Shown one piece after another: positions 1-64,000 of a stretch of 64,000 bases of DNA. The position numbers were made by a program, and so were the translations under genes. The first letter of the stretch is position 1. Each line of letters begins with the position of its first letter. The stretch covers positions 682,001-746,000 of the forward strand of contig LSRY02000036.1 in assembly GCA_001643675.2 (NCBI GenBank), in the 5' to 3' direction. This DNA is from Monocercomonoides exilis PA203. Taxonomy: Eukaryota > Protista > Preaxostyla. The notes under the pieces are model-generated. The model was not told the DNA's origin. It was given only the letters and a program-made list of their open reading frames with translations, and did not search any database.

Positions 1-1753
1 CGATACAAAAAAACTTATGAAGATTCGAGCAGAAACTCTGAAATTGAACTGAATCGCTCAATTGTTGAAGTGAGCGGAAGAAGATTGTTAATGTCTTTCT
101 TTTGTTTTGCTGGCCTCTGTCTTAGTACTTCATGTCTGGCAGCAAGTTGTGGGCAATATTTCTCGTGTGCATTTCTGAATTTCACAGATGTTAAATCTGG
201 AGTGCTGATGGTTTTTCACGACTGGCAAAGCTGTCCTTTCAGCAGATGCTTATTTCAAGCTGCAAATTTTATTAATCTGCTCTCATTCTTCACAACTGCA
301 AAGACTGCCAGCTCCAGAACATTCAGATGAGAGGCACTCGGAGTGGATCAAGCGTGATTGTGCTTTTCTCAGATGGTTCGGGAGGGCATTCAAACATCCA
401 GGGCAATCATTTGGAATTCGATGATACTCGCGTTTCAAGTGAATCGTTGGTTTTTGTTGAATGCCAAGATTCAGATGTTGAGATGAATTTCTTGGCTGTT
501 TCAAACACAGTGTTTGTGGATGGGTGCGCAGTAAGCGTGACATCGAATGCTTCGACATTCCATTTGAAGCACTCTTCATTACAAAACATAACCCGAGATT
601 CGCTTGGCCCGTGCTGTTTGGCTGTCTCATCTTTGTGTTTTTGTTGCTGGAGTTGAAGAAATGCTCGAACAAAATGTGTGCTTCTTCGTATAAAAAATGT
701 TGCATTGCGGCGTTGACAGATTTGACAGATACTTGCATGTCTTTGTGCGTATTCGACGGAGCAGCAAGCGCGTCAGAGCTGAGAACGAACGACAAGTGAT
801 CAGAAGAGCTATGCCAGTGGAGCGGATCGATGGTTGATCTTCTCAATTGCTTGGTAGCAATTAAAGACACCACAATAACCAATTTGTCCAAGAGATGACT
901 GTCGATCTCTGGTGGAAGCATCTCCACACTATTTATATTGTTTGCAAATAACAGCCCGAACGAAGCTGGCCATCTATCCGTAAGGAGTAGCATCGCGTGC
1001 TCTGGCCATGCACTACTGTTCATTCAAAGCCTGAAAGGCGGGGATGGCTTTCTTCAGAACTTCGACGTGAATTGCGGACGATGATTACACCTTCGAAGGC
1101 TTGGCCTGAGAAAGAGAATCAGTGCTTTTCATTCCACAGCTGGCTTCAGTGAAGTCTCGCCTGCAAGGCAGTACCCTAGCCGTTGATCTTACTGGATCCT
1201 TGCTCCTGCCCTGTGGCTTGGCTCTCCAGGTTGACTTATTCGATGGTTCGGTTCACAATCTCCAGTCGTATCCGCTGCGGTCAGAGGAGTTTGCAGGTGA
1301 AACAGAGTTTCACATAGCTATTCCAGCCTCAATTGTTACAACTGCGTATGAGGCAACAGAAGTGTCCGTGAAGATCTTATTTGGACGGACTGAATTTCTA
1401 GCCTCAACTGATTCATTCATTCTGAAAAACAGATGAAAGCATCAATCAAAAGGAGATGAAAGAATTGTTGAAGGAGGAAAGGTTGGAAAATCAATGATAA
1501 CATTTGTTGTTAAAGTTTTATTCGTTGTGATATTATTAATTGTACTTGTTGTTCATACAGCAGCAACTATTTGATGGAGGAGGGCAAAAGAAGAAGCGAA
1601 AAAATGCAAGGAGATTTTTAACGATATCATAAAGAAAAATCCAAAGGAAGTCGAGATGATGATGACTTAGACATCATTTGATGCTCATTGGAGGAGAGAG
1701 GAGAAGAATGCAGTGAAGAAGAATATTGAGAGGCTTTGTGAAATAAATCGATA
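1..1753 (+). pseudogene. Decayed 3' part of a giant surface-receptor family gene (same family as 6056-15082); 5' end lies outside the window
   Basis: Manual translation gives EELCQWSGSMVDL..KDTTITNLSKR*LSISGG..SLKGGDG, then LFIPQL..GSLLLPCGL..FILKNR*KHQSKGDERIVEGGKVGKS, a hydrophobic stretch, and I*WRRAKEEAK..KNPKEVEMMMT*. These are collinear with EEICEWNGSLV / SLKGGDG / FFIPKL / GALLLPCDL / FVLKNRSEPKANGEERIVEGGKEGKS / TM / KDPKAFEMVTM of the intact gene. It has several in-frame stops plus frameshifts, and similarity fades before the kinase-like tail. Confidence 0.85.
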
Positions 1754-2309
1754 AATGAAAATAGAATATATCAACTTAACGGAGAAAGTAGTAAAGATGA
1801 AGCTGCTTCAATCTATCGATTCGACTGAGTGCTTCAGAAACATATGCTTTGTTTGTTGAGAATTACTCCGTGAACATCAAAAGAAACAAATTTTTGTTTT
1901 TGATATTTAATTACGTGATGATCACATTTTTTGTTAATGAGAAAAAACAATACAAAAGAATGATAACAAAATGATATATGCATACATTTCTAGCTCTTTT
2001 TATCAAATACAATCATCTTTAAACATATCTGAAATTTTATTTTACAAAATAGAAAAATCTCAGTTATTAAGATTTTTCAATTTTTTTGTTGATAAAGTGA
2101 AAGATAAAACGCAAAAATATTATAATAAGTGTTCACTATTTTTTCATGAATTATTTATTTAAGTGTATCGCACTTTATTCAAGTATCACTTCAACCATCT
2201 TAAATAACATGACTTCATTTAAGAAAAACCCAGTCCATTCAAATTAGTTGAATTTATTCAAATAAAAAAATTCTATTCACAATTCATCTAATGTTAACAT
2301 AACCCTAAT

Positions 2310-2612
2310 AAACACATTGACAATGGATAAATCTTTATTTCCAATAAAAACCTAAAAGAAAGTTTCTCTCATATTTATCTTAGGGGTTTGATCATTAATT
2401 TTTAATAACTACTGCCTTTTTAATACAGAAAATTTTCAGTTTTTTTATCGAATATTTCTCTTTTTGAGAATTTTAACGTTCGTGAATGTGAGTTTTTTTA
2501 AGGTCAAATATTCTTCTTTAAGACTATTTTTGTTCCTGTCGCTATGTACCCTCTTTCCCTTTCATTTTACCGAAAAGGGCAAGTCACAACTTTAAGTGGC
2601 ATTCAGAAACTC

Positions 2613-2648
<36 letters not shown>

Positions 2649-3400
2649 CAGATTTTTTGTGATAGAATGTTTTAATATCAAATAATAAAACATGCTAGGG
2701 GTGAATTTTCCATTTTAAGAATACTTTTTTTCAATGAAAAAATCAAATTTTCGAAAATATTATGGTTATGATCAAACTAATTTCTAATAATTTTAATTAA
2801 AATCAACTTTTTTAAAGAATTATCAAAAAAAAAAAAAAATTAACACAATTTTTAGCTTTCTTTGTTATTATATAAAGAAATAAAAACAAAAGTTCTCAAT
2901 TCATAAGAGTGGATATTATTTTCACCTTTCATCTTACGTAATCATTGAAACACATGTTTTTTGTGTGTGAAAAAATGATTTTTCGATTTAAACCCTAACC
3001 CTATTTATAAAAAATGAACAAAAGTTAAATGCAAACCCAAAACCGAATTTTTTTATTCGAAGGAAAACCCTAAAGCGAAACGAAACCCGAGAAGTTCATT
3101 TTCACGAAATTATATTCATTAAAAACTGACAAAACAATCAAATAAGTACTTCAAACATCTTTAATTCACTTCATTTGAATGGAAAGATTATTTCTAACAA
3201 ATCAATTTGTACCAAACTATGAAATTTCTAAAAATCGTTCAGTTTTCAAATTTAAATTATTAGAAATTAGTTTGATCATAACCATAATATTTTCGAAAAT
3301 TTGATTTTTTTCATTGAAAAAAAAGTATTCTTAAAATGGAAAATTCACCCCTAGCATGTTTTATTATTTGATATTAAAACATTCTATCACAAAAAATCTG

Positions 3401-3434
<34 letters not shown>

Positions 3435-3737
3435 GAGTTTCTGAATGCCACTTAAAGTTGTGACTTGCCCTTTTCGGTAAAATGAAAGGGAAAGAGGGTA
3501 CATAGCGACAGGAACAAAAATAGTCTTAAAGAAGAATATTTGACCTTAAAAAAACTCACATTCACGAACGTTAAAATTCTCAAAAAGAGAAATATTCGAT
3601 AAAAAAACTGAAAATTTTCTGTATTAAAAAGGCAGTAGTTATTAAAAATTAATGATCAAACCCCTAAGATAAATATGAGAGAAACTTTCTTTTAGGTTTT
3701 TATTGGAAATAAAGATTTATCCATTGTCAATGTGTTT
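2310..3737. repeat. Foldback: ~484-bp inverted repeat arms (2310-2793 and 3254-3737) with a 460-bp non-coding spacer; possible MITE/foldback element
   Basis: The arms are reverse complements (aaacacattgacaatgg... / ...ccattgtcaatgtgttt). The only differences I saw are homopolymer lengths (T35 at 2614-2648 vs A33 at 3401-3433, plus two 1-nt run differences). No ORF is present and no clear target-site duplication was seen. Confidence 0.9.
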
Positions 3738-4029
3738 GTAAATGTTATGTTTGACGAAAACTTTTTAAAAAATCAACTGATTTGGATTTATTATTTAAAG
3801 CGAGGAAGATTTCTAAATAAAAATTAATATTGGATTTTAAAGATAGGTTTTCTCAGTTTAAAATCGCTGTTATACGAAAATCACTTTCGAAATATCATTA
3901 TTGCATTTATTCATAATTGTATAAATAAATATAAACAAGTTGATCGAATTTTTTTACCGGCCGTTATCTGCCAACTTGCCAAGAAATCAATAGAAACAAG
4001 AATAATTATAATTTGAAAGTTCCGATATT

Positions 4030-5470
4030 CTTTTAATTTGCCATTGGATTTTCACCTTGACTGCTCAAAATGGTCTTCTGGGAGTGGAAAATAAATCAGT
4101 TGAGATTCATTTAAAGTTATTTGAATGGTTTTGTTGAAAGCAAGAATTTTTGATTCCCGAAATGCATCAACCAGGAACGCAGATGGCAAATAGATGCATA
4201 GCTGTGAGTTTTGTGAATCCTGAGAAAGATGCGCGCAGGGCAGCAAATTCAAGCATGAAAGATAAGGATTGATCTGCTAAAGTTGAATGTTTCAAAAAAT
4301 AAAAAATACTTATTTAATATAAATGAAATGACGAATGTGCAAACGAATATGCTTTTATCTCCAATGCGCACTCAATAATGCTCATTGGTTCATGCGATTC
4401 AGCTTTGTGCAAGCTTGCTTCTGCAAGTTTCCTCCATCTTTGAAAATTAATCACCATCAATTCAACCCCAAATCAACTCACTCAAAAACAAAGTGACCAG
4501 CTTCTATATATAAACATCCGTTATGTCCTTTACAGTGCTTGCAGGGATATAAGGGATTTGAGCGCTTCATCTCGATTTTCGAGTGAAATATGCATATTTG
4601 CGCTCAACTGAGCAAATCAATCCCATACACCGCCGCCTTGTGCTTGAAGCGTTCGAAAAAAAAATGATTTATTCATCTGTGGTTCTTGTTCATCCACCTG
4701 CCACTCCATCTCAATACAAAAAACGATTTTAAATCAAATCCTTCGCCCATCATATATTTCTGATGAGAGAAAAACAGAATTTCCCTCAAAAACTGTCCAG
4801 AGCAGCAAAAGAGTTCAAATGATCAAAGATTCATATGACATAAATTTGCTGCATTCAGGAAAATGTGCTTTTGTTGAATTTTGAAAAACGCACAACATGA
4901 TATTCCGATAGTTTGTATTTTTTGTGTTTGTTCAAGTTGAGATTCGAATAGTTTGATAATACTTTATTTTTTTGCGTGTCATTTATTTTGAATGACGATG
5001 AGAAAGCAGTGCCAAAAATGTTTTGGACGTACCATGAAGGGCGTTGTTCACAAAAAATTTCATAAAAAACTGCGAGATGAAGCGAATGGAGCAAGCTGAT
5101 CAAAACGAAAGCATCAATCCATCGAACAAAATGAGCTATTGTGCCAATTTCTTTTGAATAGCAAAATCTGTTCGCTCTGTTGTGAATGTACTTGTTTCAA
5201 TCAAAGATGAAAATTGTTCTCCGTTCTTCAAAAGCGAAGGACCTTGTTGATTTTTTCGATGATGTTGGATTTTCTTTATTTATTTCTATCGGTGCTGCTG
5301 CATGCATTTATTCCATTTCGATGTTTCATGTGCATTTGCCTATGTGGAATCAAAGGAGAGAATAACTTGCCATTTGCTGATCTCGCATGGATGGCAAAAT
5401 AGATTGCTGCCATTTTCAAAAATAAAGACAAGGCGCTTGGGTAGAGCTGAATCATGAGCAAGAATACGCA
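4030..5470 (-). pseudogene. Possible highly decayed coding remnant, family unclear
   Basis: GC is higher than in the flanking intergenic DNA. Short minus-strand frames carry AQGGGVW, GVAGG and PYLSCLNLLPC motifs reminiscent of the GG/PC motifs of the receptor family. There are many stops, so support is weak. Confidence 0.3.
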
Positions 5471-6055
5471 AAGTGTGTTGATTTTAAGGAACTTGAAAGA
5501 TGTTTGAATTCATCTTTTCTGAGTTGTTATTTTCGTTTTTTGTGGATTGATCCAGTTTATCTCTTTCTTTTTTTTTCACCTTTTATATTACAAATTTTGA
5601 ATTAAAAATATTATTTTTGATTTTATTTTATATTTTCATTTTTTATTTCATTATTATTTTTCCATGATTTTGTTGCGTCATTTTCCAAAAGAAAAAATTC
5701 AAGAAGCACATTTTTGAAAAATTCAGAGAAAAAATAAAGGATTGAAAATTTCCTTTGCAGAACAAGGTTCACCCAGAAAGAAAATTGTTCTCAAAGTAAC
5801 AGCAGAAATTGAGTATCAGAAGCATGGTCAGAGATTTCTTTTATTATTCTATTGAATGCATCTATTTGGATTGACATTTTTTGAAAAGTTTGTTCCAAAG
5901 ACCATAAGATTCAAAAATGCGGGGAAAAGTTGTAACATGGAAATAAAAATATGAGAATAAATGCTGTTAAGTCTTTTTGTGTCTTTAAAAATAATAGTGC
6001 AGAAACGAAAAGATGGATAATGGATGGCTGATCATTCAATTATTTTGTCTGAAAA

Positions 6056-9000
6056 ATGCAACTTCTTGTTGTTTGCCTTGAATTTGTGATTGGTGCATGG
6101 GGAAGATGTCAACAATTTGACAAGAATGATGAACAACTCCAATGCTGGATGGGGATGCTTGAAGGAAGACAAAACAGAAACGAAGAATGCATTGTGAAGA
6201 CAATGTGCGATATGCACAACTCTTCAATGGGAGTGGAGAAAATTTGCATTTATCGATCAAGTGGAAAGTGTTCGTTTTTTGTTGGGGAACAATCTGCGCT
6301 GAGTTTTGGATGTTGCCTGCTGACTGAAAAAGGGAATTTTTCGTCTTCGACGATTTGCAATTGGGGGTTTTGTGTTTTGAGGAATTCATCGCTGATGAGC
6401 AGCTCTTGCTGTTTCTTGATGAATAGTGTTGTGGAGATGCAAAAAGCAAGTTCGTGTGTGCAGATAGAAAACTGTGAGTGGAGGAACATTGTGTTTTGTG
6501 GGAAAGGGAGCATCTTGAGGAATGGGGAAGGATTCAGCGAAGTTGCGAAAAAATGCACTTTTGCGAATGTGACTGAGATGAACAAAGCCGATGAAAAGAT
6601 GAAAAGCGAAGACTCAATCACTGAAAGCCACATGGAAGATAGCATTGTGATGAGCTCAATGAATGTGCTTGAAGGAGGGATAGCGAGTGGAACACAGGGA
6701 TCGGGAGTGTTTTTGTGCAGCAATTGCACATTTTATCACAACGAAAGAAGAGATTGGAGAATAAGGAATACAGATAGACTGTCAACAACAGAAACACAGA
6801 CATTCAAAAATGCAGAGTGGATTGAATGCAATGCCGAATGTGGTGGAGCACTGTATGTTCATGACAATTCGAGCGCAACGCTCACTGTGGAGAATTCATC
6901 TTTTGTGAAATGCAAAGCAACATCCACAAGAGGCGGCGGAATATATGCTTTGAAAATCGCTGAATGCATTGTTCATCATACAACATTTATTCAATGCTCT
7001 TGCGCATCAATTAATACAGACTGTGGCGGTGGAGGAATTACGGCAGAAAATGTGTTCACTCAATCTATCGTCGAATGCTGCAATTTTCGGAACTGTTCTT
7101 CCGGAAATGATGGAGGAGCAATTGATCTACGTCCAACAAAAACAGAAAAGCAAAAGGCATGCGTTGTGAATTCCTTTTTCGATAACTGTCAATGTTATGG
7201 ATCAGATAATGGAATTGGAGGAGCTATTCAACATTGGGGTTGCATTGATAAAGTTGTTATTTCGAATTGTCTCTTTTGTCATTGCTATTCAATTCGTGCA
7301 GGAGGAGCGGTTGGTCAACAAATAAATGAAAATAATGAAGGAATTTTGTTTTATTTCTGTTTTTTCCACAACAATGAGTGTCAAAAAGGAGGACATGACA
7401 TTGTTCTTTACAGCTCAACTTCAAATAATATCGATTCGAGTTGCTATTCGACCAGAAATACTTCAAATAGAGTTAGCACAGATACAGTCATAATTGTTGA
7501 CAAAAGTGAATGGCTTCTGAATGATGGTGGAAGAGTCAGATTTGTCTCCTCAGTGCAAACGCAACAAAATGCCAAAGATACATATGCATGTGGAATCAAC
7601 GAAAGCTATCCATGCAACACTGTTAGCCATTGCCTCACTCAACTTATTCCTGAATTTGTGAAAGATATTGAGATTCTCACAGGAACGATCATAGAAACCA
7701 AAGGTGTGGATTGTTGCTCCAACACCATCACGATTTATGGTCAAAGTGATTTGAGCACGACAGTGCAGACAGAATTAGAGGCAACTGGATTGTCTCTTTT
7801 CTCAGTCTCAACAGGTGAATTGTCCATCAGTGACCTTGAACTTGTGCATTACTCGGCATTTGCAAATAATCGAGCCTCAAGGCTATTTGAGATCACTGGA
7901 GCTGGAGAGATGCATATAAGCAATCTGAACATATCTGCTGGAAGCGAACAAACTGAAAATACAGCATTTGCTGCAGAGCTGATAAACATTCAGAATGGCG
8001 TGTTTCAGATGGAAAATGTGAACTGGGCAAAGACTATCTCCGCTGTTTCGTTGGTTTCATTTTCTTCAACAAATGAAGTGTCATTGACACTATCCGAATG
8101 CACCTTTGATGAAATTGAGAGAACTTCAAGCGGAGCAGCAGTAATGTCGTTTTCGAATGACAAGGCAATCATTGAGCTGAATTCGAGCACTTTTGAAGGA
8201 TGTGGAAGCAGAACATCTGCTGATGGAGGATCGATGATGTTGTATGCAGGAGAGGAGAATGAAGTGGAAGTGAAAGGTGGAATTTTTGATGAGTGCTATT
8301 GCTCAGTGGTGAATGGTCTTGGAGGAGGAATCCTTCTTCAGTTGTTGAATGATAATCTAAATTTCCTAATATCCTCTTCATTTGGAACAAACACAGCCAA
8401 GTGTGGAAGAGACATCTTTGTTCTTTCGCCAAATCTGGAAGAAACAACAAAGTCACAAAAAATCACGTGTGTAACAGCATCATCAGAGTCTGCTGACAGA
8501 GTGAGAGGATTCAACAACGGAAATACAACCTTGGCTGTTCCATTGTGTATTTATCTCCTTCCTGATCCAACTGAAATATTTGTGAGCGATTCAGAAGCAT
8601 TCGACCATTCGCACTGCGGAATTATAGAGTTTCCATGTCTGACTTTGAAGCACTCCCTCACACGTCAAACAGGAGAAAAGAAAGTTGTTGTGAGTGGAAT
8701 GATTTTGATGAGTGATGAATTGGCATTTGCTGGACAGAAACATGAAATCAGAGGAAATGATGATCAAAGTGGCTGGACAGTTTCTGATTCAAGTTCAACA
8801 TCCAATTCAGCGATGATTTCAGCAAGTGTTGAAACAGAATTATCAAAACTCATCTTTTCTCTTCCTTATTCCCTTTCACAGTGTTCCACTTTCATTTTGT
8901 CTTCCTCGCAACTGACTTTGTCTCAGTGCTCACTTTCTCTTCAAAATCCTTTAGAAGTATTGGAACTGTTGTTCTTGTCTGTTGAATCTGGAATCTTATC

Positions 9001-12000
9001 GATTGAAACTTTCACAGCTTCTTCGATCTCGCTGAGTGAGAATCCATTAATCTCATTATCTGGAAGCAGCACAGAAGCCAAATTGAAAAATGTTAATCTG
9101 ATTGGGATTGGAACAAGTTGTGCATCAGGATTATTTGAAGTGGTTGAAAGGGCTTCAATTCAAATGAGTGATTGTGTAATTTCTTCGATTACTCCATCAG
9201 AAGGAATAATGTCCTCTCGTTTGATCTCTTCCACAAGCGCCAAGAAAATAGAAATTATTCGATCTGGCATTTCGAACTTTGCTGTGAAAGACCAAAACGG
9301 GGGAGCAATCGAGTGCACTGTTGAAAGTGGTTGCTCTTTTGTCTTTAAAGAAGGGAGCATGAACTCGTGCAAAAGTGAGGGAGGGAATGGAGGGGGGTTG
9401 TGGGTGCAGATGAAAAGTGGATCAAGTCTTAGCATTGGCAATGTGACTGAAGAGCCTTCAAGCAAAGGAGATAAAAACGAACAAGAGGCCAAAGTGTGCT
9501 TTTCTCATTGTTCAGCAACTGCAAATGTTGATGGGAGGAAAGGATTGGGAGGAGGGATATATTTGTATCTGGATAATGGAGCATCAAATTTTGTTTTGAA
9601 GAGTATGATATTTGATGAATGTTCGGGAAGGAAAGGGAAGGATGTGTTTTTGAATGCTTTTGATTTGAGGGATGCAGCAAATTCAGCAACATTTTGCTTC
9701 GATGCTGATGTGAATGGGTTGGATAAGCTGAATGGATTTGAGCGCTCAACAACAAATGAAGAATACGAAATACCGCTTGTGGTTTATCTGTGGAATAACT
9801 TTACATCCCCTTGCCATGTGGGTGGAGAAGATGCTCATGATTTCAGTGGTTGTGGGCATGCTCAAGTTCCGTGCAGCACAATCACAAATGCGGTTGGGTT
9901 CAGATTTTCCAACAAAAACAAGTCAATCAAGCTTCATTCACCTTTTTCATTTGGAGAAGAATTGAAGATGGGTTCAAATGAGTGGAGCGTGACTGGAGAA
10001 GGAAATTCCTCAAATTATGAGATAGGAGCAGGCATTTCTGGTTCACAAAGGGGAGTATTCGAGACGCGCTGTCCAACAACCTTTGGCAAGGTGGTGTTTT
10101 CTGTTGCAGAAAGAATAGGATCATATGAAAGCATATTCCATTGCATTTCCAACAAACTGATAATTCAGGATTGTGGAATAATTGCTTCTGAAAATGACTT
10201 GGATGTTTCCTTTGTGAAGATTGAAGGAGGTGAAGTGACGATTAGCAATGTGTTTGGGATTGGGATCAAATGGCAGACAAGCGCAATAATTTGTGATGGG
10301 GGAAGTGAGGTTGTGCCTTCGATTGAAATCGGTGAAAGCAACTTTTCCGGAAACAGCGAGCAAAATGGATGTTTGATTGAATGTAAAAGTGTCAAATTTT
10401 TGAATGCAACAAAATGCGATATCACGGAGATGGATAGAGCCGCTGGATGCGGAGGATGCATAAGCGTTGACAACAGCAATATAGAAAACGAAAACATACA
10501 AATTAATATCGAAGAGTGTGTTTTTGATGGATGCTCCGTGCTGTCTGATGGAGGCAAAGGAGGAGCTATTTTCGCACAGATGAAAGGGAACACGCAATTG
10601 AATATTATTTCAAGCACATTTACGGGATGTGCAGCACCAGCTGGAGAAGCGAAGACTGGGTTTGGAGGAGGGATTGCATTGAAGTTGGTGGATGGTGATT
10701 CTTCGTTTGTGATATCATCCCCTGCTTTTGATGTTGATAATCCAAACACTGCCAAATATGGAAATGATCTTTTTGTTGAATCATCCAACTTGACAAAGAG
10801 CATCACAAACACTTCTCTTCCATTTGTTTCTGGGCATCTGGCAGATATTTCGTTGAATTCCATGAGCGGATTTGATGAGAATGACACAATAAATGCTATT
10901 CCATTGGTTTATTTCTGGCGAGCATTTGGTTCAGAGTTATTTATTGGGAGCGAAGGAAGAGATGTGTGCATTTGCGGACTGTCAGATTATCCTTGCCTGT
11001 CAATCGATTATTCTTTGGAGCGAATGCTTGAAGGAAATGAAAGGATTATCAGTGTCATTGGAAAGGCGATTCTTCAGAAGAGTGTTGATGTCAGTGGGCT
11101 TTCAATAAGATCAAATAATACAATCATGTGCGCTCTGGAGTGCAACTCTTCGCTTGAAGGAACAGAAGGAACGGCAATGAAGATTCAGGGTATTACCAAT
11201 TTCGAACTGATAAACTTTGTTGTTCCATCGTCGTTCACAAGTGGAGTTGATGTTTTGTTGCATATTGGATCAAGTGAAGGACTATTGACTCTGAAAGATT
11301 GTTCATTCAGCAAGAATGAGGAAAGCAGAGAAGAAGAAATGATTAACTTTGTGTTGATCGAGGCAGATGGGGGCATAATTGTGTTGGAATTTGTGGCAAT
11401 TCAATCGCTTTGCTTTTCAAAAGATATTATTTCCGTTCATCCAACAACAATTTTGAATATGAAAAATCTAACGATGAAGAATATTGAGCTGGAAGGAGCA
11501 AGCGGATTGGGCATGTCAAAGAGTTCAAGAAGAGAGAAAAATGAAGTGGAGCAAGATGTTGTTATTGAATGGAGTTCATTCGAAGAAGTCACTCAGAATG
11601 CAACCGATGATATCCCCATCATTCGGAATGACAATGATGAGCCATTGAAAATGGTTGTTAGAAACACAACAATGAAGAGATGCGGCGGATCGAAATGTGA
11701 AAAGGGAGGAGGGATGTTTTCTGTGTTGAATGAGGGAGGAAGAGTTGACTGCTCATTTTGCACGATTTCTGAGTGCTTCTGCTCCACCACTGGAAGAGGT
11801 GGGTGGCTGTTTCTGGAATGCACCTCGACAGCTGAGCAGCCTCTGAATTTTGTTCTGTCGAACATCACGTTCAGAGACAACTCTGCATTCAGAGGGAGAG
11901 ATGTGTATGTGAGATGCCACTCAATCGAATCGCAAATTGTTGATGAGCAATTCTTGTTGGATTTCAGATTGCCATTTGTGAAGGAGCTGGCAATATGGGG

Positions 12001-15000
12001 CTGCACAACAGACTCTTTTGTGGGTGAAGAGGATCTTCTGCTGAGGGTTGTGAAATATCAGAGCGAAACAATATTTGTCTCAGCTATCACAGACAATCAC
12101 GCAGATAGCAAACAATGTGGAGAGTTCAATGCTCCTTGCGAGTCGCTGAATGTGGGAGTGAAACATATCGTTCCATCGCGTTTCTCTCAGCTGATGATCA
12201 TGGAGCAAGCTGCTATTGTTGGTGCGTGTAGTGTTCAAGATGTTAGCATCCGCTCACTGCAATCTCCTTCATCGGCTTTTGCGTATCTGAACTCAACAAT
12301 TGCTGATGATGAAGAAAGCATCTTCACAACATCAGAGAGAGTTCGGATTGAGAATGTGAAATTCAATTTCTGTCAGTCATTTTCGTATTCAGGCAGCTCA
12401 GTCATTCGTGAAGCAAATGGCCAACTTTCTCTTTTGTTTGTTGATTTTTCATCAGTTGGACAATCAGAAAGCATTGAATCTGTTGTTCTCAATTCAACAT
12501 TGTTTAGCATCGAAAATGGAATTCTACATGTTGACAACTGCTCAATATCAATGCTTTCATCCAAGAAGCCTTCTTTCCTGTTTTGCGGGGAAGAGATATC
12601 GTTGACGAATGTGAAGTTGGAGCATATTGAGGCAACAACCAATGTATTTGAGATTGGCAACTGTGGAAGCGTTGCACTCAATGGAATAGTTGTGAATGAA
12701 GTGAAGCTGATGGAAGGATGTATCGTTTCAATAAACGATTCAACTTCAGGAACTGTTTCAATAACAATCTCCTCATTCAATAACTGTTCAAGGAATTCAG
12801 AAGGAGCTTCTATTCTTTCAGCTTCTTCTTCCTCAGCTCAGATAGTTCTTTCAAACTGTTCTTATTCAAGCTGTATTTCGAAGTCTGAGGAAGGGAGCAT
12901 GATGAAGATTGGAAATGCGATTGATGCTTCGATGCGCATGTGCGAATTTGAAGGATTGCTAACAAAAGAGAGAAAGAGTGAAAGAATAAATTCTTTTGAA
13001 GAAATATGTGAATGGAATGGATCACTTGTCCATTCATCAAATTCAACAATAGCAATGAAGGATGTTTCAATTTCGAATTCATCGTTGGGTGGATTGTCGA
13101 TCTCTTCTGGCAATGTGACGATAGAGAAAGGAGAATTCTTTGGCAACAATCCTTTCATTGCAAAATATCCATCGCTTTGTCGAAATATCATCTGCTCAGA
13201 TTCTGCTTCGCTGACCATTTCGAGCTTGAAGGGAGGAGATGGAGTAATGCCCAATTCTTCGCTGTGGATTCTGGACGATGGATGCAGCCTGGAAGGGATG
13301 GCAGGAGAAAGGGCATCGCCCTTCTTCATTCCCAAGCTGGAAGGGGCTTCGGCCAGCGAAAATGGAGGTGGGACTGAAATTCAATTCAAGGGAGCACTTC
13401 TTCTGCCATGCGATTTGTCATTCCGACTGATTTTATCAGCTGGAGAAACAGACCTGATTGAGACATATCATTTTGAAGAAGATGGGTTTGCGAGTGAAAC
13501 GGAAGCAGTTGGGATGGTGCCTTCGAGAAATCTTTCGTCGATCCCAGATGAGACGGAGGTGTCTGTGATGATTGTGTATGGAAAGCGGTTGTCTGCAACT
13601 GATGCATTTGTTCTGAAGAACAGAAGCGAACCCAAGGCAAATGGGGAGGAAAGGATTGTTGAAGGAGGAAAAGAAGGGAAATCTTATTGGTTGTTAATTG
13701 TGATTGTCATGAGTATCATATTACTAATTGTCCTTATTGGATTTATTTTATTCATTGTTCGGTGGAAGAAGGTGAAGAATGAAGCAGAAGATCTGAGAGA
13801 GATTGTGAATGATAACATCAGAAAAGATCCGAAGGCGTTTGAGATGGTGACGATGGAGATGTCGCCAGAGGAGCAGTGGAGGAGAGCAGAAAGGGAAGCA
13901 GAGAAGAAGAACGATGAGAGAATCAAGAAGAGGGTGTATGCGAAAAGCTTGGGACATTCGGAGTCATCGGAACATTTATTGAGTGAGAGTGGTTCCACTG
14001 AATACATTCTGGGCAGAGATTCAGACAAGATCCCTGATTGGGCATTAGAAAAGGTTGAGGAAGAAAAAGATGATGTTTCAAGGAAGCGAACTCCATCACC
14101 ATCAGTTTCATCCGCTTCAACCACAGACACTTCAGATACAGAATCCACTTTTGTTCGTGGGGAGGATTTGTGTCCAACCACCTCATCGATGTCGAATCTG
14201 GTGGATGCAATGGCCTGCTCTTCACCACATGAGAAATTGATTGTGGATCTGAGGGATTCGCTGTTCATGCTGCTTCATGGAAGGAATGAGAAGAAGGAGA
14301 TGGCGATAGGCACTCTGAAGGAAAGAGAGCAAACAGCTGCCCAGATTTTGTTCTGGGTGGCGAATGGGGCACTCCACTCATTTGATGAGATGGAAAACCC
14401 ACTTCAGTCATTGGCCAATCTGAGTCCTCATATTGTGCTGTTCTCTGAGCACATGGTCATCTGCATCGTGATGCATTCTGACTTGTTGTCAGATGATGAT
14501 TCAGACTCGTCTTCCATCTCATCATCAACTGTTGCAACATCTGCCAGTGATGATGATGAGGAGGAGGATGACTCTCTGCCCTCGTCTGCATTTGAGGATG
14601 AGGATGACAATTTCAAGAAGGAGTGTCTGAGGTGGAAGGCGCCAGAGCTGCAGATGAACAAGAAGATGGGGGCAACAGAGAAGTCGGTGGCATTCTCGGT
14701 CGGGATGATGCTGTGGGAGTGCCTGACACTCCAGATCCCGTTTGGGGAGTATGAGGCAGAGGCAGCTGGGCAGAAGATTGCGAATGGAGAAATGCCGAAT
14801 GTGGGGCTGGTGAAGGACACACCATATTTGGAGTTTTGGAGGCTGTGTATCTCGTGGAATGAGGCAGACAGGCCTTCTCTGAGTGGGATGAAGCGAGAGC
14901 TGATTGGGCACTTTCCAGCTGGGGCAGTGATGGTGACACTGACAGATGCAATCTGCGATTCTTTGCGAGACGAAGACGAAGAGGAAGAGGAAGAAGAGGA

Positions 15001-15082
15001 AGAAGAGGAAGAAGAGGAAGAAGATGGGATGAGCGAATCGATAAGCAAAGAAGAAGGGAGGAAAAGCCGAAAATACTTGTGA
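6056..15082 (+). CDS. Giant intronless type-I membrane receptor-like protein A (3008 aa): Cys-rich Pmp/beta-helix-like ectodomain, single TM, degenerate tyrosine-kinase-like (pseudokinase) tail, poly-Glu end
   Basis: 9-kb ORF with a hydrophobic N-terminus and repeated GGA(I/L)/GGG(I) and FxxN/FxxC motifs. Five (F/H)(V/I)(S/G)..D..CG....PC modules are present. The TM segment YWLLIVIVMSIILLIVLIGFILFIV lies at ~13685-13759. Kinase C-lobe motifs: LRWKAPE, VAFSVGMMLWECLTLQIPF, DRPS. Confidence 0.9.
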   Translation: MQLLVVCLEFVIGAWGRCQQFDKNDEQLQCWMGMLEGRQNRNEECIVKTMCDMHNSSMGVEKICIYRSSGKCSFFVGEQSALSFGCCLLTEKGNFSSSTICNWGFCVLRNSSLMSSSCCFLMNSVVEMQKASSCVQIENCEWRNIVFCGKGSILRNGEGFSEVAKKCTFANVTEMNKADEKMKSEDSITESHMEDSIVMSSMNVLEGGIASGTQGSGVFLCSNCTFYHNERRDWRIRNTDRLSTTETQTFKNAEWIECNAECGGALYVHDNSSATLTVENSSFVKCKATSTRGGGIYALKIAECIVHHTTFIQCSCASINTDCGGGGITAENVFTQSIVECCNFRNCSSGNDGGAIDLRPTKTEKQKACVVNSFFDNCQCYGSDNGIGGAIQHWGCIDKVVISNCLFCHCYSIRAGGAVGQQINENNEGILFYFCFFHNNECQKGGHDIVLYSSTSNNIDSSCYSTRNTSNRVSTDTVIIVDKSEWLLNDGGRVRFVSSVQTQQNAKDTYACGINESYPCNTVSHCLTQLIPEFVKDIEILTGTIIETKGVDCCSNTITIYGQSDLSTTVQTELEATGLSLFSVSTGELSISDLELVHYSAFANNRASRLFEITGAGEMHISNLNISAGSEQTENTAFAAELINIQNGVFQMENVNWAKTISAVSLVSFSSTNEVSLTLSECTFDEIERTSSGAAVMSFSNDKAIIELNSSTFEGCGSRTSADGGSMMLYAGEENEVEVKGGIFDECYCSVVNGLGGGILLQLLNDNLNFLISSSFGTNTAKCGRDIFVLSPNLEETTKSQKITCVTASSESADRVRGFNNGNTTLAVPLCIYLLPDPTEIFVSDSEAFDHSHCGIIEFPCLTLKHSLTRQTGEKKVVVSGMILMSDELAFAGQKHEIRGNDDQSGWTVSDSSSTSNSAMISASVETELSKLIFSLPYSLSQCSTFILSSSQLTLSQCSLSLQNPLEVLELLFLSVESGILSIETFTASSISLSENPLISLSGSSTEAKLKNVNLIGIGTSCASGLFEVVERASIQMSDCVISSITPSEGIMSSRLISSTSAKKIEIIRSGISNFAVKDQNGGAIECTVESGCSFVFKEGSMNSCKSEGGNGGGLWVQMKSGSSLSIGNVTEEPSSKGDKNEQEAKVCFSHCSATANVDGRKGLGGGIYLYLDNGASNFVLKSMIFDECSGRKGKDVFLNAFDLRDAANSATFCFDADVNGLDKLNGFERSTTNEEYEIPLVVYLWNNFTSPCHVGGEDAHDFSGCGHAQVPCSTITNAVGFRFSNKNKSIKLHSPFSFGEELKMGSNEWSVTGEGNSSNYEIGAGISGSQRGVFETRCPTTFGKVVFSVAERIGSYESIFHCISNKLIIQDCGIIASENDLDVSFVKIEGGEVTISNVFGIGIKWQTSAIICDGGSEVVPSIEIGESNFSGNSEQNGCLIECKSVKFLNATKCDITEMDRAAGCGGCISVDNSNIENENIQINIEECVFDGCSVLSDGGKGGAIFAQMKGNTQLNIISSTFTGCAAPAGEAKTGFGGGIALKLVDGDSSFVISSPAFDVDNPNTAKYGNDLFVESSNLTKSITNTSLPFVSGHLADISLNSMSGFDENDTINAIPLVYFWRAFGSELFIGSEGRDVCICGLSDYPCLSIDYSLERMLEGNERIISVIGKAILQKSVDVSGLSIRSNNTIMCALECNSSLEGTEGTAMKIQGITNFELINFVVPSSFTSGVDVLLHIGSSEGLLTLKDCSFSKNEESREEEMINFVLIEADGGIIVLEFVAIQSLCFSKDIISVHPTTILNMKNLTMKNIELEGASGLGMSKSSRREKNEVEQDVVIEWSSFEEVTQNATDDIPIIRNDNDEPLKMVVRNTTMKRCGGSKCEKGGGMFSVLNEGGRVDCSFCTISECFCSTTGRGGWLFLECTSTAEQPLNFVLSNITFRDNSAFRGRDVYVRCHSIESQIVDEQFLLDFRLPFVKELAIWGCTTDSFVGEEDLLLRVVKYQSETIFVSAITDNHADSKQCGEFNAPCESLNVGVKHIVPSRFSQLMIMEQAAIVGACSVQDVSIRSLQSPSSAFAYLNSTIADDEESIFTTSERVRIENVKFNFCQSFSYSGSSVIREANGQLSLLFVDFSSVGQSESIESVVLNSTLFSIENGILHVDNCSISMLSSKKPSFLFCGEEISLTNVKLEHIEATTNVFEIGNCGSVALNGIVVNEVKLMEGCIVSINDSTSGTVSITISSFNNCSRNSEGASILSASSSSAQIVLSNCSYSSCISKSEEGSMMKIGNAIDASMRMCEFEGLLTKERKSERINSFEEICEWNGSLVHSSNSTIAMKDVSISNSSLGGLSISSGNVTIEKGEFFGNNPFIAKYPSLCRNIICSDSASLTISSLKGGDGVMPNSSLWILDDGCSLEGMAGERASPFFIPKLEGASASENGGGTEIQFKGALLLPCDLSFRLILSAGETDLIETYHFEEDGFASETEAVGMVPSRNLSSIPDETEVSVMIVYGKRLSATDAFVLKNRSEPKANGEERIVEGGKEGKSYWLLIVIVMSIILLIVLIGFILFIVRWKKVKNEAEDLREIVNDNIRKDPKAFEMVTMEMSPEEQWRRAEREAEKKNDERIKKRVYAKSLGHSESSEHLLSESGSTEYILGRDSDKIPDWALEKVEEEKDDVSRKRTPSPSVSSASTTDTSDTESTFVRGEDLCPTTSSMSNLVDAMACSSPHEKLIVDLRDSLFMLLHGRNEKKEMAIGTLKEREQTAAQILFWVANGALHSFDEMENPLQSLANLSPHIVLFSEHMVICIVMHSDLLSDDDSDSSSISSSTVATSASDDDEEEDDSLPSSAFEDEDDNFKKECLRWKAPELQMNKKMGATEKSVAFSVGMMLWECLTLQIPFGEYEAEAAGQKIANGEMPNVGLVKDTPYLEFWRLCISWNEADRPSLSGMKRELIGHFPAGAVMVTLTDAICDSLRDEDEEEEEEEEEEEEEEEDGMSESISKEEGRKSRKYL

Positions 15083-15507
15083 TGATGATCGTATAGGTTG
15101 GCATTCTTTTGAGAAGGGCTTTCTTTGCTTTCTTCTTTGACTGTTATTCGTTGAATGGGAAGTGGAGAGCAGGATGTGAATTCTCTCAGTGAGTTCAGTC
15201 TGCTTTCCATTTTTCGACTTTCTTCGAATCAGAATCAAAATGTTTCAAAAGTGAGTTATTTTCTTTTTTCATTTTGACTTTTGTTTTCAATTTTTTGTGG
15301 AAGAGGCGTGTGTTTCATGGTGCTTTTAGCATCACCATTTTTTCTGTTAATAACAACATCAGGATAATTCTCACAAGATGAATTGCAATGAAACAGTTTC
15401 TGATATTTATTGTGAACAATTTTAAGAATATTAAACTGATACAGTCTAAATCGGACATAATCACATCGGTTTTCGCACAATTTTTTGTGACTAAATCCGA
15501 TTATTAT
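7519..15507 (+). repeat. Left arm of ~7.99-kb inverted repeat (palindrome)
   Basis: Reverse complement of 16169-24157 (paired coordinates sum to 31676), and all mirrored ORFs in the track are identical. Mismatches noticed at 11791/19885 (synonymous ACT/ACG) and 15476/16200. Confidence 0.97.
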
Positions 15508-16168
15508 AATATGTGATGTTGCTAAACATTCAAAATAATAAATAATAATTGATTTCATAGGGTGATTCATAAACCTGTATAACTGTTGATCATGAAATCT
15601 GATCGATTATTCACTATATTAATATTTTCAAAAGTTTGTTTTTGTTTTTTTGTGTAGATAATGAAATGAAAATGTTGAAATAGGAAAAATTGAATTGCAC
15701 GAATTTCTGTGTTTTGAATCTTTTAGGGTTTGAGGCACATCCACAACCCTCCTTAATTAATTTTAGGATTTCTTTTAATTAACTTTTATGCTATTCAAAA
15801 TGTGAAAATAAAAATCATATTTGAATTCTTTAATTAAAACTCAAAGACAGACGTTCCTGGCACTTCAATAAATGCAAAAATTTGTGTCTTCATTGAAAAT
15901 AAATAATTTTTTGTTTCAGAAGCAATGCTGTTTTCTCATAACCTTTAAAAGCTGCATTCTCCACGATTTTGATTATAAATGAGAACATGCGATGAATGAG
16001 TTTCTTCAAAATTTTTTACAGTTTCAACAGTTATAAAGAGATAAAAAAAAATAAAATATCAAATAAGAATATATATGTATTATTTTTGGGGTTGATCAGT
16101 AAGATACCATAATCGAAGGTCATGCCAATATTTCTGCATGTTTTTGACATAGGAATGAAAGATTTATA

Positions 16169-19100
16169 ATAATAATCGGATTTAGTCACAAAAAATTGTA
16201 CGAAAACCGATGTGATTATGTCCGATTTAGACTGTATCAGTTTAATATTCTTAAAATTGTTCACAATAAATATCAGAAACTGTTTCATTGCAATTCATCT
16301 TGTGAGAATTATCCTGATGTTGTTATTAACAGAAAAAATGGTGATGCTAAAAGCACCATGAAACACACGCCTCTTCCACAAAAAATTGAAAACAAAAGTC
16401 AAAATGAAAAAAGAAAATAACTCACTTTTGAAACATTTTGATTCTGATTCGAAGAAAGTCGAAAAATGGAAAGCAGACTGAACTCACTGAGAGAATTCAC
16501 ATCCTGCTCTCCACTTCCCATTCAACGAATAACAGTCAAAGAAGAAAGCAAAGAAAGCCCTTCTCAAAAGAATGCCAACCTATACGATCATCATCACAAG
16601 TATTTTCGGCTTTTCCTCCCTTCTTCTTTGCTTATCGATTCGCTCATCCCATCTTCTTCCTCTTCTTCCTCTTCTTCCTCTTCTTCCTCTTCCTCTTCGT
16701 CTTCGTCTCGCAAAGAATCGCAGATTGCATCTGTCAGTGTCACCATCACTGCCCCAGCTGGAAAGTGCCCAATCAGCTCTCGCTTCATCCCACTCAGAGA
16801 AGGCCTGTCTGCCTCATTCCACGAGATACACAGCCTCCAAAACTCCAAATATGGTGTGTCCTTCACCAGCCCCACATTCGGCATTTCTCCATTCGCAATC
16901 TTCTGCCCAGCTGCCTCTGCCTCATACTCCCCAAACGGGATCTGGAGTGTCAGGCACTCCCACAGCATCATCCCGACCGAGAATGCCACCGACTTCTCTG
17001 TTGCCCCCATCTTCTTGTTCATCTGCAGCTCTGGCGCCTTCCACCTCAGACACTCCTTCTTGAAATTGTCATCCTCATCCTCAAATGCAGACGAGGGCAG
17101 AGAGTCATCCTCCTCCTCATCATCATCACTGGCAGATGTTGCAACAGTTGATGATGAGATGGAAGACGAGTCTGAATCATCATCTGACAACAAGTCAGAA
17201 TGCATCACGATGCAGATGACCATGTGCTCAGAGAACAGCACAATATGAGGACTCAGATTGGCCAATGACTGAAGTGGGTTTTCCATCTCATCAAATGAGT
17301 GGAGTGCCCCATTCGCCACCCAGAACAAAATCTGGGCAGCTGTTTGCTCTCTTTCCTTCAGAGTGCCTATCGCCATCTCCTTCTTCTCATTCCTTCCATG
17401 AAGCAGCATGAACAGCGAATCCCTCAGATCCACAATCAATTTCTCATGTGGTGAAGAGCAGGCCATTGCATCCACCAGATTCGACATCGATGAGGTGGTT
17501 GGACACAAATCCTCCCCACGAACAAAAGTGGATTCTGTATCTGAAGTGTCTGTGGTTGAAGCGGATGAAACTGATGGTGATGGAGTTCGCTTCCTTGAAA
17601 CATCATCTTTTTCTTCCTCAACCTTTTCTAATGCCCAATCAGGGATCTTGTCTGAATCTCTGCCCAGAATGTATTCAGTGGAACCACTCTCACTCAATAA
17701 ATGTTCCGATGACTCCGAATGTCCCAAGCTTTTCGCATACACCCTCTTCTTGATTCTCTCATCGTTCTTCTTCTCTGCTTCCCTTTCTGCTCTCCTCCAC
17801 TGCTCCTCTGGCGACATCTCCATCGTCACCATCTCAAACGCCTTCGGATCTTTTCTGATGTTATCATTCACAATCTCTCTCAGATCTTCTGCTTCATTCT
17901 TCACCTTCTTCCACCGAACAATGAATAAAATAAATCCAATAAGGACAATTAGTAATATGATACTCATGACAATCACAATTAACAACCAATAAGATTTCCC
18001 TTCTTTTCCTCCTTCAACAATCCTTTCCTCCCCATTTGCCTTGGGTTCGCTTCTGTTCTTCAGAACAAATGCATCAGTTGCAGACAACCGCTTTCCATAC
18101 ACAATCATCACAGACACCTCCGTCTCATCTGGGATCGACGAAAGATTTCTCGAAGGCACCATCCCAACTGCTTCCGTTTCACTCGCAAACCCATCTTCTT
18201 CAAAATGATATGTCTCAATCAGGTCTGTTTCTCCAGCTGATAAAATCAGTCGGAATGACAAATCGCATGGCAGAAGAAGTGCTCCCTTGAATTGAATTTC
18301 AGTCCCACCTCCATTTTCGCTGGCCGAAGCCCCTTCCAGCTTGGGAATGAAGAAGGGCGATGCCCTTTCTCCTGCCATCCCTTCCAGGCTGCATCCATCG
18401 TCCAGAATCCACAGCGAAGAATTGGGCATTACTCCATCTCCTCCCTTCAAGCTCGAAATGGTCAGCGAAGCAGAATCTGAGCAGATGATATTTCGACAAA
18501 GCGATGGATATTTTGCAATGAAAGGATTGTTGCCAAAGAATTCTCCTTTCTCTATCGTCACATTGCCAGAAGAGATCGACAATCCACCCAACGATGAATT
18601 CGAAATTGAAACATCCTTCATTGCTATTGTTGAATTTGATGAATGGACAAGTGATCCATTCCATTCACATATTTCTTCAAAAGAATTTATTCTTTCACTC
18701 TTTCTCTCTTTTGTTAGCAATCCTTCAAATTCGCACATGCGCATCGAAGCATCAATCGCATTTCCAATCTTCATCATGCTCCCTTCCTCAGACTTCGAAA
18801 TACAGCTTGAATAAGAACAGTTTGAAAGAACTATCTGAGCTGAGGAAGAAGAAGCTGAAAGAATAGAAGCTCCTTCTGAATTCCTTGAACAGTTATTGAA
18901 TGAGGAGATTGTTATTGAAACAGTTCCTGAAGTTGAATCGTTTATTGAAACGATACATCCTTCCATCAGCTTCACTTCATTCACAACTATTCCATTGAGT
19001 GCAACGCTTCCACAGTTGCCAATCTCAAATACATTGGTTGTTGCCTCAATATGCTCCAACTTCACATTCGTCAACGATATCTCTTCCCCGCAAAACAGGA

Positions 19101-22100
19101 AAGAAGGCTTCTTGGATGAAAGCATTGATATTGAGCAGTTGTCAACATGTAGAATTCCATTTTCGATGCTAAACAATGTTGAATTGAGAACAACAGATTC
19201 AATGCTTTCTGATTGTCCAACTGATGAAAAATCAACAAACAAAAGAGAAAGTTGGCCATTTGCTTCACGAATGACTGAGCTGCCTGAATACGAAAATGAC
19301 TGACAGAAATTGAATTTCACATTCTCAATCCGAACTCTCTCTGATGTTGTGAAGATGCTTTCTTCATCATCAGCAATTGTTGAGTTCAGATACGCAAAAG
19401 CCGATGAAGGAGATTGCAGTGAGCGGATGCTAACATCTTGAACACTACACGCACCAACAATAGCAGCTTGCTCCATGATCATCAGCTGAGAGAAACGCGA
19501 TGGAACGATATGTTTCACTCCCACATTCAGCGACTCGCAAGGAGCATTGAACTCTCCACATTGTTTGCTATCTGCGTGATTGTCTGTGATAGCTGAGACA
19601 AATATTGTTTCGCTCTGATATTTCACAACCCTCAGCAGAAGATCCTCTTCACCCACAAAAGAGTCTGTTGTGCAGCCCCATATTGCCAGCTCCTTCACAA
19701 ATGGCAATCTGAAATCCAACAAGAATTGCTCATCAACAATTTGCGATTCGATTGAGTGGCATCTCACATACACATCTCTCCCTCTGAATGCAGAGTTGTC
19801 TCTGAACGTGATGTTCGACAGAACAAAATTCAGAGGCTGCTCAGCTGTCGAGGTGCATTCCAGAAACAGCCACCCACCTCTTCCCGTGGTGGAGCAGAAG
19901 CACTCAGAAATCGTGCAAAATGAGCAGTCAACTCTTCCTCCCTCATTCAACACAGAAAACATCCCTCCTCCCTTTTCACATTTCGATCCGCCGCATCTCT
20001 TCATTGTTGTGTTTCTAACAACCATTTTCAATGGCTCATCATTGTCATTCCGAATGATGGGGATATCATCGGTTGCATTCTGAGTGACTTCTTCGAATGA
20101 ACTCCATTCAATAACAACATCTTGCTCCACTTCATTTTTCTCTCTTCTTGAACTCTTTGACATGCCCAATCCGCTTGCTCCTTCCAGCTCAATATTCTTC
20201 ATCGTTAGATTTTTCATATTCAAAATTGTTGTTGGATGAACGGAAATAATATCTTTTGAAAAGCAAAGCGATTGAATTGCCACAAATTCCAACACAATTA
20301 TGCCCCCATCTGCCTCGATCAACACAAAGTTAATCATTTCTTCTTCTCTGCTTTCCTCATTCTTGCTGAATGAACAATCTTTCAGAGTCAATAGTCCTTC
20401 ACTTGATCCAATATGCAACAAAACATCAACTCCACTTGTGAACGACGATGGAACAACAAAGTTTATCAGTTCGAAATTGGTAATACCCTGAATCTTCATT
20501 GCCGTTCCTTCTGTTCCTTCAAGCGAAGAGTTGCACTCCAGAGCGCACATGATTGTATTATTTGATCTTATTGAAAGCCCACTGACATCAACACTCTTCT
20601 GAAGAATCGCCTTTCCAATGACACTGATAATCCTTTCATTTCCTTCAAGCATTCGCTCCAAAGAATAATCGATTGACAGGCAAGGATAATCTGACAGTCC
20701 GCAAATGCACACATCTCTTCCTTCGCTCCCAATAAATAACTCTGAACCAAATGCTCGCCAGAAATAAACCAATGGAATAGCATTTATTGTGTCATTCTCA
20801 TCAAATCCGCTCATGGAATTCAACGAAATATCTGCCAGATGCCCAGAAACAAATGGAAGAGAAGTGTTTGTGATGCTCTTTGTCAAGTTGGATGATTCAA
20901 CAAAAAGATCATTTCCATATTTGGCAGTGTTTGGATTATCAACATCAAAAGCAGGGGATGATATCACAAACGAAGAATCACCATCCACCAACTTCAATGC
21001 AATCCCTCCTCCAAACCCAGTCTTCGCTTCTCCAGCTGGTGCTGCACATCCCGTAAATGTGCTTGAAATAATATTCAATTGCGTGTTCCCTTTCATCTGT
21101 GCGAAAATAGCTCCTCCTTTGCCTCCATCAGACAGCACGGAGCATCCATCAAAAACACACTCTTCGATATTAATTTGTATGTTTTCGTTTTCTATATTGC
21201 TGTTGTCAACGCTTATGCATCCTCCGCATCCAGCGGCTCTATCCATCTCCGTGATATCGCATTTTGTTGCATTCAAAAATTTGACACTTTTACATTCAAT
21301 CAAACATCCATTTTGCTCGCTGTTTCCGGAAAAGTTGCTTTCACCGATTTCAATCGAAGGCACAACCTCACTTCCCCCATCACAAATTATTGCGCTTGTC
21401 TGCCATTTGATCCCAATCCCAAACACATTGCTAATCGTCACTTCACCTCCTTCAATCTTCACAAAGGAAACATCCAAGTCATTTTCAGAAGCAATTATTC
21501 CACAATCCTGAATTATCAGTTTGTTGGAAATGCAATGGAATATGCTTTCATATGATCCTATTCTTTCTGCAACAGAAAACACCACCTTGCCAAAGGTTGT
21601 TGGACAGCGCGTCTCGAATACTCCCCTTTGTGAACCAGAAATGCCTGCTCCTATCTCATAATTTGAGGAATTTCCTTCTCCAGTCACGCTCCACTCATTT
21701 GAACCCATCTTCAATTCTTCTCCAAATGAAAAAGGTGAATGAAGCTTGATTGACTTGTTTTTGTTGGAAAATCTGAACCCAACCGCATTTGTGATTGTGC
21801 TGCACGGAACTTGAGCATGCCCACAACCACTGAAATCATGAGCATCTTCTCCACCCACATGGCAAGGGGATGTAAAGTTATTCCACAGATAAACCACAAG
21901 CGGTATTTCGTATTCTTCATTTGTTGTTGAGCGCTCAAATCCATTCAGCTTATCCAACCCATTCACATCAGCATCGAAGCAAAATGTTGCTGAATTTGCT
22001 GCATCCCTCAAATCAAAAGCATTCAAAAACACATCCTTCCCTTTCCTTCCCGAACATTCATCAAATATCATACTCTTCAAAACAAAATTTGATGCTCCAT

Positions 22101-24157
22101 TATCCAGATACAAATATATCCCTCCTCCCAATCCTTTCCTCCCATCAACATTTGCAGTTGCTGAACAATGAGAAAAGCACACTTTGGCCTCTTGTTCGTT
22201 TTTATCTCCTTTGCTTGAAGGCTCTTCAGTCACATTGCCAATGCTAAGACTTGATCCACTTTTCATCTGCACCCACAACCCCCCTCCATTCCCTCCCTCA
22301 CTTTTGCACGAGTTCATGCTCCCTTCTTTAAAGACAAAAGAGCAACCACTTTCAACAGTGCACTCGATTGCTCCCCCGTTTTGGTCTTTCACAGCAAAGT
22401 TCGAAATGCCAGATCGAATAATTTCTATTTTCTTGGCGCTTGTGGAAGAGATCAAACGAGAGGACATTATTCCTTCTGATGGAGTAATCGAAGAAATTAC
22501 ACAATCACTCATTTGAATTGAAGCCCTTTCAACCACTTCAAATAATCCTGATGCACAACTTGTTCCAATCCCAATCAGATTAACATTTTTCAATTTGGCT
22601 TCTGTGCTGCTTCCAGATAATGAGATTAATGGATTCTCACTCAGCGAGATCGAAGAAGCTGTGAAAGTTTCAATCGATAAGATTCCAGATTCAACAGACA
22701 AGAACAACAGTTCCAATACTTCTAAAGGATTTTGAAGAGAAAGTGAGCACTGAGACAAAGTCAGTTGCGAGGAAGACAAAATGAAAGTGGAACACTGTGA
22801 AAGGGAATAAGGAAGAGAAAAGATGAGTTTTGATAATTCTGTTTCAACACTTGCTGAAATCATCGCTGAATTGGATGTTGAACTTGAATCAGAAACTGTC
22901 CAGCCACTTTGATCATCATTTCCTCTGATTTCATGTTTCTGTCCAGCAAATGCCAATTCATCACTCATCAAAATCATTCCACTCACAACAACTTTCTTTT
23001 CTCCTGTTTGACGTGTGAGGGAGTGCTTCAAAGTCAGACATGGAAACTCTATAATTCCGCAGTGCGAATGGTCGAATGCTTCTGAATCGCTCACAAATAT
23101 TTCAGTTGGATCAGGAAGGAGATAAATACACAATGGAACAGCCAAGGTTGTATTTCCGTTGTTGAATCCTCTCACTCTGTCAGCAGACTCTGATGATGCT
23201 GTTACACACGTGATTTTTTGTGACTTTGTTGTTTCTTCCAGATTTGGCGAAAGAACAAAGATGTCTCTTCCACACTTGGCTGTGTTTGTTCCAAATGAAG
23301 AGGATATTAGGAAATTTAGATTATCATTCAACAACTGAAGAAGGATTCCTCCTCCAAGACCATTCACCACTGAGCAATAGCACTCATCAAAAATTCCACC
23401 TTTCACTTCCACTTCATTCTCCTCTCCTGCATACAACATCATCGATCCTCCATCAGCAGATGTTCTGCTTCCACATCCTTCAAAAGTGCTCGAATTCAGC
23501 TCAATGATTGCCTTGTCATTCGAAAACGACATTACTGCTGCTCCGCTTGAAGTTCTCTCAATTTCATCAAAGGTGCATTCGGATAGTGTCAATGACACTT
23601 CATTTGTTGAAGAAAATGAAACCAACGAAACAGCGGAGATAGTCTTTGCCCAGTTCACATTTTCCATCTGAAACACGCCATTCTGAATGTTTATCAGCTC
23701 TGCAGCAAATGCTGTATTTTCAGTTTGTTCGCTTCCAGCAGATATGTTCAGATTGCTTATATGCATCTCTCCAGCTCCAGTGATCTCAAATAGCCTTGAG
23801 GCTCGATTATTTGCAAATGCCGAGTAATGCACAAGTTCAAGGTCACTGATGGACAATTCACCTGTTGAGACTGAGAAAAGAGACAATCCAGTTGCCTCTA
23901 ATTCTGTCTGCACTGTCGTGCTCAAATCACTTTGACCATAAATCGTGATGGTGTTGGAGCAACAATCCACACCTTTGGTTTCTATGATCGTTCCTGTGAG
24001 AATCTCAATATCTTTCACAAATTCAGGAATAAGTTGAGTGAGGCAATGGCTAACAGTGTTGCATGGATAGCTTTCGTTGATTCCACATGCATATGTATCT
24101 TTGGCATTTTGTTGCGTTTGCACTGAGGAGACAAATCTGACTCTTCCACCATCATTC
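16169..24157 (-). repeat. Right arm of ~7.99-kb inverted repeat (palindrome)
   Basis: Mirror of 7519-15507, with spacer 15508-16168 (661 bp). Identity breaks at 24158 (codon CGG vs CTG in DKSEWL[R/L]NDGG). Confidence 0.97.
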
Positions 24158-25707
24158 CGAAGCCATTCACTTTTATCAGTTTCTGTTGCAAAGTCTGTTG
24201 AAACTCTGTATAAAGTTTGTCTTGTTGAATAACAACTTTTGTCAATGTTGTTTTCTTTTGAAAAGTGAAGAGACAAATCATGCCCCCATCTCCCTCCAGT
24301 ATTGTTGTGAAAAAAACAATAAAAAAATAATTGGCCAAAGTTTTTTGAGTTGATCAAAACTTCAACAGCTCCACCAACTGTCAAACAGCTGCAATCACAA
24401 AACAAGCAATTTGAAATTATCACTTTGTCTGTGCAATCCCAGTGTTCAATTGCTCCTGCAGAATCTCCGATAGCACAACATTCTTTGAAGCAGGAATTAA
24501 TAATGCACGATTTTTGCTTTTCTGTATTTGTTGGCCGAAATTCAATTGCTCCACCTTCATCTCCAGATGAGCAATTGGAAAATAAGCAATCATCAACTAA
24601 TGGCTGTTTTGCATATCGCACTGTAATACCACCGCCTCCTAAGTTCGTCGAACCCTTTGCGTTACAATGATAAAAGCTTGAATGGAGCACAATGCATTCA
24701 GAAATATTCAAAGCATATATTCCTCCTCCTCTTGTGGAAGAGGCACTGCAATTTGTAAAGGTTGAATTTTCCACCTTCAAAATTGCATCTTGATTGTCAT
24801 GAACATAAAGAGCACCTCCTTGTTCAGCAGTGCAATCAGTCCATTCACATAATGAAAACGATTGGCTGACAGTCAAATTCATTTGTCCTTTTTTGTTCAG
24901 ATTATTAATCTCTCTATTCCCGTTGATTATTGTTGTGTTTTTGCAGGCAAACGCCTGAGAAGAGTACGATCCGCTCGAAATCCCTCCTTCAAAAACATTC
25001 ACTGAAGAAAAAACAAGGCAGTTTTCCATTGTGCCCAAATAGCACGAATGTTTGCTGTTAAAGCAGCTGTTCTTGCCAGATTTTACTGATATGTTGTTGA
25101 AGGCACAGTCGTTGATCTGCTCGATGTGGCACATTCCAGATGCAAGAAAGTTGTCTGATGATGAAACAATGAAATTCGAAAAAATGGAATCTCTCAAAAC
25201 AACTAAAGACAACTGATCAGATGAAGAAACAAGACTGCAGGAACGAATGTTCTTTTTGGGGATTAAACTCAGGTTTGCAAAGCATATTGACCCACTTTGT
25301 AAATCGAATGGCGAATCATATTTTTTCCAGATAGAGCATCCATTTATCTGCACACTCGCATTTTCAGATATCCGCATAAATGGCAAAGACTTTAGCTTCA
25401 GCACCAGATTTGCCAATCCAACTGAAGAGTTGAATGCTCCAAAAAAAGAATAAACTGAAGAAGATGCACATTTCTCCAATCCTTTTTCCACTGGGAAAAA
25501 ATTATTATCGATTGCCTTTGTTTTGTCCACTTCTGTGTGAAAGCGCCCATTACCTCGCTTGTTTTGATTCAGATGAGTACGGGAATAATCCAAAGATGAC
25601 TCTGAATAAGTGTCCTTCTTTGTAGATGGAGGAAATTGCATGGTGTCACGTGTATGGAAAACTGTGGTGATTATCAAACATGCAAAGAAAGATAAATGCA
25701 TGTTCAT
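16594..25707 (-). CDS. Giant intronless membrane receptor-like protein B (~3037 aa); identical to protein A from NDGGRVRF to the C-terminus, different N-terminal ~520 aa
   Basis: The track ORF 16594-25713 starts at a TTG; the first ATG is at 25707 (MNMHLSFFACLIITTVFH, signal-peptide-like). Same modules, TM (~17917-17991) and pseudokinase tail as gene A. Confidence 0.9.
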   Translation of the reverse strand: MNMHLSFFACLIITTVFHTRDTMQFPPSTKKDTYSESSLDYSRTHLNQNKRGNGRFHTEVDKTKAIDNNFFPVEKGLEKCASSSVYSFFGAFNSSVGLANLVLKLKSLPFMRISENASVQINGCSIWKKYDSPFDLQSGSICFANLSLIPKKNIRSCSLVSSSDQLSLVVLRDSIFSNFIVSSSDNFLASGMCHIEQINDCAFNNISVKSGKNSCFNSKHSCYLGTMENCLVFSSVNVFEGGISSGSYSSQAFACKNTTIINGNREINNLNKKGQMNLTVSQSFSLCEWTDCTAEQGGALYVHDNQDAILKVENSTFTNCSASSTRGGGIYALNISECIVLHSSFYHCNAKGSTNLGGGGITVRYAKQPLVDDCLFSNCSSGDEGGAIEFRPTNTEKQKSCIINSCFKECCAIGDSAGAIEHWDCTDKVIISNCLFCDCSCLTVGGAVEVLINSKNFGQLFFYCFFHNNTGGRWGHDLSLHFSKENNIDKSCYSTRQTLYRVSTDFATETDKSEWLRNDGGRVRFVSSVQTQQNAKDTYACGINESYPCNTVSHCLTQLIPEFVKDIEILTGTIIETKGVDCCSNTITIYGQSDLSTTVQTELEATGLSLFSVSTGELSISDLELVHYSAFANNRASRLFEITGAGEMHISNLNISAGSEQTENTAFAAELINIQNGVFQMENVNWAKTISAVSLVSFSSTNEVSLTLSECTFDEIERTSSGAAVMSFSNDKAIIELNSSTFEGCGSRTSADGGSMMLYAGEENEVEVKGGIFDECYCSVVNGLGGGILLQLLNDNLNFLISSSFGTNTAKCGRDIFVLSPNLEETTKSQKITCVTASSESADRVRGFNNGNTTLAVPLCIYLLPDPTEIFVSDSEAFDHSHCGIIEFPCLTLKHSLTRQTGEKKVVVSGMILMSDELAFAGQKHEIRGNDDQSGWTVSDSSSTSNSAMISASVETELSKLIFSLPYSLSQCSTFILSSSQLTLSQCSLSLQNPLEVLELLFLSVESGILSIETFTASSISLSENPLISLSGSSTEAKLKNVNLIGIGTSCASGLFEVVERASIQMSDCVISSITPSEGIMSSRLISSTSAKKIEIIRSGISNFAVKDQNGGAIECTVESGCSFVFKEGSMNSCKSEGGNGGGLWVQMKSGSSLSIGNVTEEPSSKGDKNEQEAKVCFSHCSATANVDGRKGLGGGIYLYLDNGASNFVLKSMIFDECSGRKGKDVFLNAFDLRDAANSATFCFDADVNGLDKLNGFERSTTNEEYEIPLVVYLWNNFTSPCHVGGEDAHDFSGCGHAQVPCSTITNAVGFRFSNKNKSIKLHSPFSFGEELKMGSNEWSVTGEGNSSNYEIGAGISGSQRGVFETRCPTTFGKVVFSVAERIGSYESIFHCISNKLIIQDCGIIASENDLDVSFVKIEGGEVTISNVFGIGIKWQTSAIICDGGSEVVPSIEIGESNFSGNSEQNGCLIECKSVKFLNATKCDITEMDRAAGCGGCISVDNSNIENENIQINIEECVFDGCSVLSDGGKGGAIFAQMKGNTQLNIISSTFTGCAAPAGEAKTGFGGGIALKLVDGDSSFVISSPAFDVDNPNTAKYGNDLFVESSNLTKSITNTSLPFVSGHLADISLNSMSGFDENDTINAIPLVYFWRAFGSELFIGSEGRDVCICGLSDYPCLSIDYSLERMLEGNERIISVIGKAILQKSVDVSGLSIRSNNTIMCALECNSSLEGTEGTAMKIQGITNFELINFVVPSSFTSGVDVLLHIGSSEGLLTLKDCSFSKNEESREEEMINFVLIEADGGIIVLEFVAIQSLCFSKDIISVHPTTILNMKNLTMKNIELEGASGLGMSKSSRREKNEVEQDVVIEWSSFEEVTQNATDDIPIIRNDNDEPLKMVVRNTTMKRCGGSKCEKGGGMFSVLNEGGRVDCSFCTISECFCSTTGRGGWLFLECTSTAEQPLNFVLSNITFRDNSAFRGRDVYVRCHSIESQIVDEQFLLDFRLPFVKELAIWGCTTDSFVGEEDLLLRVVKYQSETIFVSAITDNHADSKQCGEFNAPCESLNVGVKHIVPSRFSQLMIMEQAAIVGACSVQDVSIRSLQSPSSAFAYLNSTIADDEESIFTTSERVRIENVKFNFCQSFSYSGSSVIREANGQLSLLFVDFSSVGQSESIESVVLNSTLFSIENGILHVDNCSISMLSSKKPSFLFCGEEISLTNVKLEHIEATTNVFEIGNCGSVALNGIVVNEVKLMEGCIVSINDSTSGTVSITISSFNNCSRNSEGASILSASSSSAQIVLSNCSYSSCISKSEEGSMMKIGNAIDASMRMCEFEGLLTKERKSERINSFEEICEWNGSLVHSSNSTIAMKDVSISNSSLGGLSISSGNVTIEKGEFFGNNPFIAKYPSLCRNIICSDSASLTISSLKGGDGVMPNSSLWILDDGCSLEGMAGERASPFFIPKLEGASASENGGGTEIQFKGALLLPCDLSFRLILSAGETDLIETYHFEEDGFASETEAVGMVPSRNLSSIPDETEVSVMIVYGKRLSATDAFVLKNRSEPKANGEERIVEGGKEGKSYWLLIVIVMSIILLIVLIGFILFIVRWKKVKNEAEDLREIVNDNIRKDPKAFEMVTMEMSPEEQWRRAEREAEKKNDERIKKRVYAKSLGHSESSEHLLSESGSTEYILGRDSDKIPDWALEKVEEEKDDVSRKRTPSPSVSSASTTDTSDTESTFVRGEDLCPTTSSMSNLVDAMACSSPHEKLIVDLRDSLFMLLHGRNEKKEMAIGTLKEREQTAAQILFWVANGALHSFDEMENPLQSLANLSPHIVLFSEHMVICIVMHSDLLSDDDSDSSSISSSTVATSASDDDEEEDDSLPSSAFEDEDDNFKKECLRWKAPELQMNKKMGATEKSVAFSVGMMLWECLTLQIPFGEYEAEAAGQKIANGEMPNVGLVKDTPYLEFWRLCISWNEADRPSLSGMKRELIGHFPAGAVMVTLTDAICDSLRDEDEEEEEEEEEEEEEEEDGMSESISKEEGRKSRKYL

Positions 25708-26379
25708 CTCCAAAAATATATTCTTTTCCTCTCAAAAAAAAATGTGTATTGCTCTCGATCATAAAACCAAATTTTATTCAAAACGAGATCATTGATTTGA
25801 AGGAAATAAATAAGGGGGTTTGCCTGTAGTTGGAAATGAAACGAAGGCTGCAAAAGAACGATGGATAAATTTATAAAATTTTCCAAATCTTTTGAATTTT
25901 AAGAAGATGATTGCTCAGTCATCCTTCTGAAGCAGATGAATTTTTTTTCATTTTTCTAATTGGATGAAACTCATCAAAAACAAAAGTGTCACGCTTCCAA
26001 TGAACTCAAGCAAATATCTCCTTTCGTAAATGAAAGGCTTTCCATGCTCTTCTTCAATTTTTGGCTTGACTCCATATTGAAAATGCGGAAAGTCAAAAAA
26101 TATCTCGTTTCTCAAATGTATTTCCAGGTTCAATCACTTATTCTTCTTCTTACAGGTTCTTTTGGAAAGTGTAATTCATTTTCCTGTTTGTGATCGTTTG
26201 TCACCAAAGATGAGATTTTGCTTCTCTCATAATGCTGCTCCTTGTGCTTGCTCAATAATGAATGAAAAGAAAAATACTCGAAAAAATTAAATGGATTAAA
26301 ATACAGAAAAAAGAAGAATAAAAATAATTATCTTCCAAATTCTCAACAAAAAAAAATTAAAATAATTCATTCTTTTTAT

Positions 26380-27650
26380 CATACAATGAAGAAATCCAAC
26401 AACACAATCTTTTTTTCATTCCTCTTCCAACTTTGCGGTCAACTTATTTTTCCCTTTCCTTTCTTTCTGCTTCCTCTTCTTTTTTTTTCTCATCTTTTTT
26501 TTCGATCCTTCACAAAGTCCTCTGAAAAATCACAATGAATTTTTGGTTTGTGTGCTATCCACATTCACTTGATTCATTTCCTCGAAGCAACTCCATGTCT
26601 CCGCCTTTCTGTTAGTCTTCAACTTCCACAGCCTTGTTTCTCGCTGCACTTCAAAGAAAAAAAAAGCATTTCTTGTTTATTTCTTTGTTGTTTCCATTCG
26701 CTGCTCGAAATAACCCCGAAGCACATCCAATAACCACAGTATGTTCTTCATTCTGAATGCTGCATGAACAAAAAAAACAAATGTCCAATACTTTTTCCAT
26801 CTCTTAAAATCAATCTCTCCTTTTCTTTTCACTGCTCTTTCACTTCTTCTTTTCTCTTCCAATTCACTTTCTCTTTAAACTCGTTAAGCTCGGTTGTTTC
26901 CTCTTCCCTCAAATGCAGCTCGTTCATAATTGCTCTTTTCGAACTTCCATCGATGTTAAAATGATTTTTCAGCATTCTCCAAGCTGATTTAGATTAAAGA
27001 CGTGTTAATTTATGATTTTTAATGGGGAAATTGTGTGAATTTAGAAATGTCTTCGAAAAACAATTCTTTTTCAGCATTCCATCCAATGATTATAACAAAG
27101 CATAAAATAATGTTTAAAAGCATTCGCACACCTCCAAATTCAAAATGTTGCACAAAGTCAGAAATTCTATTTCCACATCTTTTTGGGTTTCTTCTTTTTG
27201 ATCTTTGCTGGGCACGGCTTTCAAAAGGCAATGCACATTTGTTGAAATCAATTCATGTGAGTAGTTGCAACCAGAGAAATATAGCATTTGCAAAAACCAA
27301 CAAGAAGCTTTTCGTTCTTTTCTTCTTCTTCTTTCGAATCTTCATCAAAAAGTATATGCTTGATTCTTTCGCAAGGAAAAAATTGCCAAATGATAAAAAA
27401 AAGATAATTCTGCTCAGCACTTAAAAAATATCTTATGTGCTTCAATTACAGAATTGCACGTTCCACTGACAATTTCTTTTCTGCAATCATTTTGAGTGCT
27501 TCGTTGAATGGCTCTTCTGTTTTAAAAAATCAACAAAATTCAGCCTATCCATTTCGTCCATATGTTAACTTCATTCCACTATTTTCTGTTTCTGCTCAAT
27601 TTCAGTTCAATGTTTCTGTTCTTTTGAAAATTCTTCAAAAAATATCAAAT
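26380..27650 (-). pseudogene. Decayed copy of a high-copy, charged helical uncharacterised protein family that I recall from Monocercomonoides
   Basis: Fragments in shifting frames: EQKQKIVE, EEEEKNEKLLVGFCKCYISL, VHCLLKAV..KEETQKDVEI, AIMNELHLREE..ELNEFKEKVNWKRKEE, KLEEE. They match, in order, my memory of that family's consensus (EKNEKLLVDLCECY, PCLLKVAL, NELHFARE, VDWKRKEE). Many stops and frameshifts. Not verified by search. Confidence 0.55.
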
Positions 27651-28071
27651 ATGTTGTTCATCAATTCAAAAATTTTAAATTCCAAAAATGTTTGTATATC
27701 TAAAACCTTTTTCTTGGTTCTCGTTATGTGCGCAATTGTCATAACATAGTAACCAGAAAACAACACTATTTTTCTATTTTAATGGAATAGGAATATCTTG
27801 AGTAAAAAAAAATGATAGAAAATGAAAACAACGCATACACTTGAAAACATATGTTTTGACGTTATTCTATATATATATATGAGCATTGTTGACAAGTGAT
27901 TACCGAGAAAAACAATGCTTTATCTTTTCAGGTTTTTTGTAATGGAAGCTTCGATCCATGATTTCAAAGAAATTCTTCCATTCTGTTTTTGAGGTAATAA
28001 AGCTTTTTTTGTGTTGAGGAAGAGGGTTCACAGCGAATTGTTTGCTATTTATCTTCAAGAATTATAAAATT

Positions 28072-29576
28072 AGTTGGCAGATAACCCCGGCAAATAATTA
28101 TTAATAGAAAAAAGTTATTAAAAAATGAAATTATGAAATGTTCTATGTGCGTAAAAGAAAAAACTTAATCGAAAGTGAAAATTCTGCACTTCAAGTTATC
28201 AATCAAGTGGGTTTTGTTGATGGAAGCTTCGCAACCTTCAACAGGAGATGTTTAACTGAGGCTTTTCATGACAATTTCAGGATTAAAGGGCCAAATGCCG
28301 GAATCTCTGAAAGATGCTACGATGGTGGAAGGCTTCAACGCTTCTGATAATGCTTCCTTTAGTGTTTTGACGAAGTTGGATCTGTTTGATGATGCATTGC
28401 TTCGCACAAAGTCTGTTTCAGAAGTACAAATAATTTTCTTTATGTTTGCATAGATATTTTTATCTAATGGCTGGACGACGTGCGAGGCGTGCGATGGAGG
28501 AAATACAATATCGATCCTATTTTCCTTTGCAGGTTCTAAACGTCTTTGTTCCTGTGGGTTGTTGCACCATCCATATGCAGGCATGCATGAAAGTTTGATA
28601 ATCCCATTAGGTTTCTTCTTTTTTGAATGGAATTAACAACAACTAATTTGAATAGGTCAAGTTTTAGGGGGAATCCATTTCTTTCTTTGTGGTGGCAGTG
28701 AAAACAAAGTTGTCGGAGTTGGCCTGTGCATGTTCCTGAGGAAGAAATGTAGAATGGCTGATTACAGAAGTCTAGCAATACCCTCCATCAGCAGAAATAA
28801 GAAAAAGCAAAGAAATTGATGGAGGAAATTGTGCTTCTTGAGAAATTGGACTGGGACAATCTGGCAAAGTTATTATCTTTGTTGATTCAGTTGTGTCTCC
28901 TTTAATATACGTTTCATCAAGATAAAATATTAATTGTGGCGTATATTTCTTCTTATATAATTCTTCCAACTCTTCAAAAAAAGGACGCAAAATGATCCTT
29001 GTTGACTGTTCGATTCTGTTTATTGGAAGTTTTGCAGGCTTTTAAAATGAAGATCCTTTTATTTTGGAAATATAAGAATAACCCCACTTTTTATTCACAG
29101 TCTTTTTATTAATGCTTTCGTCCTTTTTTGAAGAAGAAATGAAACTAGCCTATTTCGAAAAAAAAAATAATTAAATAATAGAAATAATAGCATTCAAACT
29201 GCATTTTAACATTGCTTTGCAGTTGTTCCATTAAGATGGTGAAAAGCATTTTTATTGGCATTGATATTCCATCGAGATACTTTTTTCTGATTTTCCTGGG
29301 TCTTCCATTTATTCCGACGTCTCTATGTTCATTTTTCTCCTTAACAGCTCTGCAGTGTGCACTCTTCTAATTCTAACCCACCTTGAATACATCTGATGCT
29401 CTGAAACCTTCTTTTACAATTATTTTCTGAATTCTTTGCTGACTTGTTGAATTCTTTCTATATTCAGACGAAGAAGGAAAAGATATAAATCTGCGAAGGT
29501 TCAATTTCTCTCGGTGTTTCATCATAACAACACATAAAGGGGGTGATCATAAAGAAAAAATCCCGGGTTGTCAGCT
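28072..29576 (-). mobile_element. Decayed pogo/Fot1-like (Tc1-mariner superfamily, DDE_1) DNA transposon
   Basis: Minus-strand fragments IFYLDET, NGF, HMDGATTH, FPPSHASHVVQPLDKNIYANIK and IVASFRDSGIWPFNPE match DDE_1 motifs. Restoring one frameshift gives DD35D spacing. Stops and frameshifts lie near 28772, ~28680 and 28536. The ends are tentative (degenerate gcagataaccccgg / cccgggttgtcagc). Confidence 0.8.
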
Positions 29577-29703
29577 TTTTCACGTATTATCAACCAACAA
29601 ATATATTTTTTTAAAACTGTATTTTTGGATGAATAAATTCTCGAATAGGAGTATTATTTTAATAAAAATCAAAATTTCACTGTGGTTTTTAAGCAAATAT
29701 AAT

Positions 29704-29706
<3 letters not shown>

Positions 29707-29771
<65 letters not shown>
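29707..29771 (+). repeat. ~65-nt poly(A) tract
   Basis: Directly visible homopolymer. Confidence 0.95.
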
Positions 29772-29773
<2 letters not shown>

Positions 29774-30381
29774 ATTAATGAACATATGCATAAGATAAAT
29801 AAGAGAGATACAAACTATTCGGCTTTTTTTTTTCATGGGACGAAATTTTTAACTTTTTGAATTTTGTTCCACATGGAACTTTCTTAGAATTTCCTCGATT
29901 TTTAAATATTTCAATATTATATTTGCAAGAAATTGTCAAAAAAAATTTTTTTTTTTGCGATTGTTGAAATTGTTTGAAACTAATTTTTGTTTGTTTCATA
30001 AATGGAAGTATTCTGCTCCTAATGTCGTAAATTTTTTTTATTCATTCGTTGTTTCTGTTGAATAATTTTCGTGATTTTTTTTTGTTTGAGATATCCAATA
30101 CTTTTCACGTTCATCAGTTATTTATATTTTCATGTCAAAATTCAGTGCGCCACTCATGAAAAAAATAAATCATCTATTTGAAAAACAGAAAGAATGAAAT
30201 TTGAAAAATTCAATCAGTTAGCTTTATTTTTTTATCGTTATTTCCATCATAATCAAATTTATTATCGTTTGATAAAATTACTGACATTTCAAAGAAGAAA
30301 AAAAAAATATAAACACATATTTTTTCCAAAAACGCAAGTGTTTTAAAAAAAAATTCTATTTATGAAACAGTCTGATAAAAA

Positions 30382-31583
30382 TCACAAATCTTCCATTTTT
30401 TTATGGTCAACTTTCTTCAATGATTTTTTTCCTCCTCTTTTCCCTCCTTTTTTCTTTCTTTCTTTCTCCCTCTCCCTTTCCTTTTCCTGATATTCGCTCA
30501 ACACTTTTGGAACAGGTTTCGGGGTTCTCACAATTATATCTTTTTTCAGCTCCGGGTTTCTTTCTGCAGCTCTAATAATTTCCCTTAATCTATTTCTCCT
30601 CTTCAACACAGAATAAAGCTCTCTCCATTTTTGCTCTCGCCTTCTTCTCTTCTGCTTTTCATCGTCTCCCCATCTGTTTCTCCGCTCTTCTTCCGCTATC
30701 TTTCTCTCTCTCTCAGCTTCAGAATACCCCTCTGCTCCAGCCTTTTCGAGTTCATGATTCATCCAACCATACGGAAGTGAATGATCTTTCTTCTTTGCCC
30801 ATTTATCCTCTTTTTTGTGATACCTTCCAAATCGTCGATCTTCTTTCTCTTCTCTATCGATATCTGCCTGAATTTCTTCTTTCGTCATCTTTTTTCTACG
30901 CTTCTCATTGATCATTTCCCGTTCTTTCCATTCTGCATTTTCGCTCAAACGATGCAAACGACGTTTGTAGTACGCAGAAAAATTTCTAGGATAATGATCT
31001 AATAATTCTACATCCATCGTCAGAGAAACAAATCCAGGAATACCATCTCCTCCACCTCTCATTCCATATCCCAAAGAAGGAGGAATATGAAGTCGACGAA
31101 TCTCTCCAACACACATCCCAAGGATGCCCTAAAATAAAAATTATCAATAATGAATAAAAATTATTAGAGAAAAAATGAATCAAACCCAATCAAGACCTTT
31201 TTGAATTGAGAAATTTGTTGGCACAACGAAAGTTAAACTATTTAAATTCACAAAAGAAGAAATAGTATATAAAAACCTTGAATGACGTCTCCGTATCCAG
31301 CTCGAAATATGTGCGATTCTGTGCTGTTTGTACCAGTTAAAAGTTTTCGTGTTGTGAAAAGTGATATGTTATATGCAATCTCAGAAAATAATATAAGAAT
31401 ATTTTCAATAAAGATATAACACAGAATTTAGCTTCATACCTCAACTTCATCGAATAATTTAACTCGTTGTTCACAATCCTCAACTTCCTTTAACACTCCA
31501 ATTTCAAGTTTTGTCGGAGGCTTTCTTCGAGTAACAGTTGCATAATTTAATATTATAATTGATAGGGCAAATATCCAACCCAT
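30382..31583 (-). CDS. Secretory-pathway FKBP-type peptidyl-prolyl isomerase with long charged C-terminal tail; exons 31583-31440, 31379-31277, 31196-31186 (11-nt microexon), 31128-30382
   Basis: Signal-like start MGWIFALSIIILNYA. The spliced product reads [47 protein letters not shown], the FKBP consensus. Exon phases are consistent (144, 103, 11, 747 nt). The protein ends in ...KKMEDL. Confidence 0.88.
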
Positions 31584-31724
31584 GATACTGGGTAATAAAT
31601 GGAAAACACAAAATTTTAATTGTTTTCTGATCAAATAACCCTTGAATAACCACATTTTCGAAATGAATTAATTTTAAGATCAAAATAGAAAATCGATTAT
31701 TTCACTTTATACTTTTTGACATTG

Positions 31725-32919
31725 ATGCAATCAAGAAGAGCTGTTGACACAAATGCATTTGATCATATTCCCGAAGTAAGCAGCGAATGGAAAGAAAGAG
31801 TAGGAGTGAAAATTGCATATGAACTAATTATTCTATATTTGTCACCTGCATCAAAAAAAAATGCAGATTTATTCAATGGTTTAAAATTATTTGCTTCCTA
31901 TTATAGTATTTTTAATGAAGAATTAAGATTATCCATTGTTTCATGATCTTCTGAATGATGTTTTATCTGGTGAGTATGTACGTTGCATGACAAATTGCTG
32001 CTTTACAACTTTACACAATGCAAAATCACTGACTGGTTTGCGCTTAAAATTTGCGTTACAATATAATAATTTTTTGTTTTTAAAGAATTTCAGAAAGCGC
32101 TGCAATCATTTGTTGATGATTCCATTCCGCTATGTCAGCTAGCACAAAATTCTTTCCAGACAGACGCTTTAACCAACGAAGATGCAAGGCAAATTGCTTT
32201 GCTGACTTTCGGTTATTTTTGTTTTTTCTTCTTTCGAATAAAGTGTTATTTCTCATCTTTAGGCATTTCTGTTCTTCTTTCCTTCGTTCAAGCATCTTGG
32301 ACGGGTCCTCATTTGACTGATTTGAAAAACGTTACTCTTTTTAACGATGAGGAAACAGTTAAAGAGTTCAATGAACATGCTATGAAGATGCTTTTCCCTG
32401 AAGCACCTCAATCACATATAGATAATTTGCACTTTCTTGGTATTGCTGCTGAAGTGCTCATTAACTTTGCACCAAAACATTTGAATAACCTTCACGTTTG
32501 ACTTGTTGATTGGAATTATTTTAAAATAAAATTAAAAAATTAAAAATAAATATTATTGGCAAATATTTGTGCAATACCTGTTATTTCCGAAACAACCATT
32601 TTACTTTTCTTTTATTCATATAAAGCTGCACCATTTTTGGGTTATAAGAGCAGCCATGTGCTTACAACGAGTTACAGATGAAGGTATTGAGACACTCCAT
32701 TCGTGTGTGTTGGCCTCGTTCCGTAGTCAGTTGGATCTTCTGAGCAGGATGTGTCCAAGCAGAACAGAAGAGGCTGAAAGAATACAGAAGCTGAAAAGCG
32801 CAATTTTTGACGAGAAGTTTCTTGATGATGAAGGTGAGGCAGGCAATGCTGAAGAACCACATGAACTTCAACCACAACAGCACCACACTTCATCATCTTC
32901 ATCATCTTCCTCTTCTTCC

Positions 32920-32950
<31 letters not shown>

Positions 32951-35638
32951 CTTCTGCTTCTTCTGCTTCTGCTTCCTCCTCTTCCTCCTCTCCTTCATCT
33001 TCCCCCAGCAGCCTCACAAGCGCCGAGTGGGATGTTCTCACAGCCTCTCTTCTTGTCGAGTGCTCCTCTGCAATGCGTCTGATGGGCGACTGGCAGCAGG
33101 CACAGCTGTGGCACAAGGCTGCTGAAGAGCTGTCACCTTATCGCTTCTCTCTGACTGGGCGGCTAGGCGTGAGGACAGCACACCAGCAGACTCCTACCAC
33201 ACAGCTTGTACTGGAGACAAAAGTGTCTTCTGAAGGTGTGTTTATCTTTCTTTTCTTTTCTTCTTTTCTTTTCTTCTTTTCTTTTCTTTTCTTTCTTATA
33301 AAATTTATTTCATTTGTTTAAATTTTCATCTATTTTATCTTATTCAGCTGCTCTTCATTCATTTGAAATGGCATATCTTCAATTTCATCCACACACAAAA
33401 ATGAGACCTGATCTTGTGGATTCAACAGAAGAAACACCCAATTCATCACCTCAACCTTCATCATCATCATCATCATCATCATCTTCTTCTTCTTCTTCTT
33501 CTTCTTCCTCATCTAATTCTGAAGAAGAAGCACAAAATGAACAAACACCTCAATCACAGCCAACAAAAAGTGAGATTTCTTTTTTTCTGCCAACTGTCAT
33601 ACACGACGAGAAACCAGATATTCTTCCTCTGCCATACTTCCCTCCCTCTTCACTTCAATCAAATGACACATCTGACTTTTCTGCTTCTTCTTCTTCCTCC
33701 TCTTCTTCCTCTTCTCTTTCTTCTTCTTCATTGACTTCCTCTTCATCATCATCTTCATCTTCACATCCAACAAAGCAAGACAACCAATCCATAACCCCCT
33801 CCACACCCCCTCTTCCTCTTCCTCTCCTGCACTCCATCATCCTCAACCGTGCCCTTCTCCTCATCCTCACCCCTTCCTCTCTGCGCGAAGACCTCCTTCG
33901 CGACGAAGTCGTCGCCCACGTCGAGTCTGTCTTCGCCTCTCCGTCGTCCTACGCCCTCCTCTCTCTCACCCTCCTTCTGCGCGCACGCTGCGAAAGCTAC
34001 GTCAACCGCACAGCTGACAGAGCGGTCCTCCAGTTGCAGGCACTGTGCGATCAGATGGCAGATGCATCGCCTCCACCAGCCATTCGTGTGGCGGATGTGT
34101 TCTTTGCAGTTGATTTCCCCCCCATTGCCATCCTCAGAGGAGAAGTTGGCGATGCCTTTCTGCGGATGGGTGCAGCAGCATCTGCGCTGGAGCTGTTTGA
34201 GAAGGTTGGGATGTGGGCGAAGATGGTTGACTGTCTGGTGGTGTGTGGGCAAGCGCCGCGGGCAAAGAAGATTGTGGAGGAGAGGCTGAGGGAGACGCCA
34301 CACAGCGTGCAGGCGCTGATTGCAATGGGCGATGTGACTGAAGACGAGCAGTACTACCTGCAGGCGTGGGAGGTATCGTCGCATTCAGCTGCCACTGCGC
34401 TGAGGAGGGCAGGCATGTTGTGCGTGCGGCGGGAGAAGTGGAGCGAGGCAGAGCAGCATCTGTCAGCTGCCCTCAAGCTCAACCAGCTCTTCCCTGGCCA
34501 TTGGTTCTCGTTGGGTGCTACTCGGCTGAGGCTGGGCGACTATGCAGGGGCTGTGAAGGCATTCAAGCGATCATTGGCAGTGGGGCCAGACAGTGGCGAG
34601 GCATGGAGCAATCTTGGGGCAGGGTATCTGAAGATCCAGGAGAAGGAGAACGCGTTCCATTGTTTTGAGCAGGCGGTGAGGTGCGAGTTCAACAATGCGA
34701 AGATGTGGCAGAATCTGCTTGTGGCAGCGGTGGGGCTGAAGAGGACGGGGAGGGCGGTGTATGCCATGAGGAGGCTGTGTGAGCTGCATTGCAGTGTGGA
34801 TGTGGAGTGCTTGGAGGAGATCATCAGGCAGTGGAGACAGACAGGAGAGAGGGAGAGGGAAGAGGAGGAGAAGAGGAAGGAAGAGGAAGAGAAGGAGAAG
34901 GAGAGGAGGAAGGAGAAAGAGAAGGAGAAAGAAAACAAGTCATTGAGAGTTACTCCGATTTCTGCTGAGAAGGAACTGGGAAATGAAGCAAAAGAGAAAG
35001 AGAATAAAGTGTCGACATCTTTGTTTGACTTTGACTCAGACGATGAAGATGAAGAAGAAGATGGAGAGAGACAAGGAGAAAACGCAACATCCACTTCTTC
35101 TTCTTTGGCGCTTCATCAGAAGACGTCAGCATTTGCCGCGATCAGCCGGCAGTTGGAGCAGCTTGTGCAGCTCATCCTGACACACACCACACTCTCCACC
35201 TCTTCTGTGCTAAAGGTGTGCTCATCCTTCTACGCCTTCATTGGCAACTACGCCAGCTGCTTCGACTGCCTCGACCGAAGACTGCAGCACGTAGAGAAAC
35301 ACGAGTGTGTCCAGTTCCTTTCAGTCGCCCCTCAGTTTCAGTCAGTCGCTGAAGCCACACACGACGTGGCAGTCTGCTTGAAAGAAGCTGTCGATCGCTG
35401 CCTTGTAAGGAACCCGTGCCAGAGCATCAGCCAGGAAGAAGTCGCCTCTGCAGAAGGATCATTTCAACCACTGCCTCAGGAGGTGAAAGATCAGTGGAGA
35501 CCAAAGGTCATGAAGTATTTATTGAAAGTCAAGAATACAATCACAAAAACTAAAAATGCTTTCCAAAATGACTCATCATTCTCACTTCTCCAAGAATGCA
35601 GAGACATTTTGGAGGATTTAATGAAAAAATTAAAATAA
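31725..35638 (+). CDS. TTC27: TPR protein of the TTC27/Emw1 family, multi-exon
   Basis: Motifs LTGRLGVRTAHQQ..QLVL, RTADRAVLQLQAL, SALELFEKVGMW, WFSLGAT, GEAWSNLGAGY, KMWQNLL (TPRs) match TTC27/Emw1 in order. The 5' exons are split by short AT-rich introns; the exact exon structure was not fully resolved. Confidence 0.8.
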
Positions 35639-35816
35639 TACAGATAATTTTTTTTATTAAAAAATAAAAAACAAATTCTTTTTATTTTCAACTTTTTTTA
35701 TTCATAAAATGGTTATACCCTTAATATAGAGAAAAGTGCAAAATAGTATTGCTCCAACTGTTCTACAGTGGCGACAGCTAATAAAACAGGGCAGAAGCAT
35801 TCAGGAATAGTTGTAA

Positions 35817-36668
35817 ATGATAATATTTTTCCTCGTAGTACTGATATCTGGAGAGCCACTGGTAAACATCATCAACAGAAATCCTGCTGCAACTTGGTCA
35901 GCCCATGAATATTCCCGGGATATTATAACTCGAGCCCGGCTAACTTTGTTAGCTCCATTGGCTATTGGACCAGTCGAAAAATTTACAATTGAAGATTCAT
36001 TTTATGTTCCTGAATCGTTTGATGCAAGAGATGAATGGCCAAATGCCATCCTTCCTGTTCGTGATCAAGAAAAATGTGGATCTTGCTGGGCATTCAGTAT
36101 TGCTGAGAGCCTTGGAGATAGATTTGGCATTTTAGGATGCGGAAAGGGCCACCTTTCTCCGCAGGACCTGATTTCTTGCGATTCAAATGATCTTGGATGC
36201 AATGGAGGCTATCAAGAAAATTCTTGGACATGGGTTTTAACGACTGGGATAACAACAGAATCATGTTGGCCATATCGTTCTGGAAGTGGCCGAATTCCAT
36301 CATGCCCTCATCGATGTGTAAATGGATCGGTTCTTCAACGCAATACTATTAATAACTACAGGCGACTTGATTCCAGCGAGCTTCAAGATGAACTTTATAA
36401 TAATGGACCTATTCAAGTTACATACGTTGTGTACGAGGACTTTTTCTATTACAGCAAAGGAATCTACAAACATTTGTCTGGAAATAAAGTTGGAGGGCAT
36501 GCTGTAGTTTTAATGGGGTGGGGTATTGAGGATGGAGTGAAATATTGGCTTGTGCAAAATTCCTGGGGATATGAATGGGGTGAGCAGGGATACTTTAGGA
36601 TTTTGCGTGGGAGTAACGAATGTGGAATAGAATCATCCGCTTATGCAGGTGATGTTGACTGTGGATGA
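35817..36668 (+). CDS. Cathepsin B-like papain-family (C1A) cysteine protease, intronless, 283 aa
   Basis: Signal peptide, short propeptide, PESFDARDEWP, oxyanion Gln and catalytic Cys in DQEKCGSCWAF, GCNGG, YEDFFYYSKGIY, catalytic His in GGHAV, catalytic Asn in QNSWG, and NECGIES. Confidence 0.95.
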   Translation: MIIFFLVVLISGEPLVNIINRNPAATWSAHEYSRDIITRARLTLLAPLAIGPVEKFTIEDSFYVPESFDARDEWPNAILPVRDQEKCGSCWAFSIAESLGDRFGILGCGKGHLSPQDLISCDSNDLGCNGGYQENSWTWVLTTGITTESCWPYRSGSGRIPSCPHRCVNGSVLQRNTINNYRRLDSSELQDELYNNGPIQVTYVVYEDFFYYSKGIYKHLSGNKVGGHAVVLMGWGIEDGVKYWLVQNSWGYEWGEQGYFRILRGSNECGIESSAYAGDVDCG

Positions 36669-37658
36669 CGAAACAGATATTTATTCTTATCAGAACTCGA
36701 TCTTGTGAGCTCTGGAGCACTTCATTTCTCTCCTTATAGCACATCAGACTTTTCTTCAATCAGCGCTAATTTCAAGTGGGCATTTTATATTGTTGTTATG
36801 TTCCCCTTCATTCAAGCATAACAGCAGAGTAAATTTGTGAAATATGTCAATTGGGTAATGTAATTTTTTAGCGTCTTGTCGAACACGTCAATTCCTCTTA
36901 TGGCCACTATGTACATTTTGATTTGTTGTTTTAATTTTGATCAACCAGTGATCAAGTTCATCTACTTGAGATTTCGTTTCACCATTTTGTTTCTTTTTTT
37001 TATCTTTAGAATCATGTTAATGCAAATTTTTCAGAAATATTTCATTGACTTTAAAGATTTGTTTGATAGGTTGAAAATATTGGCTATGCATATTCTTTCT
37101 TAATTTTCTTTATTCTTGTGAGTACATTTAATCTGAATTGTACCATTCACTGTTTGAAATTAATATGCATTCACCACCATAATCTATCACTTCTATTCAG
37201 TCCTGTTATCTTTAAATGACTTTTGCTTTTGATTAATCTTTATTTTCTTTTTTTTGTTACAAGCTTTGTTTTTGATTCCGTTTTTGTATCTTTAAATAAT
37301 TTTTCTATATGTTTTTGTGTTTGATGGCTCGAGCCAACAGTTATGAACAGCTTCTCAAGATATGCTGTTGAGAGAAATAAGTCAGCAAATAAAAAATATA
37401 AAAATTGAAAGAAAAATAAGAACTTTTTTATTTTTTTTTTTTTTTTTGAATTTTGAATTTCCAATGAAAACATAAGTAATTCTTATTTATCTTTCCATTC
37501 TCAAACATAATAAAATAAATGGAACATATCTTAAAAAAACAATACAAAAAACAAAGTTCAAAAAAAGACTTTAAGAATTGAACATGAATATTAAGGACAT
37601 TACAACAAGCATTCAAAAAAGCGATAGAAACAACATTTTTAATTCCTTTTTTTTTTTT

Positions 37659-40600
37659 TCATTGTGAAATGAGAGGAGAAGTGACAGGAGGGGGCTGGTT
37701 GAGTGAAGTGTGCATGGCTTTTCTTCTGGAGAGCAGAATGGATGTTGCCTGCTGCTTCTGCTGAGGAGAGGACGTGTGGCGGAGGGAGATGAGAGGAGGC
37801 TGAAGGGAGAGGGGGATGCCAGATATTGTTTGGGTGGAGGAAAGGGAAGAAGAAGATGATGATGAGGAAGAGGAGGAAGAGGAGGAAGGGTAAGAAGAAT
37901 ATGATGAAGATGATGATGATAAATTGTTCAAATCAGAAGGGCGTGCAGGTGTGAATGAAGACAGCGCAGTCAGAGCAGAAGTGGCTGTGGGAGAAAGAGG
38001 AGAAGAAGGACGAGGGGAAACAGATGAACCAGAAAGTGGTTCGTTTTCTTCAACTGAAATGTTTGAAGCCTTTGAAGCATCTCTTTTCTCGTCATCGTTT
38101 GAGTTGTAGTTGAGTAAAGACACTTGATTTGTCTCCACCACATTCAGTTTTGACTGAAGGGCACTTATGACAGAAGAGGAGGATGAAGAGGAAGAAGATG
38201 ATGAAGATGAAACAACTTGATTGTTTCGTGTTTGTTCATCGTCCGATGCAAAGATAGGATGAACAGGAGTTGGCGCACGTTGTGAAGATGAGATACTTGA
38301 AGTATGTGAATGAAAAGAGGATGAGGAAGAAGAGGAGGAGGAAGAAGAAGAGGAGGAAGAGGAAGAAGAAGAAGGATTCTGAAAAGGAGCAGCAGGAGAA
38401 GAGAGATGAGACACGGAAGGGATAGAAGCAAGAGCAGATGAAGTGATTGTTGAGAAAGGGGTTGACAGATTTCTTCTTCGGGTGAAGCGGCTGAGGAAAG
38501 CAGAAGACGAGAGAAGGGGCGCTGAAGAGAGGGGGAGAGGCATCGGAGGCAGAAGAACATCAAATCCTTCGAAGTAGTTGCTGAAGGGAAGAAAGAGCGA
38601 TGGATAATGCGGAGCAGACGAGGCAAGTGAAGATGACATGTTTGTTGGAGAAGTCGATCGAAGCAGAGAAGAGAAATTAGAAGAGATAGTGTTCCCCAAC
38701 CCCATCCCCGCTGCTCCTCCTTCGTTTCCTTCCTCTTCGTCCTCGAAGGCGTCAACCTGTTCTCTCCACGCCTGACAAGAGGAGACGAATGATCTGCTGA
38801 CAGAGCAGTGGCTGAGATCTATGTCTGGCTGGTTGGTGATGACAGGCACTCCGTAGCAGCCGACGAAGGCGCCGTCGAGTGTGAAGAGGCAGCAGTGCAC
38901 ATCGATGGTGACACACACAAAGGGAGGAGGAGTGACATAGGGGGGAAGAGCACAGGAACGGCTGGTGGGGCGGCTGGTGGAAGAAGAGGAAGAGGAAGAG
39001 GAAGAAGAAGAAGAAGGGGAAGAAGGGGAAGTGGACGAAATGTTGTTCGGTTTCCCTTTCCCAGCAGCATCCAAAGATGGATCGAGAAGAGTGTCATATG
39101 GAAGCGACGGTAAGAACAGAACAGAAGACACTTCTTTGTCAATGGCAGAAAACTGGCTTTCTCCGTCTGGGTTGAACGAGGGGCCTCCATTCAAGAACGA
39201 GAAAGAGGCCTTGATGTCGCTGTTCCCACTGTCCAGACCATCAACCTCGTCTTCCTCTCTTTCAATCTCGATCAATCGCTCAATCTCTCTCTCCAGTGCA
39301 TCTATTGCTGCCTTCTGCTCAGCACTCACCTTCACCCCCAGCTGCATCTGCTCCATCATCGTCTGCCACAGCCCTTCTCTTTCTTTCTCTTTCACCCGCC
39401 TCTTCGCCACTCTTGCCTCTCTCAGCTGCTGGCGGTGCTGCTGATACACATCGGGAAAGTCATACAGACACTGCCAGCGCGCTTTGATGAACTGCTCAGC
39501 GGGGAGAACAGGCACAGCATCAGGTGAGAGTGGAGGAGGTGGAGGAGGAAGTGGCTGAGAGAGTGGTGACTGAAGAGGGGAACCTGCGGGGGTGTTGGCT
39601 GAAGTGCTGTTGGAGGTGGAAGAAGAGAAGGAGGAGGCGTTCCGCTGGTGTGATCGGGCAGTGGTGAGAGGAGAGCGCTGGGCTGAGTTGTAGCCAGAAG
39701 ATGGATGCAACGGAGAAAGAATGAAGCCCAATTGAGATGCAGTTTCTGAATTGAAAGAAGAAGAGGAGGAAGAGGAGGAAGGCATAATTGCAGCATTTGC
39801 ATTCACAGTGGGAGAAGACGTGGCATTGGCAGTGACTGACAGAAGGGATGGTTTCAATGAGTCGCCCAAGCCGTATGCGAACGAAGCAGACAAAAGAGGA
39901 GAGCCAGAGGGAGTGCCAGGGACAGAGAGAGAAGAAGAGATTGAGCTGGACTGTTGAATTGCCTGGTGCAGAGCAGCGTTGCTGTTCAGCAGCTCAACAG
40001 CATCAAACAGCATCAGATCTCCCTTTGCTGTGCAGACAGCCAGCAGAAGAGGAGGCAGTTTGTGCTGATGGGGCACAGGGAAAGGAACAGGCGGAGGCAT
40101 CCGATAAGAAGAGACAGCAGTCGAAGGGAATGGAGAGTGGGCGTTGGAACGAGGAGAAAGAGGAGTGCTCGGATAATACGAGGCACGCGAGGCAGATCGT
40201 CTTGCGCCTCCTTTTTGAGGAGAAGCAGCAGAATTCCCATTGGCTCCTCTTGTTCGTTGTTCCAGTAGAGACCCTTCTTCAGCCAGGTTGCCTTCTCTAT
40301 CATATGCAAAGAAGGGTGTCTCAAACAGAGCAATGAACCCTCCTCCTCTCAGCCCTGTGTCAATGTCTGCCAACAGCCGCGTCTGGAGAGCATTCCAAAA
40401 GCGAAGATGGCCATCCACGCCGAATGTGAGGAGGGTGTTGCGTGAGATGGAGGAAGGCAGGAAGAGGCAGGTTGTGATGCATCGTGTGTCCTTCTTCGGC
40501 TGCAGATTGGGATGTGCCTGTGTATTTTGTGTGTTTTGAGAGTTCTGAATGTTCTGTGCTTGTTTTGATGGCTGAGCAGATGAAAAAGATGAGATAGGCG

Positions 40601-43600
40601 AGCCGCGTGGCTGCAGTGTGGATGAGAGTGCAGATGACAATGCAGATGAGCCAGATGTCATTCCAAATGTGTTTGAGAGAGCATTTCGGTCTGTCTGAAG
40701 AGGAGAGCCAGCAGCTGTCTGAGATGTTGTCAGAGTCGAAGAGAGGCCTTTTGTCATATAAAGAGAATTAAGCAAGTCAAGCTGAGATGGCTCCTCTTTC
40801 TCCTTCTCACCCTTTCTCCCTGTTTCGTTCTCTTCAAAGGAAGTGCGTTCTTGATCTTTCCCATTTAGCAGTGTATCTCCAGTACTGTCTTCGTTGCCGC
40901 TCTCTTCGTCCTCCTCGTCTGCTCCTCCATTTCCTGCAGATCCACTCCCACCAACACTCGAATCTCCATAACTGTCTGCTTTGTCCTTCTCTTTCATTCT
41001 TTCTCTCCTCGCCTCCACTTTCTTCTCGTCCACATACTTCCCCAGATGCTTCCCAGTTGCCATGAAGCTGTTCTTCGCAAAGCCGCTGTCTGTGTTCCAC
41101 AGCACAACCACTCCGTCTGTGGATGCTGTTGCCAGCAGAGAAGGAGGGCTGAAGGAGACACTTGTCACATCGCCCTTGTGCCTGCCATTGGTGATGGTGT
41201 GGAGAAAGTGTGCTTTCGGATTGGGGTTGGACGAGTGCACATTCAAAGAGGACTGAGACGTCTGGGCAGAAGAAGAAGAAGAAGGAGAAGGAAGAGAAGA
41301 AGAAGAAGCAAGCTGTGAATAGCCAGCTGCATTCTGCCCTGCCCCAAAAGCGAAGGAGCCCTTCTGTTCTTTCTCCTTCTGCTTGTCCATCAGACGCCTC
41401 GTGAGCAGTCTCTGCGCTCTTTCTGCCTCTTCCTTTGAGCTCTGCTGTGCTGATGTTGAACCAGAAATGACATCAGTGGATGACACAAACTCTTCTGCTG
41501 AGTTGATCGAAGGGTCGATGCGTGACTCGAAATGCGACTCGAGTGGCAGCTGGGGGTCTTCGCAGCAGTGCACTTTGCGCTGCCCGCCGACGGTGAAGAT
41601 GAGTCTCATGTTGGATGGAGTGATCACATGTGCCACTCCTTGTACATCTGATGCTGGGTGTGGCAGAGGATATACTTCACCCAGAACAGCTCCTGTGTTG
41701 TAGTTGGTGATGAAGACTGTGCCATCGCAGGCACCGCTGATGAGTCTTCTCTCGCTCTGGTCGAGACAGGCACAGAGAGGCGAGTCGAAGTGCGGGAGGG
41801 TGAAGCGGAAGGCCATCTGCCCAGCAGCCACCTTCCACACATTCACCACGCAGCTGGCGTCGATTGTGATGAGCTGGTCGAAGATGGCGCTGTAGATGAT
41901 CGATACGATGGGTGTTCTGTGACACAAGGCATAGCGGTCAGAGAGGTCGATGGCACGCCACACGAACAGCCGCTTGCTGCCCATCACAATCGCATTCTCT
42001 TTCTTTTCCAGCTTCTTCTTCATCGCTGCCAGACGCTTCTTCCGCTGCTGCTCTTTCGTCCGCTCTTTCTCGTCTTCCATTTCGAACTCTTTTTCTTTCT
42101 CTTTTCCTTCGCCATTTGCATTCATCGCACTTCTTCTTCCATTCTTCCCTGAATAAGATGCATTTGAAGAATTAACAGAGTTACTTCTGCTGTTGTGCTC
42201 CTGCTTTGTCGTCATTGTCTTCATTGTATTCTTTTTATCTGCTTTATTCTTCTTCCCCTTCTTCTTCTTCTTCTTCACTCCATCAAAGTGTTTACACAGC
42301 GTCATTGAAGTAATGTATGACTGTGATGCTTCGTCATAAGCAGACACCGTCTGCACGCACAGCTGCGATCTTATGTCCCAAATTCTGATTGTCCTGTCCA
42401 AAGAGAGAGAGATCAGGTACCCTTCACTCTCATCTGCCACAATAGACACCACTGCCCCGCTGTGGCCCTTCAGCTCTCCCAGCGAGCGGAGGGTGTTCGG
42501 ATTCCACAGCAGAATCCGCCCATCAAAGCCAGCTGTCGCCAGCAGATGCGCCTTCTGCAGCCACGCCACACACAACACACCTCTTCTGTGCCCGGATGCT
42601 TCGAGGGCAGTGCGGGGGGAGGAGAGAGTGGTGAGTGAGACTGTGGAAGAAGAAGAAGATAAGCCTTGTTGTGTGTTGCTTGTCTGTTTGGTTGTGTATT
42701 TTGTGCTGTTCTTGTTGCTATCAGTAATACTATCGTCTCCAGCATTTACTTCACTGCCTGTTCTCTCTCTCTCTCCTCCTGCCTGTTTGATACACCCAAT
42801 CACTTCCAATGTGTCAATCGACAGGAACTTCACAGTGGAGTCATAAGAGGCAGTGATCAAGCATTGCATCTCTTCCACACAGTGCATGGCTGTGATGGCT
42901 TCAGAATGGACACGCATCGACCAGCTGCCTTCGGTTGGGCGCACAACAAGACGAGGGCGAGGACGGCTTTGGAAAGGGAAGGAAGAAGAGGAGGAGGAAG
43001 AGGATGAGGATGATGGCTGTGGTGCTGAAGTGGAGAAGCGAGGGGAGTTGTGAGATGAATTCTGACGAGAAGAAGAAGAAGATGATGATGAAATAGGTGA
43101 AAGATGATTCTGATTGCGTTCGGGTGTTGGGAAGGAGTTCTTAGAGACAGCAGAGGTGAGAGAGGCGAATGTGGACGGGGTGTCAGGCACAGCAGCAAAG
43201 GAGACCATTCTGGGTGTGCGGGAAGAGAGGGAGACATCGACAGAGGAGCGGGTGGAGACAGGGGCAGAGGAGGAAGAAGAAGAGGAAGAAGAAGGCACAA
43301 CAGCAACAGAGTGTCTGAGCCTGTCTGGCTGAGGGCGAGACTGAGGTGGAGGGTCAGTGAATGGGAGAGAGTGGAGAGGAAGAGGAGGGACTGAAGTGGG
43401 ATCAGCGATGTGGATGTGGAGAGAGGAAGAAGCAGAAGAAACAGAAGAGGAAGAGGAAGAAGAGGAGGAGGAAGAAGAAGAAACAGAAGGAAGAGAACGA
43501 GAGAAGACAGGAGGAGAAAGAGGAGAAGAGGATGTTGTTGACGATGATGATGAATTCTTCAGAAGAAGAGGAGGAGAAACCGTTCTGATTGGAGCAGGCA

Positions 43601-44430
43601 GTGTTTCATCTGCATTCTCTTTTGAATCAACATTTGGAGAAGAAGAAGAAGGAGAAGGAGACAACGAAGCAAATGAACTGACATGTGAAAGAGATGTTTT
43701 GTTTGAAGAAGCTTGTTGTGCCTGAGACTGTTGTTTGTCTTGTTTGGCAGAGGAGGAGAGGGTGGAGGATGAGAAAGTGCGCTTGAGAGAAGAAGATGAT
43801 GATGATGATGAAATTGATGCAGATGCAGTAGAAGACAAGAGAGAAGGTTGGTTTCTGAGTTTTTGGCGCAGTTGACGTGCAGATGCTTCTGTTGGGTCGT
43901 CTCTCAGAGGAGGAAGATAAAAAGGAGAAGACGTCCATTCTTCGAAGGTCTCACGAGAAGAAGAGGAAGAAGAGGAAGAAGAAGAAGAAGATGATGATGA
44001 TGATGAATGAGAAGTAAAAGGATCATAAGCAAAAGAATGAGAATACGGACGAGAATAAACTGAATTCCGTGCAGGTGACTGAGAAAAAGAGCGTCTTCCA
44101 CTTGAGTGATTGGGGGTGCCTCTGTCAGTTCTGCTGCCTCTTCCATTCAGATTCTGCTCATAGTCAGCTCGTGTGGATGAGTCATGGGAGGAGGAGGGGG
44201 TGTGGGCACAGCGGTCGGTGGAGGACGAGCGGAGGAGAGGAAGAAGAGAACCTCTGGATGGATGGGAGCGTAGATAGAACGAGTCTCGTGAAGACGATAA
44301 AAGAGGAGAGGGGACAACTTCTTGTGTGAGCGAGGACTGAGAGGACGAAGATTGCAAAGATGGCTGCTGGGTTTGGATGGTGCCAGTGGTTGATGCACGA
44401 AGAGAGCGAGAAGCGGAAGAAGCAGAAGAA

Positions 44431-44468
<38 letters not shown>

Positions 44469-46930
44469 GTCCAAAGGTGGATAAGCAATCGGATGAGACT
44501 TGAGTGATGATGCATACTGTGTGTTTGGTGTGGACTCTCTCACTGCCCATTCCTGTCGCATTCTCTTCTTCTCCTCCATCTGCTGCATCCTGTGCTGTGC
44601 CATGTGCCTTTCATGGCCTTTGAACTTCTTCACCAGCGCAAGGGGGGATAGAGAAGAGGAAGATACAGAGGCAGCTGGGTCGAATGAAGCACTCATCGCA
44701 GACGAAGAGGCAGATGTCAGCTCAGATTTTGTGTGGTGTGAAATCACATCCTGCCCTACTCTGTCTGTCAGCAGCCCTTCATACTGAAGTTTCCCTCCTC
44801 CTCCGCCTCCACTTCCTCCTCCTCCTCCTCCTCTGTCAGTGCTGCTTCCTCTTCTCCTTCCTTCTCCTCTCCTCCCACCCACACTGCTGGGCCCCTCGTC
44901 CTCCAGCAGCTCCTCCACAGGCACAGCCGGCGTGAGTGTGGCACTCCTTCCGAGTGTCGATGAGACAGAGCCAGAGGCAAACAGCTCCTTCGCATTCGCC
45001 TCCTCCAGCCGGCGCATCTGCTCGTCCCGTTCGAGATCGCGCCGCAGGGCAGATGTGGAGGCAGCGTCGAAGATGGAAGAGAGGCAGGTCTCGCTGCGGA
45101 TGGTAGCTAAGTCTGTTGTGCGGTGGATGAGCTCTTGGGAAAGGAGGACGATTTCGACGGTGCCGTCGTGCTCGCCAATGCAGAGGAGATGGTAGGAAGA
45201 GCGGAGAGAGGACACCTCGTTGGGAGGAGGCGCCTGGCGGAAGAGGGAAGGGAAGGGGGAAGGGAAGGAAGAAGAAGAAAGTGAAGGAGAAGAGGAGGAT
45301 GAGGACGATGGAGATGAGGAAGAAGATGTAGTTGAGGTGAAAGGCGATCTGGGTGTTGTGAGCGGAGGCGAATTTGATGTCTGTTTGGAAGCTGCTTTGC
45401 TGAGAGACGAGCGGCGGACAGTGCAGAGTGCTGTTGGTGTGGCTGTCAGGTTCTTCAGCTGCCCAATCGCTCTGAATGAAGGCATCTCATAGAACGTCAC
45501 ATGGCCTTCACTCGACCCCACTGCCACTATCTTCGTCTGGTTCTGAAAGTCGCCCTCTTCACTGCTGTCATCATCATCGTCATCATCATCGCTATCGCTG
45601 TCGTTGTTATTGCCATCACATGATTTGCCTGCAATCATGTTTCTCCCACGCTCTGTCGATGCTGCACCGCCAGCGCATCCAACTCTGTTCCTCTCATTCA
45701 TCTTCTCTTTCTCCTTCTCTTTCTCCTTCCTCTCTTGTTTTGCAATCTTCCGACTTCCCCTCATCCTTGGTGGAGTGATGCTCGGCAGCACGCACATGCA
45801 TGTCACCCACAGCGTCTGCCTCTTCTTCACAAAGCGCAGTGTCTTCTGCTTCTGATCAACAGAGAACTTTCTGAACTGCAGGCGCTGCATCCGCTTCATC
45901 ATGTACAGGTCAGAGTGTGTGAGGCGCCTGCCGCGATCGTCTGGGATACGCGCAAGCACATCGGAATATGAGGAGAATGAGACTAATTTTGTGGGCTCGG
46001 AGGTTTGCTCTGTTTTTTCTGCTGTCTTGTCGGATAATTGCAGATCGACTATGCGCCCATCCTCGCCTTTTCCTTCTGCTTGCTCGCTTAAAATGGCTTG
46101 CAGTTTGCTTTCATAACTACCATTTTTTGAAGATGACGCAGGAGACTTTTGTTCTGCAGATCCTAATTTCTTGAAATCTTCTTTACCAATCTCAGAAAAA
46201 AGTGCAATCGGTGCAAATTGATCTTCCTTCTTTAGTGCTTTCTCAACAAGCTCCTGCTCAGCTGTCTTTACGTCGAAAAGAGGATCGGAAACAACCACGT
46301 CTTGAAATTTCGCTGTAAGTGACGTGTGATCAGATGTCATATTTGGTGTAATAAAAGTAGAATCCCAGCTTTTCAATAAGCCATCATCCGCAGTCGAAAC
46401 AAATAAATTCATCTCAGGAAGAGGAAGAATGTACGTAATTGATTCAGAATGAAGCAAAGGAGATGCAGATGACGCAATATGGCTAGGTTCTGCTCTATAT
46501 AACGGATCTAATGCTGTCTGAACTCCCTTCGACTCATGAATATGTTCAATAAAATACGTGGAAAATGCGTCCCACGAAACTATCCGATAAATACGAAATA
46601 AAAATTTAAAACAAGATGATATTCAAACTCATTCCAATGCATTCTGCATCTATTTTTCTAAAGAGTAAGGTGCATTCATATGGACTTATAACATTCGGTT
46701 CAACAGAATCGAGAACAGCATTAACGAACTATTATTGGGTTGTGAAAATAGAAAATAAAATGTATAGTTTGTGAGTTGATCAAATCTCTACGAATTCAAA
46801 CCTGTTGTTCAGTTAATCCAGAAGTTTCATCATCGCCAGTTACAGAATAAAATCGCGACTGAAGAGATTTTATTTGCTTTTCTTGAAAGACACTATTTAA
46901 GTCGATGGACGGAAGTCGACGTTGGTTCAT
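37659..46930 (-). CDS. EF-hand + WD40-repeat protein (WDR49/WDR64/EFCAB8-like), ~3050 aa, heavily expanded with Ser-rich inserts; exons 46930-46802, 46728-46629, 46579-37659
   Basis: The spliced 5' exons give LLFRKIDAECIGMISWDAFSTYF, the EF-hand-like signature of this family. WD repeats: LITASYDSTVKF, GHRRGV..LATAGFDGRILLWN, GHSGAV..LSLDRTIRIWD, LATASTDGVVVLWN. Exon phases are consistent. Confidence 0.8.
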
Positions 46931-46996
46931 AAATTTGTTTTAAAGCTCTTTTAGAAAAGCTTTATTACAATCCAAAACGGGTCAAAATTTATTGTC

Positions 46997-47009
46997 ATGG
47001 TTATGATCA
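46997..47009. promoter_or_regulatory. Candidate core-promoter motif ATGGTTATGATCA in the divergent WD40/USP7 intergenic region
   Basis: The identical 13-mer occurs at 2762-2774 (mirrored in the other foldback arm). Related GGTT-N(0-4)-TGATC(A) words lie upstream of other starts (31628-31640, 25756-25768). Confidence 0.35.
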
Positions 47010-47169
47010 TTCTATAAAAAAAGCTCAAACAATATTGAATACGTGTTCATCAAATTCCCTTTGTGAAAGATATGTATTCAATGCAAATAAAGTATTTTTC
47101 ATAGAGAAATAAATCGTTTCAAAAATTAATAATAGATACTCGATCACACTTACTTTGTTTTTATCTTAT

Positions 47170-55908
<8,739 letters not shown>

Positions 55909-56165
55909 GTTTTTCTGTTTTTTTTTTATTTTTTTTGACGAAATTATCATTTTTTAAAAACTTTCATTTTGAAATTATTTTTATATTTGTGACTTGAAAT
56001 TTTTATTTTCATATTGAGAGAAAGCGATGTTTTGGGTTTTTTTGTGACACTTTGCTTCAATTTATGTTTTCAATTTTGTTAAAATGTTTGAATATGAATA
56101 CGTTTGATATTTTGTTAATTATTATTAAAAAATATTTATAGATCTCACCCTTAGTAACTATTTAA

Positions 56166-57407
56166 ATGTCCTCTGATTCAGTTCCCGTTCATATTGAGCT
56201 TGAAGAGGCAACTCATTCAATTGCCCTTGATTATTTTAGCAAAAAAGTGTTGCTGGGAACTTCTTCTGGAAAGGTAATGCTTCAAACGCTAAATGCAGAA
56301 AGCCGTCCAGAAAAAACTATTGAGATTTATGCTCATAGAAGCCCTGTATCTTCTCTTGATTGGGCTCATCCGTCATTTGGTGAGTTATTTGCAAGGTTTC
56401 TGAAAAATATTTTCCTTTGTTATTCTTCAATTTAAATTATTTCAAAAAACAGCTGCGATTTTGATGGAATTGTAAAAATCTGGGAACGTTCCCCAAGTGA
56501 TGATGAATTTAGATGCATTGATGAAAAGTCATTAGGATCATCGGGTTAGATTATTTTTGCATTTATTATTGTTTTATACTTGTTTTTTTATCATTTAAAG
56601 CAACTTCACTTCGTTTTTGCCCTTCAGAGTACGGATGCTCATTTGCTGTATCATCCTCAAACGGACGTATCACTATATTTACTAAATGTGTGTTCTTTTT
56701 TGTTTTGTGGAGTTTTTTTACATTTTCGTATAGCTCCAGATGGTCATTTCTCAAATGACACATCATTTGCAGCACATGAAGGAGGATGCAATTCACTCTC
56801 CTGGGCTCCATCCACTCCACCCACTTCACTTGTCCATCCAGGGTTTGATTTTTTGCTTATTATGTTTATTAACAAGAGAAAATACTCTTTTGTTCAAAAT
56901 TTTTCAGAATTCGAAATCCAAGTCCAATGCGAATCTGCACAGGAGGCAGCGATAGTCATGTGTGCATTTGGAGGTTTAATGGGCGTTTATGGGAATGTGA
57001 GTGCAAGCTTGATGGACACCGCGGGGCAGTGACCCATGTGGAATTTTGTCCATCAATCGGAATGCCAGGAATGAAACTTGTTTCATGCAGTGCTGACAAA
57101 TCGGTGATAATATGGACCTCATTTCAACAGACATTGCAACATTGGGAGAAACAGCCAATCGTTTTTGATGAAATTCCTCACAAGGTTTGAATATATTTTA
57201 AAAGTATTTTATCTTTTAGGAATTTTTTATTTCAATAATCAATTTTACTCATTTCAAATTTTTGCTTTGAACATTGTGCAGGCAACTTGGTCCGAAACAG
57301 GAGACATTATTGCTATTAGTAGAGGTCTTAATAAGGTAATTCTCATCAAAGAAGGCATCGATGGTGCTTGGTCTTTATTGAAAGAATTAGAACAAGAAGA
57401 AGCATAA
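56166..57407 (+). CDS. SEC13: SEC13 (COPII coat / nucleoporin WD40 protein), multi-exon
   Basis: Spliced motifs ALDYFSKK, HRSPVSSLDWAHPSFGELFASCDFDGIVKIW, FCPSEYG, AHEGGCNSLSWAP, RICTGGSD, LDGHRGAVTHVEFCPSIGMPG..SCSADKSVIIWT and WSETGDIIAIS match Sec13 in order. Confidence 0.9.
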
Positions 57408-57850
57408 CATTATCATTTTTGATTCATATCATTTCTTTTTCTTTAAAAACATTTCATAATTCGAATTTTGTATTTCTTTTTTTAAAGAGACACCTTAGCA
57501 ATAAGTGTGATAAAAATTTAAAGTTTGCAGTGTGCTTTTGGATCTCGGCATTTATAAATGAAAGCTATTTCTTCCTTTTCACAATTTTCAATCACTCCAA
57601 GTTTTCAAAAAACTCATCAGCTCCAACGTATTAGATTTTTTGATGCTTCATGGACTTTAAATCTGAATAGCAAAGTGGGAAAAAGCCTAAAAAAATTTTA
57701 AGCTTTGTCAATAGTGTCTCCAGAAAGCAAATAATAAAGAAAAAATGTGCATTTGTGTGCAATAAATTTCATATCATTTTTTAAATATATTCTGTCGATC
57801 GAAAAATAACCATAATCATGTGTCAAGACAATTAAGTTTTGTTTTTCTCT

Positions 57851-60800
57851 ATGCTCTCCTTTCTGCTTGCTTTTCAGTTAACTTTTTTAATACTATGCAA
57901 TAAATACAATTTGAGGGCATGCATCTATGCGGAAAAAATTGAAAATGAAACAAACATGAATCAATTTTTTCCAGAAATGTTTTCAGAAAATCCAGAACAA
58001 AACAGATTGTTGTCTTTATATCCAAAATATTGCATTCAAAAATGTAACTGTTTTACAAAGGAGAAATCTATTATTGGATATTCCTTTGAAACAGGGCGCA
58101 CTTTTGTGATGATGAAAAACTCTTCACTCAAAATGGAAAATTTGGAGATGCATACAACAACTTCATGTACCTTCATTTCGTGTTTGGGGTTATCTAATCT
58201 CTCCCTCAGTTCTTCGACAATTTTTTTGTCTGAACAACATTCCTCTTTCATTCAGTCACCATTTATTGTTGTTCTAAACAACATTTCTTTGATTCTTCCT
58301 TTAGACACATCAAAGCATTCATTAATTCTTGTTGACTGCACTGACGAAATATCTTCATGCTTTCTTATTGGTTCTTGTATTGATTCTCTTGTTCTTCAAA
58401 AATTATTATTCTTTGTGAATTCGACATCTGAAACTTTCTTAGACACCACATTTCAAAATACATCGACATTTCAAAATCTTGAAAAATCTTATTTTCCTTA
58501 TGAGCATGTAGCTGAACAGTTTGACGTTGATTCGTGCATGTTTCAAAATGTTCAGTTTTCAAGGATGGGATTACTTCATTCTATTTCTGCTAAACGTTTT
58601 TCCTCTTGTAATAATACATTCAGTCATACAAGTAATTTAGTGCTGCACGGTGCATATACGAATGATCACGAGAAATTTACCAAGCAGCAAGTTCTTGATG
58701 AGAAAAATTTACATGACTTTCAAAACGATGAATTCATCAATTGCTCTCCATCTTCTTCAATTGCCCATTTATCTTCAACATACGGAGGAGCAATTTATGC
58801 GGAATCAATGCCACTTTCAGAGTTGCGTGTTAAGAATTGCTCTTTTACTTCTTGCTCGTGCCCGCAACAGGGAGGAAGTATATTCGCATCATCTCTAAAA
58901 TCATTGATTGTCAATGGATCGACTTTTACCAACAGTACAGCAAATGCGGCAGTAAGTTATGCGGGGTCAATAATGGCATATGGATTATCATCCTTTTTTT
59001 TGATTTCTTGCTCCTTTGAAAATTCATATTCGGGAATTGGCGGAGGGATTGCTATTGTCAATTTTTCTGAAACTGCATCATTATCTGTATCAAACTCTGC
59101 GTTTGTGAATTGCAGCACCAATTCGGGACAAGGAGGTGGACTGTTTCTTTCACAAATCTTTAATCTTTCTCTTGTAAGCTGCTCAATTGCAAAGTGCAGC
59201 TCGGCACAAGGTGGAGGTTTTTCTTTCACCTCTAATGAAGTAAATCAACTTTCTTTGCATTATTCTGATCTATTTTTTATTGACAACAAACAATCCACGC
59301 TCGGTACAGATGTATTTCGAACTCTACATAGCAAGGATGCTGATAAAACTGGAACGTGTGAAATGTGCTTTACAACAGCAATGGAAAATTCTGTTTTTGT
59401 TGTGTATTTAACTCCATTTTCAGCTTTTTTTGATAACGATTGGCTTCACCCTACTAAAAACACGAGAGTCATATATTCAATGCCTGGCGAACAGACTAAT
59501 TCAACAATTCATCCGGATGAAATATGGAATTGTGGATATAAGACAATCAACCCCTGCAAAACAATCAAAACAGCATGGGAATGCTCACAGACTTCAAATG
59601 AATGGACTTTTGAACTGAACAACAGTGTATCTCAACCGCACAAAGGCGATACAAGCACTATCAAAATGTTCAATGCAAACGTTATATTGATGCCTTGCAA
59701 AGATTTGTCTAAGGCCGCGATTCAGACCAGTTATTTCAATAAAACGCCGGACTCAGATGAATACGCTCTGTTTTACGTGAATGGAATATTCAATATTCGA
59801 TTTATAGACATTGTTTTTATCCATTCTATCAATTATGATACGAGTGATTCACCCACTCTTTTGACGACACGAACATTGTCTGGCTTGACTGACAGTGTAC
59901 GTGCAGATGTGAGCTTTAAAGATTGCTCATTCACTTCTGAATCGCTCTCCTCAATGCATGCTCCTCTGTTTAATATCAATGGTGGAAATATAACTTTTAC
60001 TGATTCCTCTATTTATAGCGTGATTCTATCTAATTCTGTATTTTCCTTTTCTCTATATTCCGTCGTTGAATTACATAACACGAATTTTACAGATGTGAAA
60101 TTATCTTCTCTTGACTCGGCAAGTGTTATCAATACAAATGAAGCGATAACAGGATGCATTTCAAATAAGCTTTCCTCTCAAAGCAAAAATTATGGAATTA
60201 CGTTCAATGTTTTTAATTGTTCTTTGAAAAACTGTTCGTCAAACAAATCAAAGAGGGGTGGTGCATTTAACATCAAGTGTTCCGAGAGCCAATTGCATGA
60301 GAAGTATTTTTTCTCCAATGTGGTGTTTCAGAATTGTGAATGTGATGAAAAACAAGGCAAAGGAGGAGCTATATATCTTTTTCTTGACAAATTGGCTGAC
60401 GAAGATTATGTTTCTCTATCCGAATTGAGTTTTATTGACAATAAAGCTTTTCTTGGTAAAGCGCTGTTTATTGTATGTGATGACTTAATTAACCTTCCTG
60501 GTCTGAAATTTACAATGAGTGCAAGTACTTTTGGATCAGAGGTCGAAAATGTGTTTTATGGGAGTTCAGCAGATGATGGGGAATCAATTGATATGATTGA
60601 GAGCCTTATCTATCAAGATGACACTGTGTATGTCTCTGCAATTGAAGGGAAAGATTGGTTTCATTGTGGAACGAAGAGTGACCCTTGTCTTTCATTAGGT
60701 GAATGCCTTAATCGACATCTAAAGCAATTTGATAAAGTTAGTTCTAGGAAAATAGTGGGATTGCTGATTGCTACACTAAGTGGATGCGTGGACATGACAA

Positions 60801-63562
60801 ACACAGATCTATCAGTTGAAACTCCTCAGCAAAGCTCACAAGGAAGTATGATCATCAGCTATGACAGCGGGAAATCTTCAGGTTCTCCCTTTAATTATCT
60901 GATTGGTAACACTCAACACTTCAACATTCATGGCATTAGGATACAAATCTTTAATGTAACATCGAATTTATGCTCCTGTGTCTTTCTTTCTTCGACAACT
61001 CTTTTGTCTTCTCGAAGTTCCAGTTATGCTGCAAACGCTCAGCAGTCACCATTACTTGAATATGTTAATAATGTAATGACAATTGCTTCTTCTCAAGATT
61101 CCATTCCAGTGTTCTACGTGGAAGCAGGAATTCTATTAGTCTCAAATTCACAATTTACAAATGATGCGTCTACTTCAAGCATTATTGTTGCATCTTCGTC
61201 TGCTTCTTTGAATTTTGAGTTTACTACATTTATGATAAGAACAGTATCGACTGGCCCTATTATCAAAATTATTCCCCAGCGCAATGAAGTAATTGAGCCC
61301 ATTTCTATTGAAAGTAATTACGAATGCAATCAGACTCTATCTTATCAAAAAACATTATCTATGAGATTGAACTTGAACCAGCCTTGTCTAATCTTCGAAC
61401 ACATTATTTTAATTTTACGCCACTTCGAAAATAACGTTGAAGCATTTCTGAAGAATGAATGTCAAACACCTCTATCTCTTATTATGAACAACGTTCTATT
61501 ATCAAATATCTCATCAAAAGTTGAAAATGAGATGATTGTCTCTTTTACGCTTCATCCTTCTTCATTCTTTCTTGTATCGTCTTTGATTGTTTCTGAGCAA
61601 AGTTGGGTAAGCAGCTCAATGCACACCACACTCTTCGCACTTGACTGTTTGGAAGATGCTTCTAATTTTAAGTTTACTGACATTTACTTTACTCAGACAG
61701 ATGAATCCAATCTTTTGTCAACTGTTGAGCTTGTTCGTGTTAAAAGTTCCAAACTAAAACAAATCATCGATCCAACTAAATTCTGCTTTGATAAAACTAT
61801 TTCTCCGTTTATCTCAGAGAACAGCATTTGGGGTGTTGATAAAGTGAATGGTTCATCGTTTTCTCTAATGACCGATGAATGGGCTACTTCTAAACAATGG
61901 AATGTTGTTTATGCAGATAGCGTTCAGGGAAACGATAATTCAGATTGCGGGGAAACTGTTGCCCATCCATGCGCATCCATTGATACTGCAATGAGCCATC
62001 TTAGTGGAAAAGAAGAAGCAACTCTTGTAATTGTTAATAATATGACAATATCATCATCTGTTTCTTTGAGAACTGCAAAAATTAAAAATTCTGAACGAAT
62101 TGCAACAGTTACAATTAATATTCAATCCTTGTTGCCTTATGATGATTGTATTCGATGCACTTCAAATAATCACATCGCAAATGTTCGCTTTGTATTGGAT
62201 CGAATTCATTCGAATATCAAAAATGTATTTTCCATCTCCAGCTTCAGCGAATTTAACCAACAAATAAAAATTGATAATTCTTCGATTTCATCAAATAATT
62301 CTCCATTTGAGGAACTTACTCTTTTTTCCATTATGGGATATCTTACTGTTAGTAACACAGACATTTCATCCTTATCTATCAGTAGGCTATTTCATATTCA
62401 TTCGGTAAGGTCTTCGCACTTTGATGCAAAATCATTGAATATCAATTCGGTCTCAACAAAAGAAAGAGGAGGCATCCTTTATGTGGAGTCGAGTCAGAAC
62501 GAAGTCCAATTGCATTCAGTAGTTATTAACAACTGCCATGGCAAATACGGACAAGGAAGCCACATTTTCATTGCTGATTCTGTTGCAACGCTTGATAACT
62601 TAACTGTAACTAATCTTTCTGTTGATGGCCCTGGAAATGATGATATATGCACCTTCGGATTTGGTGCGATTGCTCTGTTTCAGTCTGTTTTAAAGCTTTC
62701 TTCTTCGACTATCCACAACAACAAAGTTCTTCCGTTTTATGTTGACAATTCCTTTGCAAGCTTGTATCTTGTATATTTATCTGGTAACGGGGATGTAAAT
62801 CCTTTGTATCCGTCATCACGAAAGAACATTTATTGCACAGGAGAAGCTAATCTCTCTCTTTATATGAAAGAAGGGGGAGATGATGCAACTGAAGAACGCC
62901 CGCTTTGGATGATGATTGATTCATGTTCTGTGGTCGGAAATATCTCAAAAGCTTTCTCTCCTTTTTTCATTCCTGAGCTTATAAATGTGACTTATGATGA
63001 ATCTGAAACCAATGATAACACTCCTCTTATGCTTGTAGGTAATCATCTGTTGCCCTGCAATTTGATAGCGAAAGTTGCAACGGATGTCTCTCAAACATCT
63101 GTCAAAACATATCCATTGTCTTTCTCATATAATGAGACCCACGGAGAGGTGCTAGTCCCTTCCACTTTGGTGACTGCAAGCAAAGGGCATAACCCAACGA
63201 TGACACTTTTGTATGGTATTGACAAAGCCGGATGGAAACAGGCAGAGACAGCGAAAAAGATTCCTATCGTTGGCAAACCAATTGAAACACCAGTTGAAGA
63301 TAAACCAAACTATAAGTGGGTCGCGCCTGTTGTAATTTCAGTGATTTTACTTGTGCTTATAACGTTTATAATAATTGTGGTATGTTTGGTCATCCGAAAT
63401 AGAAAGATGAGACAAAAAATAAAACAAACAGAAATGTTTGCCTCGCTTTTAAGTGAGAAAGACCTCACTTCAACAATTGTGAGAGTGAGTGAATATCAAA
63501 TCCCAAACAAATTGACTATTCCTGAAGATACACAAATGCCATTTTATGAAGACGATGATTGA
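57851..63562 (+). CDS. Intronless type-I membrane protein (~1900 aa) of the same Cys-rich Pmp/beta-helix-like family, with a short cytoplasmic tail and no kinase-like domain
   Basis: First ATG at 57851 (the track ORF starts at TTG 57839). Signal peptide, YGGAIY/QGGSIF/GGGI motifs and three CG....PC modules. Juxtamembrane YPSSRKNIYC, GGDD, SPFFIPEL and GNHLLPCNL are shared with genes A/B. TM WVAPVVISVILLVLITFIIIVVCLVI. Confidence 0.88.
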   Translation: MLSFLLAFQLTFLILCNKYNLRACIYAEKIENETNMNQFFPEMFSENPEQNRLLSLYPKYCIQKCNCFTKEKSIIGYSFETGRTFVMMKNSSLKMENLEMHTTTSCTFISCLGLSNLSLSSSTIFLSEQHSSFIQSPFIVVLNNISLILPLDTSKHSLILVDCTDEISSCFLIGSCIDSLVLQKLLFFVNSTSETFLDTTFQNTSTFQNLEKSYFPYEHVAEQFDVDSCMFQNVQFSRMGLLHSISAKRFSSCNNTFSHTSNLVLHGAYTNDHEKFTKQQVLDEKNLHDFQNDEFINCSPSSSIAHLSSTYGGAIYAESMPLSELRVKNCSFTSCSCPQQGGSIFASSLKSLIVNGSTFTNSTANAAVSYAGSIMAYGLSSFFLISCSFENSYSGIGGGIAIVNFSETASLSVSNSAFVNCSTNSGQGGGLFLSQIFNLSLVSCSIAKCSSAQGGGFSFTSNEVNQLSLHYSDLFFIDNKQSTLGTDVFRTLHSKDADKTGTCEMCFTTAMENSVFVVYLTPFSAFFDNDWLHPTKNTRVIYSMPGEQTNSTIHPDEIWNCGYKTINPCKTIKTAWECSQTSNEWTFELNNSVSQPHKGDTSTIKMFNANVILMPCKDLSKAAIQTSYFNKTPDSDEYALFYVNGIFNIRFIDIVFIHSINYDTSDSPTLLTTRTLSGLTDSVRADVSFKDCSFTSESLSSMHAPLFNINGGNITFTDSSIYSVILSNSVFSFSLYSVVELHNTNFTDVKLSSLDSASVINTNEAITGCISNKLSSQSKNYGITFNVFNCSLKNCSSNKSKRGGAFNIKCSESQLHEKYFFSNVVFQNCECDEKQGKGGAIYLFLDKLADEDYVSLSELSFIDNKAFLGKALFIVCDDLINLPGLKFTMSASTFGSEVENVFYGSSADDGESIDMIESLIYQDDTVYVSAIEGKDWFHCGTKSDPCLSLGECLNRHLKQFDKVSSRKIVGLLIATLSGCVDMTNTDLSVETPQQSSQGSMIISYDSGKSSGSPFNYLIGNTQHFNIHGIRIQIFNVTSNLCSCVFLSSTTLLSSRSSSYAANAQQSPLLEYVNNVMTIASSQDSIPVFYVEAGILLVSNSQFTNDASTSSIIVASSSASLNFEFTTFMIRTVSTGPIIKIIPQRNEVIEPISIESNYECNQTLSYQKTLSMRLNLNQPCLIFEHIILILRHFENNVEAFLKNECQTPLSLIMNNVLLSNISSKVENEMIVSFTLHPSSFFLVSSLIVSEQSWVSSSMHTTLFALDCLEDASNFKFTDIYFTQTDESNLLSTVELVRVKSSKLKQIIDPTKFCFDKTISPFISENSIWGVDKVNGSSFSLMTDEWATSKQWNVVYADSVQGNDNSDCGETVAHPCASIDTAMSHLSGKEEATLVIVNNMTISSSVSLRTAKIKNSERIATVTINIQSLLPYDDCIRCTSNNHIANVRFVLDRIHSNIKNVFSISSFSEFNQQIKIDNSSISSNNSPFEELTLFSIMGYLTVSNTDISSLSISRLFHIHSVRSSHFDAKSLNINSVSTKERGGILYVESSQNEVQLHSVVINNCHGKYGQGSHIFIADSVATLDNLTVTNLSVDGPGNDDICTFGFGAIALFQSVLKLSSSTIHNNKVLPFYVDNSFASLYLVYLSGNGDVNPLYPSSRKNIYCTGEANLSLYMKEGGDDATEERPLWMMIDSCSVVGNISKAFSPFFIPELINVTYDESETNDNTPLMLVGNHLLPCNLIAKVATDVSQTSVKTYPLSFSYNETHGEVLVPSTLVTASKGHNPTMTLLYGIDKAGWKQAETAKKIPIVGKPIETPVEDKPNYKWVAPVVISVILLVLITFIIIVVCLVIRNRKMRQKIKQTEMFASLLSEKDLTSTIVRVSEYQIPNKLTIPEDTQMPFYEDDD

Positions 63563-64000
63563 GCAATAATTTATATATCCTTAAATATTCGTGCAACTGT
63601 TATTTGCAAGAACGTCAACTATATAAACAGCTTTGAGATAATATCAGAAACATTAGCAATTGTATTTTGAAACATGTGTTTATGTGTTTTATTTTTTCAT
63701 TAAATATTTGTATTTACGTTCACAAATGCTTTTCGGAGATTTCAAAGAAGCAATTGCATCCATTAATGAGGATTATTGCATCTCACTGTGAATCATAAAG
63801 AAATGTATTTTTCATGTTCTCTTTATTTTTTTCTTATTTTTTTGAGTTATTGAGCCTATAGCGCAATTGTTTTTACGTGTTAGTACATCAAATCAAAGAA
63901 TTTTTCATTGCATTTCGGCTCATTAAATTCTTTTGATGGTTTGTGAGAAGGATTAATTTTTTTTTATTAGCTAACAATCAAATTTCGTGTTCTTATTAAC

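Follow-up and report, generated by a model that had tools for sequence, protein, structure and literature searches.

How do two neighbouring genes come to carry one and the same body under two different heads? The question is raised by a 64-kb stretch (the window) of the genome of the gut protist Monocercomonoides exilis, in which two genes, A and B, lie tail-to-tail (convergent), each as one intact single open frame. Self-comparison of the window revealed a single dominant inverted repeat. Its arms (7498-15511 versus 16165-24178) measure 8,014 bp, are 99.94% identical without a gap and enclose a 653-bp spacer of unique sequence. The repeat begins at codon 482 of A and codon 511 of B and takes in 429 bp of 3' flank past the stop codons.

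6056-15082, forward strand: gene A, a three-part mosaic of 3,008 aa, ordered as signal-like N-terminus, head (beta-helix), stalk of five modules, single membrane helix and pseudokinase tail.
25707-16594, reverse strand: gene B, 3,037 aa; of the B-subfamily over its whole length and the source of the copied body; 92.7% identical over 10,075 bp to paralog C32:528601, flanks included.
7498-15511, forward strand: left arm, made up of the body of A, 359 bp of 3' flank common to the family and the left inverted end.
16165-24178, reverse strand: right arm; body of B.

The initial annotation had put the near-perfect repeat at 7,989 bp, slightly short of its full length, and was right that it covers the five stalk modules, the transmembrane helix, the pseudokinase tail and 3' flank (it gave about 425 bp). 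The palindromic pair, with one shared body and two different heads, is a real feature. Its structure is that of one assembly (GCA_001643675.2), and protein searches and exact look-ups, the older M. exilis protein set included, returned no model of A or B. According to the assembly paper, multi-copy regions were unevenly polished (PMC8767320). In several other identical pairs one partner bears a higher MONOS number and lacks an entry in the older set, and partners in such pairs are often frameshifted. An assembly artefact is nevertheless unlikely, and we give very little credence to a fold-back nanopore chimera or to polishing that made two bodies identical: the join lies in frame within a conserved motif, unique sequence flanks both arms and fills the spacer, and polishing is unable to make a copy out of a 50%-identical body. 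Furthermore, the head of one member of a sister pair is matched 100% by the older-set protein model P0119, and the same join was found again on other contigs.

What kind of proteins are shared in this way? Both run from a hydrophobic N-terminus through a head, five modules and one membrane helix to a tail of ~440 aa. Each module opens with a CG-x4/5-PC motif (A residues 512, 854, 1266, 1640 and 2021). In Pfam scans the whole proteins came out blank, and matches were obtained with protein pieces alone.

13691-13750, forward strand: membrane helix of A, residues about 2546-2565; hydropathy peak of 3.5 at 2546, the sole peak above 1.9.
14609-14902, forward strand: pseudokinase C-lobe of TKL type; PF07714 profile positions 162-258 only, above cut-off, E 2e-6; APE kept.

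Residues 291-440 of head B matched the right-handed beta-helix family PF13229 (33.6 bits, cut-off 25.9). An AlphaFold model consisted of all-beta rungs, with a beta-helix from residue ~85 of head B (mean pLDDT 72.5), and the closest solved folds were PL6 polysaccharide lyases and tailspikes, at weak TM-scores of ~0.2. The ectodomain is predicted to be a right-handed (pectin-lyase-like) beta-helix. The tail also matched the C-lobes of TNNI3K (E 1e-4), ILK and TAK1 in the PDB. Pfam and PDB matches span the C-lobe only, and none of the N-lobe motifs (Gly-rich loop, VAIK lysine) was found in the tail alignment. The catalytic Asp of HRD and the DFG motif are absent, the loop reading LANLSPHIV, and the catalytic motifs are equally lost in the eight most frequent variants of 176 family proteins as well as in relatives from Blattamonas. 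With no N-lobe, no catalytic Asp and no DFG, an active TKL or tyrosine kinase is ruled out. Judged by its sequence, the tail is a TKL-derived pseudokinase that kept the C-lobe (APE, helix F to I) and lost the catalytic motifs. Such a dead C-lobe would act as a scaffold or in signalling. With a long stalk that carries a beta-helix head hypervariable at outward positions, A and B most likely serve at the cell surface as receptors for recognition or adhesion, and chances are about even that their ligands are glycan or bacterial.

Distant relatives were observed inside and outside the window. The Blattamonas nauphoetae proteins P0304, P0293, P0294 and P0269 and the Logan contig P0263 (26-29% identity) have the same truncated dead kinase tail, some of them on long proteins. 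Gene E (window 57851-63562, forward strand, 1,903 aa; 21-33% identity in patches) encodes beta-helix modules, a membrane helix and a short tail without the pseudokinase. The remaining neighbours include an intact papain-family (cathepsin B-like) protease at 35817-36668 (forward strand), from a family known to be expanded in M. exilis, and housekeeping-type frames with long Ser-rich tracts (TPR, WD40, ubiquitin hydrolase-like and FKBP-like) at 33302-35638 (forward), 37659-46457 (reverse), 49221-55376 (forward) and 30382-31116 (reverse).

Comparable architectures are known. Chlamydial and trichomonad Pmp proteins carry GGA(I/L/V) and FxxN repeats and a beta-helix, in trichomonads with one membrane helix (PMC6701047), all of which have counterparts in A and B. 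The two proteins contain 12-13 GG(A/G)-hydrophobic motifs each, and Atlas look-alikes scored 0.86-0.88, but there was no match to Chlam_PMP (PF02415). Unlike Pmp proteins they possess a stalk of five Cys-capped modules and end in a pseudokinase, and Cys often stands in place of Asn. The ectodomains of Entamoeba histolytica transmembrane kinases are built of Cys-rich repeats, and their fold differs from that of A and B. The likeness is one of architecture: an expanded family in a gut protist, with a large ectodomain, a membrane helix and a TKL-like kinase (PMC2880585). In M. exilis itself, the 'protein tyrosine kinase' family is the largest, with 332 kinases (320 TKL), and overlaps unclassified repeats (PMC6759080, PMC8767320). 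These are the same genes, MONOS proteins with PF07714 matches. Neither paper describes a beta-helix ectodomain, the truncated and dead state of the kinase, or the pairing in inverted orientation and the mosaic make-up of the genes, and PMC8767320 nowhere mentions inverted arrangement, palindromes or gene conversion. Our literature search found no paper describing the architecture or the pairs of this beta-helix receptor-pseudokinase family.

To which gene did the shared body originally belong? Eleven paralogs were compared, with topology tests on nine genes. Head and upstream parts of the two genes have the following relatives:

4047-6055, forward strand: upstream region of A; A-subfamily type, 90% over about 2 kb to upstream DNA of C32:648634 and C32:866899.
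6056-6970, forward strand: A leader and first beta-helix rungs, codons 1-305; 92-94% DNA identity to C32:648634 and C32:866899, the match stopping at codon ~305.
6971-7498, forward strand: cassette V of A, codons 306-481; B-subfamily type, 56% aa identity to V of B, dS 2.6.
25708-27202, reverse strand: upstream region of B; B-subfamily type, 94% over 1,495 bp to upstream DNA of C32:528601.
24706-25707, reverse strand: B leader and first rungs, codons 1-334; dN 0.02, dS 0.05 to C32:528601.
24178-24705, reverse strand: cassette V of B, codons 335-510; 58% aa identity, dS 3.2 versus C32:528601, thus swapped relative to that closest paralog.

Grouping of the leader of A with B-type genes was rejected (AU test, p=0.037); V (p=0.036) and module 1 (p=1e-4) of A sided with the B-type. 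Separate head and body trees, a check that the initial annotation had proposed, are incongruent, with A switching subfamily at codon ~305. The A-type paralogs C32:648634 and C32:866899 reside on the same contig as A, and their own bodies are only ~50% like that of A. B differs little from C32:528601 in the leader (dS 0.05) and the stalk modules (dS 0.04-0.19). Since the upstream DNA and leader of A are A-type, its body is unlike A-type bodies and B is collinear with a B-type paralog, the body moved from B to A. Two joins are present in A, an older one near codon 305 and a recent one at 482-488, and a B-type body may have been in A already before the last event. Joins at codons 305 and 486-524 fall in the top 3-10% of identity between A-type and B-type genes, and the outer repeat end sits in one of the best-conserved islands between the subfamilies, the boundary of head and module 1. 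The recent recombinational graft suggested at the outset is supported; what the sequences show are the mosaic structure of A, B as donor, the two end points of the copied tract and the different ages of the parts.

The heads contrast with the body in age. Per 100 aa, heads A and B are 23, 22, 51, 55 and 63% identical, with dS from 1.1 to saturated and dN/dS of 0.15-0.33; the shared motifs named in the initial annotation are present, and its view of homologous yet different heads (22-63%) stands. From this divergence we read the heads as old paralogous alleles, not as sequences freshly diversified after duplication. Rapid point mutation of the heads was rejected on the same dN/dS values and saturated synonymous sites, dN/dS of the heads being a test that had also been suggested. 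A head swap as the latest event was likewise rejected: among the matches listed, no near-identical donor exists for either of the two (best 94% and 90%), and for that reason the last event copied the body, not the head. Bodies are identical only within each pair, and a body constant across the family was rejected, as family-wide identity is 62-80% per segment. The idea of a body kept uniform while the head diversifies is therefore not supported, and the heads (dS >1.1) are old.

Within the head, the ~175-aa cassette V reaches dS 0.7-3 between genes that stand mostly at dS 0.03-0.3 elsewhere, and two genes whose leaders are very unlike carry almost the same version of it. V of A has no close copy among the paralogs compared, the best 30-aa windows elsewhere being 70-87% identical. 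Among 39 proteins, V is the least conserved segment (60% versus 62-80% for others), and distances correlate poorly between segments (Spearman mostly <0.4). These patterns suggest that V is a cassette exchanged among paralogs. Its most variable columns, just after GG turns and in the loops before them, may form an outward binding face. Segment-wide dN/dS of V is 0.12-0.24, calculated from nine DNA sequences with saturated dS.

The other end of the copied tract lies at the axis of the palindrome, where we found the following element:

15442-16234, no strand assigned: MITE-like element, 793 bp, non-coding; flanked by TA left and right, with inverted ends of 70 bp that start with CAGT.
15442-15511 and 16165-16234: inverted ends of this element, 97% alike, with an inner 17-bp hairpin in each.

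The longest stop-free stretch in the element is 67 codons. With its TA target, CAGT ends and lack of coding capacity, it is probably a MITE-like transposon of the Tc1/mariner type; a search for its ends in ~260 kb of the genome returned one weak similar end (74% over 51 bp, E 0.014). The 3' flank that paralogs have in common is 361 bp long at most, and the arms run 70 bp further. Beyond the shared flank both arms read TA and then CAGT, and on neither side is there any trace of the native sequence that follows in two paralogs. This placement of the inner arm end on a TA-CAGT inverted end, with loss of the native flank, argues for one copying event rather than upkeep. By eye, 15557-15575 inside the element resembles the end of C32:833078-834081, a 1,004-bp element with 373-bp perfect inverted ends, and is perhaps a nested transposon end. 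A second inverted repeat (window 2296-3751; ~530-bp arms, 97%, poly-T/poly-A tracts, ~395-bp spacer) ends 2.3 kb upstream of A and is a fold-back element or a small palindrome.

The arms differ at five positions (7501, 7518, 11791, 15476 and 15508). Two mismatches lie in the 70-bp inverted ends and two in the outermost 21 bp; the 7.9-kb interior holds just one, which is synonymous. The inverted ends thus carry an excess over the arm (Fisher p=2e-4, post hoc). Since two of the five fall inside the 70-bp ends and one in the whole interior, the inverted ends look older than the arms. One mismatch in 7.9 kb, which may understate the age of the arms because polishing can even out near-identical sequence, fits one recent event better than long-term upkeep by conversion. 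We consider it probable that a single recent homology-guided copying event built both the palindrome and the hybrid gene A. A MITE-like element with 70-bp inverted ends would have inserted behind B, at a TA of its 3' flank. Next, a strand that had broken or stalled would have folded back, or switched template, between those inverted ends, so that flank and body of B were copied backwards for 7.9 kb. The copied strand would have rejoined the convergent relative A, in frame, at the conserved boundary of head and module 1, replacing the old body of A and the DNA between the genes; the older join at codon ~305 would already have been in A.

In yeast, short inverted repeats separated by a spacer can pair with each other where the DNA is single-stranded, and long inverted duplications start from them (PMC10164571; ODIRA, PMC4689423). 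The short spaced inverted repeats, the 70-bp ends, at the axis of A/B are alike. However, the outer end of A/B was resolved by homology in a paralog, yielding a stable hybrid gene, whereas the yeast events lead to a dicentric chromosome or a triplication.

Is the A/B pair a singular case? The family has at least 546 members, as one exact 27-base tail motif occurs at 546 loci (reversed control: 0), and the close protein matches are all MONOS proteins. Besides A/B we found six inverted pairs with an identical body and different heads, all head-to-head. In codons of A, their joins lie at ~486 (C51 and C20), ~524 (C9), 486-528 (C10), ~832 (C70) and ~827 (C32:913k/919k), and head comparisons in these pairs are approximate, as public gene models often lose N-termini or gain false introns. 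One of the six shows small clustered mismatch patches, that is, repeated short exchanges. In three identical-body pairs the head is shared as well. One of them is a 21-kb palindrome on C50 (C50:509598-530577), whose heads are identical and whose small centre is asymmetric; single-base gaps, probably polishing errors, break the frame in one of its arms. Among the first 100 motif matches, all nine neighbour pairs within about 10 kb were inverted (seven tail-to-tail, two head-to-head, none tandem; p=0.002, gene length assumed). Tail-to-tail pairs known from coordinates alone lie on C1, C6, C7, C8, C22, C27, C36 and C58. In a head-to-head pair at C32:905361-927559, both genes are without about 430 aa of stalk found in A and B. 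The same stretch is missing from most B-type genes at other loci, which means that the number of modules is variable. The expectation of head/body mosaicism in other members was thus borne out, and the six further pairs speak against a one-off duplication, which had been named beforehand as the refuting outcome. The A/B pair is best read as one instance of the module shuffling that is frequent in this very large receptor family. Such events recur, with short conserved islands at module boundaries allowing recombination between subfamilies, and leave leaders, ~175-aa cassettes, stalk modules and tails mixed across the family.

These pairs are a counterpoint to the central pivot. Because a pivot at the centre cannot give different heads in head-to-head pairs, long-tract conversion between inverted neighbours must also occur. 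The same requirement lends weight to another reading of A/B itself, an old palindrome whose arms are kept alike by repeated arm-to-arm gene conversion that starts in the tail and stops at the unlike heads. It also draws on same-contig neighbours whose likeness (97%) is confined to 1.8-2.3 kb of tail, on tails that are 92-97% alike on C32 versus 79-85% to other contigs, on the two joins of different age in A, and on an arm identity above the 99.9% mark of converted palindromes. Against it, the inner end coincides with the transposon-like inverted end, with the native flank gone on both sides, and the arms are free of patches of intermediate identity. We regard this origin of A/B as unlikely. 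Arm-to-arm conversion, initially proposed for A/B, is needed between the inverted neighbours of the head-to-head pairs; for A/B itself, the end structure favours one event. Mammalian Y and X palindromes are old and renewed by conversion. They have multi-kb arms >99.9% identical around a short spacer, as here, but the A/B palindrome appears to be young and takes in no more than a part of either gene. Exchange was also seen outside inverted pairs: two same-strand neighbours (C32:639866-641675 and 653442-655251) have unrelated ectodomains and 1.8 kb of tail 97-100% alike, so tails are exchanged between direct copies too. C32 members share a 3' flank of 260-360 bp, and their tail likeness is local homogenisation along one chromosome.

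In all seven different-head pairs the join leaves the head out, though equally conserved islands lie further in (e.g. codons 1970-1990). This may reflect selection for two binding ends, or ascertainment by near-identical bodies. A selected or dedicated diversification, in which a constant signalling body serves alternative heads for recognition, of which perhaps one is expressed at a time, would be in keeping with different heads in 7 of the 10 identical-body pairs examined, in both orientations, with joins at two boundaries, with the low conservation of V and its variability next to GG turns, and with the intact frames of both A and B. We nevertheless think it rather improbable: the joins lie in ordinary identity islands, no recombinase or signal was seen, a crossover between the arms of A/B makes no new protein, V has a dN/dS well below 1, and three pairs have the same head. 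An invertible switch was rejected, as recombination between the arms flips the spacer only. We attach a similarly small probability to an undescribed oxymonad repertoire, in which several hundred beta-helix receptor-pseudokinases would swap the ~175-aa binding cassette and bodies at fixed boundaries, with inverted neighbours as substrate, selection keeping new head/body pairings, an ongoing diversifier of somatic rate and expression restricted per cell.

Large mosaic families of surface proteins shuffled by ectopic recombination are familiar from antigenic variation (var, VSG, VSP), and in this respect the M. exilis family is of the same kind. Expression of var genes is exclusive, and they are under immune selection. 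Neither is part of the case here; M. exilis is a commensal, and its inverted neighbours copy whole bodies. In P. falciparum, var crossovers are in frame between ~63% identical paralogs, at short identity blocks and with domain order kept (PMC4270465); in-frame joins at identity blocks and a variable ectodomain with a conserved tail are common to both. In M. exilis we are dealing with a recurring recombination accident in a huge shuffled family, not with a proven antigen-switching system. While the mechanisms as such are known, the literature searched does not report them at this scale or with this anatomy in oxymonads. By these results, the members examined of the largest M. exilis family, on file as 'protein tyrosine kinases', are surface receptors of giant size whose kinase tail is truncated and dead, and they are shuffled module by module. 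The A/B locus keeps both ends of one such shuffling event, so that a route from a transposon-end pivot to rejoining at a module boundary can be read from it. It offers a commensal counterpart to the formation of var-type chimeras, and its importance would be much greater if expression were exclusive or the rate high.
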